Part shown: positions 1-64,000 of the stretch, one piece after another
Position numbering within the stretch: the first letter of the stretch is position 1
Layout of the letters: the number at the start of each line of letters is the position of its first letter
From: a virus
Reading direction: 5' to 3' (one strand)
Virus record (IMG/VR): IMGVR_UViG_3300037088_000232
Length of the DNA: 64,000 nt
The notes under the pieces: generated by a model
Database searches by the model: none
Told to the model about the DNA's origin: nothing
What the model saw: only the letters and a program-made list of their open reading frames with translations
Program-made: the position numbers and the translations under genes

Positions 1-20
1 AATATGAAAAATGCTCTATT

Positions 21-365
21 TTGAATGAATTCATAAAGATTAAAGAATTCGATAGTGAGGAGGAATCATATATTGATGAATATACATGGATCAATGAACA
101 GAGAAATATATGTAATAGACAATTAAAAGATCTTAATGAATTAAAAAATTCAGAGGTTTTCGAAGATAAAAAGAATCTTATATTGAAAATTGAAAAAATA
201 TTGAATGATCTTCAAAAGTACGAAAAAGATTTTTGGGATAATATTCATTCTATTCAAGAAGATATAAAAGAGATGATAAAAATAAAAAATGAATTGAAAG
301 AAATAGATAATCTTATCATATTGAAACAAAAAGAAATTGACGAAATAGAAAAATCTGAAAAATGA
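21..365 (+). CDS. hypothetical K/E-rich coiled-coil-like protein
   Basis: 114-aa ORF; stop overlaps ATG (ATGA) of an unlisted 50-aa ORF at 362-514. Confidence 0.4.
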   Translation: MNEFIKIKEFDSEEESYIDEYTWINEQRNICNRQLKDLNELKNSEVFEDKKNLILKIEKILNDLQKYEKDFWDNIHSIQEDIKEMIKIKNELKEIDNLIILKQKEIDEIEKSEK

Positions 366-512
366 ACCAGAAAGAAGAAATGGATACATTCGAACTTCTT
401 TTACCTGAAATGACAAGGGAAGAACTCGAAGAACGATTAAGAGAATATTATAAGTTGAATCTCGAATTGAGAGAAAGACTTATTGAACTTGAACCAGTAA
501 TACTTCATAAAA

Positions 513-920
513 ATGGATAAAGAATTAGATATAGCGAATTATATTATATTGCTTATAAAAGAAAATAAGTTTTTGTTAAACGAGCAAGATCTGATTTATT
601 CATATAAAATATTCATAGAAACTGAAGAATATGAGAAATGTGGAGTATTGAATGACCTTATAAATTCCAAAAAAATCAATAATGATTTTCCATCTTTTTT
701 TAATACATATTCAACAATTCAAACACAAAAGAATAATATTAAAATAATATTAAAAAAGTTGAATGATTTACCCAAGGATGAAAAGATTAATAATATGATA
801 TTAGAAGCCGAATATGACTTGAAAGAATATGATGATCTTGAAAATGATTTCTGGGTACAAATGAAACTTTTTCCAAAATTATTAAAACAAAAGGTTAAAG
901 ATTTGGATATAAAAGTCTAA
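513..920 (+). CDS. hypothetical protein
   Basis: 135-aa ORF in same frame as the polB fragment but separated by two stops; no polymerase-like motifs. Confidence 0.4.
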   Translation: MDKELDIANYIILLIKENKFLLNEQDLIYSYKIFIETEEYEKCGVLNDLINSKKINNDFPSFFNTYSTIQTQKNNIKIILKKLNDLPKDEKINNMILEAEYDLKEYDDLENDFWVQMKLFPKLLKQKVKDLDIKV

Positions 921-959
921 GTTTTAATTAATAAATTCCAAAAAATAATAACCGAATGA

Positions 960-2393
960 TCTCATGTAGATAGTAGTAAACAAGTAAAATTAAGATATTA
1001 TAAGTGGCCCAATGCCACCAAATATATTACCTGTGATGACGATGACCATCAAAGAGATGGAAAGTATGTTACATGGGATGGGCGATCAGTTAAATCAGTT
1101 CCCACCAAAAATCCAAATCGTTATTCCGTCTATGATTACATAGATGAATTACCTCAGGAAGAACAGGATATTATTTTTCAATATAATGAACCTGATATAT
1201 TTTTCATCGATATTGAAAATGAAATTATAGACAAAAAACCAGCTCCTCATTTAGCTGAAAGTGCCATACAATCCATTTCCATTGTCAATAAAGATAAAGT
1301 TCTGGTAATGGGGACTCAGGAATTATCTGAAGTTATTTCCAAATCCATTGAAGAAGATATAAATAATTATTTCGCCAAATTCGGAACTATTTATCAGTTC
1401 AAATATATTCATTTCAAAAGTGAATATGAAATGTTATTGAATTTCTTTGTGAAATTTGTTCCGAGAATGCCAGTTTTAACTGGTTGGAATTTTACCGAAT
1501 ATGACTGGGTTTTTCTTGTTAATAGAGCTCGTAAACTTGGAATAGATCCGAGTGTAGCTTCAGTAACAAAATTACTGAGAGAACCTTGGGATATGGAAAA
1601 AAAGACATATTGTGAATTACCAGCTCATCGAATGGTTGTTGACTATATGGAACTATTCAAAAAATGGGATACATCCATTAGAGTTAAGGAATCAATTAGT
1701 CTGGACTTCGTATCTGATAATGTTCTTGGAGTTAAGAAAGTTAATTATGAAGGAAGTCTTAAAACCTTATATAATACAGATTATAAGAAATTCGTTTATT
1801 ATAACGCGGTTGACTCCGTACTTGTTCAAAAGATTCATGAAAAGACAAAATTGATCAATATTTTATATGGTATTTCAACTCTTTCGAGAGTAAAAATTGG
1901 GGATTCATACAGTACCTTACCTGTAACAGAGGGAATTTTAAGAAGAAAACTGAAAAAAGAGAAGAATGTTGTTCTTTGTAGATTAGACCGTTCTGAAAAT
2001 GTAGTGGATGTTGAAGGTGTTTTGGGTGGTTATGTTAAAGAACCAGTTAAAGGTATGAGCCATTGGACACCCTGTTATGACTTTAAGAGTTTGTATCCAA
2101 CCTGTATGATAATGTTCAATATCTCTGTCGATAGTTATAAAGGTATCATTTCGAGTGATAAGAAATATGCCATATTCAATAATAAGAAAATTGAAATTGA
2201 ACCAACCGACATTGTTCTATTAAATGGGGCTGTATTCCGTAATGAAATTGGAGTAGTAAATCAGGTTATGAGCCTTATCTATGACGATAGACAGAAATAT
2301 AAAAAATTCATGTTAAAAGATGGGGCTGTTCTGGATGAATTAAAAAGTGAGGAATCTAAATTGATTGCTGAATTGGTTGGGGAATTTGAGTGA
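960..2393 (+). CDS. family-B DNA polymerase (T4 gp43-like) internal fragment: 3'-5' exonuclease domain through motif A; no initiator codon, no motif B/C
   Basis: Exo I FIDIENE (1203-1220), Exo II LTGWNFTEYDWVFLVNRARKLG, Exo III YYNAVDSVLVQKI, motif A DFKSLYPTCMIMFNISV, pre-motif-B DDRQKYKK then stop; frame open from 960 but first ATG is 1308, after exo I. Confidence 0.85.
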   Translation, partial: SHVDSSKQVKLRYYKWPNATKYITCDDDDHQRDGKYVTWDGRSVKSVPTKNPNRYSVYDYIDELPQEEQDIIFQYNEPDIFFIDIENEIIDKKPAPHLAESAIQSISIVNKDKVLVMGTQELSEVISKSIEEDINNYFAKFGTIYQFKYIHFKSEYEMLLNFFVKFVPRMPVLTGWNFTEYDWVFLVNRARKLGIDPSVASVTKLLREPWDMEKKTYCELPAHRMVVDYMELFKKWDTSIRVKESISLDFVSDNVLGVKKVNYEGSLKTLYNTDYKKFVYYNAVDSVLVQKIHEKTKLINILYGISTLSRVKIGDSYSTLPVTEGILRRKLKKEKNVVLCRLDRSENVVDVEGVLGGYVKEPVKGMSHWTPCYDFKSLYPTCMIMFNISVDSYKGIISSDKKYAIFNNKKIEIEPTDIVLLNGAVFRNEIGVVNQVMSLIYDDRQKYKKFMLKDGAVLDELKSEESKLIAELVGEFE

Positions 2394-2617
2394 CCAGTTT
2401 ATAGTCTTTCAACATATTATCGAAAGAATGTATTATACCAGTAGTCATACTTATCACCAGCTTAGATTGTTTTTCTCTTAACCACACAAAAATATTGAAT
2501 GTTTGTTTTACTTCAACGGTACAACAAGCATTCATAACCTTTTCTACAAAATCATCAGATGGACAACATTCTGGTGTTTTTTGAAAAAGGTTTTTTAAAA
2601 AATCATCATTTAGATCT

Positions 2618-2893
2618 TTATTTTTCATCATCAAAGGTTGCTTCTTTTGGGGTTGTTGGTCTTAAAGAATATATATTAATCGAATCAAGAGAATCCTCAT
2701 CAAAGGTGGCTTCCAATGGTACTATTGGCTTCAATATATCAATGTTGATTTCTTTTGTTATAGTAGTGGTAATAATTACTTCTGATTTTGTTGATTTGTC
2801 TCCATCAGCTAATGTTATACTTCCAATAAACATTAACATCAAAAATACTATAATTTTTTTCATAATCTCTTTTTTGTTTTGTCCATTTGACAT
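2618..2893 (-). CDS. small secreted protein (N-terminal signal peptide)
   Basis: MKKIIVFLMLMFIGSITLADG hydrophobic leader; 91 aa. Confidence 0.45.
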   Translation of the reverse strand: MSNGQNKKEIMKKIIVFLMLMFIGSITLADGDKSTKSEVIITTTITKEINIDILKPIVPLEATFDEDSLDSINIYSLRPTTPKEATFDDEK

Positions 2894-2948
2894 CAGATAT
2901 TCAAAAAGGTTACAAAAATTTTTAATATATAAAGAAAAAATCTTTCTT

Positions 2949-4268
2949 ATGTTGTATTCATTCTCAGAATTTTTGAATGAAAGATATGGTCAATTCAATG
3001 ATTCGATAAAATTTACTGATTGGTCAGAATTTAAGGAAAAGTTAAAAAATTCCATAAAAACTGGTTTTAATACTGAAGAAGAACTCGTTAATTTGATGGG
3101 AATGGACTTTAATAAATATACTCAAATCAGAGAGAATATGATTCTTAATTGGAAGGATTCAGTTAGTAAATCTTTATTACATACTGTCGCTCAGATAGGA
3201 CAAAAAATTCCAAAGGAGGGAGCTAGCATTTTTAAAGATCTCAGACAACAAACAGCTATGTTAATTGTTGCCTCTGGTGGATTAGAAAGTAGAAATGTGT
3301 TTGGTGATGTGAATTCTACAAATGGACTTAGATTTTTAAATAGATTTACGGATCTTGAAAAAATTAAAAATACAAACCCTAAAAGTACTAAATATGATTT
3401 TGATCTCCACAAGGATGTCGTGAAAAGATGGGTTGATTTTGATGGTATTCCAGCCTATACGATAACAAATAATTTATCAATTAAGAAAGTTAATAACATA
3501 GTTCAATATGTTTGGTTATATTCCTTCTATCACCATTATAAAATAAAAAAAGATAAACCGAAACTTCCAAAGAATTTATATAGGGGAATAAGGGTATTCC
3601 AAGGATTAAAAGGTAAAGAAATTGAACAATTAAGAAAAGTATCACAAGAACAAGCTAAAGGGATTGATGATAAACATACTACTTGGGTCAAAACTTTCAT
3701 TGATAATTTGATTCAATTTATCGTTGAGAAAGGAATGTCAAAAATATCGGATGGAAAATTCTTATCTTTTACCGAATCAAGGGATATAGCTGCTTATTTC
3801 GCAAATAAAGAGGGTATTATTTTGAGAGTTGATCCGACTAAGGTAAAAATAGTCACTTCACCAAAGACAGAAGAATTTTTTGGAGAAGTAGATTATGTTT
3901 CTGGTAAAAAAGAAAAAGAATATATCATAGAAATTCCAGTAAATTACAAATTTACCATAGATGATATAGAAATTGTGGATGGCGATTATTGGATCGGAGC
4001 AAATAGTCCATTATCGGTTCAATTCTTCGATCATGATGATAAAAAGGCCAACTATGAATTAGATGGAATAAGAATAGAATCTCAGTATGTTTGGAGAAGT
4101 AATACAAGTGGTGGAATCGTATTTAATAATTTAGATTCGAAAGGATATGAAAGTTGGGGAATATCGAGGCGTGAATTTAAGAAGAAATTCAATGTAGATC
4201 CTATGCCAACCGAAGAAAATTTAAATAGAATAAAAGATTTTAAGATATCTAATACTAAAAGATGGTAA
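2949..4268 (+). CDS. CTS-tagged ADP-ribosyltransferase, R-S-E type (T4 Alt-like)
   Basis: Start chosen at internal ATG giving N-terminus MLYSFSEFLNE (T4 CTS-like). Upstream part of listed ORF 2559-4268 is antisense of two minus-strand ORFs. Motifs LYRGIRV (Arg), FLSFTES (S-x-S), EKEYIIEIP (E-x-E + hydrophobics) with Alt-like spacing. Confidence 0.55.
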   Translation: MLYSFSEFLNERYGQFNDSIKFTDWSEFKEKLKNSIKTGFNTEEELVNLMGMDFNKYTQIRENMILNWKDSVSKSLLHTVAQIGQKIPKEGASIFKDLRQQTAMLIVASGGLESRNVFGDVNSTNGLRFLNRFTDLEKIKNTNPKSTKYDFDLHKDVVKRWVDFDGIPAYTITNNLSIKKVNNIVQYVWLYSFYHHYKIKKDKPKLPKNLYRGIRVFQGLKGKEIEQLRKVSQEQAKGIDDKHTTWVKTFIDNLIQFIVEKGMSKISDGKFLSFTESRDIAAYFANKEGIILRVDPTKVKIVTSPKTEEFFGEVDYVSGKKEKEYIIEIPVNYKFTIDDIEIVDGDYWIGANSPLSVQFFDHDDKKANYELDGIRIESQYVWRSNTSGGIVFNNLDSKGYESWGISRREFKKKFNVDPMPTEENLNRIKDFKISNTKRW

Positions 4269-4618
4269 ATTCTATGAAATATCTAAAAATGTTTGAAGAA
4301 TATAAAAATTTAAATCCTAATTTTTATAAATGGTTTGATGAAAGTAAAGTCGTAGATGAAAATAATCATCCATTAATTGCTTATCACGGAACAGGTGAAT
4401 ATTATAAATCAACTATTGATAAAATATTTGATTGTAGTAAAGGGTGTTGGTTTACTGAATCATTAAAGGTTGCTAAAGTTTTTACACACAATAAATTAAA
4501 TCCGAAAATTTTAAAAGTTTATTTGAAAATAGAAAATCCAAAGATTTATGAAACTTGGTTTGATTATATGAATGATGTTAAGGAATGGAAGAGTGAGATA
4601 ATTAATATAAAGAATTAG
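4262..4618 (+). CDS. small ART-fold-like protein (H-G-T / WFTES motifs), possibly truncated
   Basis: IAYHGTGEYY ... CWFTESLKVA; 118 aa; stop/start overlap with upstream gene. Confidence 0.35.
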   Translation: MVNSMKYLKMFEEYKNLNPNFYKWFDESKVVDENNHPLIAYHGTGEYYKSTIDKIFDCSKGCWFTESLKVAKVFTHNKLNPKILKVYLKIENPKIYETWFDYMNDVKEWKSEIINIKN

Positions 4619-4703
4619 AAAAGATTTTATTATGTTTTACCCGAATTATATTAAGAATATTAAAAATGATGGAAGTTGGGATATAGATGATTCTAATATT
4701 TAT

Positions 4704-5438
4704 TCATAACAAATGATAATAATCCATATTATAAAATTCTTCATCATTTTCAATTCCTATGAAATTTCTTCCTGTATTCTTAGCTGCTATACAGGTTGTT
4801 CCAATACCACAAGTGTTATCCAGTACTAATTCTCCGGGATTCGTAAAGGTCAATATTAACCATTCACACAATTTTACTGGTTTTTGGGTTCTATGTACAG
4901 GTGGCCAAGGTTTTTCGAAGTTTAAAACACTTTTCGGATATTTTTGTGTAGTTCCTTTTCTTATATCTGGAATTTTCGAATCAAAATAACCATAATTTTG
5001 ATTTTTTCCTTCTTTGAAAGAAAAAGCGTTACCTTTTGAATGCTGAGGTGTCCCCTCTGTAAATTGTGGATGGTAAGTTGGTTGTTTTTTATAGAAAATC
5101 AAAATTTGCTCATGGTTTCTAAGTATTTGTTTTTTTGCATTTAAAAATCCAGTGACCCTTTCTCCTTTTTTCCATATCAAATCATAACGATACATTTTCT
5201 CATTAGATAAAGCAAGTTTGTGAGCGAACATTCCCTGAGCGAATAAAGCAATACATCCATTCGGTTTTATAATTCGATTGTAGTTCTTCCAGAGTAATTC
5301 AAATGGGATCATAATATCTTTCTTGTTTCTTGTGACTCCGTATGGTAAATCAGCAAGAATCATATCAACAATATGAGTATCAATATCAGGCATTAGATGT
5401 AAACAATTATCGAAATATATTTTATTTATATCAATCAT
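4704..5438 (-). CDS. DNA N6-adenine/N4-cytosine methyltransferase, beta class
   Basis: Motif IV DLPYG precedes motif I DNTCGIGTT (FxGxG) near C-terminus; 244 aa. Confidence 0.8.
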   Translation of the reverse strand: MIDINKIYFDNCLHLMPDIDTHIVDMILADLPYGVTRNKKDIMIPFELLWKNYNRIIKPNGCIALFAQGMFAHKLALSNEKMYRYDLIWKKGERVTGFLNAKKQILRNHEQILIFYKKQPTYHPQFTEGTPQHSKGNAFSFKEGKNQNYGYFDSKIPDIRKGTTQKYPKSVLNFEKPWPPVHRTQKPVKLCEWLILTFTNPGELVLDNTCGIGTTCIAAKNTGRNFIGIENDEEFYNMDYYHLL

Positions 5439-5829
5439 TTAACAACGATTTTAATTTTTGAGATCTAATGAAATTTTGTATTTTTTCTGATATTTCATGA
5501 CCCGAATAACAATGAGATACGAATCCATCTGGTCTATTCATAAAGTCAGTTGTAATTATATAACAAGAATTATACATTTCAGTACCAGCTGCACTTTTTG
5601 TTCCAATTCCGATTATTGTTTCCCCGAATTTTGGTTTTCTATAATTAAATTTCCATGAATCCCAATTCATTTCTTCACAATATTTTTTATTTTCTTGAGA
5701 TAAAAATTCCAAAATTCCATCAATATCTTTTTCATTGGTTTCAAATAAATTACACCAAATATGATTTTTAATATCTGGTTCAACCGATTTCCCAATCAAA
5801 AATTTATCTAAAAAATTCATATCAATCAT
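5431..5829 (-). CDS. member of tandem paralog family (C-terminal KL..IL.D motif)
   Basis: N-term MIDMNFLDKFLIGKSVE, C-term SQKLKSLLND; overlaps neighbours by 8 nt. Confidence 0.5.
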   Translation of the reverse strand: MIDMNFLDKFLIGKSVEPDIKNHIWCNLFETNEKDIDGILEFLSQENKKYCEEMNWDSWKFNYRKPKFGETIIGIGTKSAAGTEMYNSCYIITTDFMNRPDGFVSHCYSGHEISEKIQNFIRSQKLKSLLND

Positions 5830-6193
5830 TTAATATTTTTTCTAATTTTTTGTATCTAATATGATTTTGTAGTTTTGCAACTAAATCAATTCCACGAAAA
5901 ACACGAGTTGCTAATCCACTAACATTAATATTTTCCAGATTAAACTCAGTTGTAAATAATTCACAAGAATGTTCGTGCCATAGTCTAATTCCTAAAATCG
6001 TTTCTCCGAATAGTGGTTTATAAGGTGGTGGGATATAGTCAAAATCCATTTCACGAGAATATCTTTGATTCTCTTCATTTAAAAATTCTAAGGTTTCATC
6101 ATCAATCTCAATAATATCATTTCTAATATTATTAACATCCTGAATCATAGATTCAGATTTTCCGATCAAAAATTTATCCAGGAAATCCATCAT
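5822..6193 (-). CDS. member of tandem paralog family
   Basis: N-term MMDFLDKFLIGKSE, C-term RYKKLEKILND; paralog of 5431-5829. Confidence 0.5.
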   Translation of the reverse strand: MMDFLDKFLIGKSESMIQDVNNIRNDIIEIDDETLEFLNEENQRYSREMDFDYIPPPYKPLFGETILGIRLWHEHSCELFTTEFNLENINVSGLATRVFRGIDLVAKLQNHIRYKKLEKILND

Positions 6194-6509
6194 TCAAAAT
6201 ATCATTGAGTTTTTCAGATCTTATGTAATTTATTAATCTGGCTTCTAATATATCTGTGTCATTTCCAAAAAACACTTTAAATGTATTATTTTGTCTTGAA
6301 TTATATAAATCCACGAATTCTGATAAATAATTATAATTATATTCGGATTTTCCAGTTATAATAGTTATTTTATTCTTGGATATTCCTTTCTTAAATAAAT
6401 TATCTAAAAAACTTAAACCTGTCTCAATAGATTCGGATTTTCTTTTATCCAATTCAAAATCATGATATTCTTTCCAGAAATTATCCCAATTAAATTCATT
6501 TTCATTCAT
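6174..6509 (-). CDS. member of tandem paralog family
   Basis: N-term NEFNWDNFW, C-term RSEKLNDILNDGFPG. Confidence 0.5.
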   Translation of the reverse strand: MNENEFNWDNFWKEYHDFELDKRKSESIETGLSFLDNLFKKGISKNKITIITGKSEYNYNYLSEFVDLYNSRQNNTFKVFFGNDTDILEARLINYIRSEKLNDILNDGFPG

Positions 6510-6777
6510 CTAAAATAGTTTTAAGTGTATTTGATCTGTCTTTGTTTTTTGTTATTGCTTCTGACATAACAAAATAATCATCTAAATCCCAATCAAATAT
6601 TGTAAAATTATTTTTTATTAAATTTGAACTTAAAAGATCAGGACGATTTTTTCCTTTTATACAATCATCCCATAAGTCCCAATTTAGATTATACATATTC
6701 TTATAATATTCTTTATTTATTCGTCTTAGTCTATGTATACTATTTATCAAATTGGGTTTTTTTATCATCCTTTTCAT
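6502..6777 (-). CDS. member of tandem paralog family
   Basis: NWDLWDD motif, C-term DRSNTLKTILDE. Confidence 0.45.
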   Translation of the reverse strand: MKRMIKKPNLINSIHRLRRINKEYYKNMYNLNWDLWDDCIKGKNRPDLLSSNLIKNNFTIFDWDLDDYFVMSEAITKNKDRSNTLKTILDE

Positions 6778-6937
6778 CTAAAATGATTTGAAGTTTATCT
6801 GACCTATCTTCATTGATAATTCTTGATACTATTGAATCAGTAAAAGTATTAATGTCATTTTTTTCTATTAACTGAGGATTGTGATAAGCATCGTTAAGTT
6901 CTTTTTCGATCTCTGTCCAAAATTCTTTTGAAATCAT
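6740..6937 (-). CDS. member of tandem paralog family (short)
   Basis: C-term DRSDKLQIILDE; 65 aa. Confidence 0.4.
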   Translation of the reverse strand: MISKEFWTEIEKELNDAYHNPQLIEKNDINTFTDSIVSRIINEDRSDKLQIILDEKDDKKTQFDK

Positions 6938-7518
6938 CTGACTCTTTCTAACTTATCTTTATCAAATATTGCTTTTCTTCCAAAAACAGCCAATCCGAGT
7001 TGATATGTTTCAAGTCCATCATCAATGTCATGCCATCTGTTCATAAATTCAGATTTTGGTATATATCCGACATTAAATAAAGACGGATCACTAATTAATA
7101 AAAGTTTATCTGTGTATCCAATTACAGCCACAAAATGTCCATCTCCCCAAGTTTCTTTATATTTTCTTTTGAATTTAAAATCAGTTCCCCAAGCTTGTAT
7201 CAAAACAATTACTGGAATGTTCTTATCCACATATTTAATCAGATCATCAATTGTCATATCTTGTTGTAATTCAGTCTTTAGATCATGATAATGAAAAAAT
7301 TTCACTATGTTTTTTACAAGTGTTCCTTCTTCTTCGTTAGTTTTCAAAATTTCAACTAAATCAGATTCACGAAAATTTTCACCATAAAATTCCATTGTTC
7401 TTTCTACTATATCACAACCACAAGTATATGAATAGGCTTGTCTTGTTATTGGAAAATCAATAATTTTGATATTTTCATCATCTTCGAAATCCAATTCATC
7501 AATGTATAAATTTGTCAT
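6934..7518 (-). CDS. papain-like cysteine peptidase, C39-like
   Basis: Cys motif YSYTCGCDIVERTMEFYG, His motif GHFVAVIGY, then ISDPS; 194 aa. Confidence 0.55.
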   Translation of the reverse strand: MTNLYIDELDFEDDENIKIIDFPITRQAYSYTCGCDIVERTMEFYGENFRESDLVEILKTNEEEGTLVKNIVKFFHYHDLKTELQQDMTIDDLIKYVDKNIPVIVLIQAWGTDFKFKRKYKETWGDGHFVAVIGYTDKLLLISDPSLFNVGYIPKSEFMNRWHDIDDGLETYQLGLAVFGRKAIFDKDKLERVR

Positions 7519-7525
7519 AATGTGA

Positions 7526-8410
7526 TTATATATTAAATATTTTCTTGAATGGTTTTAAATTTCCATCTGGATTGTGTTCTTTATATGAGTTATGATCATC
7601 ATAGATAGCGAATACTATCTTATGAAAAACCCCTTTATATTCAGTATCTAATAATTCTTTAAAGATTGAAGCTATCTGTTCGGGTGGATTTCCATAAGCA
7701 CCACAACCAAAAGCGGAAAGAACTAAATCTCTATGTCCATTCTCATGAGCGAATTGAAAAATCCTTCTTATTTTTTGTTTGGTTTTGGAGAAGTCATTTT
7801 CATTCATTCTTCTATTCTTCAATTCTGGTCTTTTTATTGCAGGTACAGATATAAAAGCACATTTGAATGGATGGGAGAGTAAATAATATCCATTTTTTTC
7901 AGAACCACGAAAAACGGTTATATCTTTTGAATAGATTGCACCATAATCACCCAATGGATATTTGTATTTAGAATTTTGTTCTATTCCATACTGATGAGCA
8001 TAATCAACATATTGATAAAGAGATTTAAATAAATTGGTTCTTCTGAATAAATTTTCTTCCTGTGCCGATGAACCATTTATTACACCACCACCGGGATTCT
8101 TATAACTGGCCATATTTAAAACTATCGGATTTTCCATCGTTCTTGCTACATCCAAACAATCAGCATCCATGACCAATATTTCAGTTTTAAAGTCATTTAT
8201 CCCCGTTGGGTCATAAATTGGGCCATTTTCAGTAAATAAAGAGTTCTGGCACACTTTCGAGTTGTCAATGATAACTTCTCCATCCGAGAAGTATTTTCCA
8301 TTCTTAACGATTTTAATCGTGTTTTCCCAAACATCAATCAAAAGTTCTTTTCTTCTGTTAAGATTTGAAGTTTTATAGGTTTGTGCCCATTTTATTGCAT
8401 CCCATTCCAT
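7526..8410 (-). CDS. bacterial-type poly(ADP-ribose) glycohydrolase (macrodomain, DUF2263/TIGR02452 family)
   Basis: PARG signature NPGGGVINGSSAQEENLFRR (GGG-x6-8-QEE) and LVLSAFGCGAYGNPPEQIA. Confidence 0.75.
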   Translation of the reverse strand: MEWDAIKWAQTYKTSNLNRRKELLIDVWENTIKIVKNGKYFSDGEVIIDNSKVCQNSLFTENGPIYDPTGINDFKTEILVMDADCLDVARTMENPIVLNMASYKNPGGGVINGSSAQEENLFRRTNLFKSLYQYVDYAHQYGIEQNSKYKYPLGDYGAIYSKDITVFRGSEKNGYYLLSHPFKCAFISVPAIKRPELKNRRMNENDFSKTKQKIRRIFQFAHENGHRDLVLSAFGCGAYGNPPEQIASIFKELLDTEYKGVFHKIVFAIYDDHNSYKEHNPDGNLKPFKKIFNI

Positions 8411-8428
8411 CCGTGTAGTATTTCTTTT

Positions 8429-8902
8429 TTAAATAATTATTTCATCTCTTATTAATATGGATATAGCGTCTTTCAGAGCTTTACCATCGAATCCTTTAGT
8501 CTGATCTATTTCCACCATATTGTCTATTTGTTCAACTAACATATCAATATGATGGTCATCTAAGATAACATAATTCGTAACATATTTTAGTTCATTTTCA
8601 CCATCGAATGAATTAAACTTATTTAACCATTCTTTAATTTCTAATCCTTTGGGAACTTTAATGGTTTCATCTTCTTTAATCGAAAAATTCGGAGTGATTC
8701 CAAGTATTTCACCTTTAACACCATTATCATATAAAATTTTTGTAACATCGTGTTTTCTTTTCCAATCTGAGGTTACAACTATTTTAGCCCCCGTTTTACG
8801 AATAAGTTCATTGAGATTGTCAATATTTCTCATATTGAATCCCTTGGCACTGGCTGGAATTAACACACCATCAAAATCCAAAAATATAATTTTGTATGTC
8901 AT
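8429..8902 (-). CDS. small HAD-superfamily phosphatase (resembles HAD domain of RNA-repair 'Swiss-army-knife' proteins)
   Basis: Motif I FLDFDGVL at N-terminus, 157 aa, VILDDHH motif III/IV-like. Confidence 0.6.
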   Translation of the reverse strand: MTYKIIFLDFDGVLIPASAKGFNMRNIDNLNELIRKTGAKIVVTSDWKRKHDVTKILYDNGVKGEILGITPNFSIKEDETIKVPKGLEIKEWLNKFNSFDGENELKYVTNYVILDDHHIDMLVEQIDNMVEIDQTKGFDGKALKDAISILIRDEIII

Positions 8903-8904
8903 TC

Positions 8905-9282
8905 TTAAAGAAAGGGAATATCATCATGAGAATTATCCTCAATCGATTCAATAGCCCTTATTCTTTTTTCTTCATCTTCAAGATTCTTTAAATCCTTTTC
9001 TAACCCAATAAGATCATGAACAGATCTTGACAGTGAACTAGCTTTTTTATGAAGTTCATAATCTTTTATGACTTGATCACTTGTACCATCTTTCCAACCC
9101 AATCCATACTTTATACCCCATTCCAAATCTTCTTTTCTCCAACCATTCACATCTTGAAGTGAAAGACTTGTAGATATTCCAATAGTAGTACCTACATCAA
9201 AAAGTGTAGATTCTTCTTTCAACATACTTAAATGATGTTGTAAAATCTCAATAAGTTCTTTAATTGTTATTTCTTTAGCCAT
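8905..9282 (-). CDS. hypothetical protein
   Basis: 125-aa ORF between HAD and ASCH genes with stop/start overlaps. Confidence 0.45.
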   Translation of the reverse strand: MAKEITIKELIEILQHHLSMLKEESTLFDVGTTIGISTSLSLQDVNGWRKEDLEWGIKYGLGWKDGTSDQVIKDYELHKKASSLSRSVHDLIGLEKDLKNLEDEEKRIRAIESIEDNSHDDIPFL

Positions 9283-9740
9283 TCTCTTAGATCCTTTTCA
9301 TAATTTATATACTCAATTTTGTCAAAAGTTGTCTTATCCAATTTAGACCAACCTTGTTTTCCCCTGAATGGAAATGGTTTTATTTCTCTAACATCCTCAT
9401 AAACATGGCACCACAAATCAGGATTGTATAAAGCGAAACAATTATCTTCATCTGTTTTTTGCATTGGTCTACAATCAACTAATCTTCCAATGGCTATAGC
9501 CAATCCACAAAGATCATCTACACAACCAAGATCACAATGTAAAGTGTCAAATATTCTATACAATTGATACTGTCCACAAATATCATTTAATTCCTTTAAT
9601 GAATATGACTTCTTAGAAGCACATATCAATACTTCACCCCTGTATTTAGTTTTCCATACTCTGGTTTCAATTTTCCCACATAACATCAGACTAGCAAATG
9701 GTTGTTTCCAACTTAGTGCTAAAATATCATTTTCTGTCAT
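9267..9740 (-). CDS. ASCH-domain (PUA-like) protein
   Basis: LSWKQPFASLMLCGKIETRVW matches ASCH GxKxxExR core. Confidence 0.55.
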   Translation of the reverse strand: MTENDILALSWKQPFASLMLCGKIETRVWKTKYRGEVLICASKKSYSLKELNDICGQYQLYRIFDTLHCDLGCVDDLCGLAIAIGRLVDCRPMQKTDEDNCFALYNPDLWCHVYEDVREIKPFPFRGKQGWSKLDKTTFDKIEYINYEKDLREWLKK

Positions 9741-9745
9741 AAATA

Positions 9746-10291
9746 TTATAATTTTTTGAATAATTCTCGTTTATGTACCAGATGTTTCGGATATGGTGCA
9801 ACTTGACTGTGTTCATCATACCCCAATTTATTTTTCGATCCACCAGTTAATGGAAATTCAATCAAATAATCCTGTTCCCATATTTCACTTATTCGACCAT
9901 AATTGTTTGGAAAGGAGTTCTTCGGGGCAAATGACTGAAACATTAATAGACCACTATCCATTACCTGAACAGGATCTCCGATTTTTAATTCTTCTTTTAC
10001 TGATTTTTCTGGTTTAGTTTTTGTTTTAATATTTTTATCAGGAAGAATACCAAGATAGAAGTATTTATCATCTTTTTGTTTTACTGTTTCGTAATAGAAT
10101 ACTCCATCCCTTTCATCCCATGCTTCACCACATTGACCAATAATTTCATCATCATAATTAGGCGGACAGTATTCACACAATATATGTTCATAAATTTCAT
10201 AATCTATTTCGTCATTTTCGGATAAGAATTCACTCAAATTGAGTTCGGATTTTTCCCAATCTTGATATGTTTTTATATTTCTTTTTTTCAT
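9746..10291 (-). CDS. hypothetical protein
   Basis: 181-aa ORF. Confidence 0.4.
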   Translation of the reverse strand: MKKRNIKTYQDWEKSELNLSEFLSENDEIDYEIYEHILCEYCPPNYDDEIIGQCGEAWDERDGVFYYETVKQKDDKYFYLGILPDKNIKTKTKPEKSVKEELKIGDPVQVMDSGLLMFQSFAPKNSFPNNYGRISEIWEQDYLIEFPLTGGSKNKLGYDEHSQVAPYPKHLVHKRELFKKL

Positions 10292-10298
10292 AATTATT

Positions 10299-10829
10299 TC
10301 ATTTTAACTTATAATCATCATAACCTTCTTTTTCATAATCAAAAATTACATAATAACTACCAGTTCTATAAAAAATATCTACTTGATTACCCATCCTATA
10401 TTCTTCAAATGGTTCTACCCAACAATAACGAAATAAAGCATTTTTGAATGTGAAATCATAATGTGTGGGATGAATGATTCCTTTATATTGAAATCTGAAT
10501 TCTGGATAATTATTACTTTTCGGTTTACCAAAATCTCCATATTGATTTATCTGACATTCCTTAGCATATTTTTCAATTTCATCAAAATTATCATTAAAAA
10601 TTTTATCTTCTTCTAAATGTGGGTACATGAATGGAAGTCCATTTTTTGAATATTGATTTCTACTATTATCCAGATATTGATTTCTACTATTATCCAAAAA
10701 TTCATTTTTAAATAAAAGTAATTCTTGGGCTTTTCTAAATCCTCTTAGAAACCCATTGACTTCATATATATCAACACAGTCTGGATGACCAGCCATTCTT
10801 CTTATTTCATCATCATCATAAATTTTCAT
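10299..10829 (-). CDS. hypothetical protein carrying an in-frame perfect tandem duplication (LDNSRNQY x2)
   Basis: 176-aa ORF; 24-nt direct repeat at 10651-10696. Confidence 0.4.
   Translation of the reverse strand: MKIYDDDEIRRMAGHPDCVDIYEVNGFLRGFRKAQELLLFKNEFLDNSRNQYLDNSRNQYSKNGLPFMYPHLEEDKIFNDNFDEIEKYAKECQINQYGDFGKPKSNNYPEFRFQYKGIIHPTHYDFTFKNALFRYCWVEPFEEYRMGNQVDIFYRTGSYYVIFDYEKEGYDDYKLK
10651..10696. repeat. perfect 24-nt tandem duplication inside CDS
   Basis: tattgatttctactattatcca at 10651-10672, gat spacer, then repeated at 10675-10696. Confidence 0.8.
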
Positions 10830-10833
10830 AATT

Positions 10834-11418
10834 TTAATTCTTTAGAATTATATTTTTTATATCAATAAATGTTCCACCACCAAAAGCAACTTGAATTCCA
10901 GATTCACTTTTTAATTCCCAATTCATATAATATTCACCATCCAAACAAAATCTACCTATTTTTTCAAAATAATCAGGGGGGTCGAATGAATTATGATATG
11001 TAGTTTTATCCTCAACGGTCAATATAGTATTATCATTTTTTCTTAATACCGAATAAATTCTAAAATCTCCGATATTATTGGAAATTATATTATTAAATTC
11101 ATCAGTACCTTTACTAATCACTATTTTTTCGTTTGTATAGTTCTTTTTTTCTTTTACATTCCCGAAAAATCCTTTTTTGGTAGAAATCCATTCATGTTTT
11201 TTATTTGTATAAAAACTTAAAATTTCAAAGTTCGGATTGTTCTGACTATTTAAATAAGATACTTTCTTTTTTAATATTTGTTGAAAAATATCATACGGTT
11301 TTACCCTCTCTGGAACATAGTACGAATATTCCTTTAAAAATTCTACTAAAATTTCTGGTAAAGAATTATTTGTTAATAATTCATTTAATTCATCTAATTT
11401 TTTATTTTCCATCTTCAA
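10834..11418 (-). CDS. hypothetical protein
   Basis: 194-aa ORF. Confidence 0.4.
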   Translation of the reverse strand: MKMENKKLDELNELLTNNSLPEILVEFLKEYSYYVPERVKPYDIFQQILKKKVSYLNSQNNPNFEILSFYTNKKHEWISTKKGFFGNVKEKKNYTNEKIVISKGTDEFNNIISNNIGDFRIYSVLRKNDNTILTVEDKTTYHNSFDPPDYFEKIGRFCLDGEYYMNWELKSESGIQVAFGGGTFIDIKNIILKN

Positions 11419-11423
11419 TTATA

Positions 11424-11633
11424 TTAAAATTTTTCAAATATCAATTTAGCAGTAGGATAATAGTTAATTGTACCTTCCTCGTTATCCTCAGTAATAGAAT
11501 CCTGTTCTATTGATAGTTTAACTGTCTTATAACCATTAGAAAGAGCATCAAGAATTATAATCTGTAAATCTCGAATATCAATACTTTCTTGGTCAAAATC
11601 GATAATCCATTTATTATCTAATAATTCTCTCAT
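11424..11633 (-). CDS. hypothetical small protein
   Basis: 69-aa ORF tightly spaced between neighbours. Confidence 0.35.
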   Translation of the reverse strand: MRELLDNKWIIDFDQESIDIRDLQIIILDALSNGYKTVKLSIEQDSITEDNEEGTINYYPTAKLIFEKF

Positions 11634-11647
11634 ATTTCATATTTTAT

Positions 11648-12415
11648 TTAACAAGCGTAACAGTATGTACAATGATGCTTACAGGTTTTAAATGTTCCTA
11701 TATCTCCACTTTGGATACATCCACATTCAGTTCTTTGATTTTTATCCTTTGTACTCGTTATCCATCTTTGTTTTCCACATATTCGTTCAATTAATTCAGG
11801 ATCTACACATTTATTATGTTCTATACCATCCAAATTAATTGATTCGGCACAGGTGGCTAATTTCAATCCCCAATCTTTATTGAATTCTATTAATTGTTTA
11901 GAAATTCTAATTTTAACATCATCAGGAACTTCTTTGAATTTATTACCCAATTTTTTATAGGGATCAATATAACTAAATACAAGTTTTTCTGTATAATTAT
12001 GTATTTCATTCCCAATTTTTTCAATTCTTCTTAAAAGTTTTTCTTCTGTTATTTTATCAGAAATAATAATCGGGTCAAATCTCCATATTACACACTCCCT
12101 ACCTATTTTATCTGATAATTCCTTGAAAGTTTCAATTCTTTCTAATATCGGTGGGACTTCTAATTCATATTCTGGATATCCATTTAATGTAAATTGGAAA
12201 TAATATTTGAATGGTAAAGAATCCAGATATTTCATAAAAGGTCTTGGATTCTTCGACCAGAATACAGCCAATTTCACTTTTTCGAAAGATATGGTATATG
12301 TTGACCAAGGATTTACCATATTAACATACCCCTTTTTTATTTTCTCCATGAACCAATCGCCACGGAATGCGGGAATATCTTCTCTACGACTTACTGAAAT
12401 TATATGAGGCTCCAT
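11648..12415 (-). CDS. DUF1848-like protein with C-terminal Cys cluster (putative metal/Fe-S binding)
   Basis: N-term HIISVSRREDIPAF resembles DUF1848 start; C-term CGCIQSGD...CKHHCTYCYAC. Confidence 0.4.
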   Translation of the reverse strand: MEPHIISVSRREDIPAFRGDWFMEKIKKGYVNMVNPWSTYTISFEKVKLAVFWSKNPRPFMKYLDSLPFKYYFQFTLNGYPEYELEVPPILERIETFKELSDKIGRECVIWRFDPIIISDKITEEKLLRRIEKIGNEIHNYTEKLVFSYIDPYKKLGNKFKEVPDDVKIRISKQLIEFNKDWGLKLATCAESINLDGIEHNKCVDPELIERICGKQRWITSTKDKNQRTECGCIQSGDIGTFKTCKHHCTYCYAC

Positions 12416-12420
12416 ATTTT

Positions 12421-12606
12421 TTAAATAAAATGTTCACCACAAGCATACTGTTCAAATATGTGGGTTTTCCAAGGGTCTTTCGGTTTTTTACCATAGACTC
12501 TTTCTCTTGTTGTTTTACCACGACCACAAAGAACACATTCTGTCTCAGTGATTATATAATAGTATTTTTTAGATTTTTTCTTCATCTGATTTTGAATTTT
12601 TACCAA
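12421..12606 (-). CDS. small zinc-ribbon protein
   Basis: CVLCGRG...CGEH Cys pairs; 61 aa. Confidence 0.35.
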   Translation of the reverse strand: MVKIQNQMKKKSKKYYYIITETECVLCGRGKTTRERVYGKKPKDPWKTHIFEQYACGEHFI

Positions 12607-12714
12607 AAATCTTTTTGTGAATTCTGAATATATCGATTATACAATAAACGGCATAAATACCAATTATTACCATTATAGAAAAAATAAGTGTTTGCATTTT
12701 ATTTCATTTAATTT

Positions 12715-12930
12715 TTACCATTTCCATCTTTGACCTTCGAGAGATGGGTCACCCGCGTCAATGGCCATATCTCTTGTTATAATGACATATTTTTCTTCTT
12801 CCTGTTCTCTACAACACTCACCCTGAGTTAGAGTTGCATTGTCCAATTCCGATTCACTTATTTCACTACAATTATTCAATGGTACACCATGTTCATCGGT
12901 AGGTGTTCCACAATAACCACATCTATACAT
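12715..12930 (-). CDS. small Cys-rich protein
   Basis: CGYCG...C..GECC; 71 aa. Confidence 0.3.
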   Translation of the reverse strand: MYRCGYCGTPTDEHGVPLNNCSEISESELDNATLTQGECCREQEEEKYVIITRDMAIDAGDPSLEGQRWKW

Positions 12931-13372
12931 TTTTCAGAATATTTTCAACTTCTTTTATATCATAAGTTATTGGTAATTTTCCAACTTCTTGATGATTAAA
13001 ACGAATATCATCTAAAAAGTTTTCAACTGGTGAATCAACAAAAATCTGAATAAAAGAGGCTGGTTTTGTTTTTTCAAAAAAGGAATATTGTGCTATCTTA
13101 GTAACCTGTAACCATTCCTTAGGAACTTTTGGATGTTCCTTGAACCAGTTATTTATATAATCTTTCAGTTCTGACAAATCATTGATTTTCAAATAATCAA
13201 TATCTGGTTCTTTCCAAGTATCATAATCAGGTGGGAGTTCGCTGTTTGGTTTGAATCCTACTATATCACTTCCTATTGTTTTAGAACTTATATTCTTTAC
13301 TTTTGGAAGCAAGGATACATCTTCAACAACGATTTCTCCATTCTGACCAATATCTATACTTTTTTCAAACAT
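12923..13372 (-). CDS. hypothetical protein
   Basis: 149-aa ORF, overlapping stop/start with neighbours. Confidence 0.4.
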   Translation of the reverse strand: MFEKSIDIGQNGEIVVEDVSLLPKVKNISSKTIGSDIVGFKPNSELPPDYDTWKEPDIDYLKINDLSELKDYINNWFKEHPKVPKEWLQVTKIAQYSFFEKTKPASFIQIFVDSPVENFLDDIRFNHQEVGKLPITYDIKEVENILKNV

Positions 13373-13608
13373 TATTTTCCTTCGTAAGTTACTGTTACTA
13401 ATTTAAAACCCTCCAAAACTGTTAATGTTCCGTTTTTCTTATCATATTGAAACTTAATAAGTTCACTATTTTCATTTTCAACATTAAGAACTTTATTACA
13501 TTCTACTGCAATCTCAAATCCATTAGCAACTGTTTTGGTTTGACTTTTTTTAAATGTTTCTGAATATCTCATCTTATTTTTATTATTTTTTAAATTGATT
13601 TTCATCAA
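13372..13608 (-). CDS. hypothetical small protein
   Basis: 78-aa ORF. Confidence 0.35.
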   Translation of the reverse strand: MMKINLKNNKNKMRYSETFKKSQTKTVANGFEIAVECNKVLNVENENSELIKFQYDKKNGTLTVLEGFKLVTVTYEGK

Positions 13609-13700
13609 TTGGAAATAATGGATAAGTAAGTATTGTAAAAAATTTTACAACTCTTATTCCATGATCTAAATTATACCATATTCTATAATTATCTTTCATA

Positions 13701-14180
13701 TTATTCATTTTTAAAATTAAATGTTTTAAATTTTGTTTCCTCACGAAAATCTTTTTCCATTTCCAATACACAACATTGTACCCTACTTCCTTTAAATACA
13801 TTTCTTGGTAAATGTGTAATTGATCTTAAACCGAAATTCATTATATCTTTTGTTCTTTTTTCACTGTTTATTATTGTTAACCAAGGCATTAAAGCTATGA
13901 TTCTATTACTCATATTCATACAACGATATAATATTTTATAACCCATTTCCATTGGACTAAACGGTGGATTCATAATTATATAATCAAAGTATTCTGTTTC
14001 ATCTATATTCCAAAAATCATCTGGTGCTATAACTTCATTGAATGTTAATCTTCTAAGAGCATTTACTAAATTTCCTTCACCGGGAGTTGGTTCTAAAATT
14101 TTAAGATGATTTTTTAAATTATCTGATTTCATTAACGAAACCATATAATCACAAACTTCGGATGGTGTTTGAAAATCCAC
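13701..14180 (-). CDS. small N6-amino methyltransferase (NPPF class; DNA or RNA target unclear)
   Basis: Motif I ILEPTPGEGNLVNAL then motif IV IIMNPPFS; only 159 aa. Confidence 0.55.
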   Translation of the reverse strand: MDFQTPSEVCDYMVSLMKSDNLKNHLKILEPTPGEGNLVNALRRLTFNEVIAPDDFWNIDETEYFDYIIMNPPFSPMEMGYKILYRCMNMSNRIIALMPWLTIINSEKRTKDIMNFGLRSITHLPRNVFKGSRVQCCVLEMEKDFREETKFKTFNFKNE

Positions 14181-14212
14181 AATATATCTTTTTAGATATT
14201 ATATGAATAAAA

Positions 14213-14959
14213 TTACTTTAAGTTTTCTATTTCCTGAGAAATTTTCCAATATTCTACTTCACTATATTGTTTTCCCTCGAACCAAAATTGTTTTTCATCT
14301 TTATTTTCATAGGCTGGCCCCCCAATTCTGTGTCTTATGCCATTCTTAAAGTATTCATTGGCTCCATACATCCATTCGATTGCAGGTCCATCTAAACGGT
14401 GATATTTTCCGGCCTTGTTGAGGAAAAATTTACTTCCTTTATCAGTTTTTAACATCAAAGTGGAATTTTCTTTTACTATACCATTATCACCATCTATTTT
14501 ATCGGTGAGATATGTTTGACAAAATGAAATTCCTGAAAGTTTTTCTTTTAACCATTCACAAAGTTTTTTTTCATCTATTTTATTGATTTCCCCATCAAAA
14601 GATACGAATTTATTAGAAGTGGTGACATCACCTAATTCTTCTTCAATTCGTTTCCAAATATCCAATTCTTCTTCTGAAATTTTAATTTCAGGTTTTTCTT
14701 CTGATTTCGTATTCTCGACTACTGGAACATTACTTGGAACTTGATAAGCATCTTCTGGTTTTTCATAAACAGAGATGTTATCTGGTATATTAAATCCCTC
14801 AAAGGATCTTTCAACAATCGAAATTCCCGGCTTTAATTCTACTGGTTGCTGGGTAATGGCTGGTGGTGGAGTTTGTTCTGGTTGTACACCTATTACTTTC
14901 TCATATTCTTCTGGTTTGTCAATGACAGGAATATTATCTGGTATTTTGAATTCTTCCAT
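14213..14959 (-). CDS. Pro-rich N-terminus plus C-terminal MORN-variant/DGPA-type repeats
   Basis: HRLDGPAIEWMYGANEYFKNGIRHRIGGPAYEN repeat units. Confidence 0.35.
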   Translation of the reverse strand: MEEFKIPDNIPVIDKPEEYEKVIGVQPEQTPPPAITQQPVELKPGISIVERSFEGFNIPDNISVYEKPEDAYQVPSNVPVVENTKSEEKPEIKISEEELDIWKRIEEELGDVTTSNKFVSFDGEINKIDEKKLCEWLKEKLSGISFCQTYLTDKIDGDNGIVKENSTLMLKTDKGSKFFLNKAGKYHRLDGPAIEWMYGANEYFKNGIRHRIGGPAYENKDEKQFWFEGKQYSEVEYWKISQEIENLK

Positions 14960-14987
14960 TTAATTCAGTATTCTTTTTCCGTATATA

Positions 14988-15572
14988 TTAATTTTTAATC
15001 ACCGAATTTAGTTCGTTTATATAAATGGTTCTACCTAATACTTCTTTCTTTACAGTATCTTTTTCTTCAAAAAATTCATCATAATATTTACAATCGGGGG
15101 TTGTTCTTTCAATCAACATTTTTTTTAGTTTTTTATCTGAAATTGGAAACACAGCTCCCATACTCATAACATGAGAGATATCACTAATATCTTTATTCCA
15201 TTTAGATATAAAATTTGTATGATGAAAATAATTCAATTCTCTTTTGATTCCCTTATACATAAAATCCACCTCCCAGCATTTATTTTCATCTAATTGTTTT
15301 ATTATTTTACATGGATCATCTAAATAATAAATAGGAACTTTTTTATAATAATGAGAATAAACCTCTCTATGACGTGAGTTTTTATTGTTACCAGAGGTCA
15401 GAATTTCTAATATATCTTTCTTTTGACCTTCCCAAGTTCCATTTTTAGCAAAAGCTGAATCGAAATAATCAATAACAAATAATTTGGTTAATTCTGGAAC
15501 AAGTAACAAAGGATGTAGAATATCATCAGCCATTCCACAATATAAAACATTACACGGTCTAACTATTTTCAT
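14988..15572 (-). CDS. hypothetical protein
   Basis: 194-aa ORF. Confidence 0.4.
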   Translation of the reverse strand: MKIVRPCNVLYCGMADDILHPLLLVPELTKLFVIDYFDSAFAKNGTWEGQKKDILEILTSGNNKNSRHREVYSHYYKKVPIYYLDDPCKIIKQLDENKCWEVDFMYKGIKRELNYFHHTNFISKWNKDISDISHVMSMGAVFPISDKKLKKMLIERTTPDCKYYDEFFEEKDTVKKEVLGRTIYINELNSVIKN

Positions 15573-15901
15573 TTTTTACGGTATAAATCAATAAATTCAT
15601 CTATATCACCCTTAAAAACGGCTTTTTCTTTTTTACCATCTGTGGATACAATTTTAACTGCTGTTTTTCTGTTTTGATAAAACTGAACATATAAATATAG
15701 TATTTTACTATCATATAGAATTGATAGGAAAGCAAAATTATCATTAAATCTGATAGTTGCAGATTTTGGAGAAAATTCTTCTACTATAAAATCAATGATT
15801 CTGGTTGTATCAGATTCTAAATGAGATAAAAGTTCACTTTTTTTATATTGTTTTTGGAAAGAGGAAAGTAGTTCTTGTTTGATAAAATCATCAATTTTCA
15901 T
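15569..15901 (-). CDS. hypothetical protein
   Basis: 110-aa ORF, ATGA overlap with downstream gene. Confidence 0.4.
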   Translation of the reverse strand: MKIDDFIKQELLSSFQKQYKKSELLSHLESDTTRIIDFIVEEFSPKSATIRFNDNFAFLSILYDSKILYLYVQFYQNRKTAVKIVSTDGKKEKAVFKGDIDEFIDLYRKK

Positions 15902-15917
15902 AGTCCTTAGTTTATTT

Positions 15918-16493
15918 TTATATATTAGTATTTTTTATTGAAAATATTGGTTTCTCACCAGTATTATCTATTTTAATTTTCATTAATTTGGTATTGAGAT
16001 AATTCCAACATAACGGAGATGTTTCTTTCATGTTGGATATTTTCCCTTTTCCAAATGTCATTATTGCTGAGAATTTAATTCCTATATACTTTTCTGTTTT
16101 TAGAATATTTATAATTTGATCTATTTCATCATCTATAATAGATTTATATTCTTCAAACATATAGTCTTTCCATTGTGTTCGTTTATCATCAACAGTTGTT
16201 GTTATCGGATAAGCGTTATCCAACCCCCTGATAACAGCTTGAGTCATGGTTGGATATTTTAGTATTTTATTTTTACCATATTTGTTTTTATACCATCCAT
16301 CTTGGATTGGAATTTTTCCAGATGTTCTACCAGAGTTATCCGTAAACAAATAAATGTATTCTTTATCTTTCTCAACTAAATCTCTTGAAAAATTATTTAT
16401 CAATGGAACAATCTTTATATTGATTTTCATTCTAAATATTATATTTATTGAAAATATTTGGTCGGTATTGTTCCAAAATACTAACAACTTCAT
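15918..16493 (-). CDS. hypothetical protein
   Basis: 191-aa ORF. Confidence 0.4.
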   Translation of the reverse strand: MKLLVFWNNTDQIFSINIIFRMKINIKIVPLINNFSRDLVEKDKEYIYLFTDNSGRTSGKIPIQDGWYKNKYGKNKILKYPTMTQAVIRGLDNAYPITTTVDDKRTQWKDYMFEEYKSIIDDEIDQIINILKTEKYIGIKFSAIMTFGKGKISNMKETSPLCWNYLNTKLMKIKIDNTGEKPIFSIKNTNI

Positions 16494-16643
16494 TTATTTC
16501 CCATTCATTACATATTTCAATATTTAAAAAAACAAGTTCTACCTGTTCATCTGTTTGTTTATCATCCTTACATAATAATTTAAATTTCAATATATCTTCA
16601 TTCGAAGCGTTTTCCAATATATTCATAATATTTTTTTATTTTT

Positions 16644-16970
16644 TCAACAAGGAAATCCATTATGTAGATTTCCATCTTCATCTGTATAAAAAGATCCACA
16701 GACATGATGACAATTACTTTCACATACAATTTCACTTACTTCTGAATATTCTATGTCATTATTTTTAGCATATTCAATCGCTTCGGATTCATCTTCAAAT
16801 CCATTAGCGTTTGGACAACGGAATATTTCTCCCAATACTTTATAATTTGAAGATGGTTCAGAGTAATATCCAATAGGATATGGTTGACTTCCATTTACAT
16901 TTCTACCGGGTTTTCCTCTATAATATTCTTCCTCATAGATGAGGTCGGAGTTACAATATGGACATCTCAT
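16644..16970 (-). CDS. Cys-rich small protein (probable zinc binding)
   Basis: CPYCNS...CPNANG...CESNCHHVCG...C; 108 aa. Confidence 0.35.
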   Translation of the reverse strand: MRCPYCNSDLIYEEEYYRGKPGRNVNGSQPYPIGYYSEPSSNYKVLGEIFRCPNANGFEDESEAIEYAKNNDIEYSEVSEIVCESNCHHVCGSFYTDEDGNLHNGFPC

Positions 16971-17383
16971 AATTTCTTTTCTTTATTATTATACCAATTA
17001 ATAAATTCAACTATTGCTGAATATACTGATGTGATTTTATATTTTTCTTGTTTACATACTAAACCCACATAATGTTCAGCATCTACATCTTCTCCTATTT
17101 CACATTCATTGTTTATTATAGAAACTTCATAACCCATGTTTTCAATTTTTTCTATCACATTCATCAGTTTATTCCATTCACCATACCACAATTCCATATT
17201 TTCAATTTTATAGAATTCTTTCTTTGGTACATTCACATAGTAATCACCAATTTCTGTCAATCCTACATCAAACATCCAATAATCATGTTCTTTTTGCCAT
17301 TCTGTTTCATCATCGGTTCCAAAATAACCAACTGTCACTTTCTCGTAACCCATGAATTCAGCTATTAAATCATTGTTTTCCAT
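16967..17383 (-). CDS. hypothetical protein
   Basis: 138-aa ORF. Confidence 0.4.
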   Translation of the reverse strand: MENNDLIAEFMGYEKVTVGYFGTDDETEWQKEHDYWMFDVGLTEIGDYYVNVPKKEFYKIENMELWYGEWNKLMNVIEKIENMGYEVSIINNECEIGEDVDAEHYVGLVCKQEKYKITSVYSAIVEFINWYNNKEKKL

Positions 17384-17492
17384 TGTTATTATTTTCAGTT
17401 AAATTTTTATTGTTCCCTGAGATTCATTAAAATTTTTTCTCCAAAGGTTAATTTCCTCAGACATTGAATGAATGATATCATCTTTTTTCTTT

Positions 17493-18713
17493 TCATATCA
17501 TTGGATTATATATTTCTATCATTCTCGTTGTTGAATTAAATATCTCAAAATTCTCATTATTTTTCCAAATAGTTGAAATATTTTCACTTATAAAAAAATC
17601 TATTATTTCATTTGATGGTTTCTGGGAAAATACAATTATTTTTTTAGCATTTTCATATCCCTTTTTTAATAGTTGAAAATAATTATATGCTCTCAACTGA
17701 CCAAGACCCTTGATTGATTGTTCCATTTCATCAGATAAATCATTTGAAATCGTTTTCATTTCATAAAGAAGAACAATATCATTATTTACAGCTAATAAAT
17801 CAAAGGGATTTTGACGAAATTTAAATCCATATTTTTCGAGTAAGAAAGAAAGATCACGAAGATCTTTATGATGATGATCGGTTCTTTTTTCTCTGATTCT
17901 ATTAGATTCAGTTGGATCGATATAAAGAGATGGTAAATTTTTAAAAAATGGTGCTTTTGCTATTTCTTGGGCACTTACAAAATTTATTTTTATTTTCTCT
18001 TTTTTATAACTATCAGATGATATAATGCCATCTTCGGTAATTATAACATGGCCAGTTAGATATATCTTATTTTTTATTTTTTCTATATTACCCAATTGTT
18101 CAGCAATACTTGGTAATATTTTAACTGAATTGTCAGCTATTGATTCTGTTATATTAAGAAGTTGAATAATATAATCAATATCTTTGTTAACCAAATTTGA
18201 TATTCTCTCAAATTCATCGTCTGAGTCATTTTCAGCTTCCAAAGCCAACATTAATTTTTTTATTTCTATTCCCGAAAAAGTACTCACAAGTTTAAGTAAA
18301 ATTCTATATGGGTGACTAATTTCTCCATTTGTGGATTCGAGCCTTAATTGTGATAAAGCATTCTTCCATAATTCTTGATCATTCGGGAATTTTAATATTT
18401 CATTCCCCATCGTTGTTAATTTTGCTGTTTTGTCTGGATGAACAACAATAAATCCTAACAAATCCAAAAATCTTCTAATTTCCCTTGATACAGTAAGATA
18501 CCCCCTATTTTGAATCAATTTTTGATTTTCCTTTTGTAAAAATTCATCTGTTGAAAGAGAAGTTTCTCTATATGTATAAATACCTTTTCTCGTTAACTGT
18601 TCTCCAAACTTTTCGTCTGTTAAAGGATCTCCATTATCTATTAATTGTTTAGCTATTTCTAATGATTTTGTTAATTTTTTTAAATCACTGAATTGATGTG
18701 GAAAATTTTTCAT
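17493..18713 (-). CDS. PD-(D/E)xK nuclease-like protein (restriction-endonuclease-like C-terminal domain)
   Basis: C-terminal PFDLLAV ... DIVLLYEMKT (D...E-x-K); 406 aa. Confidence 0.4.
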   Translation of the reverse strand: MKNFPHQFSDLKKLTKSLEIAKQLIDNGDPLTDEKFGEQLTRKGIYTYRETSLSTDEFLQKENQKLIQNRGYLTVSREIRRFLDLLGFIVVHPDKTAKLTTMGNEILKFPNDQELWKNALSQLRLESTNGEISHPYRILLKLVSTFSGIEIKKLMLALEAENDSDDEFERISNLVNKDIDYIIQLLNITESIADNSVKILPSIAEQLGNIEKIKNKIYLTGHVIITEDGIISSDSYKKEKIKINFVSAQEIAKAPFFKNLPSLYIDPTESNRIREKRTDHHHKDLRDLSFLLEKYGFKFRQNPFDLLAVNNDIVLLYEMKTISNDLSDEMEQSIKGLGQLRAYNYFQLLKKGYENAKKIIVFSQKPSNEIIDFFISENISTIWKNNENFEIFNSTTRMIEIYNPMI

Positions 18714-18715
18714 TC

Positions 18716-19381
18716 TTACCAGTTTATTTTTTCAATATTATGTTCCTCTAAATATATGTTAGTTTTACTAAAATGTTTATTTCCAGTGAATGGTCTACTC
18801 GTATTTAATGGTGAGGGATGACCACAACAAAGAATCAAATTATTTTCATCGTCCATGAACTGCCTAAAATTTTGAGCGAAACTACCCCAAAGTAGATAAA
18901 CTAAATTCTGTCTTTTTCTTAATACTTTTATTACATTATACATGAAAGGCTTCCATTTATCTGTATGACTTCCCGGTTTTCCTTTGACTACTGTTAAACC
19001 AGTATTAATTAAAAAAACACCCTGTCTTGACCAATCAGTTAAATTATATTTTACCTGACCACCGACATCCGATTTAACTTCTTTCATTATATTGATAAGC
19101 GATGGACTGAATCCTGATGTCTTTGTTCCATTACTAAAAGCTAATCCATCGAAACTATTATCGTGATAAATATCCTGACCTATAATCACAACCTTAACTT
19201 TATTAAATGGAGTTTCACGAAAAGATCGAAAAGCTAATTCCATTTTTTCTGGATATATAATCTTAGTTTCTTTTTCTTCTTTTAAAAATAATTTGAGATT
19301 GTTAAAATATTCCGAATGTAGGATTTCATTCAATTCTTCATACCACTCGATTCCAAAATATTTCTTGTAAATTTCGTCCAC
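18716..19381 (-). CDS. ung: uracil-DNA glycosylase, family 1
   Basis: VVIIGQDIYH, GVFLINTGLTV, CCGHPSPLNTSRPFTGNKHFSKTN motifs. Confidence 0.85.
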   Translation of the reverse strand: MDEIYKKYFGIEWYEELNEILHSEYFNNLKLFLKEEKETKIIYPEKMELAFRSFRETPFNKVKVVIIGQDIYHDNSFDGLAFSNGTKTSGFSPSLINIMKEVKSDVGGQVKYNLTDWSRQGVFLINTGLTVVKGKPGSHTDKWKPFMYNVIKVLRKRQNLVYLLWGSFAQNFRQFMDDENNLILCCGHPSPLNTSRPFTGNKHFSKTNIYLEEHNIEKINW

Positions 19382-19434
19382 TTAAATTATATCATGATTG
19401 AGGGGTTTTTGTTTTAAAAATTAATATATAACCA

Positions 19435-20340
19435 TTGATGATAACTACTTTTAATACATTCATATTAGAGAATAATCGTATTGATACTACCACATTATCA
19501 AAAGATGATGTAAAACGAATTATTGAAGAAAACTGTAAAGATTTCGATTATAATGATAAGAAAATTTATCGTGGAATATATCTTGAACAAAACCCATATT
19601 TAATAGATCCCAAAAAATATCATCGCCTTTCCGCAAACGCTGATAATTATTATAATATGATTGTAGATAATTCAATTTTATGGAAAGATTACCCGAAAAG
19701 AAAACACGCTTTGATTGGTACACTTATGTATTATCAAGCCGTACCTTATGGAACTGTTTTTAGAGTAATACCTTTTGATGGTGCCAAATTTGGTGTTGTT
19801 TCACAGGGAGATATGTGGCAATCATTTGATTATTTACAATCCAAAACTGGTATTGATGAATTAAATTATTTCGATATTTTGATTGATGATTTTCATCAAG
19901 CTTTGTTTGATGAAAAGAAACTGAATAATCTTGTTTATAATATATTTGTAAAACAGGTGAAAAAAATAGAAGATGAAATTAAAAAAGATCCTAACGGTTC
20001 ATCGAAGAAAATATCTCAATATTATCGTGGTTCTTATGATGATTATGTTGATTTCGGAAGAACTGGTAAGGAATATTATAAGAAATTCTTTAATTATATA
20101 TCTGACCAAATAGTTACAAAAAATAAATCATTACTGTCTGTTCTTGAAGATTTACTTTCACCAATAAGAAATGGATTTGAAGTTCTCAGTTATAAAGGAC
20201 TTTTGAATAAAAAAGTAAAAACATCTGGAGGTGTTCCTGAAGTATGGACAGATAGTAAATGTATATTAATTCCAGATTCATTGATGTTTGATCTCAATAT
20301 GAGAGATTTAGACATAACCAGTAACGGACTTCGTATTTAA
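19435..20340 (+). CDS. CTS-tagged protein, possible R-type ART (IYRGI motif)
   Basis: N-term MMITTFNTFILEN; KKIYRGIYL similar to 2949-4268 LYRGIRV; other ART motifs unclear. Confidence 0.35.
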   Translation: MMITTFNTFILENNRIDTTTLSKDDVKRIIEENCKDFDYNDKKIYRGIYLEQNPYLIDPKKYHRLSANADNYYNMIVDNSILWKDYPKRKHALIGTLMYYQAVPYGTVFRVIPFDGAKFGVVSQGDMWQSFDYLQSKTGIDELNYFDILIDDFHQALFDEKKLNNLVYNIFVKQVKKIEDEIKKDPNGSSKKISQYYRGSYDDYVDFGRTGKEYYKKFFNYISDQIVTKNKSLLSVLEDLLSPIRNGFEVLSYKGLLNKKVKTSGGVPEVWTDSKCILIPDSLMFDLNMRDLDITSNGLRI

Positions 20341-20349
20341 TTTTTTTAT

Positions 20350-20832
20350 TTGGAAACTTCTTCTTATATTTGTCAAAAATCGAATTATATGAATGATAAA
20401 ATCAAAAAAGCCGTTAAAGAATACCAGTGTCCCGGTTGTATGTGTGGTTCTAATATAACCTGTTATAAGAAAAGTGATTTGAGTGTTGGTTGTAGTGGAC
20501 ATCACGCTGGAACTGCTGTATCTTTCCAAGGTAAGATTTTTTCTGGGATGCCGAAAGGTTTTAATCGTCTTGGTTGTTCCTTCGGTGACGAACAACAGTT
20601 GAAAATAGAAATTTACGAAAAATTCGATGAAGAAGAAGTTTGGATGGGTAATCATCCAATGGGTAAATTCAATGTTCCTTGTTGGAAATATCTGAATGAA
20701 TTCGGACACACATTGGTCAGGGGATTGAGGCCGAGAAAAAATGAACCTTTCTTACATATCTTTCTTGAAGATTGTAGAGATAAAATCGGTGGTATCGAAA
20801 TCACAAAAGAGGAACTGGAAGAAATGGATTAA
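20350..20832 (+). CDS. Cys-rich hypothetical protein
   Basis: CPGCMCGS...C...CSGHH; 160 aa. Confidence 0.4.
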   Translation: METSSYICQKSNYMNDKIKKAVKEYQCPGCMCGSNITCYKKSDLSVGCSGHHAGTAVSFQGKIFSGMPKGFNRLGCSFGDEQQLKIEIYEKFDEEEVWMGNHPMGKFNVPCWKYLNEFGHTLVRGLRPRKNEPFLHIFLEDCRDKIGGIEITKEELEEMD

Positions 20833-20973
20833 TTTTAATTAATCAAAAATGAATGAACCTAAATTTCCACAAATATGTAAAAGAGGGTAATATTGGGGGT
20901 GGTTATTACATCATCCTTATCTTTATCCTTATCATAGTAATATTTATTTTATGAATTATAATAAAAAAAAATT

Positions 20974-21519
20974 ATGGGAACATTAATGTTAATTTTAATG
21001 ATTATTGCCATTGTACTAGCCATTTGGACATCAATAAATATCAACGATTCTATTTGGGGGAGAATTGGCGGGGCCATTATTCTCACACTCCTCTATTGGT
21101 GCGTTGTGGCATTGATTGTGATTTTTTTGACTGAAGTATTCAGAGGAATTGCTAATAAGAAAGAAGTACCTCTCAAAACAATGATTTACGGTATCAATAA
21201 GGAAACAACAATTCGTGGAGGATCATTCGTCATTGGATGTGGAAATATTGATAAGGAATACCGTTATTCTTATTATGTAAAGTATGGTAAAACAAGTGGA
21301 TTTATACTTGATGATGTACGATCTAAAAATACCGTTATCATAGAAGATGAAGAAATTCAACCTTATATTCTTAAAAATAAAGTGGTTATTATCATCAACC
21401 CGAAGTGGAAAAATTGGATTCTTGAAATGAAAAGAACAGAGGTCAAAGATGATGATGAAATTATTGAAATTCATGTACCAAAAGGTACGATTGTTCAAGA
21501 AGTTAGAGGAAAACTATGA
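20974..21519 (+). CDS. membrane protein (2 TM helices)
   Basis: Hydrophobic N-terminal 50 aa; 181 aa. Confidence 0.45.
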   Translation: MGTLMLILMIIAIVLAIWTSININDSIWGRIGGAIILTLLYWCVVALIVIFLTEVFRGIANKKEVPLKTMIYGINKETTIRGGSFVIGCGNIDKEYRYSYYVKYGKTSGFILDDVRSKNTVIIEDEEIQPYILKNKVVIIINPKWKNWILEMKRTEVKDDDEIIEIHVPKGTIVQEVRGKL

Positions 21520-21689
21520 GAAAACTTAAAAATATTTTAGGGGGAATTAATCTACCAATGGGTTTACTTCTTGGTATGTCTGGGAATGCACTTTTTAAAC
21601 ACACACATTTATTCATTTGGATTCCAGTTTTTTTATTGTGTTTGTGTTATTCTGTTTGGTACATTCGTTATATTATTGTAAATAGATAA
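21516..21689 (+). CDS. small membrane protein
   Basis: Not in ORF track (57 aa); ATGA overlap with upstream stop; two hydrophobic segments. Confidence 0.35.
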   Translation: MRKLKNILGGINLPMGLLLGMSGNALFKHTHLFIWIPVFLLCLCYSVWYIRYIIVNR

Positions 21690-21758
21690 ATTTCCCATTT
21701 TCATTTTTTTAATTGAATAATTTTTCCTATATTCGAATATACATTAATAAATCGAATT

Positions 21759-21920
21759 ATGAAAAATATTGCTATTTGTATTTTCTTCCTATTATGGTTA
21801 TTGGTCACAGTAATTTTGACAATTCTTGGAGTTGTCATTGTAGGAATCATTGCTCTGCTGATGATGTCAGATGAGGGTTGGTTTGATATTCCAAACAAAT
21901 TAATCAATAAACTAAATTAA
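21759..21920 (+). CDS. small membrane protein
   Basis: 54-aa ORF MKNIAICIFFLLWLLVTVILTILGVVIVGIIALLMM. Confidence 0.35.
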   Translation: MKNIAICIFFLLWLLVTVILTILGVVIVGIIALLMMSDEGWFDIPNKLINKLN

Positions 21921-21930
21921 TAAATATCTG

Positions 21931-22383
21931 ATGAAGAATAAACAATGGTATAAAATAGTAGATCTTGAGAACGGGAAAATAAAAACCTTATTTCATGGAT
22001 TAAATGGCAGTCGAGTATTACCTACTGGTAAATGGTTAACCGCCACTAAAAAAATGGTGAGTGATGGTAAAGGGACGGAATATTTATCAGGATTCCATAT
22101 TATGGAGAATCTGAATGAATCTATTAGATATCTGAAAAGATTTAAAAACATTCAAAATAAAGCAGTTGTTCTTGTATCGGTAAATAAAGTATGGAAGAAA
22201 GAACACAGTAATTCCAATGTTTGGTTGGCTGAAAAAATAATAATCCATAAAGTTGTTTTTCAGTATCAAAAACCAGAGATAAAGGGAGTGGGTAGTTTAC
22301 TCACACATTATTTCGGAATAGATCCCGGATATTATATGACCTTATCAAATGAAGAAGTCTCAAAATTAAAAAGGATAAGGTAA
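21931..22383 (+). CDS. hypothetical protein
   Basis: 150-aa ORF. Confidence 0.4.
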   Translation: MKNKQWYKIVDLENGKIKTLFHGLNGSRVLPTGKWLTATKKMVSDGKGTEYLSGFHIMENLNESIRYLKRFKNIQNKAVVLVSVNKVWKKEHSNSNVWLAEKIIIHKVVFQYQKPEIKGVGSLLTHYFGIDPGYYMTLSNEEVSKLKRIR

Positions 22384-22400
22384 TCCCCCATCCCATATAA

Positions 22401-22447
22401 AAATCCTTTTTCGTTTTTTATATTTAATATATAACGAAAAAGGATTT
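22401..22447 (+). promoter_or_regulatory. perfect 13-15 bp inverted repeat (hairpin) whose 3' arm covers the AAGGA Shine-Dalgarno-like sequence 7 nt upstream of the 22454 ATG
   Basis: aaatcctttttcg (22401-22413) / cgaaaaaggattt (22435-22447), 21-nt AT loop. Confidence 0.45.
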
Positions 22448-22453
22448 GTATTT

Positions 22454-22804
22454 ATGGAAAATTTATTAACTTTCGAAAAATTCATAACAGAAATGGCTGG
22501 GAAAAAAGGTTTCATGGATGTTTATACCAAAAAATATGATCCAAGTAAAAGGGGTTATGGTAATCCCGATAAATGGAAAGATGCTTTTGATATTAGAATG
22601 GATAGGGATGTGGCTAAAGGAATCTTAGCTAACAAAGATCCATATGATGTACTTGGTATTCCAAAAACAGCCAATAAATACGAAATAAAGAGTGCATATA
22701 GAAAGTTAGCTATGGAGTTTCATCCAGACAGGAATCCAAATAAAGATACCACAAAAATTTTCCAAGAAATACAAGCTGCCTACGAAATGTTAAGAGAAGA
22801 TTAA
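22454..22804 (+). CDS. CTS-tagged J-domain (DnaJ-like) protein
   Basis: N-term MENLLTFEKFITE; J domain DPYDVLGIPKTANKYEIKSAYRKLAMEFHPDRNP. Confidence 0.8.
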   Translation: MENLLTFEKFITEMAGKKGFMDVYTKKYDPSKRGYGNPDKWKDAFDIRMDRDVAKGILANKDPYDVLGIPKTANKYEIKSAYRKLAMEFHPDRNPNKDTTKIFQEIQAAYEMLRED

Positions 22805-22834
22805 GTCAGGTACGAGTGGTCAGTAACAAAAAAA

Positions 22835-22858
22835 CCCAGAGTTCATCTGGGTTTTTTG
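22835..22858. terminator. bidirectional rho-independent terminator
   Basis: cccaga-gttca-tctggg hairpin flanked by A7 upstream and T6 downstream. Confidence 0.7.
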
Positions 22859-22880
22859 TTTTGAATATAAATGTAAAATA

Positions 22881-23069
22881 TTATCTTAATTTAACATTAG
22901 TTGCATTTAATCCTTTTTTTCCTTCGGTTAATTCGTACTCAACCTCATCGTTTTTTTGTATTTGATCCACTAAACCTGTTGAGTGTACGAAATACTCTTT
23001 TCCTGTTGATTCATCTAAGATAAAACCAAAACCTTTGGTTTCGTCAAAGAACTTTACTTTTCCATTCAT
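22881..23069 (-). CDS. cold-shock protein (CspA family)
   Basis: KGFGFI RNP1 motif, VHSTGL, 62 aa. Confidence 0.85.
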   Translation of the reverse strand: MNGKVKFFDETKGFGFILDESTGKEYFVHSTGLVDQIQKNDEVEYELTEGKKGLNATNVKLR

Positions 23070-23187
23070 GTAATTGTATTTATTATTTTTTATTAATTGT
23101 AGAATATTCTACAAGTATTGTATTCTAAATATAAACAAAAGTTTCATTTATATTTACGAAGTTATATATAAACTAAAATTAGGTCAT

Positions 23188-23688
23188 TTATTCCATTTCC
23201 AAAACATTCGATGGAATTAATACATTTTTGTTTATGATAACCCAAGCGATATTATCTCCTTTACCATTCAAATCATCTGGAATTTTAACTACATCATACC
23301 CCTCATTCTTTGCATGTGATACGATAAAATCACATTTATGGGTTTTTGACTGAATATCATATTGAAAAAGTCTACCAGAAGTAATATAATTTTCTAAATC
23401 TGTATCTTCTAATTCATCACCATAAATAATTTCATTTTTCACCATCCAACTATATAAATCATATCCGTCACTTAAATCTAAAATTGAGGCTCCATTTTTT
23501 AATTTAAAGGTTAATATATTATTTCCATAATCTTTGGCTACTGAACGAGAGGTACTGGTGTAAATACCTTTTAATCTCTTATCTGGTTCTATTTCACTCT
23601 CAGTTATATTTTCATTCGTTCCATGATATAAAGTAACTAAAAACAGTTCTGATGATTGTTCCTCGAATATTTTGAATTTCTTAATCAT
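23188..23688 (-). CDS. ART-fold-like protein (H-G-T / S-T-S / E-hydrophobic motifs)
   Basis: LYHGTNE ... IYTSTSRS ... KNEIIYGD; weak CTS-like N-term MIKKFKIFEE. Confidence 0.4.
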   Translation of the reverse strand: MIKKFKIFEEQSSELFLVTLYHGTNENITESEIEPDKRLKGIYTSTSRSVAKDYGNNILTFKLKNGASILDLSDGYDLYSWMVKNEIIYGDELEDTDLENYITSGRLFQYDIQSKTHKCDFIVSHAKNEGYDVVKIPDDLNGKGDNIAWVIINKNVLIPSNVLEME

Positions 23689-24472
23689 TTTTCAAAATTT
23701 TTGTTGTATAAATTGTTGATCCAGATTTAATTTTTTCATATTCTGATTTATCAATGATGAACAATTTTGCTGTTTTTACTATTCTTGAAACTTGAAAATG
23801 TAATCCAACATCAGAAAGATTTGTTTCTCCCATACAAACATCAAATGTACAATCTTTTTGTTCTCTTGAAACATTTAACACATATTGTAAATTCTCTATT
23901 TTCTTATTCCAAAATTCCAATAAACTATCTTTGTTTGAAAATGGTGTTAAATTAAAATGTTCACCCCCACTTGGATTTGTTCTTTTTTGAAGATATATAA
24001 AGAATGTTTTTTTATTTTCTTTACCAATTAACTCGTCTCTTATTCCGATCTCTTTAATATTCGGATCATGGGACAATCCAACTTTTATACCAATATTTAA
24101 TTTGTTTATTCGATTCATTTCAGAACGAAAATACATTCCATGTGAACCCCCATAATCCTTATAAATATTTCTTTGTGCTAATAAAACATGAATCATTTCG
24201 TGGGCCAACACATCTCTTAGTTGTTGTCTTGTAAAACTGAAATTTTTAGATATGCATAATCTGTGAGCGGTCATTGTAATACTATGAGTCGTTCTATTTT
24301 TTAATGCCGTTATGTCAACAAAAGCTTTCGAATTCTTATTTGTGACAAAGACAATTGGAATTTTCTTTATTTCATTGTTAAAACATAATTCATTTACATC
24401 GTCAAATTCATTTTCAACATCATGTTCGAATTGAAAATTTTCATTTAAAAAATCTGTGAAGTCTGTTATCAT
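23681..24472 (-). CDS. CTS-tagged SprT-like zinc metalloprotease
   Basis: N-term MITDFTDFLNE; VLAHEMIHVLLAQ...H HExxH motif. Confidence 0.55.
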   Translation of the reverse strand: MITDFTDFLNENFQFEHDVENEFDDVNELCFNNEIKKIPIVFVTNKNSKAFVDITALKNRTTHSITMTAHRLCISKNFSFTRQQLRDVLAHEMIHVLLAQRNIYKDYGGSHGMYFRSEMNRINKLNIGIKVGLSHDPNIKEIGIRDELIGKENKKTFFIYLQKRTNPSGGEHFNLTPFSNKDSLLEFWNKKIENLQYVLNVSREQKDCTFDVCMGETNLSDVGLHFQVSRIVKTAKLFIIDKSEYEKIKSGSTIYTTKILKND

Positions 24473-24564
24473 ATGAGTATATATAAAAAAGTCAACCCAA
24501 AAATAAACCAGATAACCTCAGATAATCATATTTAGTTATATGGTATAAACCTAAAAATTTTGAT

Positions 24565-24762
24565 ATGACAGATTTAGAAAAATTGAAATCGGTTCTCGAT
24601 GAATTAGATTTGTATTATGAATTGGAAGAATTAAATCCTTTCCTTGAACATTCAAAACAATTCAAATTGACTTTGATTAATCGTTGGAAAGAAGAATGTG
24701 GATATTGCTTCAATTCAGATGGTTCATTTTGTCTTTTCCAACAAAAAGAAAAATCTTATTGA
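24565..24762 (+). CDS. hypothetical small protein
   Basis: 65-aa ORF. Confidence 0.3.
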   Translation: MTDLEKLKSVLDELDLYYELEELNPFLEHSKQFKLTLINRWKEECGYCFNSDGSFCLFQQKEKSY

Positions 24763-24788
24763 TATTTTTTTGTTTCATCTTTTTGTAA

Positions 24789-24796
24789 TACCTTTG
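24789..24796 (+). promoter_or_regulatory. Bacteroidota-type -7 promoter element TAnnTTTG
   Basis: TACCTTTG followed by TAG, 17 nt upstream of 24813 ATG. Confidence 0.35.
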
Positions 24797-24812
24797 TAGA
24801 AAATTACAAAGA

Positions 24813-25616
24813 ATGAAACCTTGTGATATCTGTCTGGAAAAAGTTTGTAAAGGGCCGAATGGTCCGGGAACTTGTAATTGTGAAGAATGTTCCGTAAAAG
24901 ATACTTGTCCAAGGAAACTCCACGCTACCGTCAGAATTACTTTAAAATGTACTCAATCCTGTGGACATTGTTGTTATGAATGTTCTCCCAAGATGGATAC
25001 CCACATGACCATAAAAATGGCCAAAAAAGTTTCCGCTTTTCTTAAAAACAACGAAGTACAAATGGTTAATCTCATGGGTGGTGAAATTTTTTGTAATCCA
25101 CATTGGAAAAAAATTCTGGATTTAATTATTCCCTCAGTTCCTTTGGTTCGTATTGTATCCAATGGAGATTGGATTGAAGGATGTCCTGAATTCGCTGAAT
25201 ATCTCACCAAATTCAAAAACTGTTATGTCAGTATCTCAAAAGATGAATGGCATAACATGAAAAATGTTGATAAAGCTCTCAAAGTCCTCAAAGAAAATAA
25301 TATCCTTTTCAATACTCCTAAACACGAAGAAAAAGAAGAAAATTTAGTTCCTGTTGGTAGAGCTGAATTAAGTGGATTCGGTTTTTATGGAACTTTCGGA
25401 TGTTATTGTCATAATCCAGAAAAACAATATTCGTTTCTCATTGACGAAAAAGGTGATATTTTCAAATGTGGATTTGGTATATGGAATTACGATTCAATAG
25501 ATACTTATGTTGATGGTGGATTCACAACAAGATTTAAAGAATTCAACAAAGTTTTTTACGGAGTATTTATTCCCAGCTGTAGTTCTTGTATCAGATCTTG
25601 TAATAATTTCAAATAA
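24813..25616 (+). CDS. radical SAM enzyme with Cys-rich N- and C-termini
   Basis: CTQSCGHC = CxxxCxxC, LMGGEIF (GGE SAM motif); extra Cys clusters. Confidence 0.65.
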   Translation: MKPCDICLEKVCKGPNGPGTCNCEECSVKDTCPRKLHATVRITLKCTQSCGHCCYECSPKMDTHMTIKMAKKVSAFLKNNEVQMVNLMGGEIFCNPHWKKILDLIIPSVPLVRIVSNGDWIEGCPEFAEYLTKFKNCYVSISKDEWHNMKNVDKALKVLKENNILFNTPKHEEKEENLVPVGRAELSGFGFYGTFGCYCHNPEKQYSFLIDEKGDIFKCGFGIWNYDSIDTYVDGGFTTRFKEFNKVFYGVFIPSCSSCIRSCNNFK

Positions 25617-25620
25617 AAAA

Positions 25621-25646
25621 CCCCATTCAGATTTCTCTAAATGGGG
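25621..25646. terminator. hairpin terminator (mainly for minus-strand flotillin gene)
   Basis: ccccatt / aatgggg 7-bp stem; A-run 25611-25620 gives T-run on minus strand. Confidence 0.55.
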
Positions 25647-25729
25647 TCTTAAATCCCGTTTCACCCGTTTGTGGAGTCGTTTTAACGGAAGCGAACTCTA
25701 CACCTCTCCTTGACAAAGTAATGACTACT

Positions 25730-28057
25730 TTATTTTGATGTAGTTGGTGGAAGAGTTTTCTGATTTGGTGTCTGATTTGGTGTCATTAGTTTAGTAAGAA
25801 CACCTGACAGTAATCCACTATCACCGTTTGTTACCAATGTATCAGGTACTATTTTCACACCTCCTTGTGCTATTTTTTCAGCGACTTGAACTTGAATAAC
25901 TCCTTCTTGACCAATAGCTGATTTTTGTTTTTCGTAACCTTCTGCAGTGGCTCCCATCTTTGCCTCGATGGCTACCCCCTCAGCTTTACCAATGGCCTCA
26001 ATACCAGCGGCCTCTCCTTCTTTCTTCAATTTTGTAGATTGACCTTCTCCTTCAGCGAGTTTAATTGTCTTTAATTTGACATTCTCGGCCACTTTTACAT
26101 CAATTTCAGAAGCAACCAATTCTGGTTGTTTATTAGCTTCGGCTGTAGTTTTCTCCATAGAGATACGAGATTGTTGAGCTTTCTGTTGTTCAAAGTACAT
26201 TGCCTGTTGCTGTTGAGCGATAATTCTTTCAGTCTGAGTTTTCATCAAATCCTCTGGTAACTGAATTTGACAAATAAGAACACTTACTAATTCGACATGG
26301 TATTTCACCAATTCCTGACGAGCTCTATCTTCAGCCTTCTGTTGTTCTTCATGACGATTTTGCATGAATGCCATGGCTGATGTTGAAGATGCTTGATTAC
26401 GGAATGACGAGTCAATCATCGGGTGGATGACATGCTCGACTAAGTTCTGGATTGAACCAATTTTTGCTACCATATAAGGTGCTTGGTCAGGACGAATCCT
26501 GATAACAACCTTAACGGATACACTGATTTCAAAACCATCATGAGATACAACTTTCAATGGATCAAAACGAGTTTCTTTCGAATCATCCCAATCAATTGTA
26601 ATGTTAGTGGTATCAACCACATATGCGATATAAGCTCTACGGTTCAAGTAATAAATCCCCGGACCAGCTACTTCCTGTTGAATACCTCTGAATCCCTTAG
26701 GAACTACATATCTTTCGATTCCGATATCCAATCTTTTTTCGATTCCACCTGCTGTAACACTATCGTCTTGAACTCCTTCGGCACTTGGTGTAATAATTGG
26801 GGAAGATTCCTTTTCTTTCTCAGCTCTTGCAACATCATCAACCATTTCTTTTACCTGAGGTGGTTCATCTCCGACATTTGATACAAGAACGGCCACTTGA
26901 CCACGCTCAATTACAGCGACATCATCAAGTTCGACACTAAACATCAACGGATTGATATAGTATGTACCCGGCTTCAACACATCAAATTGAGGTCCACGTT
27001 GACCACCATTCTTTAAGAATGTTGTTAAATCTTGGAAATTATTATGTCCTTCAATTGGTTTAGCTACATATTCAGTTTCAGGTAAAGGTTTACCATCACG
27101 AGCGACAACGATACCAATTTTTTTATCTGGAATAACAATAGTTTCTTTAATTTCGACTTTGAATAAAGCCACATTGATACGATATTTACCCGGAAGTAAT
27201 ATGGTAGTCTGAGGCCCTTTTTCTCCACCGTTATCTAAGAAAGTTTTTCCATCTTCAAAATTCTTTTGACCATCAATATATTTGGCTAATAAACGACCAT
27301 CACTGATAGGTTTACCGTCTTGAGCGGTTACGATACCAATCTGTCCTTTTTCAATAACTGTGATTGGAACTGGTGTTACTTTAAATAAAAGAGTATTGAT
27401 ACGATAGTTACCCGGAGGTAAAATTTGAATTTGAGGACCTTTCTCACCACCATTCTTTAAAAAAGAGGCGGCATCTTGAAATAAATCACAATCAACTACT
27501 TTACCAAAAATACGACCAGATGGTACTGGTTGTCCATCAATAGATTCTACTATACCAATTTGATTCTCAGCAATAACTGTAACTGGAACTGTCTTTACAT
27601 TAAAAAGTAAAGGATTAATACGATAGAGTCCCGGTGGTATGATAGGAATTTGAGGCCCTTTTTCACCACCATTGGTTAAGAATAATTCTCCGTCTTGAAA
27701 CAAATTACATTCAATTGGTTTAGCGAAAATTTTCCCAGATGGAACAGGATCTCCATCCGATGAAACAACTAAACCGATTTCATTTGTACCAATAACTGTG
27801 AAATCCTGTTTCTTTCTTTTATAAATGAAAGGGAATAAGAAGTACAAACCCGGACCCATTGCCCTTGCTTGAACTCCAATTTGTTTACTCATGGCAAAAA
27901 CTCTGTTTTTCGGCATCTGTGCACCCATCCAGCGTCTTTCCAATACTTTAATTTCTTTACCACCCACAATAAGGATTGAACTCCAAATCAGGACAATAAG
28001 AAAGATGACAGCTATAGAAATACCTGCTATCATCAAATAAAATAAAACTGTAGCCAT
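25730..28057 (-). CDS. flotillin/SPFH (band-7) family membrane protein with four internal ~77-aa repeats and C-terminal A/E/G-rich flotillin tail
   Basis: N-terminal TM; repeats IGIV..DG.P.P.G...AK.I....FQD...FL.NGGEKGPQ...PG.YRIN.LLF (approx nt 26857-27787); AEGEGQSTKLKKEGEAAGIEAIGKAEG tail. Confidence 0.7.
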   Translation of the reverse strand: MATVLFYLMIAGISIAVIFLIVLIWSSILIVGGKEIKVLERRWMGAQMPKNRVFAMSKQIGVQARAMGPGLYFLFPFIYKRKKQDFTVIGTNEIGLVVSSDGDPVPSGKIFAKPIECNLFQDGELFLTNGGEKGPQIPIIPPGLYRINPLLFNVKTVPVTVIAENQIGIVESIDGQPVPSGRIFGKVVDCDLFQDAASFLKNGGEKGPQIQILPPGNYRINTLLFKVTPVPITVIEKGQIGIVTAQDGKPISDGRLLAKYIDGQKNFEDGKTFLDNGGEKGPQTTILLPGKYRINVALFKVEIKETIVIPDKKIGIVVARDGKPLPETEYVAKPIEGHNNFQDLTTFLKNGGQRGPQFDVLKPGTYYINPLMFSVELDDVAVIERGQVAVLVSNVGDEPPQVKEMVDDVARAEKEKESSPIITPSAEGVQDDSVTAGGIEKRLDIGIERYVVPKGFRGIQQEVAGPGIYYLNRRAYIAYVVDTTNITIDWDDSKETRFDPLKVVSHDGFEISVSVKVVIRIRPDQAPYMVAKIGSIQNLVEHVIHPMIDSSFRNQASSTSAMAFMQNRHEEQQKAEDRARQELVKYHVELVSVLICQIQLPEDLMKTQTERIIAQQQQAMYFEQQKAQQSRISMEKTTAEANKQPELVASEIDVKVAENVKLKTIKLAEGEGQSTKLKKEGEAAGIEAIGKAEGVAIEAKMGATAEGYEKQKSAIGQEGVIQVQVAEKIAQGGVKIVPDTLVTNGDSGLLSGVLTKLMTPNQTPNQKTLPPTTSK

Positions 28058-28191
28058 TAATTTGTGTATTAAAATTGCCTACTCTTTTCACCATTTTCGG
28101 CTTACTGGTTGAATATTATATCATCGGAAGCCGAAAAAAGTTTTAAAAATTGTTTTAATATATACATAATAGAAAATAATATATCAATATT

Positions 28192-29013
28192 ATGAGAATA
28201 AAAAATTACAAAGAGTTCATAACGGAAAATGTTGATTCTGATAGATTAGGAACAGAATTAGAGATAGAAGGAATATCTAATAAAGAAATCGATTTGATAA
28301 ATAAATTAAAAAGAATATCTGAAAAATCAAATGTTGAAGGTAGCCACAATATCTTTTTTGAAATCCCAATTGTAGTTGGTAAAAGAAGTGGGAAAGATGT
28401 AATATGTAATTATTTTTATCTTCATGATAATCCATATTGGCATGAAAATTATCTGGTATTTCATGTAATGTATAATGAAAGAAAATATAAAAATCCAAAG
28501 ATATATGATAAAGAATTCGATTTCAGTTTAATGAACTATTTCGATATTAAAAGAGGGGTACATTCTCAAAGACCTTATAAGAAAGGTCAATTCCTGAAAC
28601 CAGTAGCTATGAAATTTCAATTTGATCAGGACTTCTTGGAAAAAATATATGATTCAGCTTCTAAACTGAATATGGAGTGGATAAAAAAATGTGAGGAAGT
28701 TCAAAAAGAAAGTCGTGATTGGAGTAGACTATGTAATCAAGAGAGAAAACCTGAAATTAGTTGGGAAAGACAATTATATCATACGAAATGTCAGATTTTT
28801 TATCATAAAATATTAAATGTACAAGAAGATTTAACAGACATTAGACGATTAGAAGAAATGGAAAAAGATGGTGAAAAAGTTTACACTGAAAAAATGAGAA
28901 AAGAAAATGATTATATGAAAGGTATTCTGGATGATATATTAAAAGATCCTGATTCCAATCTGTCCAAATTAATAAAGAAAGATAAAGAAAAGAAAAGAAA
29001 TATTAATTTATGA
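28192..29013 (+). CDS. CTS-tagged hypothetical protein
   Basis: N-term MRIKNYKEFITEN; 273 aa. Confidence 0.45.
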   Translation: MRIKNYKEFITENVDSDRLGTELEIEGISNKEIDLINKLKRISEKSNVEGSHNIFFEIPIVVGKRSGKDVICNYFYLHDNPYWHENYLVFHVMYNERKYKNPKIYDKEFDFSLMNYFDIKRGVHSQRPYKKGQFLKPVAMKFQFDQDFLEKIYDSASKLNMEWIKKCEEVQKESRDWSRLCNQERKPEISWERQLYHTKCQIFYHKILNVQEDLTDIRRLEEMEKDGEKVYTEKMRKENDYMKGILDDILKDPDSNLSKLIKKDKEKKRNINL

Positions 29014-29312
29014 AAAATAAAAATAGGATTCCCAAATCTTTTACCTTAGGTGGACTAAAATTTAAAGTCGAAACAAAAGAGAAGGTAAAACCAGCTGGTG
29101 GATCGTCTGATCCATTTGAGTGTATTATTCAAATATCAAAAACAGTAAAAAATTCAAAATGTTCTGAAGATTATCAAAGACAAACATTTTATCATGAATT
29201 AGTACATCAGATTTTTATCGCGTTAGGTGAATTGAAACTATCTGATAAAGAGAAACTTATACAGAGATTTTCTTTATTATTGGATCAATTCGAACAAACC
29301 AAAGAATTTTAA
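29010..29312 (+). CDS. small HExxH-motif protein (possible minimal zincin)
   Basis: FYHELVHQIF; ATGA overlap with upstream gene. Confidence 0.3.
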   Translation: MKNKNRIPKSFTLGGLKFKVETKEKVKPAGGSSDPFECIIQISKTVKNSKCSEDYQRQTFYHELVHQIFIALGELKLSDKEKLIQRFSLLLDQFEQTKEF

Positions 29313-29335
29313 TTTTTTTATTCCCGAAAAAGTAT

Positions 29336-29343
29336 TAATTTTG
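29336..29343 (+). promoter_or_regulatory. Bacteroidota-type -7 promoter element TAnnTTTG
   Basis: TAATTTTGTAGT 20 nt upstream of 29363 ATG; same 12-mer upstream of 31066. Confidence 0.4.
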
Positions 29344-29362
29344 TAGTGTAAAAATCCTATCA

Positions 29363-30262
29363 ATGGACACAAAGAAACTACAAAAACAAACTGCTGATAC
29401 ATTCAAAGAAAATTTCGGTTACACACCATTTTCTGAGCGTTTAAAAGATATTACAAATGAATTCTTTGAACTGATGAAATGGAATGATATAAAGAACATC
29501 AAGGAAGAAACAGGTGACTTGATGGCTTCTTTAATCATGTTGGCTGAGGAATCAGGATGGAATTTTGAAGATTTAGTTAAAGATACTCTCATAAAAATAA
29601 ACCGTAGAAGGGAACAATATAAGACACTTGGTAGGAAAATAAAAGTGGCTCTTTACGGTGGAGCTTTTGATATGATCCACGATGGTCATATTCAAACAGC
29701 TAAATTCGTTTTGGATACCAGTAATGAATTCGATGAAGTATGGATTTTACCATGTTTTCATCATATGTATAATAAAAGTATGGCACCGGCCGAACATCGT
29801 TTGGAGATGGCTCGAATAGCCGCTGAGGTTGACAAACGAATCAAAGTGTTCGATTATGAAATCAGAAATAAATTTTTCGGGGAAACCTTCTATTTTGTTA
29901 AAAGGTTAAAGGAAGAAACCAATCTTACAGAGATGTATAATTTTTCTATGATTATCGGTCAGGATAACGCCAATACATTCGATACATGGGTAAATTATCA
30001 GGAACTTGAAAGAATGATGAGATTTGTCATTATACCACGAAAAGGGGTCGAAAGGATGGGGAACATTGATTGGTATCTGAAACCCCCTCATATCTTCTTA
30101 AATAAGGAAAAAACGGGTATTATCGAAGCATCATCAACCGAATTAAGGAAGATGATGAAAAGCTATTGGAAAACACCAACCGAAAAGAAGAAAAATCAAT
30201 TATTGGAAAAATTAGATGTCAATGTTTTTGATTATATTTTAAGGAACAATCTATACCACTAA
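29363..30262 (+). CDS. MazG-like NTP pyrophosphohydrolase fused to NMN/NaMN adenylyltransferase (NadD/NMNAT-like)
   Basis: N-term MazG-like EETGDLMASLIMLAEESGWNFEDL..KINRR; C-term LYGGAFDMIHDGH ((H/T)xGH) and ASSTELR (ISSTxIR). Confidence 0.65.
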   Translation: MDTKKLQKQTADTFKENFGYTPFSERLKDITNEFFELMKWNDIKNIKEETGDLMASLIMLAEESGWNFEDLVKDTLIKINRRREQYKTLGRKIKVALYGGAFDMIHDGHIQTAKFVLDTSNEFDEVWILPCFHHMYNKSMAPAEHRLEMARIAAEVDKRIKVFDYEIRNKFFGETFYFVKRLKEETNLTEMYNFSMIIGQDNANTFDTWVNYQELERMMRFVIIPRKGVERMGNIDWYLKPPHIFLNKEKTGIIEASSTELRKMMKSYWKTPTEKKKNQLLEKLDVNVFDYILRNNLYH

Positions 30263-30996
30263 ACATAATTCGATATTCTGTAAGAGGTGTGAGTTTGTTT
30301 TAATAACACATTATTATCTTTTAAATTATAAAATAATACCTTCTCATTAATATTCACATTCTCCCTTTTCGACAATAAGATATTTTTCAGGTTCAAGAAT
30401 GTATTACAATATATATCCATGTTGTTTTCATTTCCGAAGGCGAATTGATCCCAAATCCAATCATTTATCACCCTATTCCCAACAAAAGGATCTAATCTAA
30501 GATATAAAGCATTATTCTGAATAGAATCTTTTATTTCCGTTTCATCAATAGAATTAAACACATAAGGTTGGATAATACTACACTCCATTTTTTCTCCAAA
30601 GTTTAAATCAAATCTGGTTCTGATAACCAGATCATACTTAATCCCACTTCTTTTTTGATATTCCAATCTTAATCTATTGACATTGTGTAATTTATAAAAC
30701 ATGGGAAACATACTCGGAAGAATATCTTTTATTTGATTATCATTTAAAAAATTTGAAAAATCATTCAATTGTTCTTTCATATCTGTGAAGTTCTCGAATT
30801 TACTGTTGATTGGTTTATATAAATTCAAAATATCAGATACGGAAATATCTTTCTCGATCCAAGTTGATATAAACACATCCGGACAAAATGGTTCTATGAG
30901 TGTTTTGTATATCGAATCGTAAAAATATTTGTAATTATCTGGACATTTGCCACATATAAGTAGAGCCGTTTTCATTATTTTTATATATTTTATCAA
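30259..30996 (-). CDS. hypothetical protein
   Basis: 245-aa ORF, ATGA-type overlap with 29363-30262 stop region. Confidence 0.4.
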   Translation of the reverse strand: MIKYIKIMKTALLICGKCPDNYKYFYDSIYKTLIEPFCPDVFISTWIEKDISVSDILNLYKPINSKFENFTDMKEQLNDFSNFLNDNQIKDILPSMFPMFYKLHNVNRLRLEYQKRSGIKYDLVIRTRFDLNFGEKMECSIIQPYVFNSIDETEIKDSIQNNALYLRLDPFVGNRVINDWIWDQFAFGNENNMDIYCNTFLNLKNILLSKRENVNINEKVLFYNLKDNNVLLKQTHTSYRISNYV

Positions 30997-31036
30997 TTTA
31001 TGTTTGTTGAAATTTTTTTATTTCACAAAAAAGCCG

Positions 31037-31044
31037 TAATTTTG
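31037..31044 (+). promoter_or_regulatory. Bacteroidota-type -7 promoter element TAnnTTTG
   Basis: TAATTTTGTAGT 22 nt upstream of 31066 ATG; TTTG about 30 nt further upstream. Confidence 0.4.
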
Positions 31045-31065
31045 TAGTCATAAAAATCAAAAACA

Positions 31066-31455
31066 ATGGAACTTCCCGGAATTTATAAAAGAGAAATCAT
31101 TGAAAAAGAGATTCGGAATAAACAGACCAACAGGAATGGTGGTTATCCGATGTATTTCAAACTCTATAAGGAGTTTAACCAGAAAATGAAGTCTGATTTT
31201 GTATTAATAAATTTCAAACCATTAATGAGGTTTAAAATTCGTTGTCAGATTACACTTCAATTCCTTTTCAAACCCCTGTTATCCCTGTTCCATACAGTAA
31301 CCAATTACGAAAGTAAATTCAAGCTTGTCGATGGTTCATTGGATAAAATCGAATCTTTTTCAAAAGAAACCACAATATACTTTCTCAAAGTGATTCCCAT
31401 TTTGTATATGGTATCGAACAAACCAACAGATAAAGATCTCGAAATCCTTAAATAA
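31066..31455 (+). CDS. hypothetical protein
   Basis: 129-aa ORF. Confidence 0.4.
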   Translation: MELPGIYKREIIEKEIRNKQTNRNGGYPMYFKLYKEFNQKMKSDFVLINFKPLMRFKIRCQITLQFLFKPLLSLFHTVTNYESKFKLVDGSLDKIESFSKETTIYFLKVIPILYMVSNKPTDKDLEILK

Positions 31456-31766
31456 TGGATAATATTATAGTAATCGGAATCGGACCAATTGGTAGTGCAC
31501 AACTCCGTACTCTTGAAATCGTTGGAAAGTTGGATGGTGCCGAAATCGAAATTATCCATGTTGAAAATTTAAATGAATTAAAAGAAAAAGGAATAGTCGG
31601 AGATCTGGTTATCAGTAATGAACCAATCATGGAATTAAGATCACTTCCACCTTTACCAGTAATAAACATTTCTGATTATAATTTTTTTACTGATAGTAGA
31701 AAAAGTAGATATCAGAAAAGAGAATTCAGGAAGCCAGCCACTCCCATAAAAAAGAGAAAGAAATGA
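31455..31766 (+). CDS. hypothetical protein
   Basis: 103-aa ORF, overlaps flanking genes by 1-4 nt. Confidence 0.4.
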   Translation: MDNIIVIGIGPIGSAQLRTLEIVGKLDGAEIEIIHVENLNELKEKGIVGDLVISNEPIMELRSLPPLPVINISDYNFFTDSRKSRYQKREFRKPATPIKKRKK

Positions 31767-32639
31767 AACACGAGAAACGAAAAGTAGCTCTCATTTCTGT
31801 ATTTGCGGCCATTTTTCTAACCACATTTAAATTGGGGATAGGAACTTGGACAAACAGTTTGGGTATTTTATCCGAGGCACTCCATTCGGGATTGGATTTA
31901 GTCGCCGCTTTGATTACCTTATATGCTGTCAAGGCGTCAGTTAAAGAGGCCGATAAGGATCATCATTATGGACATGGTAAGATTGAAAATTTTTCAGCCC
32001 TAATTGAAACATTCCTTCTGTTTATAACCTGTTTCTGGATTTGTTGGGAATCTATTCACCGATTAATCAATGGAAATGTTGATATAAAGATAAGTGTATT
32101 CAGTTATATCATCGTCATAACATCTTTGGAGATCCCGTAAACTTCATAGGACAGCTAAAAAATACAACAGTCCAGCATTGGAAGCCGACGCCATTCATTT
32201 TTCAACAGACATATGGAGTTCATCGGTTGTTCTTTTCGGTTTGATATGTGTGACGATAGGTAAGTTGGTTGGTATGAGATGGTTGTTCTATGCTGACTCC
32301 GTTGCCGCTTTGTTTGTCGCATTGATTGTTATTCATGTATCATACCGACTTGGAAGAAAAGCCGTAGATTCTTTACTTGATAAAGTACCCTTTGATGTAG
32401 CTAAAGATATTGAAGATGTCATAAAGAATTATGGAGATGATATTAAATGTTATCATGGATTTAAAATAAGACAATCTGGACATATCTACTATGTTGATGT
32501 CACCATTCATGTTGGATGTATTACATTGGTTGAGGCACATGAAATATCTGATGATTTAGAAGAAAAAATAAAAAAGGTTCAACCCTTTACTGATGTGACT
32601 ATTCATGTTGAACCACACAATCATCATTCTAAAAAATAA
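31763..32639 (+). pseudogene. cation-diffusion-facilitator (CDF) metal efflux transporter split by a frameshift near 32118-32140
   Basis: ORF1 31763-32140 has TM1-3 and HHYGHGKIE; ORF2 frame (TTG at 32178) reads LHRTAKKYNSPALEADAIHFSTD (CDF signature) back to a stop at 32118; C-terminal cytoplasmic domain intact. Confidence 0.65.
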
Positions 32640-33098
32640 TCAATATCCCCCGTTCCAATTAATTTTTGGAAAGTTATCTGGTTCATTTAATATCTTTTTT
32701 AGTGTTCTTTTTCTGTTTTCATTGATATTCTGTTCATCTGAATCCTCACCTAAACACGGCCTTATATATTCTAAAAATTTAATTAGATTATTGATATCAT
32801 CGATTGTTTCTAATCTAATTTGTAATTTTACTTTTCTGAAACGACATCCTAAAAATTTACTCGATGTTTCTACTTCACCGATATTATCCGATTGTTCATG
32901 TAAAATTCTATCATTTTTCTTATCATATCCTCGAATTATAATTTTACTCTGGGGATCTAATTTATCACTCAGAAAAGAATCCAAAATTTTATCTTTGAAT
33001 GGTATATCCCTTGAAAGAAAGTTATTGATAAATTGATTTAATTCTAATTCTTCTTCACTTTCGGTTGTGGTTATATTTTTCCCCGATTTTCGTATCAT
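32640..33098 (-). CDS. hypothetical protein
   Basis: Start placed at internal Met (MIRKSGKN) to avoid a 70-nt overlap. Confidence 0.35.
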   Translation of the reverse strand: MIRKSGKNITTTESEEELELNQFINNFLSRDIPFKDKILDSFLSDKLDPQSKIIIRGYDKKNDRILHEQSDNIGEVETSSKFLGCRFRKVKLQIRLETIDDINNLIKFLEYIRPCLGEDSDEQNINENRKRTLKKILNEPDNFPKINWNGGY

Positions 33099-33478
33099 TT
33101 TTTCAATTCCTTCAATTTTTTCTGAGCTTTTTTCAATTGGTTTTGGGCTTGTTCTATTTCCCATTCTCTATGACTTATCTCGGCATTGATTATATCCTGT
33201 TTCTTTTTTTCAATGGCCTTTTGAACCCTTTCCTTTTCTTCCAGAATGATACCATTGGTACAATGTAATTCTATCAGTTCTGGAATACCATAATCAGGAT
33301 AATTATTCGACCACCAAGTAACTTGACTTCTTGCAGGGCCTATCCTTGGATATATCTTAGCTTTCTTTATATCATCTACCCAACTATCTCCACTACCACT
33401 ATATCCCTTAGTCCTCAGCCATTTTCCGTCTTTACTTCTGACGGCATAGAATTTTAAATCAACTTCGATGTTTTTCAT
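33095..33478 (-). CDS. hypothetical protein with K/E-rich C-terminal coiled coil
   Basis: 127-aa ORF. Confidence 0.4.
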   Translation of the reverse strand: MKNIEVDLKFYAVRSKDGKWLRTKGYSGSGDSWVDDIKKAKIYPRIGPARSQVTWWSNNYPDYGIPELIELHCTNGIILEEKERVQKAIEKKKQDIINAEISHREWEIEQAQNQLKKAQKKLKELKK

Positions 33479-33891
33479 AATAATTTCAAATGTCCTGTTA
33501 TTTCATCTATTGTTTCTGGATAAGATGGCCCTATTGCAATACAAGTATTCGTTGGAACACCATCAAATTCGGTCAGACCAGAGTCCGTAATCAAAGAACA
33601 AGGTAATCCTTTATCTTTGGATTTTTGATATAAATCAAGTAATTCTGATTCACTATCACAACTAACAACAACTTTTGTGAATATACCATTCAACCATTGA
33701 TCCCAAGGACCATCCCCTCTATATCGAAAGATAATCATCTTCCATTCACCAGTTTCCAAATTTATTCTGTTTTCTTTTTCACATAAATCCAAAAAGGCTT
33801 TAAAAGAGGCATGAGCGCCCTGAGATACCATTTTACCTTTTCTCATATTGAGGTCTTTCCTCATAACAATTACTTGTTTCGGTTTTTCCAT
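33475..33891 (-). CDS. pth2: peptidyl-tRNA hydrolase, PTH2 family
   Basis: DLNMRKGKMVSQGAHAS ... LITDSGLTEF..IAIGP....IDEITGHLKLL matches PTH2 along full length. Confidence 0.8.
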   Translation of the reverse strand: MEKPKQVIVMRKDLNMRKGKMVSQGAHASFKAFLDLCEKENRINLETGEWKMIIFRYRGDGPWDQWLNGIFTKVVVSCDSESELLDLYQKSKDKGLPCSLITDSGLTEFDGVPTNTCIAIGPSYPETIDEITGHLKLL

Positions 33892-33947
33892 AAAAATTTA
33901 TATTTAGGTTAACTTACGAAGTTAACAAATTTTTTTGAATTAAAAAA

Positions 33948-34265
33948 TTATCTACAAAACCATTGATCTTTCGGAATATCATTATATGAATTAAATTCAT
34001 ATTCAACACCACCTATTTTTATTGTTACATTATATGGAATGAATTTAAAACAGATTGATTTTTCACCCATATCAATAATATCTTGATAGTTAATATCTGG
34101 AATGATATACTTAGTAAAAGATTGACCTTCAATTTGTTTATGTAAATATTTATCATCAATAGTAAATGAATTATCGAAAAGAAGTACACCGACCCCCTTT
34201 ACATTGTTATTTTTTTCGATAATCTTTAAATGTTCTTCTCGTGTTTGATTTATTTGTGTTGTCAT
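33948..34265 (-). CDS. hypothetical protein
   Basis: 105-aa ORF. Confidence 0.35.
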   Translation of the reverse strand: MTTQINQTREEHLKIIEKNNNVKGVGVLLFDNSFTIDDKYLHKQIEGQSFTKYIIPDINYQDIIDMGEKSICFKFIPYNVTIKIGGVEYEFNSYNDIPKDQWFCR

Positions 34266-34486
34266 AATTCTTCTAAAATTTCTTTTAATTTTTTAAATCT
34301 TTCATCATTAATAAACTGTTCGTTCCATAACTCAACCATTTGGTCACAAGTTTCAGAGTTCATTACTATAAAATTGGCTTTACCTCCAGTTTGTCTACCA
34401 ATGAGAAAAGTATTCTTCTCAGCATATTGATCTTTATATATTGGAATATTAAATACACCAGTTAATTCATCGCATTTTTCAATCAT
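34262..34486 (-). CDS. hypothetical small protein
   Basis: 74-aa ORF, ATGA overlap. Confidence 0.35.
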   Translation of the reverse strand: MIEKCDELTGVFNIPIYKDQYAEKNTFLIGRQTGGKANFIVMNSETCDQMVELWNEQFINDERFKKLKEILEEL

Positions 34487-34697
34487 CTTTTTCTGTATCT
34501 AATATTTCATCAAGTCTTTCTGACCTTTTATGATTAACGAAATCTTCAATCTTCATTTCTTTTCCATCACTACCAGTTACACCACCATAACCAATACTAC
34601 CACTGCATGTACCGTCAGGATGAACTATTTTTTCTTCTCTGATTCGAGTTATTTCTTCCCATTCTTTTTCAATCGAATTTTCTATTTCTTCTTTCAT
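34479..34697 (-). CDS. hypothetical small protein
   Basis: 72-aa ORF. Confidence 0.3.
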   Translation of the reverse strand: MKEEIENSIEKEWEEITRIREEKIVHPDGTCSGSIGYGGVTGSDGKEMKIEDFVNHKRSERLDEILDTEKDD

Positions 34698-34706
34698 ATT
34701 TCTATT

Positions 34707-35795
34707 TTATTTTTTCATTCTCCATTTATCATTCAATAATGAACTTTCATAAAAATCAGCATCCACTGTAAATCCTGTTAACCATTTAATAACTCTGACA
34801 TCCGCAGTTGTCAATTTTTCCTTGATAACTAAAATATTTCCTGAAATTCTTGAACAATCATCCGATGGAAATTCACATATACCTTTTTTCTTTAAGATAC
34901 ATTCATGATTAGTTTTCATCTTAATTTCAAAATCAAAAGGAATCAAATGTTTAATATCAGTTGGTTGATTATTTTTAAAACCAAAACATTTATCTTTCAT
35001 CACACATTTTTCACAATTCATTTCAGTGGGACGATAATAATGAGCATTGTAATCTCTTTCTAAATCGTGTGTATAAGATATTAAACAGGATGTTTTTCTA
35101 AATATTGGAATATTGTATAAATCTGATAACTCATCAAATATCTGTTGAACATCATTAGAAATTGATTTCTTATGTCCAAATTTAAATCCGGGATATGGTT
35201 TCAAATCTATATTGCTTTCTTCCCAATATTTTACTACCTCAGGAATACCTTGTAATCCAGAATAACCAATTGCAATATTAAAATCTTTAGCAATACTGAA
35301 TACATTTTTAATAGTTTCAAATGAATCGTTTATTCCATAACAAATTGGCCTAAATTCAATGGATTTATGATATTTATATTTTCTAAAATTTGCTACTCGT
35401 AAATTATATGATAATCGTTTGTTTGAATATCTATCAAACTCATGATCAATACCAAAAGTTGAAAAAGCCAAATGTAAATCAAGATTGATATCATTCGGTA
35501 AATCGAAATCTAATAATTCACCCTTTGTAATTATAACAACCGGACCTTTATGATTTTCTTTTTCTAATTTATGTAAATACTTTAGTGTTTTGTCTCTTTG
35601 AATCAATGGATCACCATAAAATAAATTAATTGAAATGGGTAGATTGATGAAATTTTTATTGATTTTGGATGGTAGACATGAATATTCGAATTCAGTATTA
35701 TTCTGGGATACTCTACAAAAGGCACAACCCAAACAATTCTTAGTATTTCGACCTATACAACAAAACGATTTAGATATGTATAATTCATCTATCAT
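34707..35795 (-). CDS. Cys-rich protein, possible Fe-S/radical-SAM-related enzyme (non-canonical motif)
   Basis: N-term SFCCIGRNTKNCLGCAFC; further CEKCVMKDKC and CEFPSDDC clusters. Confidence 0.3.
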   Translation of the reverse strand: MIDELYISKSFCCIGRNTKNCLGCAFCRVSQNNTEFEYSCLPSKINKNFINLPISINLFYGDPLIQRDKTLKYLHKLEKENHKGPVVIITKGELLDFDLPNDINLDLHLAFSTFGIDHEFDRYSNKRLSYNLRVANFRKYKYHKSIEFRPICYGINDSFETIKNVFSIAKDFNIAIGYSGLQGIPEVVKYWEESNIDLKPYPGFKFGHKKSISNDVQQIFDELSDLYNIPIFRKTSCLISYTHDLERDYNAHYYRPTEMNCEKCVMKDKCFGFKNNQPTDIKHLIPFDFEIKMKTNHECILKKKGICEFPSDDCSRISGNILVIKEKLTTADVRVIKWLTGFTVDADFYESSLLNDKWRMKK

Positions 35796-36001
35796 AAATC
35801 TAAATTATCTGGAAATTCAAAATTATATTGGTATCCATCTTTCAATTCTTTATCATCCAAGATATTATCTAACTTTTCTTTTCTTTCAAAATTTAAAAGT
35901 GATTCTTCATCGGTGAATGTAATCCCTTTATAAAATACCATAAAAAACTTCTTTTTCTTCGTGAAAAGAAATGAATCGTTTATTTTATCTTCTTCTGTCA
36001 T
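35792..36001 (-). CDS. small protein with RKEKLDNILDD motif
   Basis: 69 aa; motif shared with the 5431-6937 array. Confidence 0.35.
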   Translation of the reverse strand: MTEEDKINDSFLFTKKKKFFMVFYKGITFTDEESLLNFERKEKLDNILDDKELKDGYQYNFEFPDNLDL

Positions 36002-36082
36002 GTTATATCATATTCTGGAACTTTTGTAATTCTAACAATAGAATTATTTACCCAAATACCTTTATTTTCTGGGAGTTCTTTA

Positions 36083-36196
36083 TTATCTTAAAATATTATC
36101 TAATTTTTCTTTTCTTGTATAATTTTGAAATTCTTCTTCGTTATCAAAAAATTTTCCATCATAAAGAATTGAAATATTTGATTCCCTTTCACTCAT
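36083..36196 (-). CDS. 37-aa mini-ORF, partial duplicate of 35792-36001 (ends RKEKLDNILR)
   Basis: Translated by hand; 27-nt near-identical DNA repeat (35861-35888 vs 36091-36117). Confidence 0.3.
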   Translation of the reverse strand: MSERESNISILYDGKFFDNEEEFQNYTRKEKLDNILR

Positions 36197-36392
36197 AATA
36201 TCATTATAGGAAAAAACAGAAAGATTGTTTTACTTATTCAGTTTCTCTTTGTATTCCAAAAATGTTCTTTCCAACATTTTTATAGCTTCTTGTTTATCAC
36301 AATCAGTTTTGAGATTTACCTTAGATAAGGATTCAACTATTCTTACTGAATATATGAATTCAAGGGTTAATTCGGTATCTTTTTGAAGTTGT

Positions 36393-36914
36393 TCAATTGT
36401 TATGTCCATTACAATTTGTTATTTTTTCTATGTCTTTGATATATATATTAAAATAACTATCTACTATGATATTAAAAAATTCATTAAATTGTTTAGTATA
36501 AGTAGAAATAGTAGTTATATTTTTATCAATCCATTTAAATTCGTTAATTTCTTCTGAATAAGAAACATTTTCGAAGATAACTGAATGGTTATCTTGCTTT
36601 ATGTGGGGTCTACCATGTTTAGAAACAAAATATTTTTCAATTAATGGATCTCTATCACATTTGAAATCAATAAGAATATCATTATAAAAAATCAATCGTA
36701 TATTCAATATATCAATATTTAGCATCTTGTATCTTTGACATACAAATTTTCTAACAAGAGGGCAATCCGTAGAATCTGTTATTTCTTTAATACATGGATA
36801 TTTAGAAATAACAAAATCCACTTTCGTTTTGTTTAATTTAAAATCACCCAATCCCGTTTGTGATTTTGTAGTGATACAAAACATTAATAGTAATATAATT
36901 AATAAAGTCCTCAT
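36393..36914 (-). CDS. secreted protein (signal peptide)
   Basis: MRTLLIILLLMFCITTKSQTG leader; 173 aa. Confidence 0.45.
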   Translation of the reverse strand: MRTLLIILLLMFCITTKSQTGLGDFKLNKTKVDFVISKYPCIKEITDSTDCPLVRKFVCQRYKMLNIDILNIRLIFYNDILIDFKCDRDPLIEKYFVSKHGRPHIKQDNHSVIFENVSYSEEINEFKWIDKNITTISTYTKQFNEFFNIIVDSYFNIYIKDIEKITNCNGHNN

Positions 36915-36978
36915 TCTTTTTATAGATGAAAACTAATTACTGGTTTAACATTTTAATATATAAAGCGAAATAAATTTA

Positions 36979-37176
36979 GTGTTTATGGATAAATTTTCAG
37001 ATTTACTCAAGGAAAATTCCGAATGGTTGGGTCATAAGGAATTAAAAAAAATCCAAAAACTTCCACAAAGACAGGATTCACTATCTGAACAAATGCAAGA
37101 TTTATATCATGTAGCCAATCATTTTGGATTATATGACGCGGCTGATTACATCCGTAAAAATTTCATTGAAAAATAA
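36979..37176 (+). CDS. small protein, weak CTS-like N-terminus
   Basis: MFMDKFSDLLKEN. Confidence 0.35.
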   Translation: MFMDKFSDLLKENSEWLGHKELKKIQKLPQRQDSLSEQMQDLYHVANHFGLYDAADYIRKNFIEK

Positions 37177-37188
37177 AGGATAATTATT

Positions 37189-37437
37189 ATGAAAAGATTT
37201 ACTCAATTTGTAAAAGAAGAAAAAGAGTACAGAGCAAAAGCCAGAACTGATAGATTTCATTTCGGAACTGAAATAACTGGTGTTGAAGTGGAACTCATTT
37301 CTGATTTGTATGGTAGTGAGGTTTCTGATACTGAAGTAAGAGTGGTAAGTGAGGGAACAATTTGTGTAATAGCTGGTGATACCATAGAACAATTTAAGAA
37401 AGAATTACAAGATGTAATTGATAAATACAAAATATGA
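37189..37437 (+). CDS. CTS-tagged small protein
   Basis: MKRFTQFVKEE; first of four overlapping CTS genes. Confidence 0.4.
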   Translation: MKRFTQFVKEEKEYRAKARTDRFHFGTEITGVEVELISDLYGSEVSDTEVRVVSEGTICVIAGDTIEQFKKELQDVIDKYKI

Positions 37438-38027
37438 AAACATTTACTGAATTTTTATTGGAAGCTAAGGGGGGTAAGAAAGTAATAGCTTATCACTTAT
37501 CTAACCAATTGGAACATATGTTAAAAGCTGATTTCAAAATGGACCATAGTAGTGATATTTCCATATTTGGTCGTGCCATTTATTTTTCCAGCAGTCCAGA
37601 TATAAGATTTTATCCGATGAGGGGAGGTAAAAAAATATATACTTGTAAATTTGAAATAACATTGGAAGAACCTTTATTGGACATGAATCGTGAGATACCA
37701 GTATTTGAAGCGAACCGTCTTTTAAATGATTTTCGTATCATATTAGAGAATAAGAATCCAACATATTTGAGAGAATTACAGAATTATAATTTTGAAAGTG
37801 AATTTAAAGATACTATTCAGATGGGAGAATTTTTTGATACCATATACACTCGTCATGTAGAATCAAGTAAGTATTTCGATTATTTCATACATAATTATTT
37901 GAAATACAATTCATTTCAATATTTTCAAAATTCTTTAACAGATTATATAACTGAAAAAGAGGATTATGGCATATCATATGGAGTATATGATAAAAAGAAT
38001 ATAAAATTCATAGATGGACCATTTTAA
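37434..38027 (+). CDS. CTS-tagged ART-fold-like protein (H / S-S-S / E motifs)
   Basis: MKTFTEFLLEA (7 of 11 identical to T4 CTS); VIAYHLSN ... IYFSSSPD ... KFEITL. Confidence 0.4.
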   Translation: MKTFTEFLLEAKGGKKVIAYHLSNQLEHMLKADFKMDHSSDISIFGRAIYFSSSPDIRFYPMRGGKKIYTCKFEITLEEPLLDMNREIPVFEANRLLNDFRIILENKNPTYLRELQNYNFESEFKDTIQMGEFFDTIYTRHVESSKYFDYFIHNYLKYNSFQYFQNSLTDYITEKEDYGISYGVYDKKNIKFIDGPF

Positions 38028-38454
38028 AACATTTAAAGACTTTTTACTTGAATCTACCAACATAAAAACCAAAGAAGAATTATTTGGTAAAAAAATGTAT
38101 CATGGTACTACCTTAGAAACTTGGAGAGAATTGGAGAAAAGTTATTTATTTGTAACAGATGAAGAAGAACATGCTCAATATCACGCTATAAGTCGAACAG
38201 AGGGAATGATACATAATGGGGATAAGGAATACGATAAATTAACGGCTGTCGTGTTTGAAATTGTGATAGATGAAGAAATATTAAATTTAGAATGGGTAGT
38301 TGATGATGATGATGGGAACAGATCATTTTTTGAAACATGGTTAGATTCTTACAATGCAGTAGGAACATTTGTAATTATGGGAATTGATTCAAGTAAATTT
38401 AAAGAAGTATTCAAAGAAAAAATAACAAAAGAAACATCAATAAGATATTTATGA
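38014..38454 (+). CDS. CTS-tagged ART-fold-like protein (H-G-T)
   Basis: MDHFKTFKDFLLES; KMYHGTTLETW ... LFVTDEE ... VVFEIVI. Confidence 0.4.
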   Translation: MDHFKTFKDFLLESTNIKTKEELFGKKMYHGTTLETWRELEKSYLFVTDEEEHAQYHAISRTEGMIHNGDKEYDKLTAVVFEIVIDEEILNLEWVVDDDDGNRSFFETWLDSYNAVGTFVIMGIDSSKFKEVFKEKITKETSIRYL

Positions 38455-39350
38455 AAAATTTTAGAACATATGATGAATTTCTCTTGGAATTTCAGAAAAA
38501 AGATGTTTCGTTGTTAGAGACTTTGGATGACTATTTTACCATCGGATTTGAAATTGAAATGGACACTGACCATAGAAGAATTAGAAGTCTACCTACTCCC
38601 CCAAAAATAATAACCAATGAATCGAAGAAATTAAATGTATTATCGATTCAGGATAGAAGAAAAGTGATGGATATCAAAAATAATTTTCCAAATTTCTTCC
38701 GAAAATATTTCGATATTTTGGAATATCATTATGAAGGGACAGTTTCATCTGGAATGGAATTTGTAACTCCACCATTTCATAGCTTACAAGAATCTAAAGA
38801 ATTCATTAAAATATTTTTCGAAGATTTTGAAAAACAAAATAAATGGTTTTTTAATGATAAAACAAGTATTCATATTAATATCGGTACAAAAAAACCGAAA
38901 TCAAGATGGAATGTTGTTAAAGGTGTTATGATGTTATCGGATGATTATACATTTAAAAACATTGAAGCTCGAAAAACCTGTGGATATTGTAGTAGTTTAA
39001 AGACTGAGATTTTTATGATGATAATAAACAATGATAAAAATTATCAAAAGACATCTAATAATAGAAATATAACTGACATGAATAAGAATCAAATAGAGAA
39101 CCTTATTGAACAAATTATTCAAAAAATATTTACATCCACTCAAAAAACTTATAATATTAATTTTTGGAAATTATTCAATAAAAACTATGTAGAATTTCGT
39201 CAAGTTGGTGGAGAAAATATAAATGAAAATATTGTAATTAATAAAATGATGTATTTTGTTTATTGTGTTTATTTAATGACCAGTTCATATAAGAAAGATG
39301 AATATATTAGAAAATTATTCAGCTTCGTAGAAAAAATTAGAAAATTTTAG
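38451..39350 (+). CDS. CTS-tagged glutamine-synthetase-like amidoligase (Amidoligase_2-like)
   Basis: MKNFRTYDEFLLE; GFEIEMDTD, SGMEFVTPPF, TSIHINIG motifs. Confidence 0.5.
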   Translation: MKNFRTYDEFLLEFQKKDVSLLETLDDYFTIGFEIEMDTDHRRIRSLPTPPKIITNESKKLNVLSIQDRRKVMDIKNNFPNFFRKYFDILEYHYEGTVSSGMEFVTPPFHSLQESKEFIKIFFEDFEKQNKWFFNDKTSIHINIGTKKPKSRWNVVKGVMMLSDDYTFKNIEARKTCGYCSSLKTEIFMMIINNDKNYQKTSNNRNITDMNKNQIENLIEQIIQKIFTSTQKTYNINFWKLFNKNYVEFRQVGGENINENIVINKMMYFVYCVYLMTSSYKKDEYIRKLFSFVEKIRKF

Positions 39351-39380
39351 ATTGATTGATTATAAAGGTAAGGGACATCA

Positions 39381-40283
39381 TTAATCTTTTTCCTTAACTA
39401 TTTTTTCAACATCTTTTTTCTTTAATTGTGGCATTTCCTTTCTCTCGGTGAATTCACTATGAGGACTTGGAATTTTTTTAATGTTTTTAGCTAGATATTC
39501 AGTTGGACTTAATTTTTTCTTATCTTTATGAAAGATTTTTTCATAGAGATCTTCAACCATTTTAGTTTTATCCTTACCTGTTCTCCAAGGATCTTCATCA
39601 GCCATTTTTTTAATTATCTTTTGAAGTTTATCTGGTAATTTTTCCTCTTTTGCTAATTTATAAAGATTGTACTTCTGTTCACCAGTTTGATCTTGAGTTC
39701 TGGATTGATATTCTTTTAAAATAGCATTCAAAATAGGTAGTGCCTTTTCTATTGGAAGATTAATTTTGGTACATTTAATTTTACATTTTGGGTTTAGGAT
39801 AAATACAGAACCCCATCGGTGATGACCATCAATAATATAGTTATCTGAACTGATTAAGATATCTCTGTCATTATACTTACCTTTAATAACATCCTTGACG
39901 AATTCTGCGTTACTTAGAATCCTTGATATAATTTGGTCCAAGTAAATGGTTGTCTGACCGGGATTGAGTTTCTTAGCCCTTATTTTGACCTTTTCTCCCT
40001 CTATGTCATTTTCTTCAACTTCTTTTAAAAATTTAGTTCTATTGGATTCAACTTCTAAGAAATCACCGATTTTTTTCTTCATGTTTTGAAGATCCACCTT
40101 ACCATCCTCGCTCATTACTCCCATTTGCTTGAGTACATCGTTGTATTCTCTTTGATTTATCTTCTTGTCTAACATTTCTTTTATTTGAGTATATCTTATC
40201 ATAAAAACACTGATTAGTTTTATTAGAATATATATTGTTTTCCAATTTGGAAAATTTTTGGAAAAATTATAATATATATACAA
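39381..40283 (-). CDS. ParB/Srx-fold (ParB-like nuclease domain) protein; true start may be the internal Met near 40199
   Basis: ISSDNYIIDGHHRW (DGHHR motif). Confidence 0.5.
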   Translation of the reverse strand: MYIYYNFSKNFPNWKTIYILIKLISVFMIRYTQIKEMLDKKINQREYNDVLKQMGVMSEDGKVDLQNMKKKIGDFLEVESNRTKFLKEVEENDIEGEKVKIRAKKLNPGQTTIYLDQIISRILSNAEFVKDVIKGKYNDRDILISSDNYIIDGHHRWGSVFILNPKCKIKCTKINLPIEKALPILNAILKEYQSRTQDQTGEQKYNLYKLAKEEKLPDKLQKIIKKMADEDPWRTGKDKTKMVEDLYEKIFHKDKKKLSPTEYLAKNIKKIPSPHSEFTERKEMPQLKKKDVEKIVKEKD

Positions 40284-40369
40284 ATGTTAAAAAATGTTAA
40301 AATTTTTTAAAACAAATATTGAAACCTGTGATATAACAGGTATAAAAAATAATAAAACAAATAAAAATT

Positions 40370-40618
40370 ATGAAAAAGTTAATTGCAATTTTAAGTATTT
40401 TAATGATTGTTTCTTTTACGGCTTGTAACAACACAGTCAAAGAGGAAGCTGTGGCTAAAGCAAAAACAGATTCTATCAGAGTTGATTCTATTAAGAAAGA
40501 TTCAATTCAGAAGGTTTTAGTTTTAACTCAAAAGGCTGATTCTATTAAGAAGGCTGATTCTATTACCAAATGTACAAAGAAATGTACAAAGAAAACAAAG
40601 AAAGTTGTGAAGAAGTAA
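40370..40618 (+). CDS. small lysine-rich lipoprotein with DSIKK repeats
   Basis: Signal peptide + lipobox FTAC; repeats DSIKKDSIQK/ADSIKKADSI, CTKKCTKK. Confidence 0.5.
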   Translation: MKKLIAILSILMIVSFTACNNTVKEEAVAKAKTDSIRVDSIKKDSIQKVLVLTQKADSIKKADSITKCTKKCTKKTKKVVKK

Positions 40619-40636
40619 TTCTCAATAAACTTTAAA

Positions 40637-40670
40637 GAAAAGGGATGTCGTTGACACCCCTTTTTCTTTT
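40637..40670. terminator. bidirectional rho-independent terminator
   Basis: gggatgtc-gtt-gacacccc stem followed by T5CT4; A-run on other side. Confidence 0.65.
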
Positions 40671-41550
40671 ATAATTGTTCCTTACATTTCAATAAATTCT
40701 GTTCTTGCTCTTTTGTTAATTGAGGATATTCCAGATTTAATTTTTTCATTCTCTCAACCAAAATTTTCGAAACAATAAGTCGTGATGTTTTTTTATGATT
40801 GGCCGGAACAACATACCAAGGACAATCATCGGTGGATGTTTCATTAATCAGATCTTCATAACATTTCATATAATCACCCCAGAACTGACGCTCTTTTAAG
40901 TCAGATTCCGAAAATTTCCAATTCTTAGATTTATCATCAATCCTCTCCAGTAATCTTTCTTTTTGTTCTTTTTTGGATATGTTCAAGAATATTTTTATAA
41001 CGACTGTTCCATTTTTATGAAGCATCTTTTCAAAATTTCTTATCTGTTCATATCTTTCTTCAAAGATATCCTTATGAATCAAAACGGTTGGAATTCTCTG
41101 AAATTTTATCAGATCATGAACCTTAACTACGAGAACTTCTTCATAATAGGAACGATTAAAGATACCAATGTGTCCTCTCTCTGGTAAACTTTTGTGAGCT
41201 TTCCATAAGAAATCATGATTCAATTCCTCTGAAGTGGGTTGTTTAAAACTATAAACCTGAGTTGCTTGGGGATTAAGACCCGACATTACATGCTTAACGA
41301 TTCCGTCTTTACCAGCCGTATCAAGCGCTTGAATAATTAATAGTATTGAATATTTACCATCAGCATATAACTTATCCTGTAAATCAATGAGGCTTTTTAT
41401 GTTCCCCTCTATTTGTTCGGTAATATCGGAATCGACATCATTCAAATCAATATCATTTAAATTAATATCAACTTTTCCCTTACCGTTTATTTCAAATTGT
41501 TTTATATTCATATTTTTTCCTCTAAAAATTGTTTTATATCGAGCATACAT
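40669..41550 (-). CDS. ppk2: polyphosphate kinase 2 (PPK2) family nucleotide phosphotransferase
   Basis: Walker A DTAGKDG, IFNRSYYEE, KIFLNISKKEQKERLLER, PWYVVPANHK. Confidence 0.85.
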   Translation of the reverse strand: MYARYKTIFRGKNMNIKQFEINGKGKVDINLNDIDLNDVDSDITEQIEGNIKSLIDLQDKLYADGKYSILLIIQALDTAGKDGIVKHVMSGLNPQATQVYSFKQPTSEELNHDFLWKAHKSLPERGHIGIFNRSYYEEVLVVKVHDLIKFQRIPTVLIHKDIFEERYEQIRNFEKMLHKNGTVVIKIFLNISKKEQKERLLERIDDKSKNWKFSESDLKERQFWGDYMKCYEDLINETSTDDCPWYVVPANHKKTSRLIVSKILVERMKKLNLEYPQLTKEQEQNLLKCKEQL

Positions 41551-41709
41551 TGTAATAATTGATTTGCTTTTGCACCGGCTTCAATTCTATCTGGAAAATT
41601 TATCCTCTCATTATCAGCAATTTCGTGTAATTCTTTTGCCCTTTGTTGCCATATTTTTAATAAATCTTCTTTACTCATAATCAATCAACTTTAATTTATT
41701 CTAACAAAA

Positions 41710-42003
41710 TCAATCAATTTCGATTTCTGTTATTTCACCGAAATTATCAACAATCCATTTGTATGCTTCATCGAATGATTTCCATTCACCTAAATCTGGG
41801 AGATTTAAATTTGGGAATGTTTCTTCGTTTACAATAGTCCAATCAGAATCATAAGCCTGACCCCCTTCAAATGGATCGTGCCAAATGCTGTAAGTCTTTT
41901 TGTTGGGTTTCTTACCATGATTTTCTTCCTGAATGGTGAATCCATCACCTTCATAATCATTCGGATTTTTGGTTAATTTATATTTCCAGATTTTCATGAA
42001 CAA
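41710..42003 (-). CDS. hypothetical protein
   Basis: 97-aa ORF. Confidence 0.4.
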   Translation of the reverse strand: MFMKIWKYKLTKNPNDYEGDGFTIQEENHGKKPNKKTYSIWHDPFEGGQAYDSDWTIVNEETFPNLNLPDLGEWKSFDEAYKWIVDNFGEITEIEID

Positions 42004-42217
42004 AAAAGTTTAAATGGAGTTTATAATAATTTGATATATTCACTTCTTATATGCTCGAGCACTTCTTTTATATCATCTGAATCTATTGCTTTAATTTGAG
42101 CATCTAAATGTTTTACGATATCGGTAAGTTTTACATATTTTATATGTGTTCCTGCCTCCAACATTATCTGAAACTTGAAAGTATCTTCCATAAGATTATT
42201 TTTTATTTTTTAAAATG

Positions 42218-42664
42218 TTATGATAGTATAGTTTTTACGATTGAACCAATAGTTTTATTATCTGCACGACCAGAAAAGAATTTGGTGGCCACACCCATCA
42301 CCTTACCCATATCACGAATTGAAGTGGCTCCAGTTTCAGTTATGATTTCTTTCACTTTTTCAGTGATTTCTTCAACTGATAATTGTTCTGGAAGATATGT
42401 TTTATAGACTGTAATAAGAAGCATTTCATGATCAACCAAATCCACTCTACCCCCTTGAGCATATTGAGTAGCGGATTCTGTACTCTGACTAACCATTTTC
42501 TGAATAACTTTCATTACTTGTTCATCAGTCAATAGTTCTTTACCATCTTTGGCTTTTTCAACCTGAATAGTAGATTTAATCAATCTAAGAGCCTCTAATT
42601 TTTCGTTTTCTTGTCTTAAAATTGATTCTTTGATATCGGAATTAATCTTCTCTTCGAGATTCAT
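42218..42664 (-). CDS. GatB/YqeY-domain protein
   Basis: LRLIKSTIQ..., KTYLPEQLSVEEI, IRDMGKVMGVATKFFSGRADNKTI. Confidence 0.65.
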   Translation of the reverse strand: MNLEEKINSDIKESILRQENEKLEALRLIKSTIQVEKAKDGKELLTDEQVMKVIQKMVSQSTESATQYAQGGRVDLVDHEMLLITVYKTYLPEQLSVEEITEKVKEIITETGATSIRDMGKVMGVATKFFSGRADNKTIGSIVKTILS

Positions 42665-42833
42665 TTATTAGTTTTTTAATTAAAATTATTAATATCCAAA
42701 ATAATATTCCAGATATAGTGAATAAAACTATGGACATAATGTAATCCTGTACAATGAACAAACAAATACTCATTAAAAATTCGAATAACATCGTAACAAA
42801 AACTATTATTGCTACTGGTATTTTCATTTTCAT
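42642..42833 (-). CDS. small membrane protein
   Basis: 63 aa, two TM segments. Confidence 0.4.
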   Translation of the reverse strand: MKMKIPVAIIVFVTMLFEFLMSICLFIVQDYIMSIVLFTISGILFWILIILIKKLINESRRED

Positions 42834-43261
42834 TACCCGATAGCTTTAAAAGTTTGTTTCCAAAAGTATCTTTTCTTCACGAAAATTTCAGATTTAGGTA
42901 ATTTCAGTGTAACACCATCAATATATTTACCATCAATACTTTCAACCTTACAAATCATTTTACCAAATTCATCACTATCCCCAACTATTTTTAAATTGAT
43001 ATAACTCAACTTGGAAGATGAACTGGTCATTTGACCCACATTTACATTTGTTGTTGAATCCTGATAAGTAAAATAAGCATCCCCACCTCTTGTAATTGTG
43101 ACAAGTAATCCCATAAAAATCCCAATTGGAATAGACCACCAACTAATTACGAAGGCCAAGAAAAACATGAAAATGAACCAGAATCCGAAGAATAGAAATA
43201 AACTCACATATAAATTGAATTTACATTCTCCAATACATTCTTTAATTTTATCCTTTTTCAT
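42833..43261 (-). CDS. membrane protein
   Basis: TM hairpin near N-terminus; 142 aa. Confidence 0.4.
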   Translation of the reverse strand: MKKDKIKECIGECKFNLYVSLFLFFGFWFIFMFFLAFVISWWSIPIGIFMGLLVTITRGGDAYFTYQDSTTNVNVGQMTSSSSKLSYINLKIVGDSDEFGKMICKVESIDGKYIDGVTLKLPKSEIFVKKRYFWKQTFKAIG

Positions 43262-43463
43262 TTTTCGTAGTTATTTTATGATGACAAACCCCATAACCAA
43301 TCCAGTAAGAAATAAATACTGCAAGGATAAAGGCTCCGGCAATTTTAAAAATAGTTCCGAATGTCATGATGACGAAGGCGTGGCTCAATAACCAGAAGAA
43401 ACCAATCACGAATAATACGAATAGTACTATCGCCCAAATGATAATTTTAGTTTTTGTTGTCAT
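43248..43463 (-). CDS. small membrane protein
   Basis: 71 aa, two TM helices. Confidence 0.4.
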   Translation of the reverse strand: MTTKTKIIIWAIVLFVLFVIGFFWLLSHAFVIMTFGTIFKIAGAFILAVFISYWIGYGVCHHKITTKNEKG

Positions 43464-43496
43464 AATAATTTATTTTTGTTAAATTAATTTTTATTT

Positions 43497-43967
43497 TTAA
43501 AAATCTGAAACTGATGTCGAATCCGAATTGAAATCGGTATCGGGAGTATCGGGTGTATCGGGTGTATCGGGTGTATCAGGAGATATGTCTGAGGGTTGTT
43601 CATCTTGTGGTGATGGTGGAGTATCCATTATATCATGTAATTCCTGACCAATCATGGCACCGGCCATATTACCACCCAAGGCTGTCCCCAATAAAGCATT
43701 ATCTGTAAGTGCACCTATTGCCATAGAAGTAGTGAATCCATCATCCTCTTGTGGGGGTGAAAGTGGATTTATTTGGGGAGGAGGTGGAAGTGGGTTTGTG
43801 TGGCTGGGAAATTTTTTAGTAGCGTAAGGATCTGTATAGAAAGGTATAGGTGGATGTTCAGGGAACGGTTTAGCCGATTCTCTCTTTCGTATTCTCGAAA
43901 CCCAAATACAACCAAGTACAATAAGTACTACAATGATACCGATAATAATTAATATTGTTCCTACCAT
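43497..43967 (-). CDS. membrane-anchored Pro-rich protein with (DTP)n repeat
   Basis: N-terminal TM, PLPPPPQINPLSPPQ, DTPDTPDTPDTPDTD. Confidence 0.45.
   Translation of the reverse strand: MVGTILIIIGIIVVLIVLGCIWVSRIRKRESAKPFPEHPPIPFYTDPYATKKFPSHTNPLPPPPQINPLSPPQEDDGFTTSMAIGALTDNALLGTALGGNMAGAMIGQELHDIMDTPPSPQDEQPSDISPDTPDTPDTPDTPDTDFNSDSTSVSDF
43536..43580. repeat. five tandem 9-nt repeats (gtatcgggt-like) encoding DTP repeats
   Basis: ggtatcggg agtatcggg tgtatcggg tgtatcggg tgtatcagg. Confidence 0.8.
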
Positions 43968-43979
43968 TTGAATTTATTT

Positions 43980-44195
43980 TTATTTTTTATTTTTCTTTTC
44001 ATACCAAGATTGAGTGAACTCTTCATCCCAAAATAAATCAAATCCACCCAAATATCCTTCTGGATTTACTGTAACTTTCATGAAAGCCTTACCTTTACTT
44101 GTTTCTGTTGGAATGGCATAAGTTCCAGCTGGGACATCATTACCATTGAATTTTTTCTTGAGGTAGGTTTGTGCCTCGATCACTTCAGTTAACAT
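43980..44195 (-). CDS. hypothetical small protein
   Basis: 71 aa. Confidence 0.35.
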   Translation of the reverse strand: MLTEVIEAQTYLKKKFNGNDVPAGTYAIPTETSKGKAFMKVTVNPEGYLGGFDLFWDEEFTQSWYEKKNKK

Positions 44196-44257
44196 AAATA
44201 TTTCATTTATAATTATTACAATAATAAGTAAAAAATCTCAATAAAAAAAATATAATC

Positions 44258-44506
44258 TTAATGTTCATATAATTTTCTCATTCTGTATTCCTCAATTTCA
44301 TGCCATAATTTTTCCAATTCATCATCAGTAGCATCTTCAACACACTCTTTCCATTCTTCATATTTCTTTCCAGTTCTCGAAGAAACCAAAGGTGGAAACC
44401 AAGAGAAATCTGCACTTAATAATTCCACCCATGTTGGTCTGTCGGATCTTGTCATTGATCCAACCCACCTTTTACATCTGGTTTTTAATGATTCTCTTTT
44501 GTACAT
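44258..44506 (-). CDS. hypothetical small protein
   Basis: 82 aa. Confidence 0.35.
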   Translation of the reverse strand: MYKRESLKTRCKRWVGSMTRSDRPTWVELLSADFSWFPPLVSSRTGKKYEEWKECVEDATDDELEKLWHEIEEYRMRKLYEH

Positions 44507-44513
44507 ATGTGTT

Positions 44514-46007
44514 TTATAAAATGAACCAATTTGGTTCAGTTAATGCCTTAATTGTTAACTGACTACCAAGTTTTGTAATACATTCATGGTAAGCGTGTTC
44601 ATAATGCCATCCAGCCTTATGTCCTATTTCATGAATGAGAAGGTCTAACATGGTTTGTTTGATATAACCATCTTCTGATGGTGTCCACATTGACTTGGTT
44701 ATCTTTGGAACATTAAATCGTAGGTTATTACCACCGAAATCAGCCACTGTTGAAGCATCAGATGATGATATGAACTCAACACTCAGATCAAAGTGTAAGA
44801 ATTCTTTAGATATTTTCTTAGCGAATTCAGCTATTTTTTTCTGATCGTCTGAGGGATTTACCTTTTTACTTTCGGTGATACCTACTTTATATTTCTGAGA
44901 AGTTGTTTCAAGGAGATCGAAACCTTTTACTTTTGTCCATTCATCCTTATCCATTTCCCTACCATAAATAACATTGTGTCCGTTACTAATGGCTTCGTCC
45001 ATACTTCTTGGATCTAATGGATTAGCGATAAGAGCATTTTCTCCGAATCGTTTAGTAATAACATCCTGAACGGTTTCTTTTGTTACTCTATCAGATGTAG
45101 TTCCAGTTCTTACCCAGATACGACTACTTTGTTCTTCGGTAATTTCTTCATGAGTATGATTTAGGATTTCACCATAAAGAACTTTCAGGTACTTACCATC
45201 CACTTTATCCCTATCATTAGAAAGGGGAACTTTCTGTTGAATATCAATTGAATAATCACATTCGATTTCACAGATAGGAATACCCATTTCATAAATATAA
45301 GCTGAACCGTTCTTATTATGAATATGAACAGCGGTTTCCCTTGTAACATTCCTCATTCTATCACCCTCTTTCAATTCAGTTGGGAGTTTAGTGGTGAAGA
45401 TTTTATGAGGTTTCTGATAAGACAAGGTTTTCCATGTACCCTTCGCGACTGTTCCCATCCAATCATGACCATCTACTTTTTCAATACCAGCCCCCATATT
45501 TCCGACAATGATATCAACTTTAATATTATCAGGAACAAGGATACTATCACAGTATTTACAACATTCAACGAATTCTTCGTGTGTCATTTTTACGGTTACA
45601 AAAACCATACTACCCTTTGGTGTCTTGTTTTTAGTAAGGGTCTTAACACCCTTTTTAATATCGAACTCAACACAACCCGTAGTAGTTAAAATGGTGGCGG
45701 AATCACAAAGACACAATACCTGTTTTTCACCGAAATTGAATCTTCCTCTTTTCTTGACATCACTTCTTTTATATGTGTCTTTGAAAAGAGTATAAGCATC
45801 GGATAAATCACGAAATCCAGTAGGTGAATCATCATTGACCTGAATAAAGGCCTTTCCTCGTTGCCAATCCAGATGAATATCACAGGTTGTAATGTTTTCA
45901 TCGATTGCGTTTTGAAGAAGTTCACGAATGATAAACCATTTCGGTTTACCTTCTTGAAGTTGGCGTAAACCGTCAACATCAACTTCGAAAATATTTGTCG
46001 TTTTCAT
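44514..46007 (-). CDS. protein with GHKL/Bergerat-ATPase-like N-box and C-terminal HExxH zincin motif
   Basis: IIRELLQNAIDE and VNDDSPTGF near N-terminus; DLLIHEIGHKAGWHYEHAYHE at C-terminus. Confidence 0.35.
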   Translation of the reverse strand: MKTTNIFEVDVDGLRQLQEGKPKWFIIRELLQNAIDENITTCDIHLDWQRGKAFIQVNDDSPTGFRDLSDAYTLFKDTYKRSDVKKRGRFNFGEKQVLCLCDSATILTTTGCVEFDIKKGVKTLTKNKTPKGSMVFVTVKMTHEEFVECCKYCDSILVPDNIKVDIIVGNMGAGIEKVDGHDWMGTVAKGTWKTLSYQKPHKIFTTKLPTELKEGDRMRNVTRETAVHIHNKNGSAYIYEMGIPICEIECDYSIDIQQKVPLSNDRDKVDGKYLKVLYGEILNHTHEEITEEQSSRIWVRTGTTSDRVTKETVQDVITKRFGENALIANPLDPRSMDEAISNGHNVIYGREMDKDEWTKVKGFDLLETTSQKYKVGITESKKVNPSDDQKKIAEFAKKISKEFLHFDLSVEFISSSDASTVADFGGNNLRFNVPKITKSMWTPSEDGYIKQTMLDLLIHEIGHKAGWHYEHAYHECITKLGSQLTIKALTEPNWFIL

Positions 46008-46441
46008 TTCCTGTTTTCATTAAAGTTTTCAAATAGTTTCCAGATATTTTTTGCACCTGTGGTGTTTTGTGTATGTATAAGAATTGTAGGACAATCCAAA
46101 TCGTTATTAAGTAAATAATTAATTAACCATTTTGCACATTCATGTCCTGTTCCCTCTACTACGGTATAATCAATCCAACCAGTAAATATTGTGAATGTTC
46201 TGTAATGATAATAATGTTCATCTTTAAGATCGTGATCAAAAGAAATCATTTCTGGTAATCCTCTTTTTTCTATCATCTCAACAAACTGTGGAAAACTTCT
46301 GACGATTACCCAATCAAGATCTTTATATCTTTTATCTCTTGTCAAATCATAAGCACTGTCTAATTCGAAATCAACGGGAACATCTGTACCCCCATTAAAC
46401 GGAAACCTATCATCATCGAGAAAAAGATTATACATCTGCAT
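46004..46441 (-). CDS. hypothetical protein, receiver-(REC)-like pattern
   Basis: LFLDDDR ... DWVIVRSF ... EMISFDHDL ... ILIHTQN; weak. Confidence 0.25.
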   Translation of the reverse strand: MQMYNLFLDDDRFPFNGGTDVPVDFELDSAYDLTRDKRYKDLDWVIVRSFPQFVEMIEKRGLPEMISFDHDLKDEHYYHYRTFTIFTGWIDYTVVEGTGHECAKWLINYLLNNDLDCPTILIHTQNTTGAKNIWKLFENFNENRK

Positions 46442-46495
46442 GTACTATTAACATTGATAGTACAAAGGTACGAAGAATTTATGGAATAAAAAAAT

Positions 46496-47275
46496 TTATA
46501 CTGAGGTTTCTAACACTATCATGAGGTTATAATCATCATATTTAGTAAGAATATACTGTTCAAAAACAAAAATCTCAATATCGGTTGTGGTCGAGATGGT
46601 ATTAAAGTATCTTTTTGGAAATGTATATGTATAATCAGGTTGTTCTATATTATCAGAAATCTTCAATCTCCATTTTTCACCCATATATAATTTATTCTTC
46701 TCAACAGTGATTGTAAGAATGTCATTTTCCTTTACATCAATCGTTGACATTTTCTTTATCTTTTCATAATTAGCATTGGATAGATTAAAATTAAATAAAG
46801 CAGTTGATGTGTCCATTAGACGATTAATATCATCCATATTAATGTCTTTCCCGACAATTAGATTATCTCCAGCTATCAATGTTGTATCGAAAATATCTTC
46901 ATGATGGATTCTCCACGAATCAGCAAATCCGGGAGCTGTATTACTTACAGATATTTCACAACTTACCGAATCATATTCTAAAAACTGATTTATGGTATGA
47001 TAAAGCTTTATACCATTCTTTGCTATATATGAAACTGGTTCTGGTATATCTGTAATAAAACTAAAAATTTCATCATATTTGAAAATATAATTTTTAAAGG
47101 CATAAATATTTTTGAAAGTTTTTCCGACAAATGAAAAGAGTATTAAACTGTCTTTTTCGAATTTCATTACGACAATTTTCTTCTCATGAATCTTAGCCAA
47201 ATCCTTTATCTTATCTAATAATTTCTTTAAATTTGATTGTGAAATTTCAAATTTAATATTCTCACTTTTAGCCAT
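46496..47275 (-). CDS. hypothetical protein (replication-module neighbour)
   Basis: 259-aa ORF immediately downstream of primase. Confidence 0.4.
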   Translation of the reverse strand: MAKSENIKFEISQSNLKKLLDKIKDLAKIHEKKIVVMKFEKDSLILFSFVGKTFKNIYAFKNYIFKYDEIFSFITDIPEPVSYIAKNGIKLYHTINQFLEYDSVSCEISVSNTAPGFADSWRIHHEDIFDTTLIAGDNLIVGKDINMDDINRLMDTSTALFNFNLSNANYEKIKKMSTIDVKENDILTITVEKNKLYMGEKWRLKISDNIEQPDYTYTFPKRYFNTISTTTDIEIFVFEQYILTKYDDYNLMIVLETSV

Positions 47276-47323
47276 TATATTCTGAAATATTTTTTACTTT
47301 ATACATTTTAATAGGATAGAAGT

Positions 47324-48541
47324 TTACAAAATGATATTATCCCATTGAGACGGATCAGTCTTTTTTGTTTTTTTCTTAGTAATATCTTCCAAATAAATCA
47401 TATCAAATCTATCTCTTGAAAAATAATTTTCCAGATTCAAATCAAAATAAATATTTGGATTATTCAGTAAAATAACTAATTGATTCATATCTTTTATGTT
47501 ATTGAGGGTATTGAGATAAACATAATCCCCCTTAGCTAAATCATCAATAAGTTTTCGCCACAGAAAGACGGATTTTCCCTGTTCTAACATTTTCTTAGCT
47601 TTTCGTAATCCCGGTTCATCATTATCAAAAACAAATCGAAGTTCCAGATTGTCATTCTGAATAAGATCTATATTTGTATCCAATCCAATTAACGATATAG
47701 AATTAGGAAAAAAAACACTATCCAAATAACCCTCGAAGGCGTTTATTGGTTGATTAAAATCAACATTCAATATATTGAATAAATGGGATAGTTTATTATA
47801 TGATATTGATTCCAGTTCATCCAAGGAATCAGTCGTGTTCTTATAGTTATACAAATATTCAAACTCATATTCCTTATAAATTCTTTTAGTTTTATCGTCT
47901 TTCAAATTTCTTAATTGAAAACCAAGTAACTTGTTTCCTCTTCGGTTTAATATAATAATGACAGACTCAGCCCATCGATTAGTAATGTGGTAGATTCCTT
48001 GAAGAATATTACTATAATTCTGAATTTTTCTTTTTTTCAAATAATCAAAAGCAAATGAACCTTTTTTTATTGGTGATATATTAGTAAGAAAACACCCCTT
48101 ACGAGAATTTAAAAAATCCATGTATTCTTTAGCATCTAATAATCTGTCTAAGTTTTCAACAGCGAAATCTTCTTTCGAAGTAAAGGAAATATTTTGACTT
48201 ATGTAATCATAAATTTGAAGTTTTTTTTCTGGATCTAATTTAATACCAAAATGATCACACCATTTAGTAAAAAACATACTACACGATTGTTCATTATAGC
48301 ACTTCACATACATATTTTTTAAATATAAATGTGAACGCTTGGCATTCATTTTATCATGACTATCTCCACATACTGCACAGGCCATTGAAATTTCCTTGGG
48401 CGTTTGTTCATTGGGTCTTATTTTTAACATTTTTTTTTGAGAATTAGAATGAACTTTATCTAAGACACTTTGAACAATATTTACAATGTAGTTAATGTCT
48501 AATTCTTTTTTATTGGTGTTTTCAAATAATTCATCAGCCAT
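47324..48541 (-). CDS. DNA primase, T4 gp61-like (zinc ribbon + TOPRIM)
   Basis: ISMACAVCGDSHDKMNAKRSHLY..VKCYNEQSC (compare T4 RCPVCGDSKTDQNKARGWYY..HCYNCNY); TOPRIM AFEGYLD and RFVFDNDEPGLRKAKKMLEQGKSVFLWR. Confidence 0.8.
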   Translation of the reverse strand: MADELFENTNKKELDINYIVNIVQSVLDKVHSNSQKKMLKIRPNEQTPKEISMACAVCGDSHDKMNAKRSHLYLKNMYVKCYNEQSCSMFFTKWCDHFGIKLDPEKKLQIYDYISQNISFTSKEDFAVENLDRLLDAKEYMDFLNSRKGCFLTNISPIKKGSFAFDYLKKRKIQNYSNILQGIYHITNRWAESVIIILNRRGNKLLGFQLRNLKDDKTKRIYKEYEFEYLYNYKNTTDSLDELESISYNKLSHLFNILNVDFNQPINAFEGYLDSVFFPNSISLIGLDTNIDLIQNDNLELRFVFDNDEPGLRKAKKMLEQGKSVFLWRKLIDDLAKGDYVYLNTLNNIKDMNQLVILLNNPNIYFDLNLENYFSRDRFDMIYLEDITKKKTKKTDPSQWDNIIL

Positions 48542-49593
48542 TGTAATCTTTCTTCTATATTTTCTTTATAATTTATTCTCAATAAGAATATACCATTTTT
48601 TTCACAAAATGTTGTTTTTATTTGGTCAGTTATCTTTGTTATTTCAAATCTATCTTTCCCACCGAAATGATCTATTGGTGTAAAATGTTGTTCCCCATCA
48701 TATTCAATACAAATATTATAGTCAAATAGGAAAAAATCAAATTTTAAATATTTTTGAAATATACATTTATTAAATTTTTTCTGTATTTCAAATTTAATAT
48801 CATTATCTGACAAAAATTTATTTATAGTTTTTTCACCGTTACTCAATTTACATTTTGGACATCCACGGCCTTGTATGTGATTATTTGGTACTTGCTTAAA
48901 ATCACCATGTTTAAGGCATATTATAATTACCTTCTCGTTTGCTCTAATATAATTTACTTTTGAATAATCATAAAGATTACCGTGAATATCTTTTGATTTT
49001 TTGATAAAATCATCAGTTGTTACAATATTACAAAATGGACATCCAGAACCACTTAAATGATGTTTGGGATCTTGTAAAAATTCTCCGTGTTTCGGACAAA
49101 TTATTTTTACCTTTTTTTTGTTATTGATAAAAATCGTTTGAGAATAATCATAAAAATTATTATGTACTTTTTTAGCAATTTCTATATATTGTTCGGTGGT
49201 TTTTCTACCCATTTTACTACAAAACGGACATCCATGACCTTTCATATGATGTTCTGGTATTTGTTTAAATTCTCCATGTTCTTTGCATAATATATTTACC
49301 TTTGTATCCAAATTGATATAATTCACTTTTGAATAATCATAAATATCTCCATGAACTTTAATGGATCTTTCAATAAATTCTTCGATTGTTAGTTTTTTAT
49401 TATTTGAACATTTAGAACATCCACGACCTTCTATATGTCCTGATGATAATTGTTCGAACTCTCCATGTTTCTTACAAATTATTTTAACTTTAGAATAACT
49501 ATTTTTATAAACAGTTTTAGAATAATCATATTTATCACCGTGAGCCAATTTACATCTTTCAATAAATTCTTCTTGGGTTAAACTTTTTCCCAT
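48499..49593 (-). CDS. homing-endonuclease-like protein: 4-5 tandem Zn-finger-like repeats + C-terminal Vsr/DUF559-type nuclease motif
   Basis: Repeats YDYSKV.Y.....KV.IIC.KHGEF.Q.P..H..G.GCP.C; C-terminal FDFFLFDYNICIEYDGEQHF; 43-nt overlap with primase 5' end. Confidence 0.5.
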   Translation of the reverse strand: MGKSLTQEEFIERCKLAHGDKYDYSKTVYKNSYSKVKIICKKHGEFEQLSSGHIEGRGCSKCSNNKKLTIEEFIERSIKVHGDIYDYSKVNYINLDTKVNILCKEHGEFKQIPEHHMKGHGCPFCSKMGRKTTEQYIEIAKKVHNNFYDYSQTIFINNKKKVKIICPKHGEFLQDPKHHLSGSGCPFCNIVTTDDFIKKSKDIHGNLYDYSKVNYIRANEKVIIICLKHGDFKQVPNNHIQGRGCPKCKLSNGEKTINKFLSDNDIKFEIQKKFNKCIFQKYLKFDFFLFDYNICIEYDGEQHFTPIDHFGGKDRFEITKITDQIKTTFCEKNGIFLLRINYKENIEERLQWLMNYLKTPIKKN

Positions 49594-49889
49594 TTCACAA
49601 AATTATATTTTTTACATCCATATCAACTTCTTTAAAATGGTTGAGAAGTAACCATTCAATAAGTTTAGAATGATTTCTGATATGTTGTTCATTTAAAATA
49701 TTCACAATATCGGGATTGATTGTGAATGTCGTTCTTATTTTTTTATTTTCTTGTTTCATAATGATTGTTTATTCTTATATATAAATATTTAAAAGTCAAA
49801 AGTCGTTATTTTTGAATTATTTTTACATTATTTTATAAATAAAACAAATTTTATAATATTTAGTATAAAGCTAAAAACAAAATTTATTT

Positions 49890-50072
49890 ATGAGACATAA
49901 ATTACAAGATGAAGATAAAAGAAAGGGATTGTGTGTTACAATCAATCCAAAATTGTATGATTTATTAAATAAAGAATCAGAAGATAATGGAGTTAATAAA
50001 TCGAAGATAGTGGAAAATCTTATAAGGAAATATTTGAATGAAAAAGGTATAAATACTAACGAAATAATTTGA
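49890..50072 (+). CDS. small putative DNA-binding protein (ribbon-helix-helix-like)
   Basis: 60 aa, KSKIVENLIRKYL. Confidence 0.25.
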   Translation: MRHKLQDEDKRKGLCVTINPKLYDLLNKESEDNGVNKSKIVENLIRKYLNEKGINTNEII

Positions 50073-50118
50073 ACCATTATTAGGTAATATATAATTAAAA
50101 AAATAATAAATAACAATT

Positions 50119-50604
50119 ATGGATATTTACACAAAATGGAGTCCTATTATGGACGCTCTAAAAGTAACAGACGAAAAAGTTAGAAAAATTATGGCTGAAT
50201 ACGCTGAATTTCATCTTAAACATGAAATTGAAAATTTAATAGTAACAAAACTTGGTGAGGATGATATTGCTCAAAACTTATTACCAGTTTCTTTAAAAAT
50301 TCTATCTCAATTAAATATAAAGGATAAAAATGTTATATTGAAAGAAGGATTACCAACTTTAAGTTTCGATGTTGAGGTTGATAGTGCTCAAATAACAGCA
50401 ATTAAAGAATCTTCTTTGGATAGTTCAACCATCGTTCAACAGTTAGAAAGGATATTAGTTGATAAATTAGTTGACTATATAAACAAAGAATTAGAAACTA
50501 AAAATAATTTGTATCTTACAACCATCGCTCAATCAATAAGTATCATTTCAACAGAGGAATGGACACCAAGGATGTATTTACATTCTCGTATACATATTGA
50601 CTAA
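50119..50604 (+). CDS. hypothetical protein
   Basis: 161-aa ORF. Confidence 0.4.
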   Translation: MDIYTKWSPIMDALKVTDEKVRKIMAEYAEFHLKHEIENLIVTKLGEDDIAQNLLPVSLKILSQLNIKDKNVILKEGLPTLSFDVEVDSAQITAIKESSLDSSTIVQQLERILVDKLVDYINKELETKNNLYLTTIAQSISIISTEEWTPRMYLHSRIHID

Positions 50605-50945
50605 AAAATAATCAAAAATCTTATGACAAAGGATGAAATGGAAAAAGAAATAGAAAAATTAAAATCAGAAGGAATATTATCTGATGCTCCTCCGATTCAT
50701 AATGAAACACCTGACAACTGAGGAATATATTAGATTCACAAATGAAGAAATTCAGAATATGATCGGGGATTCAAATTTAATTAATTGGACATATATTTTG
50801 AACAAATCAGAAAAATTAAAAAAATGAAAACACTCGTATTCATGTTGAATAATTAATATATACAAATAAAAAGTATTGATAATATGAAATTCACAGATAA
50901 AATGAGTCAAGAATGTACTGAAACATTAAAAAATAAAATAACAAT

Positions 50946-51215
50946 ATGATAACGAAAGAAGAATCAATTAAAAAAACTAACGAATTTATTTATTTGATAG
51001 AAACGGCTAATATGGACCAATCCCAATTTTTGAAAAACATGATTGAAGATATTGAAACTTGTAAAAAAGATTTCGTAGATTATGATGAATCTATGATAGG
51101 TGGGAATGAAGAAAATTTATTAGGGGTAATGGATATGGGTAGTAGATTAGAATATTTATTTTGCGAAAAATATAATGTATTTACTAAATCTGTTCCTAAA
51201 AATAAACACAAATAA
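50946..51215 (+). CDS. hypothetical protein
   Basis: 89-aa ORF. Confidence 0.35.
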   Translation: MITKEESIKKTNEFIYLIETANMDQSQFLKNMIEDIETCKKDFVDYDESMIGGNEENLLGVMDMGSRLEYLFCEKYNVFTKSVPKNKHK

Positions 51216-51216
51216 A

Positions 51217-51408
51217 ATGGAAGAAGAATATGAAATAATTAAAGATTCCGCTTTATCGGAAAAAGAGATAGAAGAATTAAGAGAAGTCTTTAAACGAGAA
51301 TATGCTAAAAAGAAAGGGTGGGACCCCAATAATCTAAGCCTCGAACAACTCAATGAAATATGTTCAGACGGTAGGTGGCAGACAGGTAATTTTTTAATAA
51401 AATCTTAA
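51217..51408 (+). CDS. hypothetical small protein (start at internal Met directly after upstream stop)
   Basis: MEEEYEIIKD...; listed ORF 51175-51408 would overlap by 41 nt. Confidence 0.3.
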   Translation: MEEEYEIIKDSALSEKEIEELREVFKREYAKKKGWDPNNLSLEQLNEICSDGRWQTGNFLIKS

Positions 51409-51455
51409 ACTTATTCCCTTTCTTTTTCTATAATAATTGAAGGGAAAACACAATT

Positions 51456-51779
51456 ATGGATATATTAGAAGATATACTCGATGAAAACAAAAAAGATAAA
51501 GAATTAAAGCACGGTTTGGATTTTAAATCCAAGTTCAAAGTCATAGACACAAGGCAGGGATTTCATGTAAATTTCAATTATTTATTTAAAAGAGGATTAA
51601 CCCCAGAGGAAATTATATTCCTTGAAACTGTCTTTTTCAAAAATACTATTAATGTTAGTGATGTATCTGGTCTGGAATTGAGTGATTTCAACATGAATCG
51701 TCAATATACCGCTGTATTTACATTGTATTATTATGATGATGATACTTTTGATTTCTTCTTGCACCATACGGTGAAATAA
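51456..51779 (+). CDS. hypothetical protein
   Basis: 107-aa ORF. Confidence 0.35.
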   Translation: MDILEDILDENKKDKELKHGLDFKSKFKVIDTRQGFHVNFNYLFKRGLTPEEIIFLETVFFKNTINVSDVSGLELSDFNMNRQYTAVFTLYYYDDDTFDFFLHHTVK

Positions 51780-51794
51780 AATAATAATTAGATA

Positions 51795-52247
51795 ATGCTA
51801 AATAATGTCTTAGAAAATTGGGATAAAAAATTTTTAGATCTCGCCTCTTTTATAAAAAAATGGAGTAAGGATAAATCGACACAGACATCGGCTGTCATTA
51901 TAGATCCTGAGAGTAATGCAATTCTGTCAATCGGATATAATGGATTTCCTCGTGGTGTTGATGATTCAATTAACGAAAGATACGAAAGATCGGTAAAATA
52001 TAAGTACACCGAACACGCTGAAAGGAACTCTATTTATAATGCGGCTCGTAATGGAATAAAACTACGAGGTTCTGTTATGTATATTGAATGGTATCCTTGT
52101 TGCGATTGTGCAAGAGCAATTATTCAATCTGGTGTTTCAACTATCTTTTGTAGTAAGCCTAATTTCGAAGATGAAAGATGGGGTGAAGATTTCAAAATAA
52201 CTCAGGTTCTTTTTGAAGAAAGTGGAGTTCAAGTAAATTATATTTGA
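51795..52247 (+). CDS. dCMP deaminase (cytidine/deoxycytidylate deaminase fold)
   Basis: Zinc motifs YTEHAERN and PCCDCARAI (H-A-E / PC-x-x-C). Confidence 0.75.
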   Translation: MLNNVLENWDKKFLDLASFIKKWSKDKSTQTSAVIIDPESNAILSIGYNGFPRGVDDSINERYERSVKYKYTEHAERNSIYNAARNGIKLRGSVMYIEWYPCCDCARAIIQSGVSTIFCSKPNFEDERWGEDFKITQVLFEESGVQVNYI

Positions 52248-52302
52248 CAGGTTGAAAATTGATTTTTTTATTTTAATATATAAAAAGAAAAACCAATTAG
52301 TC

Positions 52303-52887
52303 ATGAACAAGTTCATTATGAATTTTGATTCCTTCATTAAAGAAAATAAAAAAACAACTATAGCCGAATTACCAGAAGAAGTGACCAAAAGTGCAAAGAC
52401 CATAGTAGATGGTAATTTTGATCATGCTTTAAAGAAAACTTTTGATGGTGATATGATAAGATTTAAAGTTAATCCCGAAGATTTTAATTATGTTGATCCT
52501 CAACAACATCTTGAACTGGAATTGGGAGAAGGTCCATCAAAGAAAAGAAAATTCGATGTTACTCTAATATTTGTTCAGGCAATTGAAGCTACCGAAAGAG
52601 AAAAAGAAAAAAGTAAAGATTCATCAGGTCATTCTAAAGTCGGTGGAGAACTTATTTACAAAATAGAATTTAAACCAAAGGAATTATCTGATGATGAAAA
52701 TACAGAACATGAACAGGAAGAAGAAGATGATGTTTGGAATAAACCAGATCCAGATGATGAAGATTTAATTCCAGAAGAACCAGAAGAAGAGGGAAAACCC
52801 GTATCATCTGGTAGAAAGAAAGTTCATATTGAAGATTTAAATACTTTTTTCCAAACGAGTGATGGTGACGATGATTCTGAACTTTGA
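52303..52887 (+). CDS. CTS-tagged, highly acidic protein (D/E-rich C-terminal half)
   Basis: MNKFIMNFDSFIKEN; EHEQEEEDDVWNKPDPDDEDLIPEEPEEEG. Confidence 0.45.
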   Translation: MNKFIMNFDSFIKENKKTTIAELPEEVTKSAKTIVDGNFDHALKKTFDGDMIRFKVNPEDFNYVDPQQHLELELGEGPSKKRKFDVTLIFVQAIEATEREKEKSKDSSGHSKVGGELIYKIEFKPKELSDDENTEHEQEEEDDVWNKPDPDDEDLIPEEPEEEGKPVSSGRKKVHIEDLNTFFQTSDGDDDSEL

Positions 52888-53284
52888 TGATTATTTAAGT
52901 ATAAATGAGAATTCTGAGAAGATAATCGTTGGTTATCATGTAGCTCCATCGAAATTAGATTCCAAAATTTTAAAAGAGGGTATTAAAAAGATACCAAAAG
53001 AAAGATATTCCAGACTTGGTAAAAAAGAAATGTCACCAATAAGAAATTATTTTTGGTTGGATTTGAAATATGCTGAATGGTTTAAAGAATTCAATGAAGA
53101 AGATGGATATAATCCACAAGAGATGACAATATGGAAAGTCGATTTATCAGGTTATGATTTAATTAAGGATGAAGAAGCAAGTGATATGAGTGAATGGAGT
53201 TCTCAATTTTCAAAAGGTGAAGATGGTAAAGCTGTTTATGTAGAAAGAAACATACCACCAGATAGAATTATAGATGAAGTTTAA
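52859..53284 (+). CDS. CTS-like small protein, ART-fold-like (H variant) weak
   Basis: MILNFDDYLSINE; IVGYHVAP ... QEMTIWKV. Confidence 0.3.
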   Translation: MMVTMILNFDDYLSINENSEKIIVGYHVAPSKLDSKILKEGIKKIPKERYSRLGKKEMSPIRNYFWLDLKYAEWFKEFNEEDGYNPQEMTIWKVDLSGYDLIKDEEASDMSEWSSQFSKGEDGKAVYVERNIPPDRIIDEV

Positions 53285-53288
53285 TTGA

Positions 53289-55268
53289 TTATTTAAGTTT
53301 TGAAAAACGACCCAGAGTGGTTTGTTTCTTTCCCTGATATTCCTCATGTCTCTTAATTTCAGCTGTAGCTGATACCACATCACCTACTAAAATATCATTA
53401 ATAATGAGATTCCCCTGTTCGTCTTTTTGTCTACCTTGTTCAGTAGGTTTTACAATGAACTGAGAACCAATAGTACCAAACTTAGTATAAATATTTCCTA
53501 TCTGGTCTTTTAATTTATATACATTTGACCAATTCCATTCTGTTTGGTATCCACTGATATGAACCACTTCAAGATTTTCAAGTCTTGATTTTTCTCCAAC
53601 TGTACCAACATATTCTGATTCTTTCTTACCACCAGAGAGAGCTTCTTCAGCTTCTCTTCTTTTCCTATCTTCCTGAGAGAGTTTACCGAAGTACCAAGAA
53701 CAAGCACCTGTAATGTAATACAGGAGATGTTTCTGAACGGCACCGGCCTTAATCATGTTACTGGCGTTAAAGATGAAGTTATTATCACGATTGGCGTGAA
53801 TGAAATCAATAACCCATTGTAATTCTTCATCGGATGTGGTTTCTAATCTCTCATTGTATATTGTGACAAAATCAGACCATCTATTAAAATCTTCTTGATA
53901 TTCTGATGAACTTTTACCATGATAATTTCTTCTGTCAGGGGGGTTATGAGCGTAATCAACATCATCTTGTACTCTACCTGATGTTGATTTAACTTCTTTT
54001 TTATTATAATATTCTTCTTTTGGATGATCAGGGTCAGCGAGATAATCTTGGTCTCTTTTTTGATTAATCTTCTCAGCTGTTGCTTTGGACATATATCCAT
54101 TCTTTTTGTAGAACCAATAGAAATACTTGATTACCTCATTAGTTGAGATCTCCACATCAAATTTTGGACCCCAACCACCACTAAATCCTTCATCCCAATC
54201 ATCACCACCACCATCGAAATCACCGTAACTTTCATCAAGGAATGAAATATCGGTTAAATAGGATAATACCTTTTCATAATCATATCCCAAATAGTTACGA
54301 ATACATGAACCCCCAACCCTGAGGATCTCACCTGTCTTTATTTTCTGAACAAAAACAGTCTTGTTTCTGTATATGGTTCTTTTACAATGATCACAATATG
54401 AATGACCTATCATCTGGTCAGGAACTAAACTAATTGGAACTTGTTGACCCGGAGCATTTTTCAAAAGTCCGTCTTTGTGATCAATAGTACCCAAAATTAA
54501 CCATTCATCCTCAGGTTTAAGGACGGTAGCCATTTTCAGGTCATATACTTCAACTTCTTTGGATACTACTCTCCAAGGTTCAAACAATTTATTATCTTCA
54601 TCATCATTCCAAACTTCCATTCCCAATTTTGACTTTTTTTGTTTTTCAATAGAATCTTTATTGAGAAAATTACATCTATCGGTGGCTTCGTTTATATCTG
54701 TATAAACAATCACCACCCTATCTGTTTCTTCTGGTTTTTCTTTCTTTGAAACGGTTTTCCTGTCGTATGATAATCCTCTTTCACTTGGATGACAACAGGC
54801 GAAATATTTTTTCTTTTCAATAAGAGTAAGTGTGGGTTCGGGGACTTTAATAAACTTGGATACTTTCGCTATTCTTCTGAATATTTTTTCAAATGTTTTT
54901 TTCTTATCGTCACTACTTTTGTGTGTATCACTACCAACAGGAATCTCAATCCTCTTTGTTTCTACGGTATAGAATAATTTTATATCTTTACCCTGATTGT
55001 CATCAACTGGATTTTCAGAATCAAGAATTTCTTGAGTAGAAAAGGTCACGAATGCATTAGTCTTTTCGCTTACACATCCCCAATGGTCAGGAATTCCTTT
55101 ACTCTTTACAACCCACCATCCATTCTGATGATAGAATCGAGTACCTATTCCGACTTCTTGATTTTGGGCTTCTTCTTTGAGAAATGTAGGGTAATCACTC
55201 ACGATTCTATCTGACTTTTCCATGTTGGTAGGGATTTGAACTACAAAAATACTATATTTCTCTAACAT
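53289..55268 (-). CDS. large hypothetical protein
   Basis: 659 aa, G/D-rich segment GGGDDWDEGFSGGWGPKFD; no recognised motifs. Confidence 0.45.
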   Translation of the reverse strand: MLEKYSIFVVQIPTNMEKSDRIVSDYPTFLKEEAQNQEVGIGTRFYHQNGWWVVKSKGIPDHWGCVSEKTNAFVTFSTQEILDSENPVDDNQGKDIKLFYTVETKRIEIPVGSDTHKSSDDKKKTFEKIFRRIAKVSKFIKVPEPTLTLIEKKKYFACCHPSERGLSYDRKTVSKKEKPEETDRVVIVYTDINEATDRCNFLNKDSIEKQKKSKLGMEVWNDDEDNKLFEPWRVVSKEVEVYDLKMATVLKPEDEWLILGTIDHKDGLLKNAPGQQVPISLVPDQMIGHSYCDHCKRTIYRNKTVFVQKIKTGEILRVGGSCIRNYLGYDYEKVLSYLTDISFLDESYGDFDGGGDDWDEGFSGGWGPKFDVEISTNEVIKYFYWFYKKNGYMSKATAEKINQKRDQDYLADPDHPKEEYYNKKEVKSTSGRVQDDVDYAHNPPDRRNYHGKSSSEYQEDFNRWSDFVTIYNERLETTSDEELQWVIDFIHANRDNNFIFNASNMIKAGAVQKHLLYYITGACSWYFGKLSQEDRKRREAEEALSGGKKESEYVGTVGEKSRLENLEVVHISGYQTEWNWSNVYKLKDQIGNIYTKFGTIGSQFIVKPTEQGRQKDEQGNLIINDILVGDVVSATAEIKRHEEYQGKKQTTLGRFSKLK

Positions 55269-55275
55269 AAAAAAA

Positions 55276-55812
55276 TTATTTGGCTTTATTTTTTACCAAA
55301 GAAACTAAATTTTCCAAAGAATCAGATATATCACTTTTCTCACCGTCAGTAGTTTTTTTCCAATCAACTTCACGAATAGTTTTTGTTATATTTCTGATTT
55401 GTTCTCTTATGAATTGGAGTTTCCTATATGTCTGAGTATCAGATTCATTTAATAAATTCTCTTTCATTTCTGGTAATTTATCTGGTAAATCGTATTGAAT
55501 AATAAGAATTTTACGTTTTTCATCAGCAAGATCTGATTTTATTTCATATGAATAATCCCAATCTACTATTAACATGAGTGCATTCTTTTCAGTAATTGGA
55601 ATCAAATTACTTTTTTTATATGGTTTAACAGAATAACCTTTAAGAAGTGCGGCATATTCACCACTACAATAATCTAATGGAATACTAATTTCTTGTTTTG
55701 TTTTATTATTGAAAATGATATAAAAAGCTTTGCATTTGGATATTTCCAACAATTTGTCAACATCTTTAACAAGATCTAATTTTTCATTAAATTTTTTGAA
55801 TCTTATAATCAT
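55276..55812 (-). CDS. hypothetical protein (weak CTS-like N-term MIIRFKKFNE)
   Basis: 178 aa. Confidence 0.4.
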   Translation of the reverse strand: MIIRFKKFNEKLDLVKDVDKLLEISKCKAFYIIFNNKTKQEISIPLDYCSGEYAALLKGYSVKPYKKSNLIPITEKNALMLIVDWDYSYEIKSDLADEKRKILIIQYDLPDKLPEMKENLLNESDTQTYRKLQFIREQIRNITKTIREVDWKKTTDGEKSDISDSLENLVSLVKNKAK

Positions 55813-56552
55813 ACATATTTCAATTTATTTAAACCGTAATAGTAATCAACAACTCTTGCTTTGATTACACCCATTGTTTGAGCATTCCAAGATGTAGTTG
55901 CATGTGGTCTTTCCAATAAGGCTGTTAACCATATTATATCACCTCTTTTAACAGATTTTACTTTTAATTCGGTAGAAAAAACAGGTCCACCACTAACAGA
56001 TTCAAGTTTCTTAATCTTTTCTGGATCAGTTATGATTCCAGTGACTTGTAAAATTTTTACTGGTTCTTTAACTTTTTCAATTTCACCATCTTCGAGTTCT
56101 TGAAATACCATGATATCATCGGATAAGGGATCAAATTCCTTGGTCTTGTCGAATTTCTTTATTTTATCCTCTTTAAAATCAGCAAATTTTGTTGTTATAT
56201 TATTATCTTTATCTTCTTCTACCGCTTTATCAAGAGCTAATAAATTTTTATATACTTTTCTTCTCATTCTCTTTTTCTTTTCTTCTTCTATTGGTGTTTC
56301 TTTCTTTTTTCTCCTTCTTCTTTGATTAAAATAATCACTCTTAACATCCTTTATTTCTTCTGTTCCTAATACCTTTTTATCTCCGTTCCAATCACCGATA
56401 CTACTAATACTGGTAATACTTCCACTACTATATTTACCACTTGCTATAATAGGTTGTTGACGGTCATCCGCGTGTATACCCCCACTACCACAACCAACAA
56501 CATCACGATAATCTTCATTTATAAATTCATTGTATGTCAGGATATTCTTCAT
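55809..56552 (-). CDS. CTS-tagged hypothetical protein
   Basis: MKNILTYNEFINE; 247 aa; K/E-rich middle. Confidence 0.45.
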   Translation of the reverse strand: MKNILTYNEFINEDYRDVVGCGSGGIHADDRQQPIIASGKYSSGSITSISSIGDWNGDKKVLGTEEIKDVKSDYFNQRRRRKKKETPIEEEKKKRMRRKVYKNLLALDKAVEEDKDNNITTKFADFKEDKIKKFDKTKEFDPLSDDIMVFQELEDGEIEKVKEPVKILQVTGIITDPEKIKKLESVSGGPVFSTELKVKSVKRGDIIWLTALLERPHATTSWNAQTMGVIKARVVDYYYGLNKLKYV

Positions 56553-57017
56553 TTATTTCCTTATCTTATTTATTTCTTCAACTTTCATTACCTTCTCACC
56601 AACACCAGAATCGATACAACTTTGAATTTCACTTTGTAATTGTTTTATATTGGAGAAACCTTTTACACTTGATGGTAAAGATTTCTTCATCATCATATTA
56701 CTCAAAGCATTACCCATACCAGAACTTTGCCATCCAGAGAAAAATGAATATCCAATTGAATCATCTGACCTCTGATTAACAGCCAAAGTGTGTTTATTAT
56801 GATAAATATCTTCTGTTCTAAATTTAAGCAAAAGTATACTTTCTTTAGTTTTAGAATCTAATTTTTCAATGGCAGCGTCTTTCATGAAATCTAAAACTTC
56901 ATCTGGAATGGTACTATTGTTTTTTCTTATCCAAATATATGCATCCATAATTTCTTTTCTGAAAGAATCAACTGGAGTTGCATTTTCATTCAATTCAAAT
57001 TCTTTAATGTGTTTCAT
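56553..57017 (-). CDS. CTS-like hypothetical protein
   Basis: MKHIKEFELNEN; 154 aa. Confidence 0.4.
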   Translation of the reverse strand: MKHIKEFELNENATPVDSFRKEIMDAYIWIRKNNSTIPDEVLDFMKDAAIEKLDSKTKESILLLKFRTEDIYHNKHTLAVNQRSDDSIGYSFFSGWQSSGMGNALSNMMMKKSLPSSVKGFSNIKQLQSEIQSCIDSGVGEKVMKVEEINKIRK

Positions 57018-57033
57018 ATATTGATTTTATTTT

Positions 57034-57654
57034 TTATTTACCCTTGTATATATTAATTATTTTTATCTGGTTATCATTAAAAACTATCCAATCCCATCTT
57101 TCATCTGATGACCATTCTATTTCATTCAAATAATGTATGGAATCATAACCCTGTTCAATTAAATATTGTTTGTAATCAAGTGTTAATTTCTTTTTATCAA
57201 ATGTGTTATCTTCTAATAGAAAATGATTCAATGAAATTATTTTATTTTCTCTATCGAATGGTGTTATATTACTATATGTTCTATATAATAAGTAATTCTT
57301 TTCAATGAATTCCTTGTCAACATAGTCATTTTCACCTCCCCATTTCAGCATATCCCTCACTAATTGACTTTCTCTCTTTTTTAAAATCTTGTTAACCTTG
57401 ATTTCAACTTCATAAACAACATAATTGGGTGGTTTTGAGAATAATCTTTCGGCCATTTTTTTATCGGGGGTGAAGTGAATTCCAAGAAAATCCATTAAAT
57501 GTACAACATTTCGGCTACTTCCTAATTTTTCATTTGAAAATTTATCGAATACTATTCCACTTCCATGATATAATGGACCAACTATATTGTTTTTTTTTTC
57601 AAATATGTAAAATTTCGTTACCATTTTATTTCCAATCTTGGTTTTAAATCCCAC
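57034..57654 (-). CDS. ART-fold-like protein, H-G-S paralog A
   Basis: GPLYHGSG ... VVHLMDFLGIHFT ... YVVYEVEIKV. Confidence 0.4.
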   Translation of the reverse strand: MGFKTKIGNKMVTKFYIFEKKNNIVGPLYHGSGIVFDKFSNEKLGSSRNVVHLMDFLGIHFTPDKKMAERLFSKPPNYVVYEVEIKVNKILKKRESQLVRDMLKWGGENDYVDKEFIEKNYLLYRTYSNITPFDRENKIISLNHFLLEDNTFDKKKLTLDYKQYLIEQGYDSIHYLNEIEWSSDERWDWIVFNDNQIKIINIYKGK

Positions 57655-58202
57655 ACTTTTAATACTTTTATTTGTTCTGATTTAAAGATAATCCAATCAA
57701 ATCTTTTAATGTCTGGTGATTCTATTTCATTTATATACTTAATACAATCATATCCTTGATTCATTAGGTGGTTTTTATATTCCAATGAAATTTCTTTTGC
57801 TTTTCCATCTGTTAAATTAAATAATTGATTCATTAAACAATTCTTTGTTCCAAAATATGGTAAATCAAATATGTTTTTTGATGGAAAAATTGATAAATCG
57901 ATTATCTTTTTTTCAAGTCCAAACTTCAACATTTCTTTGACTAAATTACCCTCTTTTATTTTCAAGAATTTGTTATATTTCAATTCTATTTCGTAGATAA
58001 TATAATCAGGTGGATTTGTAAATCTTTCAGCAACAGTATCATTTTCAGTAAAATGAATCCCAAGAAAACTTAATAAATGACCATCTTGACCCAATCTATT
58101 AAAGTCAAAGATATCAAATTTACGGCCAGAACCATGAAATAATGGATGTTCATATATTTTAGATTCATTAATGAAACTATTATAAGACAACAGGTTTATC
58201 AC
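57618..58202 (-). CDS. CTS-tagged ART-fold-like protein, H-G-S paralog B
   Basis: MINLLSYNSFINE; HPLFHGSG ... FLGIHFTEND ... YIIYEIELK; clear paralog of 57034-57654. Confidence 0.45.
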   Translation of the reverse strand: MINLLSYNSFINESKIYEHPLFHGSGRKFDIFDFNRLGQDGHLLSFLGIHFTENDTVAERFTNPPDYIIYEIELKYNKFLKIKEGNLVKEMLKFGLEKKIIDLSIFPSKNIFDLPYFGTKNCLMNQLFNLTDGKAKEISLEYKNHLMNQGYDCIKYINEIESPDIKRFDWIIFKSEQIKVLKVWDLKPRLEIKW

Positions 58203-58911
58203 TATTCTTGGATTTTATTTTTATGTAGAAAGAAACATCATCCTCGGAATCATCAATGTATGCTTCTATCTTTTTACCCCAAGGATATTTATTACACCAT
58301 TCAACAAAAGTATTAGTTAGATCATCGGAATTTTTCATATTATCTTTTAATAATTCTTTTGAAATGACTTTTCTGAGTCTCATAGTTGTTAAGATGATTA
58401 TTCCTTTACTGGTCTTATCTTCAAAGAAATATTTTAGATCTTTTTTGATTTCATGTAATAAAGTTAATGTTTTAGTGGATGCTATTCTCAGTACCCCACT
58501 TATCATAGCTAAACAACTATATGATTTTATTTGTCTCAATTCATTGTCTTTTATATTTAATTGTCCAGTTTTATAAATAACATCTTTTAGATCATTATAA
58601 AAACCATATTCTAAAATACCATTCCTGATACCGAAATAAAAAGATAATTTCTCATTACTGATTTTACCATATGTTCTGAATGTATTCTTAACAGAATCTT
58701 TAAATTCAAATCCATCTAATACATCTATTGGTTTTTTTATCCACTCGGTTCTAAAAAAATAAAGGAAGTTTCCAGTATTCAAATAATTTCCAGATTTAAT
58801 AAATGAAAATTTCATTTCATCTAATGTGTGTAAAAACATATAGAATCCGTAACGACCATCTACGGGTGATCCCTGATTTTCCTTTATATATGTTAAAAAA
58901 TCCTTTATCAT
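58180..58911 (-). CDS. CTS-tagged hypothetical protein
   Basis: MIKDFLTYIKEN; 243 aa. Confidence 0.4.
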   Translation of the reverse strand: MIKDFLTYIKENQGSPVDGRYGFYMFLHTLDEMKFSFIKSGNYLNTGNFLYFFRTEWIKKPIDVLDGFEFKDSVKNTFRTYGKISNEKLSFYFGIRNGILEYGFYNDLKDVIYKTGQLNIKDNELRQIKSYSCLAMISGVLRIASTKTLTLLHEIKKDLKYFFEDKTSKGIIILTTMRLRKVISKELLKDNMKNSDDLTNTFVEWCNKYPWGKKIEAYIDDSEDDVSFYIKIKSKNSDKPVVL

Positions 58912-58922
58912 GAATGTATATA

Positions 58923-59387
58923 TTAATTTACAAAGTTGGCTTCTACTTCCTGCATCAAATCATCTAAATCATAAAAATCATCATCATCTGGTTCAAATTC
59001 AAGATTTCTTTCATCAAAGAATTTCCAGAATCCATAAGATGCACTATAAAATTTATCATCTATTGACGATTCATGTTCTATTTCTTGGGGATAGGTGAAA
59101 CAACCATGATATTCTTTTCCTTTATATTTTAAAGTTCCATTGACAATTATTTTTTTATCCTCATTTTTTGTAGAGTCATAATCAAATTCAAAATGTCCTT
59201 TTTCATAATATTTTTGTATCTTTATATCACCCTGATTCTGAAGTATTTCTTTTTCAAAATCCGTTAAAGAATCTTTACCGTGTTTGTTTATTTTATCCAA
59301 TATTTTATTTATATTTTCTTCGTGATATTCAAACATTTTAAATTTTGTTATCATATGATTTTTCATAAATATTTTTTCTCTTTCCAT
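58923..59387 (-). CDS. hypothetical acidic protein
   Basis: 154 aa; weak CTS-like MITKFKMFEYHEE after internal Met. Confidence 0.35.
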   Translation of the reverse strand: MEREKIFMKNHMITKFKMFEYHEENINKILDKINKHGKDSLTDFEKEILQNQGDIKIQKYYEKGHFEFDYDSTKNEDKKIIVNGTLKYKGKEYHGCFTYPQEIEHESSIDDKFYSASYGFWKFFDERNLEFEPDDDDFYDLDDLMQEVEANFVN

Positions 59388-59398
59388 TGAAAGTTGTA

Positions 59399-60955
59399 TT
59401 ATATATTTTTATCAACTACCCATAAGTATTTAGCTGGTATGCTCTTTCCTTGTATGTAACAATTACCTGTAAATAAACTCATTTGGTCTTTATATAATAT
59501 ACCTAAATTCAAATCATCTGTATTTATACCCACAATCGCATATGGTTCTTTATCTGTTTTATCTATCTGCTTCCATACTTTTAATTCCTTTATTAATGAA
59601 TATAAAACCTCTTTGTTCGTAGACATATAGATTCTCGGTGGGTACTTGTGTCGAATATCTTCCGACTTGGATTTTAAACCATGTTTCAAAATATCATTTA
59701 ATCTGGACATTGGACAAGCATGATATAATGTATCTGGAATTAATACATACCCCTTACTCCACTTCGGAGAAATACTTAATGTATGTGTGTTCTTAATCCT
59801 TGTCATTGATGCCCTTGAATACCAACCAAATTTGTTTATGTATTTCAATAACTTGTCAATAAACTCTTTATCATCTAAATCTTCATACCACTTGTAAATA
59901 TCTTCATATTTATCATGACCTTTATAAATACCCCATATCGTTATGGATTCACCACTTATACCTTCTGGTCTGTCAATGTTAATTTCAGGAAACCTTTTTA
60001 TTAACTTGTTATACATAGTCTGACCATCTATCGATTCATTATTCTTCTCTAATAATACAAATTCAAATTCTCCAAAATTGATTATCATTCTATGATGATT
60101 TTCATAAATATTTTTACTCTTTCCATTGAAAGTTGTGTTTTCACCAGTTGCTATTTTTATTCGTTTAGGATTTGTTACCACATATTCATCAGCGAACTGT
60201 GCTCCAGTGTCCGCATTCCTGATTATTTTACAATGAATACTACTATCTGGAACTCGATTTAAACCCACACCTACATTCTCCCCATCTTCTTCCTCAATAA
60301 TTGTCGCTTTTATAAAGCATGGATATATGTAACCCTCTTGATTGTCGTATTTACTTTGAATTTCTTCCAATTCCTTATTCAATTCAATATCGTATTTTTT
60401 ATCCAAGTGTACAAATTCACTTAGTTTTGGACTGATTTCATCTATGTTCTTCTTACCTATCCAAAACAATAAATCCATCAATGTCTTTGATACTTCTTTC
60501 CAATTATCTGATTTCACCCAACTACTTAAATTATAATAACCAGTAGACTTACCATACTCCTTTTCTATGAAAGATAACATTCCATCCCATACCGACATAT
60601 CTACCGTCTTTAAAAATTCAATCTTGTCTTTTTCTATTTTCTCGTTATATTTCTCGTTAACCTCATTCCTTTCATTGTAATACGATCTTGGATAACATTG
60701 TGAATAATGTGTTGCAACATTCAGGTTTGAAAACCAAAAAGCATATTCAGCACCCATCTGACCAGAAGTATCATTCATACCATATTTGAATTCTGTGAAT
60801 TTATAAGGGCTTCCATGATAAACTACCAATGGTTTACCATTTTTATCCACTATTTTACTGGTCTTTTTATTCGGATGTTCCCAATCACCAAACCAATCCT
60901 TAAACTCTTTGGAATGAATGATTTTCTCATATGTTTCTTTGTCTAACTTCATCAC
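59399..60955 (-). CDS. hypothetical protein with N-terminal H-G-S segment
   Basis: 518 aa; LVVYHGSPYKFTEF near N-terminus. Confidence 0.4.
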   Translation of the reverse strand: MMKLDKETYEKIIHSKEFKDWFGDWEHPNKKTSKIVDKNGKPLVVYHGSPYKFTEFKYGMNDTSGQMGAEYAFWFSNLNVATHYSQCYPRSYYNERNEVNEKYNEKIEKDKIEFLKTVDMSVWDGMLSFIEKEYGKSTGYYNLSSWVKSDNWKEVSKTLMDLLFWIGKKNIDEISPKLSEFVHLDKKYDIELNKELEEIQSKYDNQEGYIYPCFIKATIIEEEDGENVGVGLNRVPDSSIHCKIIRNADTGAQFADEYVVTNPKRIKIATGENTTFNGKSKNIYENHHRMIINFGEFEFVLLEKNNESIDGQTMYNKLIKRFPEINIDRPEGISGESITIWGIYKGHDKYEDIYKWYEDLDDKEFIDKLLKYINKFGWYSRASMTRIKNTHTLSISPKWSKGYVLIPDTLYHACPMSRLNDILKHGLKSKSEDIRHKYPPRIYMSTNKEVLYSLIKELKVWKQIDKTDKEPYAIVGINTDDLNLGILYKDQMSLFTGNCYIQGKSIPAKYLWVVDKNI

Positions 60956-61125
60956 TTTCTATATATAAAAATAAAAAGATAAAATGAACAACGATCAGAT
61001 TAAATCAAAAATAATGAAAAGAGTTTTGGAATTAACAGAGGAATTAAAAAATCATATTCATTCAGTGAATATCGAATTCAGTCCAGACGATAAGAAAATA
61101 ATTGTGGATTTTAATATATAAATCT

Positions 61126-61659
61126 ATGATTGTAAATTTTAAAGTATTTGAGGGAATGAAAGAATCAATACCAGATGAATTAGCCATCTGGTTTATGGAT
61201 TTCTTTGCACAACAAACTATAAAGTTTATTGAAGATGTAAACAAAATACCTTCAAATTTGTTTCAGGAAAGTTATAACTTAGTTAAAGAAATGACAAAAA
61301 ATACTTTAGTTTATAGGGGAGAATCAAGAGATTATGAAATAACGAAACCAATTAGATTTTCACCTAAGAACAACGCTGGTATATCTTGGTCATACGAAAA
61401 GGAAATTGCCATGGGTTTTATTGAACCAGATTCGGAAGATATGTTTTCTTACTTATATACCTTAGACTTAAAAGATGTTAAATATCCAGTATCTTTGGAT
61501 TTGGTTATGGATAAAATAACTGAAAGACAAAAAAAATTAATAACAAATCCAATAACCAGATCACAAATCTCTGGATGGTCTGAATATAATTCAGAAAAAG
61601 AAATATTAGTGTTTGATACTTTTTATTCAGATATATTGAAAATAGAGGTTATATCTTAA
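61126..61659 (+). CDS. ADP-ribosyltransferase, R-S-E type (second Alt-like)
   Basis: Start at ATG 61126 (listed ORF uses TTG 61102); LVYRGES, GISWSYEKE, EKEILVFD with Alt-like spacing. Confidence 0.5.
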   Translation: MIVNFKVFEGMKESIPDELAIWFMDFFAQQTIKFIEDVNKIPSNLFQESYNLVKEMTKNTLVYRGESRDYEITKPIRFSPKNNAGISWSYEKEIAMGFIEPDSEDMFSYLYTLDLKDVKYPVSLDLVMDKITERQKKLITNPITRSQISGWSEYNSEKEILVFDTFYSDILKIEVIS

Positions 61660-62455
61660 CTTTTTCTTTCCCCTTATTTGAAGTATTGAAAATATAATAA
61701 TCAACAGCGACATCAAGATCTTTCTCTTTAAAGAAATCTGTCATATGTCTTACAGTATTTTCATCATCATCGGAGAAACCTACTTTTAATTTAGCTCCGA
61801 TTTTAGTGGCAAAATTTTGTAATCTAATCAAGAATGAATCAATGGCCAATTCCTTACCCTCTTCAACATTTTGGGTATTCTCAAAGTCCAATCCAAATCT
61901 ATTTCTAAAATATTGAGACATAATACCAATAAACTCACAAGTATCCAAATAAGAATGAATGGTGGAATCTTTTGAATTAAAAAGTTTTTGAAATTTCTCC
62001 AGATTTTTTTTCATTTTTATTCTTTGTTCTGGAGTCAAATAATTACAAATCAGCCATTTAACAAAATGTTTTATTGTTTCTGGTTCATGACCACGAGCGG
62101 TAATAATAAGAAAAATATTACCATTGATTAATGTTTTGATAAAATCTTGAAAACAGGGACCAAAATTACCCCTCAAAACAGATTTCTTAGCATCTTCGAG
62201 AAAAGATTTATTACCCCTTGGCCCTGTATCTCTAAATTCTTGAAATGTCAATACAAAATCATTATTCCTGTTTCTCCAATTTTCATTTGTTCTTATTTTG
62301 GCAAATTCTTCTGGTAGTATATCTTTTGGAATCCATTTGCCTTTTTTTAAGACTTCGATATGAATTGGAGTGGGCATATGTAGAATGTTGTTATCCCAAT
62401 CAAATATCATGTATTTCAATGTCAATGATTTATAGGCATTAAATTTCTTTATCAT
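61649..62455 (-). CDS. HAD-superfamily hydrolase
   Basis: Motif I IFDWDNNI, motif II LIITARG, motif IV GFSDDDEN. Confidence 0.5.
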   Translation of the reverse strand: MIKKFNAYKSLTLKYMIFDWDNNILHMPTPIHIEVLKKGKWIPKDILPEEFAKIRTNENWRNRNNDFVLTFQEFRDTGPRGNKSFLEDAKKSVLRGNFGPCFQDFIKTLINGNIFLIITARGHEPETIKHFVKWLICNYLTPEQRIKMKKNLEKFQKLFNSKDSTIHSYLDTCEFIGIMSQYFRNRFGLDFENTQNVEEGKELAIDSFLIRLQNFATKIGAKLKVGFSDDDENTVRHMTDFFKEKDLDVAVDYYIFNTSNKGKEKVKI

Positions 62456-62486
62456 AATATATTATATCAAAAAATAAGAAAAATGT

Positions 62487-64000
62487 TTACACCCAATTAA
62501 GATTTACAAAGTTTTCAGCGTAAATATTCTTATCCGCATTATCTGCCAATATCAACTTATCGGCATTCCTGATAATATTTTCATTCAATGTATTATTAAT
62601 TTCATCAGTAGGAATAACATCGTTAAATATTCTGAGATTCGTATATTTTATATTACTTCCCAAAATTTGAATATCAACATCATGATCAAAACTAAATGGA
62701 TCAAATCCATCATAAAATGTTTCGTTTATCGTCTTGAATGTTGTATTTACTGAATGAAGTTCTGTATTATTAACTGGTTTAAACCCACTACTTATTAATG
62801 AAGTATAACCAGTTGTATCCATCCAAGAAATAGTTTCGACCTGATAACTGTTAGGTTCAATGAAAGTAATATCATAATCATTATCTCTCTGGTATAATTT
62901 CAATTCAACTACTCTTTGTCTGTTATCTAACATGACAACTAATCCATACCAAATATTTGTTAGTAATGACAGATTTTGTAATTTATAAAATGAATTGTTG
63001 ATTTGGAAATTGATATCTTTTTTGAAATACCAAATTCTATATCCCAATTTATTTGTTTCATCAAAATTATTCAACAATTGGAAATTAGTAGTCTGGTCTA
63101 TGTCATATTGTTTCCAAGCATTTCTGGCTGGATTCAAAGCATCCCAACCATTATTAAAATTAAACCATAAAGTGAAACTTCTGTTATCTGATACCTTAAC
63201 TGAGTTATCTGTTTTTTTGTATAAAACACATTGTTTACTGATGGCATCTTTAAAGTTATAATAATTCACCGCATAGTTTATATTCCCATTCCAAATGTCT
63301 TGCTTTACACGAATTACCTTATTATTCACAATATATCTCATTACATCGAAGGTAAATGGTTTGAATTGATCTTTATTTGCTATTTTGTCGGAATCTTCTT
63401 TAATTTCCTGACCAAATAATTCTTCCATTGTTGTACTTCTTGTAAGATCTCCCAATTTGGCTTTACTTTCAGCGGAAAGATTAAGAATATTGGCTTTCTG
63501 TTCGTATTTTTCTAACATGACTTTATAATATATTCCAGCGTTCATAACATCTCTGTATACATTTGAACTTGAAACATAATATAACCTATTTAAAGGACAG
63601 AAAAAGATAATATCATCTTCACTTGGACGGCGATGAACACCGAATTTACTTTTGAATTCATCTTTTAATATATGAATTTCGAATTTGTCAAATAAATCTA
63701 AATAAACCGTATTTGCTCTTGGTTGATTTTCTGGAAATTTATTTTCTGGAACAATTACTCTTATAGTTTTTACATCAATAATATTCTTCAACTGGTATTC
63801 GTGTAAGATATAATCTATACCATTTCTATCTGGATCTGTCAAGTGGTAGTCAACATTCCATCCAAATAATTGACTTACTTGATTGGCTAATGAATTATAA
63901 TAGGCCGTTATTGCATCTATATTATACGGTTGCCAAAAAGTAGAAGAGTTGGCTGTATTTTCAGCCGTTAAAGCACCCTCCACATTAGCGTCTGGATTAC
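62487..64000 (-). CDS. large N/Y/W-rich hypothetical protein (possibly virion structural); 5' end may lie beyond window
   Basis: Frame open to window edge (listed start is GTG at 63983); 498+ aa. Confidence 0.4.
   Translation of the reverse strand, partial: NPDANVEGALTAENTANSSTFWQPYNIDAITAYYNSLANQVSQLFGWNVDYHLTDPDRNGIDYILHEYQLKNIIDVKTIRVIVPENKFPENQPRANTVYLDLFDKFEIHILKDEFKSKFGVHRRPSEDDIIFFCPLNRLYYVSSSNVYRDVMNAGIYYKVMLEKYEQKANILNLSAESKAKLGDLTRSTTMEELFGQEIKEDSDKIANKDQFKPFTFDVMRYIVNNKVIRVKQDIWNGNINYAVNYYNFKDAISKQCVLYKKTDNSVKVSDNRSFTLWFNFNNGWDALNPARNAWKQYDIDQTTNFQLLNNFDETNKLGYRIWYFKKDINFQINNSFYKLQNLSLLTNIWYGLVVMLDNRQRVVELKLYQRDNDYDITFIEPNSYQVETISWMDTTGYTSLISSGFKPVNNTELHSVNTTFKTINETFYDGFDPFSFDHDVDIQILGSNIKYTNLRIFNDVIPTDEINNTLNENIIRNADKLILADNADKNIYAENFVNLNWV

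Follow-up and report, generated by a model that had tools for sequence, protein, structure and literature searches.

A tandem pair of paralogous genes

The stretch of viral DNA analysed here (the window; 64,000 nucleotides of IMG/VR record IMGVR_UViG_3300037088_000232) carries two overlapping genes on the minus strand, at 57034-57654 and 57618-58202, whose open reading frames (ORFs) encode proteins of 206 amino acids (aa), counted from a GTG start, and 194 aa; we refer to them as A and B. A more probably starts at an ATG at 57624, which gives a protein of 196 aa, because MITxFK opens most orthologs. The initial annotation had described the two genes as tandem paralogs with common ordered motifs, and this was confirmed: every quoted motif was found in the ORF translations (PLYHGSG, GIHFT, and YVVYEVEIK in A; PLFHGSG, GIHFT, and YIIYEIELK in B), and BLASTP aligned the proteins with 42% identity across 178 residues (E 9e-42). 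The same pair is present on another IMG/VR contig (L005), with ortholog identities of 57% for B and 50% for A, compared with 40% between A and B. By sequence comparison the duplication is an old one, with all motifs retained in both copies. Upstream of B, and overlapping it by 23 nt, lies a conserved gene (58180-58911, minus strand) for a 243-aa protein that has an alpha/beta fold, is not an ADP-ribosyltransferase (ART), and carries a capsid-targeting (CTS)-like leader of its own; a search for an informative match to this product found none. Neither megablast of positions 55000-61000 nor tblastn of A gave a match among 50,697 GenBank phage records.

Family membership and fold

A matched the Pfam family ART-PolyVal (PF18760) at 40.9 bits (cut-off, 31.2), its residues 28-200 corresponding to profile positions 9-133 of 140, while B (31.0 bits; E 4.9e-07) fell 0.2 under the same 31.2 cut-off. 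Against an HMM of the A clade B scored 235 bits, a value that is partly circular, as B was among the sequences from which the HMM was built. Precomputed PF18760 annotation was present on 18 of 18 close homologs. In A the domain covers residues ~23-204 and includes a helical insert of ~70 aa (residues 95-167), and an AF2 model (pLDDT 83) has the ADP-ribosyltransferase fold. The suggestion that A and B are ART-fold proteins is thus borne out by the profile matches together with the model. An exhaustive profile search recovered 419 cluster representatives, many of them within proteins of 1,000 to 7,300 aa in which Pol-beta NTase and N6-MTase domains were also found; the nearest non-orthologous relatives of A and B sit in proteins of 1,000 to 3,000 aa, while A and B themselves are single-domain, stand-alone proteins. 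We classify them as stand-alone ART-PolyVal members, that is, as new members of a known family. Sequence-based profile searches against the PDB returned spurious repeat-protein matches only, and a literature search found no experimental papers on the ART-PolyVal family.

In the description of the family by Iyer, Burroughs, Anand, de Souza, and Aravind (2017; PMC5512222), His lies on strand 1, Tyr on strand 2, and Asp on strand 5, and delivery by the virion is predicted. A and B resemble this family (the Tox-ART-HYD2 or H-Y-D clade) in sequence membership, fold, the H-G-[ST] and G-x-[YH]-F motifs, phage origin, the Asp that their close clade has at what appears to be the strand-5 position, and the prediction of an effector that travels with the DNA (PMC5512222). 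They differ in size and arrangement, being ~190 aa and free-standing, whereas the usual members are domains of the giant "polyvalent" proteins (1,000 to 7,000 aa) that phages and conjugative elements encode; in having His for the strand-2 Tyr and a helical insert of ~70 aa; and in the proposed means of delivery, a short, cleavable T4-like leader instead of fusion to MuF, zincin, or RNAP modules. The ejection protein gp28 of cyanopodophage A4 (PDB 9k3a_B; PMC12002296) is a different kind of molecule, with 1,071 aa and several domains, including lytic transglycosylase and M23 peptidase domains; its alpha+beta domain is given no assignment in the structural paper (PMC12002296), and a sequence-level match between it and A or B was not found.

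Kinship with Tpt1/KptA had also been considered. A and B share the ART superfamily fold and an L-Y-H-G-T-like strand-1 motif with those enzymes, but the profile match (PF01885, PTS_2-RNA) and the two-lobed structure with an RNA-binding N-lobe that would mark members of that family were not found. A related possibility is that A and B act on nucleic acids or NAD+ and not on proteins, as a Tpt1/KptA-like RNA 2'-phosphotransferase, an RNA-end ADP-ribosylase, a DarT-like DNA ADP-ribosylase, or an NADase. Such an activity would link them to the PARG and RNA-repair genes of the phage; the PARG gene, to which the initial annotation had tied the family, lies at 7526-8410, 49 kb away and in another gene cluster, so that the tie was not sustained. 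We regard action on nucleic acids or NAD+ as improbable.

Active-site residues

The canonical triad positions of A appear to be H30 (57565-57567), H60 (57475-57477), and D188 (57091-57093), all on the minus strand, and the equivalent positions of B, on the same strand, are H23, H50, and D169. H-G-S lies on strand 1, G-I-H-F-T at the strand-2 Tyr position, and D-W-I-V-F apparently at the position of the canonical acid, and the triad of both proteins appears to be H-H-D, a variant of the H-Y-D published for the family. Across 95 family domains, H30 (99%), G31 (92%), S/T32 (97%), G58 (98%), and F61 (98%) are strongly conserved; position 60 is His in 85% and Tyr in 9%, so the predominant strand-2 residue is His and not the published Tyr. 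A His in place of this Tyr is unusual among proven ARTs. Placement of the catalytic acid at D188 follows from topology and from a weak, non-significant hhalign register against the PARP14 sequence in the PDB. D188 is invariant within the close clade and 45% conserved over the wider family, in which E95 (86%) and E180 (85%) both exceed it; either of these glutamates could be the real catalytic acid instead.

The glutamates of Y-x-x-Y-E-[VI]-E-[IL], which the initial annotation had proposed as catalytic, did not hold up: E82 and E84 are conserved in 26% and 31% of the 95 domains, and the canonical acid appears to map to D188. Of the proposed PARP- or diphtheria toxin-like H-Y-E assignment, the resemblance in NAD+-binding fold stands and the family membership does not, with H30, H60, and D188 apparently filling the triad. 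The C domain of diphtheria toxin, with H-Y-E, and the mono-ART catalytic domains of PARP14, PARP15, and PARP10, with H-Y-L/I, contain a different insert from that of the H-H-D proteins A and B, which are without regulatory domains, and the comparison gave an hhalign probability of 1.5%, with no significant profile similarity.

Catalytically dead pseudo-ARTs, serving as binding or structural internal proteins, have precedents in PARP13 and in the pseudo-PARP domain of TASOR. The H-G-[ST] and G-x-[HY]-F-[TAS] motifs of the NAD site are, however, near-invariant in 95 domains drawn from very distant proteins and are kept in both of the old paralogs, and we give the pseudo-ART reading little credence.

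Other ART candidates in the window

The proposal of an expanded ART family was upheld for some of the named genes. On the minus strand, 23188-23688 encodes a divergent ART-PolyVal member of 166 aa (Pfam, 28.2 bits, E 3.6e-06; hhalign, 91.5%; phmmer to P0156, E 7.8e-24) with the CTS-like leader MIKKFKIFEE, in which the quoted motifs YHGT, YTSTSRS, and NEIIY are all present. A truncated member of 118 aa with the leader MKYLKMFEE is encoded on the plus strand at 4262-4618 (Pfam E 3.6e-10; hhalign, 95.8-97.7%) and consists of the N-terminal half only (profile positions 1-82 of 140). With these two belongs the N terminus of a 518-aa protein encoded two genes upstream (59399-60955, minus strand; Pfam E 1.5e-09; hhalign, 92.9%), so that hhalign values for the three run from 92 to 98% in round figures. 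Its ART domain contains VVYHGS, a long insert, and ADEYVV. With tblastn the 518-aa protein matched virion RNAP/zincin proteins of crAss-like phages as well as a DarB-like protein. The C-terminal domain of the same protein (~130 aa, LYHACP...HGLK) had looked Tpt1-like by eye; neither Pfam nor the PDB gave a match to it, IMG/VR contained no relatives, and similarity was limited to 18 residues of 52859-53284 (E 0.007).

The product of 37434-38027 (plus strand; AYHLS and GRAIYFSS) is a candidate for a very divergent ART, weakly supported by phmmer within a set of 183 proteins, where it matched P0023, a multi-ART-PolyVal protein (E 4e-8), and P0094 (E 1e-3); hhalign against the family profile gave 0.4%, and tblastn found nothing among the 50,697 GenBank phage records. 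Membership of the gene at 38014 was not supported, as a four-sequence profile aligned its YHGT alone, with a probability of 2-5%.

Capsid-targeting-like leaders

Cargo with a T4-type CTS has an N-terminal propeptide of 10-19 residues; in the T4 sequence MKTYQEFIAE, targeting requires residues 4 and 7, and processing requires residues 8 and 10 (PMC9026906). Leaders of 9-13 residues that reproduce these four positions precede A and B. The leader of B (58164-58202, minus strand), (M/V)INLLSYNSFINE, places Y7, F10, I11, and E13 with the spacing of Y4, F7, I8, and E10 in T4, and that of the 243-aa protein (58879-58911, minus strand), MIKDFLTYIKE, offers F5, Y8, I9, and E11. In A the leader (57598-57624, minus strand), MVTKFYIFE, is a compressed variant, in which the aromatics at i and i+3 overlap I-x-E and whose position depends on the start codon chosen; it lies in a part of the AF2 model with pLDDT <50, outside the confidently folded domain. 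The leader of 37434-38027, MKTFTEFLLE, equals that of T4 at 6/10 positions.

At the level of motif, the initial claim of a CTS on the pair holds. Counted if it started within the first 25 residues, in classes set after seeing the data and tied to the four T4 positions known from the literature, [FY]xx[FY][ILVM]xE was found at the N terminus of 11 of the 83 window ORFs against 0.64 expected, a 17-fold enrichment. The compressed variant occurs in 6 further ORFs of the 83, at the N terminus and nowhere else. Leader conservation is at the protein level and not at the DNA level, and the products that bear leaders have unrelated domains (ART, SprT-like zincin, J-domain, and DUF6576). The pI values of the tagged proteins are mixed rather than uniformly basic, which supports neither side. 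A and B might instead be active but unpackaged ARTs, working in the infected cell like ModA and ModB of T4 or countering host defence in the manner of AcrF11, an enzyme that ADP-ribosylates a CRISPR surveillance complex, and the N-terminal motif would in that case have another role, for example in folding, localization, or translation initiation; we consider this unlikely.

The source phage and the head module of a relative

We identify the source as a giant phage of ~700 kb from the Mahaphage clade, the host of which is probably a member of the Bacteroidota. A DNA polymerase fragment has 66.8% identity to that of the 735,411-bp phage LR756501.1, the next matches being T4-like cyanophages. In LR756501.1 the head module follows the T4 order, with Portal_T4 (1e-69), a Peptidase_S77-like protein (6.7e-5), and Gp23 (1.9e-25); the protease match is weak (Pfam, 22.9 bits with a cut-off of 27; tblastn E 4.5e-4). 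Genes for a T4-type prohead or a gp21-family protease were not found within the 64-kb window. LR756501.1 has 31+8 leader-tagged ORFs among 355, and despite these many tagged ORFs no ART-PolyVal domain was found in the 295 kb of 735 kb that the survey covered.

A promoter-like motif

A promoter-like motif, TTAATATATA, lies at 58917-58926 (minus strand), 5 nt ahead of the start codon (ATG) of the 243-aa gene. A second copy on the same strand (57047-57056), within the 3' end of A, precedes the next gene (56553-57017) by 29 nt, and the copies flank the cassette. The motif occurs 14 times in the window against 1.46 expected and is associated with leader-tagged ORFs (p 0.006); a related motif, TTTATATATA, stands upstream of the portal gene in LR756501.1. 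We propose that the copy at 58917-58926 is the start of a transcription unit comprising the 243-aa gene, B, and A, and the next unit apparently begins at the copy at 57047-57056. A scan for sigma-70 promoters returned fewer than in shuffles, and a scan for intrinsic terminators found none within the cassette.

Discussion

The reading that we somewhat favour is that A and B are Alt-like mono-ADP-ribosyltransferases of the ART-PolyVal family, packaged in the phage head and injected. Alt of T4 is packaged in the head and cleaved. The T4-like leader tags of A and B make it probable that both enter the host by injection together with the DNA. In the following scheme we infer that A and B are catalytically active, with D188 as the acid, and that they are packaged, cleaved, and injected; the time of expression and the target are likewise inferred. 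The three-gene unit would be transcribed from the phage-specific TTAATATATA promoter, and each leader would dock its protein on the scaffolding core of a prohead of the T4 type, where a gp21-type prohead protease would cut the leader off after its Glu. Mature A and B would remain in the head beside the DNA until ejected into the host, presumably one of the Bacteroidota, where they would consume host NAD+ and mono-ADP-ribosylate host targets at the onset of infection, as T4 Alt does.

The likeness to T4 Alt and the internal proteins IPI-III lies in the short N-terminal propeptide, with aromatics at i and i+3 followed by [ILV]-x-E, in a gp21-type protease that cuts after Glu (for A and B, predicted), in an ART injected with the DNA (for A and B, likewise putative), and in a varied cargo that has the leader alone in common. 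Alt itself belongs to an unrelated clade (R-S-E; Alt/VIP2), and T4 has a handful of CTS proteins compared with ~17-18 predicted cargo proteins with CTS-like leaders in this 64-kb window. A broader and more tentative reading, to which we give somewhat less than even chances, is that in the Mahaphage clade the T4 CTS has become a general loading device. About 10-20% of small ORFs would be leader-tagged and their products co-packaged with the DNA, among them several ART-PolyVal proteins, a SprT-like zincin, and a J-domain protein; dozens of separate tagged effectors would then replace the one giant injected polyprotein into which other phages fuse such domains, as a "distributed polyvalent protein," and among the host-modifying enzymes the tandem H-H-D ARTs would be released first.

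ART-PolyVal is among the commonest predicted effector domains in phages and conjugative elements, and A and B, as small, soluble, single-domain proteins of ~190 aa, lend themselves to expression and assay far better than polyproteins of 3,000 to 7,000 aa. Should the leaders not be genuine, what is left is a routine annotation that adds two proteins to a known Pfam family. If the distributed-loading reading is true, the capsid contents of huge phages would be predictable from sequence. If the leaders are real CTSs, the proteins injected by the largest known phages, most of whose genes lack annotation, could be recognized by a simple rule on sequence, and the way in which these phages bring several NAD+-consuming enzymes into play at entry would become clear, a matter of relevance to the many NAD+-based bacterial defence systems.

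Results

The cassette at 57034-58911 comprises three closely packed ORFs on the minus strand, encoding a 243-aa protein (58180-58911), the ART paralog B (57618-58202; 194 aa), and the ART paralog A (57034-57654; 206 aa counted from GTG, or 196 aa from the ATG at 57624, which corresponds to the MITxFK start of most orthologs). The paralogy of A and B proposed in the initial annotation was confirmed by BLASTP (42% identity across 178 residues; E = 9e-42); the motifs quoted there are all present, and every motif is kept in both proteins. The same arrangement, with a ~240-aa gene ahead of a B-type ART and then an A-type ART, is seen in IMG/VR contig L005 and also in assemblies L001, L002, L007, and L008, and contig L004 carries a 238-aa gene with one ART. 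B and A share 57% and 50% identity with their L005 orthologs versus 40% with each other in this comparison, indicating that the duplication is older than the split of these phages. In LR756501.1, a 735-kb phage relative, a minus-strand homolog of the 243-aa protein (MRSYYEYIKENEGPRLDGKHGFFMFL...; segment L017, 147001-197000) is encoded ahead of a 114-aa leader-tagged non-ART protein, and the two genes again overlap by 23 nt.

The window has a G+C content of ~28%, no tRNAs, phage-type genes (DNA polymerase, HNH and homing endonucleases, and methyltransferases), and auxiliary genes (PPK2, DUF1848, microbial PARG, HAD_SAK_2, PTH2, YqeY, and dCMP deaminase). Identical copies of the 243-aa protein and of the product of 38014 (single numbers denote ORFs by start coordinate) occur on contigs that reach 736,551 bp. 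The DNA polymerase fragment (1308-2393) is 66.8% identical to that of LR756501.1 (735,411 bp; uncultured phage) and 40 to 42% identical to those of 634- to 642-kb phages, with T4-like cyanophages next. Since LR756501.1 corresponds in size to the 735-kb Mahaphage-clade genome of Al-Shayeb et al. 2020, which has a predicted Bacteroidetes host (PMC7162821), the window is part of a Mahaphage-clade huge phage. The family-B polymerase ORF (plus strand) spans just positions 172 to 497 of a PHROG profile with 856 positions, and the gene therefore appears split; a 569-aa ORF without a family match follows (2559-4268, plus strand), and HNH/homing-endonuclease families occur elsewhere in the window.

A matches Pfam PF18760 (ART-PolyVal; E = 4.4e-10, 40.9 bits; cutoff, 31.2), and B reaches 31.0 bits against the same cutoff. 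PF18760 is also matched by the N terminus of the neighboring 518-aa protein (59399-60955, minus strand), by 4262-4618 (118 aa; N-terminal half of the domain only), and by 23188-23688 (166 aa), for which a 35-sequence family profile gave profile-profile probabilities of 92.9%, 95.8%, and 91.5%, respectively; a 95-domain profile gave similar values. The motif recurrences claimed earlier thus hold for 23188 and 4262. Neither 37434-38027 (0.4%) nor 38014-38454 (2.8%) was detected by this comparison; phmmer against a 183-protein set matched 37434 to P0023, a multi-ART-PolyVal protein (E = 4e-8), and to the stand-alone P0094 (E = 1e-3), so that it is probably a very divergent family member, and 38014 found no family support, even when its homologs were used as a profile. 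ORF 4262-4618 (plus strand) covers profile positions 1 to 82 of 140, overlaps the end of the 569-aa ORF, and is a truncated or decaying copy.

The close homologs returned by a word-indexed search numbered only 18, each of metagenomic origin and each with PF18760; when 1.84 billion cluster representatives were searched exhaustively with a profile, 419 were returned at E ≤ 1e-3. Many of the latter are domains within proteins of 1,000 to 7,334 aa, in some of which Pol-beta nucleotidyltransferase or Eco57I-type N6-methylase domains are found as well; these multidomain relatives are the polyvalent-protein context behind the family's name. The 518-aa neighbor matches crAss-like phage proteins (annotation, RNAP-associated/zincin) and a DarB-like antirestriction protein. 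By eye, its C-terminal ~130 aa (59399-59788; LYHACPMSRLNDILKHGLK...RIYMS...) resemble a second ART/Tpt1-like module; this region has no Pfam, PDB, or IMG/VR match, and its sole resemblance is to a leader-tagged 141-aa ORF at 52859-53284 (18 residues; E = 0.007).

Sequence searches matched the family to no solved structure. Structural comparison of the model of A retrieved the cyanophage A4 pre-ejectosome protein gp28 (PDB 9k3a_B; score, 9.2), PARP15 (9.0; 24% identity), diphtheria toxin (8.8), tankyrases, PARP1, and PARP4 (8.1 to 8.7), RES toxins (6.5 to 7.6), AcrF11 (6.5), Tpt1 (5.2), and DarT (about 4). The modeled fold is therefore an H-type ART near PARP and diphtheria toxin; of the two affinities suggested previously, the PARP/diphtheria toxin-like one stands, and the Tpt1/KptA-like one is not favored. 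We regard ART-PolyVal membership and the ART fold as nearly certain. The top match, gp28, is a capsid-internal ejection protein, a domain of which may itself have an ART-PolyVal-like fold.

The active site of the family was described as H (strand 1), Y (strand 2), and D (strand 5) by Iyer et al. 2017 (PMC5512222). Among 95 aligned domains, conservation was 99% for H30, 92% for G31, 97% for S/T32, 98% for G58, 85% for H60 (Tyr, 9%), 98% for F61, 93% for T/A/S62, 86% for E95, 82% for Y127, 96% for G169, 95% for D171, 87% for Y175, 84% for N177, 56% for E178, 85% for E180, and 45% for D188, which is invariant within the close clade. Comparison by hhalign with the PARP14 catalytic sequence from the PDB placed PLYHGS on QLFHGT and LGIHFT on GKGTYFA (low probability), and a C-terminal-only comparison placed GYDSIHY on LYDTVT and RWDWIVFNDNQ on PSLFVAFYDYQ (not significant). 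As this register matches the strand order of the model, we infer that H30, H60, and D188 occupy the canonical triad positions; the real catalytic acid could be E180 or E95. The expected conservation of H and S/T was found, but the YEVEI glutamates (E82, 26%; E84, 31%) are not conserved. Both the strand-2 His and the helical insert are common among the retrieved relatives and so mark no new variant. A and B are more likely than not catalytically active, and it is very unlikely that they are inactive pseudo-ARTs.

The initial annotation had also linked the ARTs to a PARG cassette and to ADP-ribose-phosphate chemistry. The microbial-type PARG (7526-8410, minus strand; GGG...QEE present; Pfam, 1.5e-26) lies 49 kb from A and B, beside a HAD_SAK_2 "Swiss Army Knife" RNA-repair phosphatase (8429-8902, minus strand; 1.6e-22), so that the link is not supported. 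We consider chemistry directed at nucleic acids or NAD+ very unlikely. A C39-like peptidase (6934-7518) also adjoins PARG, and the window encodes a cREC_REC domain protein. A MazG-like pyrophosphohydrolase fused to a cytidylyltransferase-like (NMNAT-type) domain (29363-30262, plus strand) and a PPK2 polyphosphate kinase (40669-41550, minus strand) could supply nucleotides or NAD+ amid several predicted NAD+-consuming ARTs. Two ORFs have Pfam Cation_efflux matches, probably the adjacent pair 31763-32140 and 32178-32639 (plus strand), given their membrane-like N termini; this would be one gene in two pieces through a frameshift, sequencing error, or pseudogene.

CTS, a term used but left unexplained in the initial annotation's heading, denotes a capsid-targeting sequence. 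That of T4 is MKTYQEFIAE (bioRxiv 10.1101/2021.01.19.427310); mutational work assigns targeting to residues 4 and 7 and processing to residues 8 and 10, and the gp21 prohead protease cuts after Glu (PMC9026906). A pattern built from these four positions, [FY]xx[FY][ILVM]xE starting within the first 25 residues, occurs in 11 of 83 window ORFs, with 5 matches in the other 16,187 positions (0.64 ORFs expected; ~17-fold enrichment), so a CTS-like N-terminal motif is present. A compressed variant (FK[IVM]FE and similar; e.g., FKIFE) lies at the N terminus of six further ORFs and occurs nowhere else. Altogether ~17 to 18 of the 83 ORFs are tagged, including 19435, 22454, 23681, 28192, 37434 (MKTFTEFLLE), and 38014 and those starting at 38451, 52303, 55809, 56553, 58911, and 61126. 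B (YNSFINE) and the 243-aa protein (FLTYIKE) have the full leader, and A (FYIFE), 23188 (FKIFEE), and 4262 (LKMFEE) have the compressed one. The DNA sequences of the leaders differ. In models the leaders fall outside the confidently folded part, and they precede unrelated domains: four ARTs, a SprT-like zincin, a J-domain, and DUF6576. The leader-tagged 116-aa J-domain protein (22454-22804, plus strand; DnaJ, 7.9e-20) and 263-aa zincin (23681-24472, minus strand; 4.1e-08) are candidate injected effectors, the former as a co-chaperone mimic and the latter as a metallopeptidase.

Of the 355 ORFs in 295 kb of LR756501.1, 39 are tagged (31 full, 3.06 expected; 8 compressed, 0.25 expected), and no ART-PolyVal was found among them all. 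Its T4-order head module includes Portal_T4 (1.1e-69), Gp23 (1.9e-25), and an 807-aa protein whose N-terminal part resembles Peptidase_S77 (6.7e-5, below the cutoff; T4 gp21 tblastn, 4.5e-4).

The 10-mer TTAATATATA occurs 14 times in the window (1.46 expected; 2670, 2922, 7527, 14982, 19421, 22424, 28155, 36442, 36953, 50853, 52273, 57047, 58917, and 61111), mostly 5 to 30 nt upstream of start codons and more often ahead of leader-tagged genes, and probably serves as a phage-specific promoter element. One copy stops 5 nt short of the ATG of the 243-aa gene, and the next is within the 3' end of A, 29 nt ahead of the following gene; because these copies flank the cassette, the three genes look like one transcription unit. 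The cassette has no sigma-70-like promoter excess and no terminator. The 50 nt upstream of the ORF contain T[TA]ATATATA in 7 of 18 leader-tagged versus 6 of 65 other cases (Fisher P = 0.006), and this motif is also present upstream of the 518-aa ART gene. The related TTTATATA is found ahead of 12 of 40 tagged versus 17 of 315 untagged ORFs of LR756501.1 (P = 1e-5), and the T4-like portal gene there has the motif (also given as TTTATATATA) 20 nt upstream, which suggests coexpression of tagged genes with head genes.

Discussion

The T4 ADP-ribosyltransferase Alt is packaged in ~40 copies, processed, and ejected (PMC9026906). We propose that A and B would be synthesized together with head proteins, dock onto the prohead core through their leaders, be trimmed after the leader Glu by a gp21-type protease, stay in the head, and be ejected alongside the DNA; once inside the host, they would mono-ADP-ribosylate targets using host NAD+, as Alt does. 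Packaging through the leader is, taken by itself, an evenly balanced call, and we lean slightly toward the whole model of packaged and injected ART-PolyVal proteins. That they are instead unpackaged intracellular ARTs, like ModA/ModB or AcrF11, appears unlikely.

The occurrence of a T4-like leader on at least a tenth of ORFs in the largest known phages may be novel; library searches found no description of such leaders, although a gap in an open-access library says little. A and B are stand-alone new members of a described family, with domains that in other phages are fused into polyvalent proteins.
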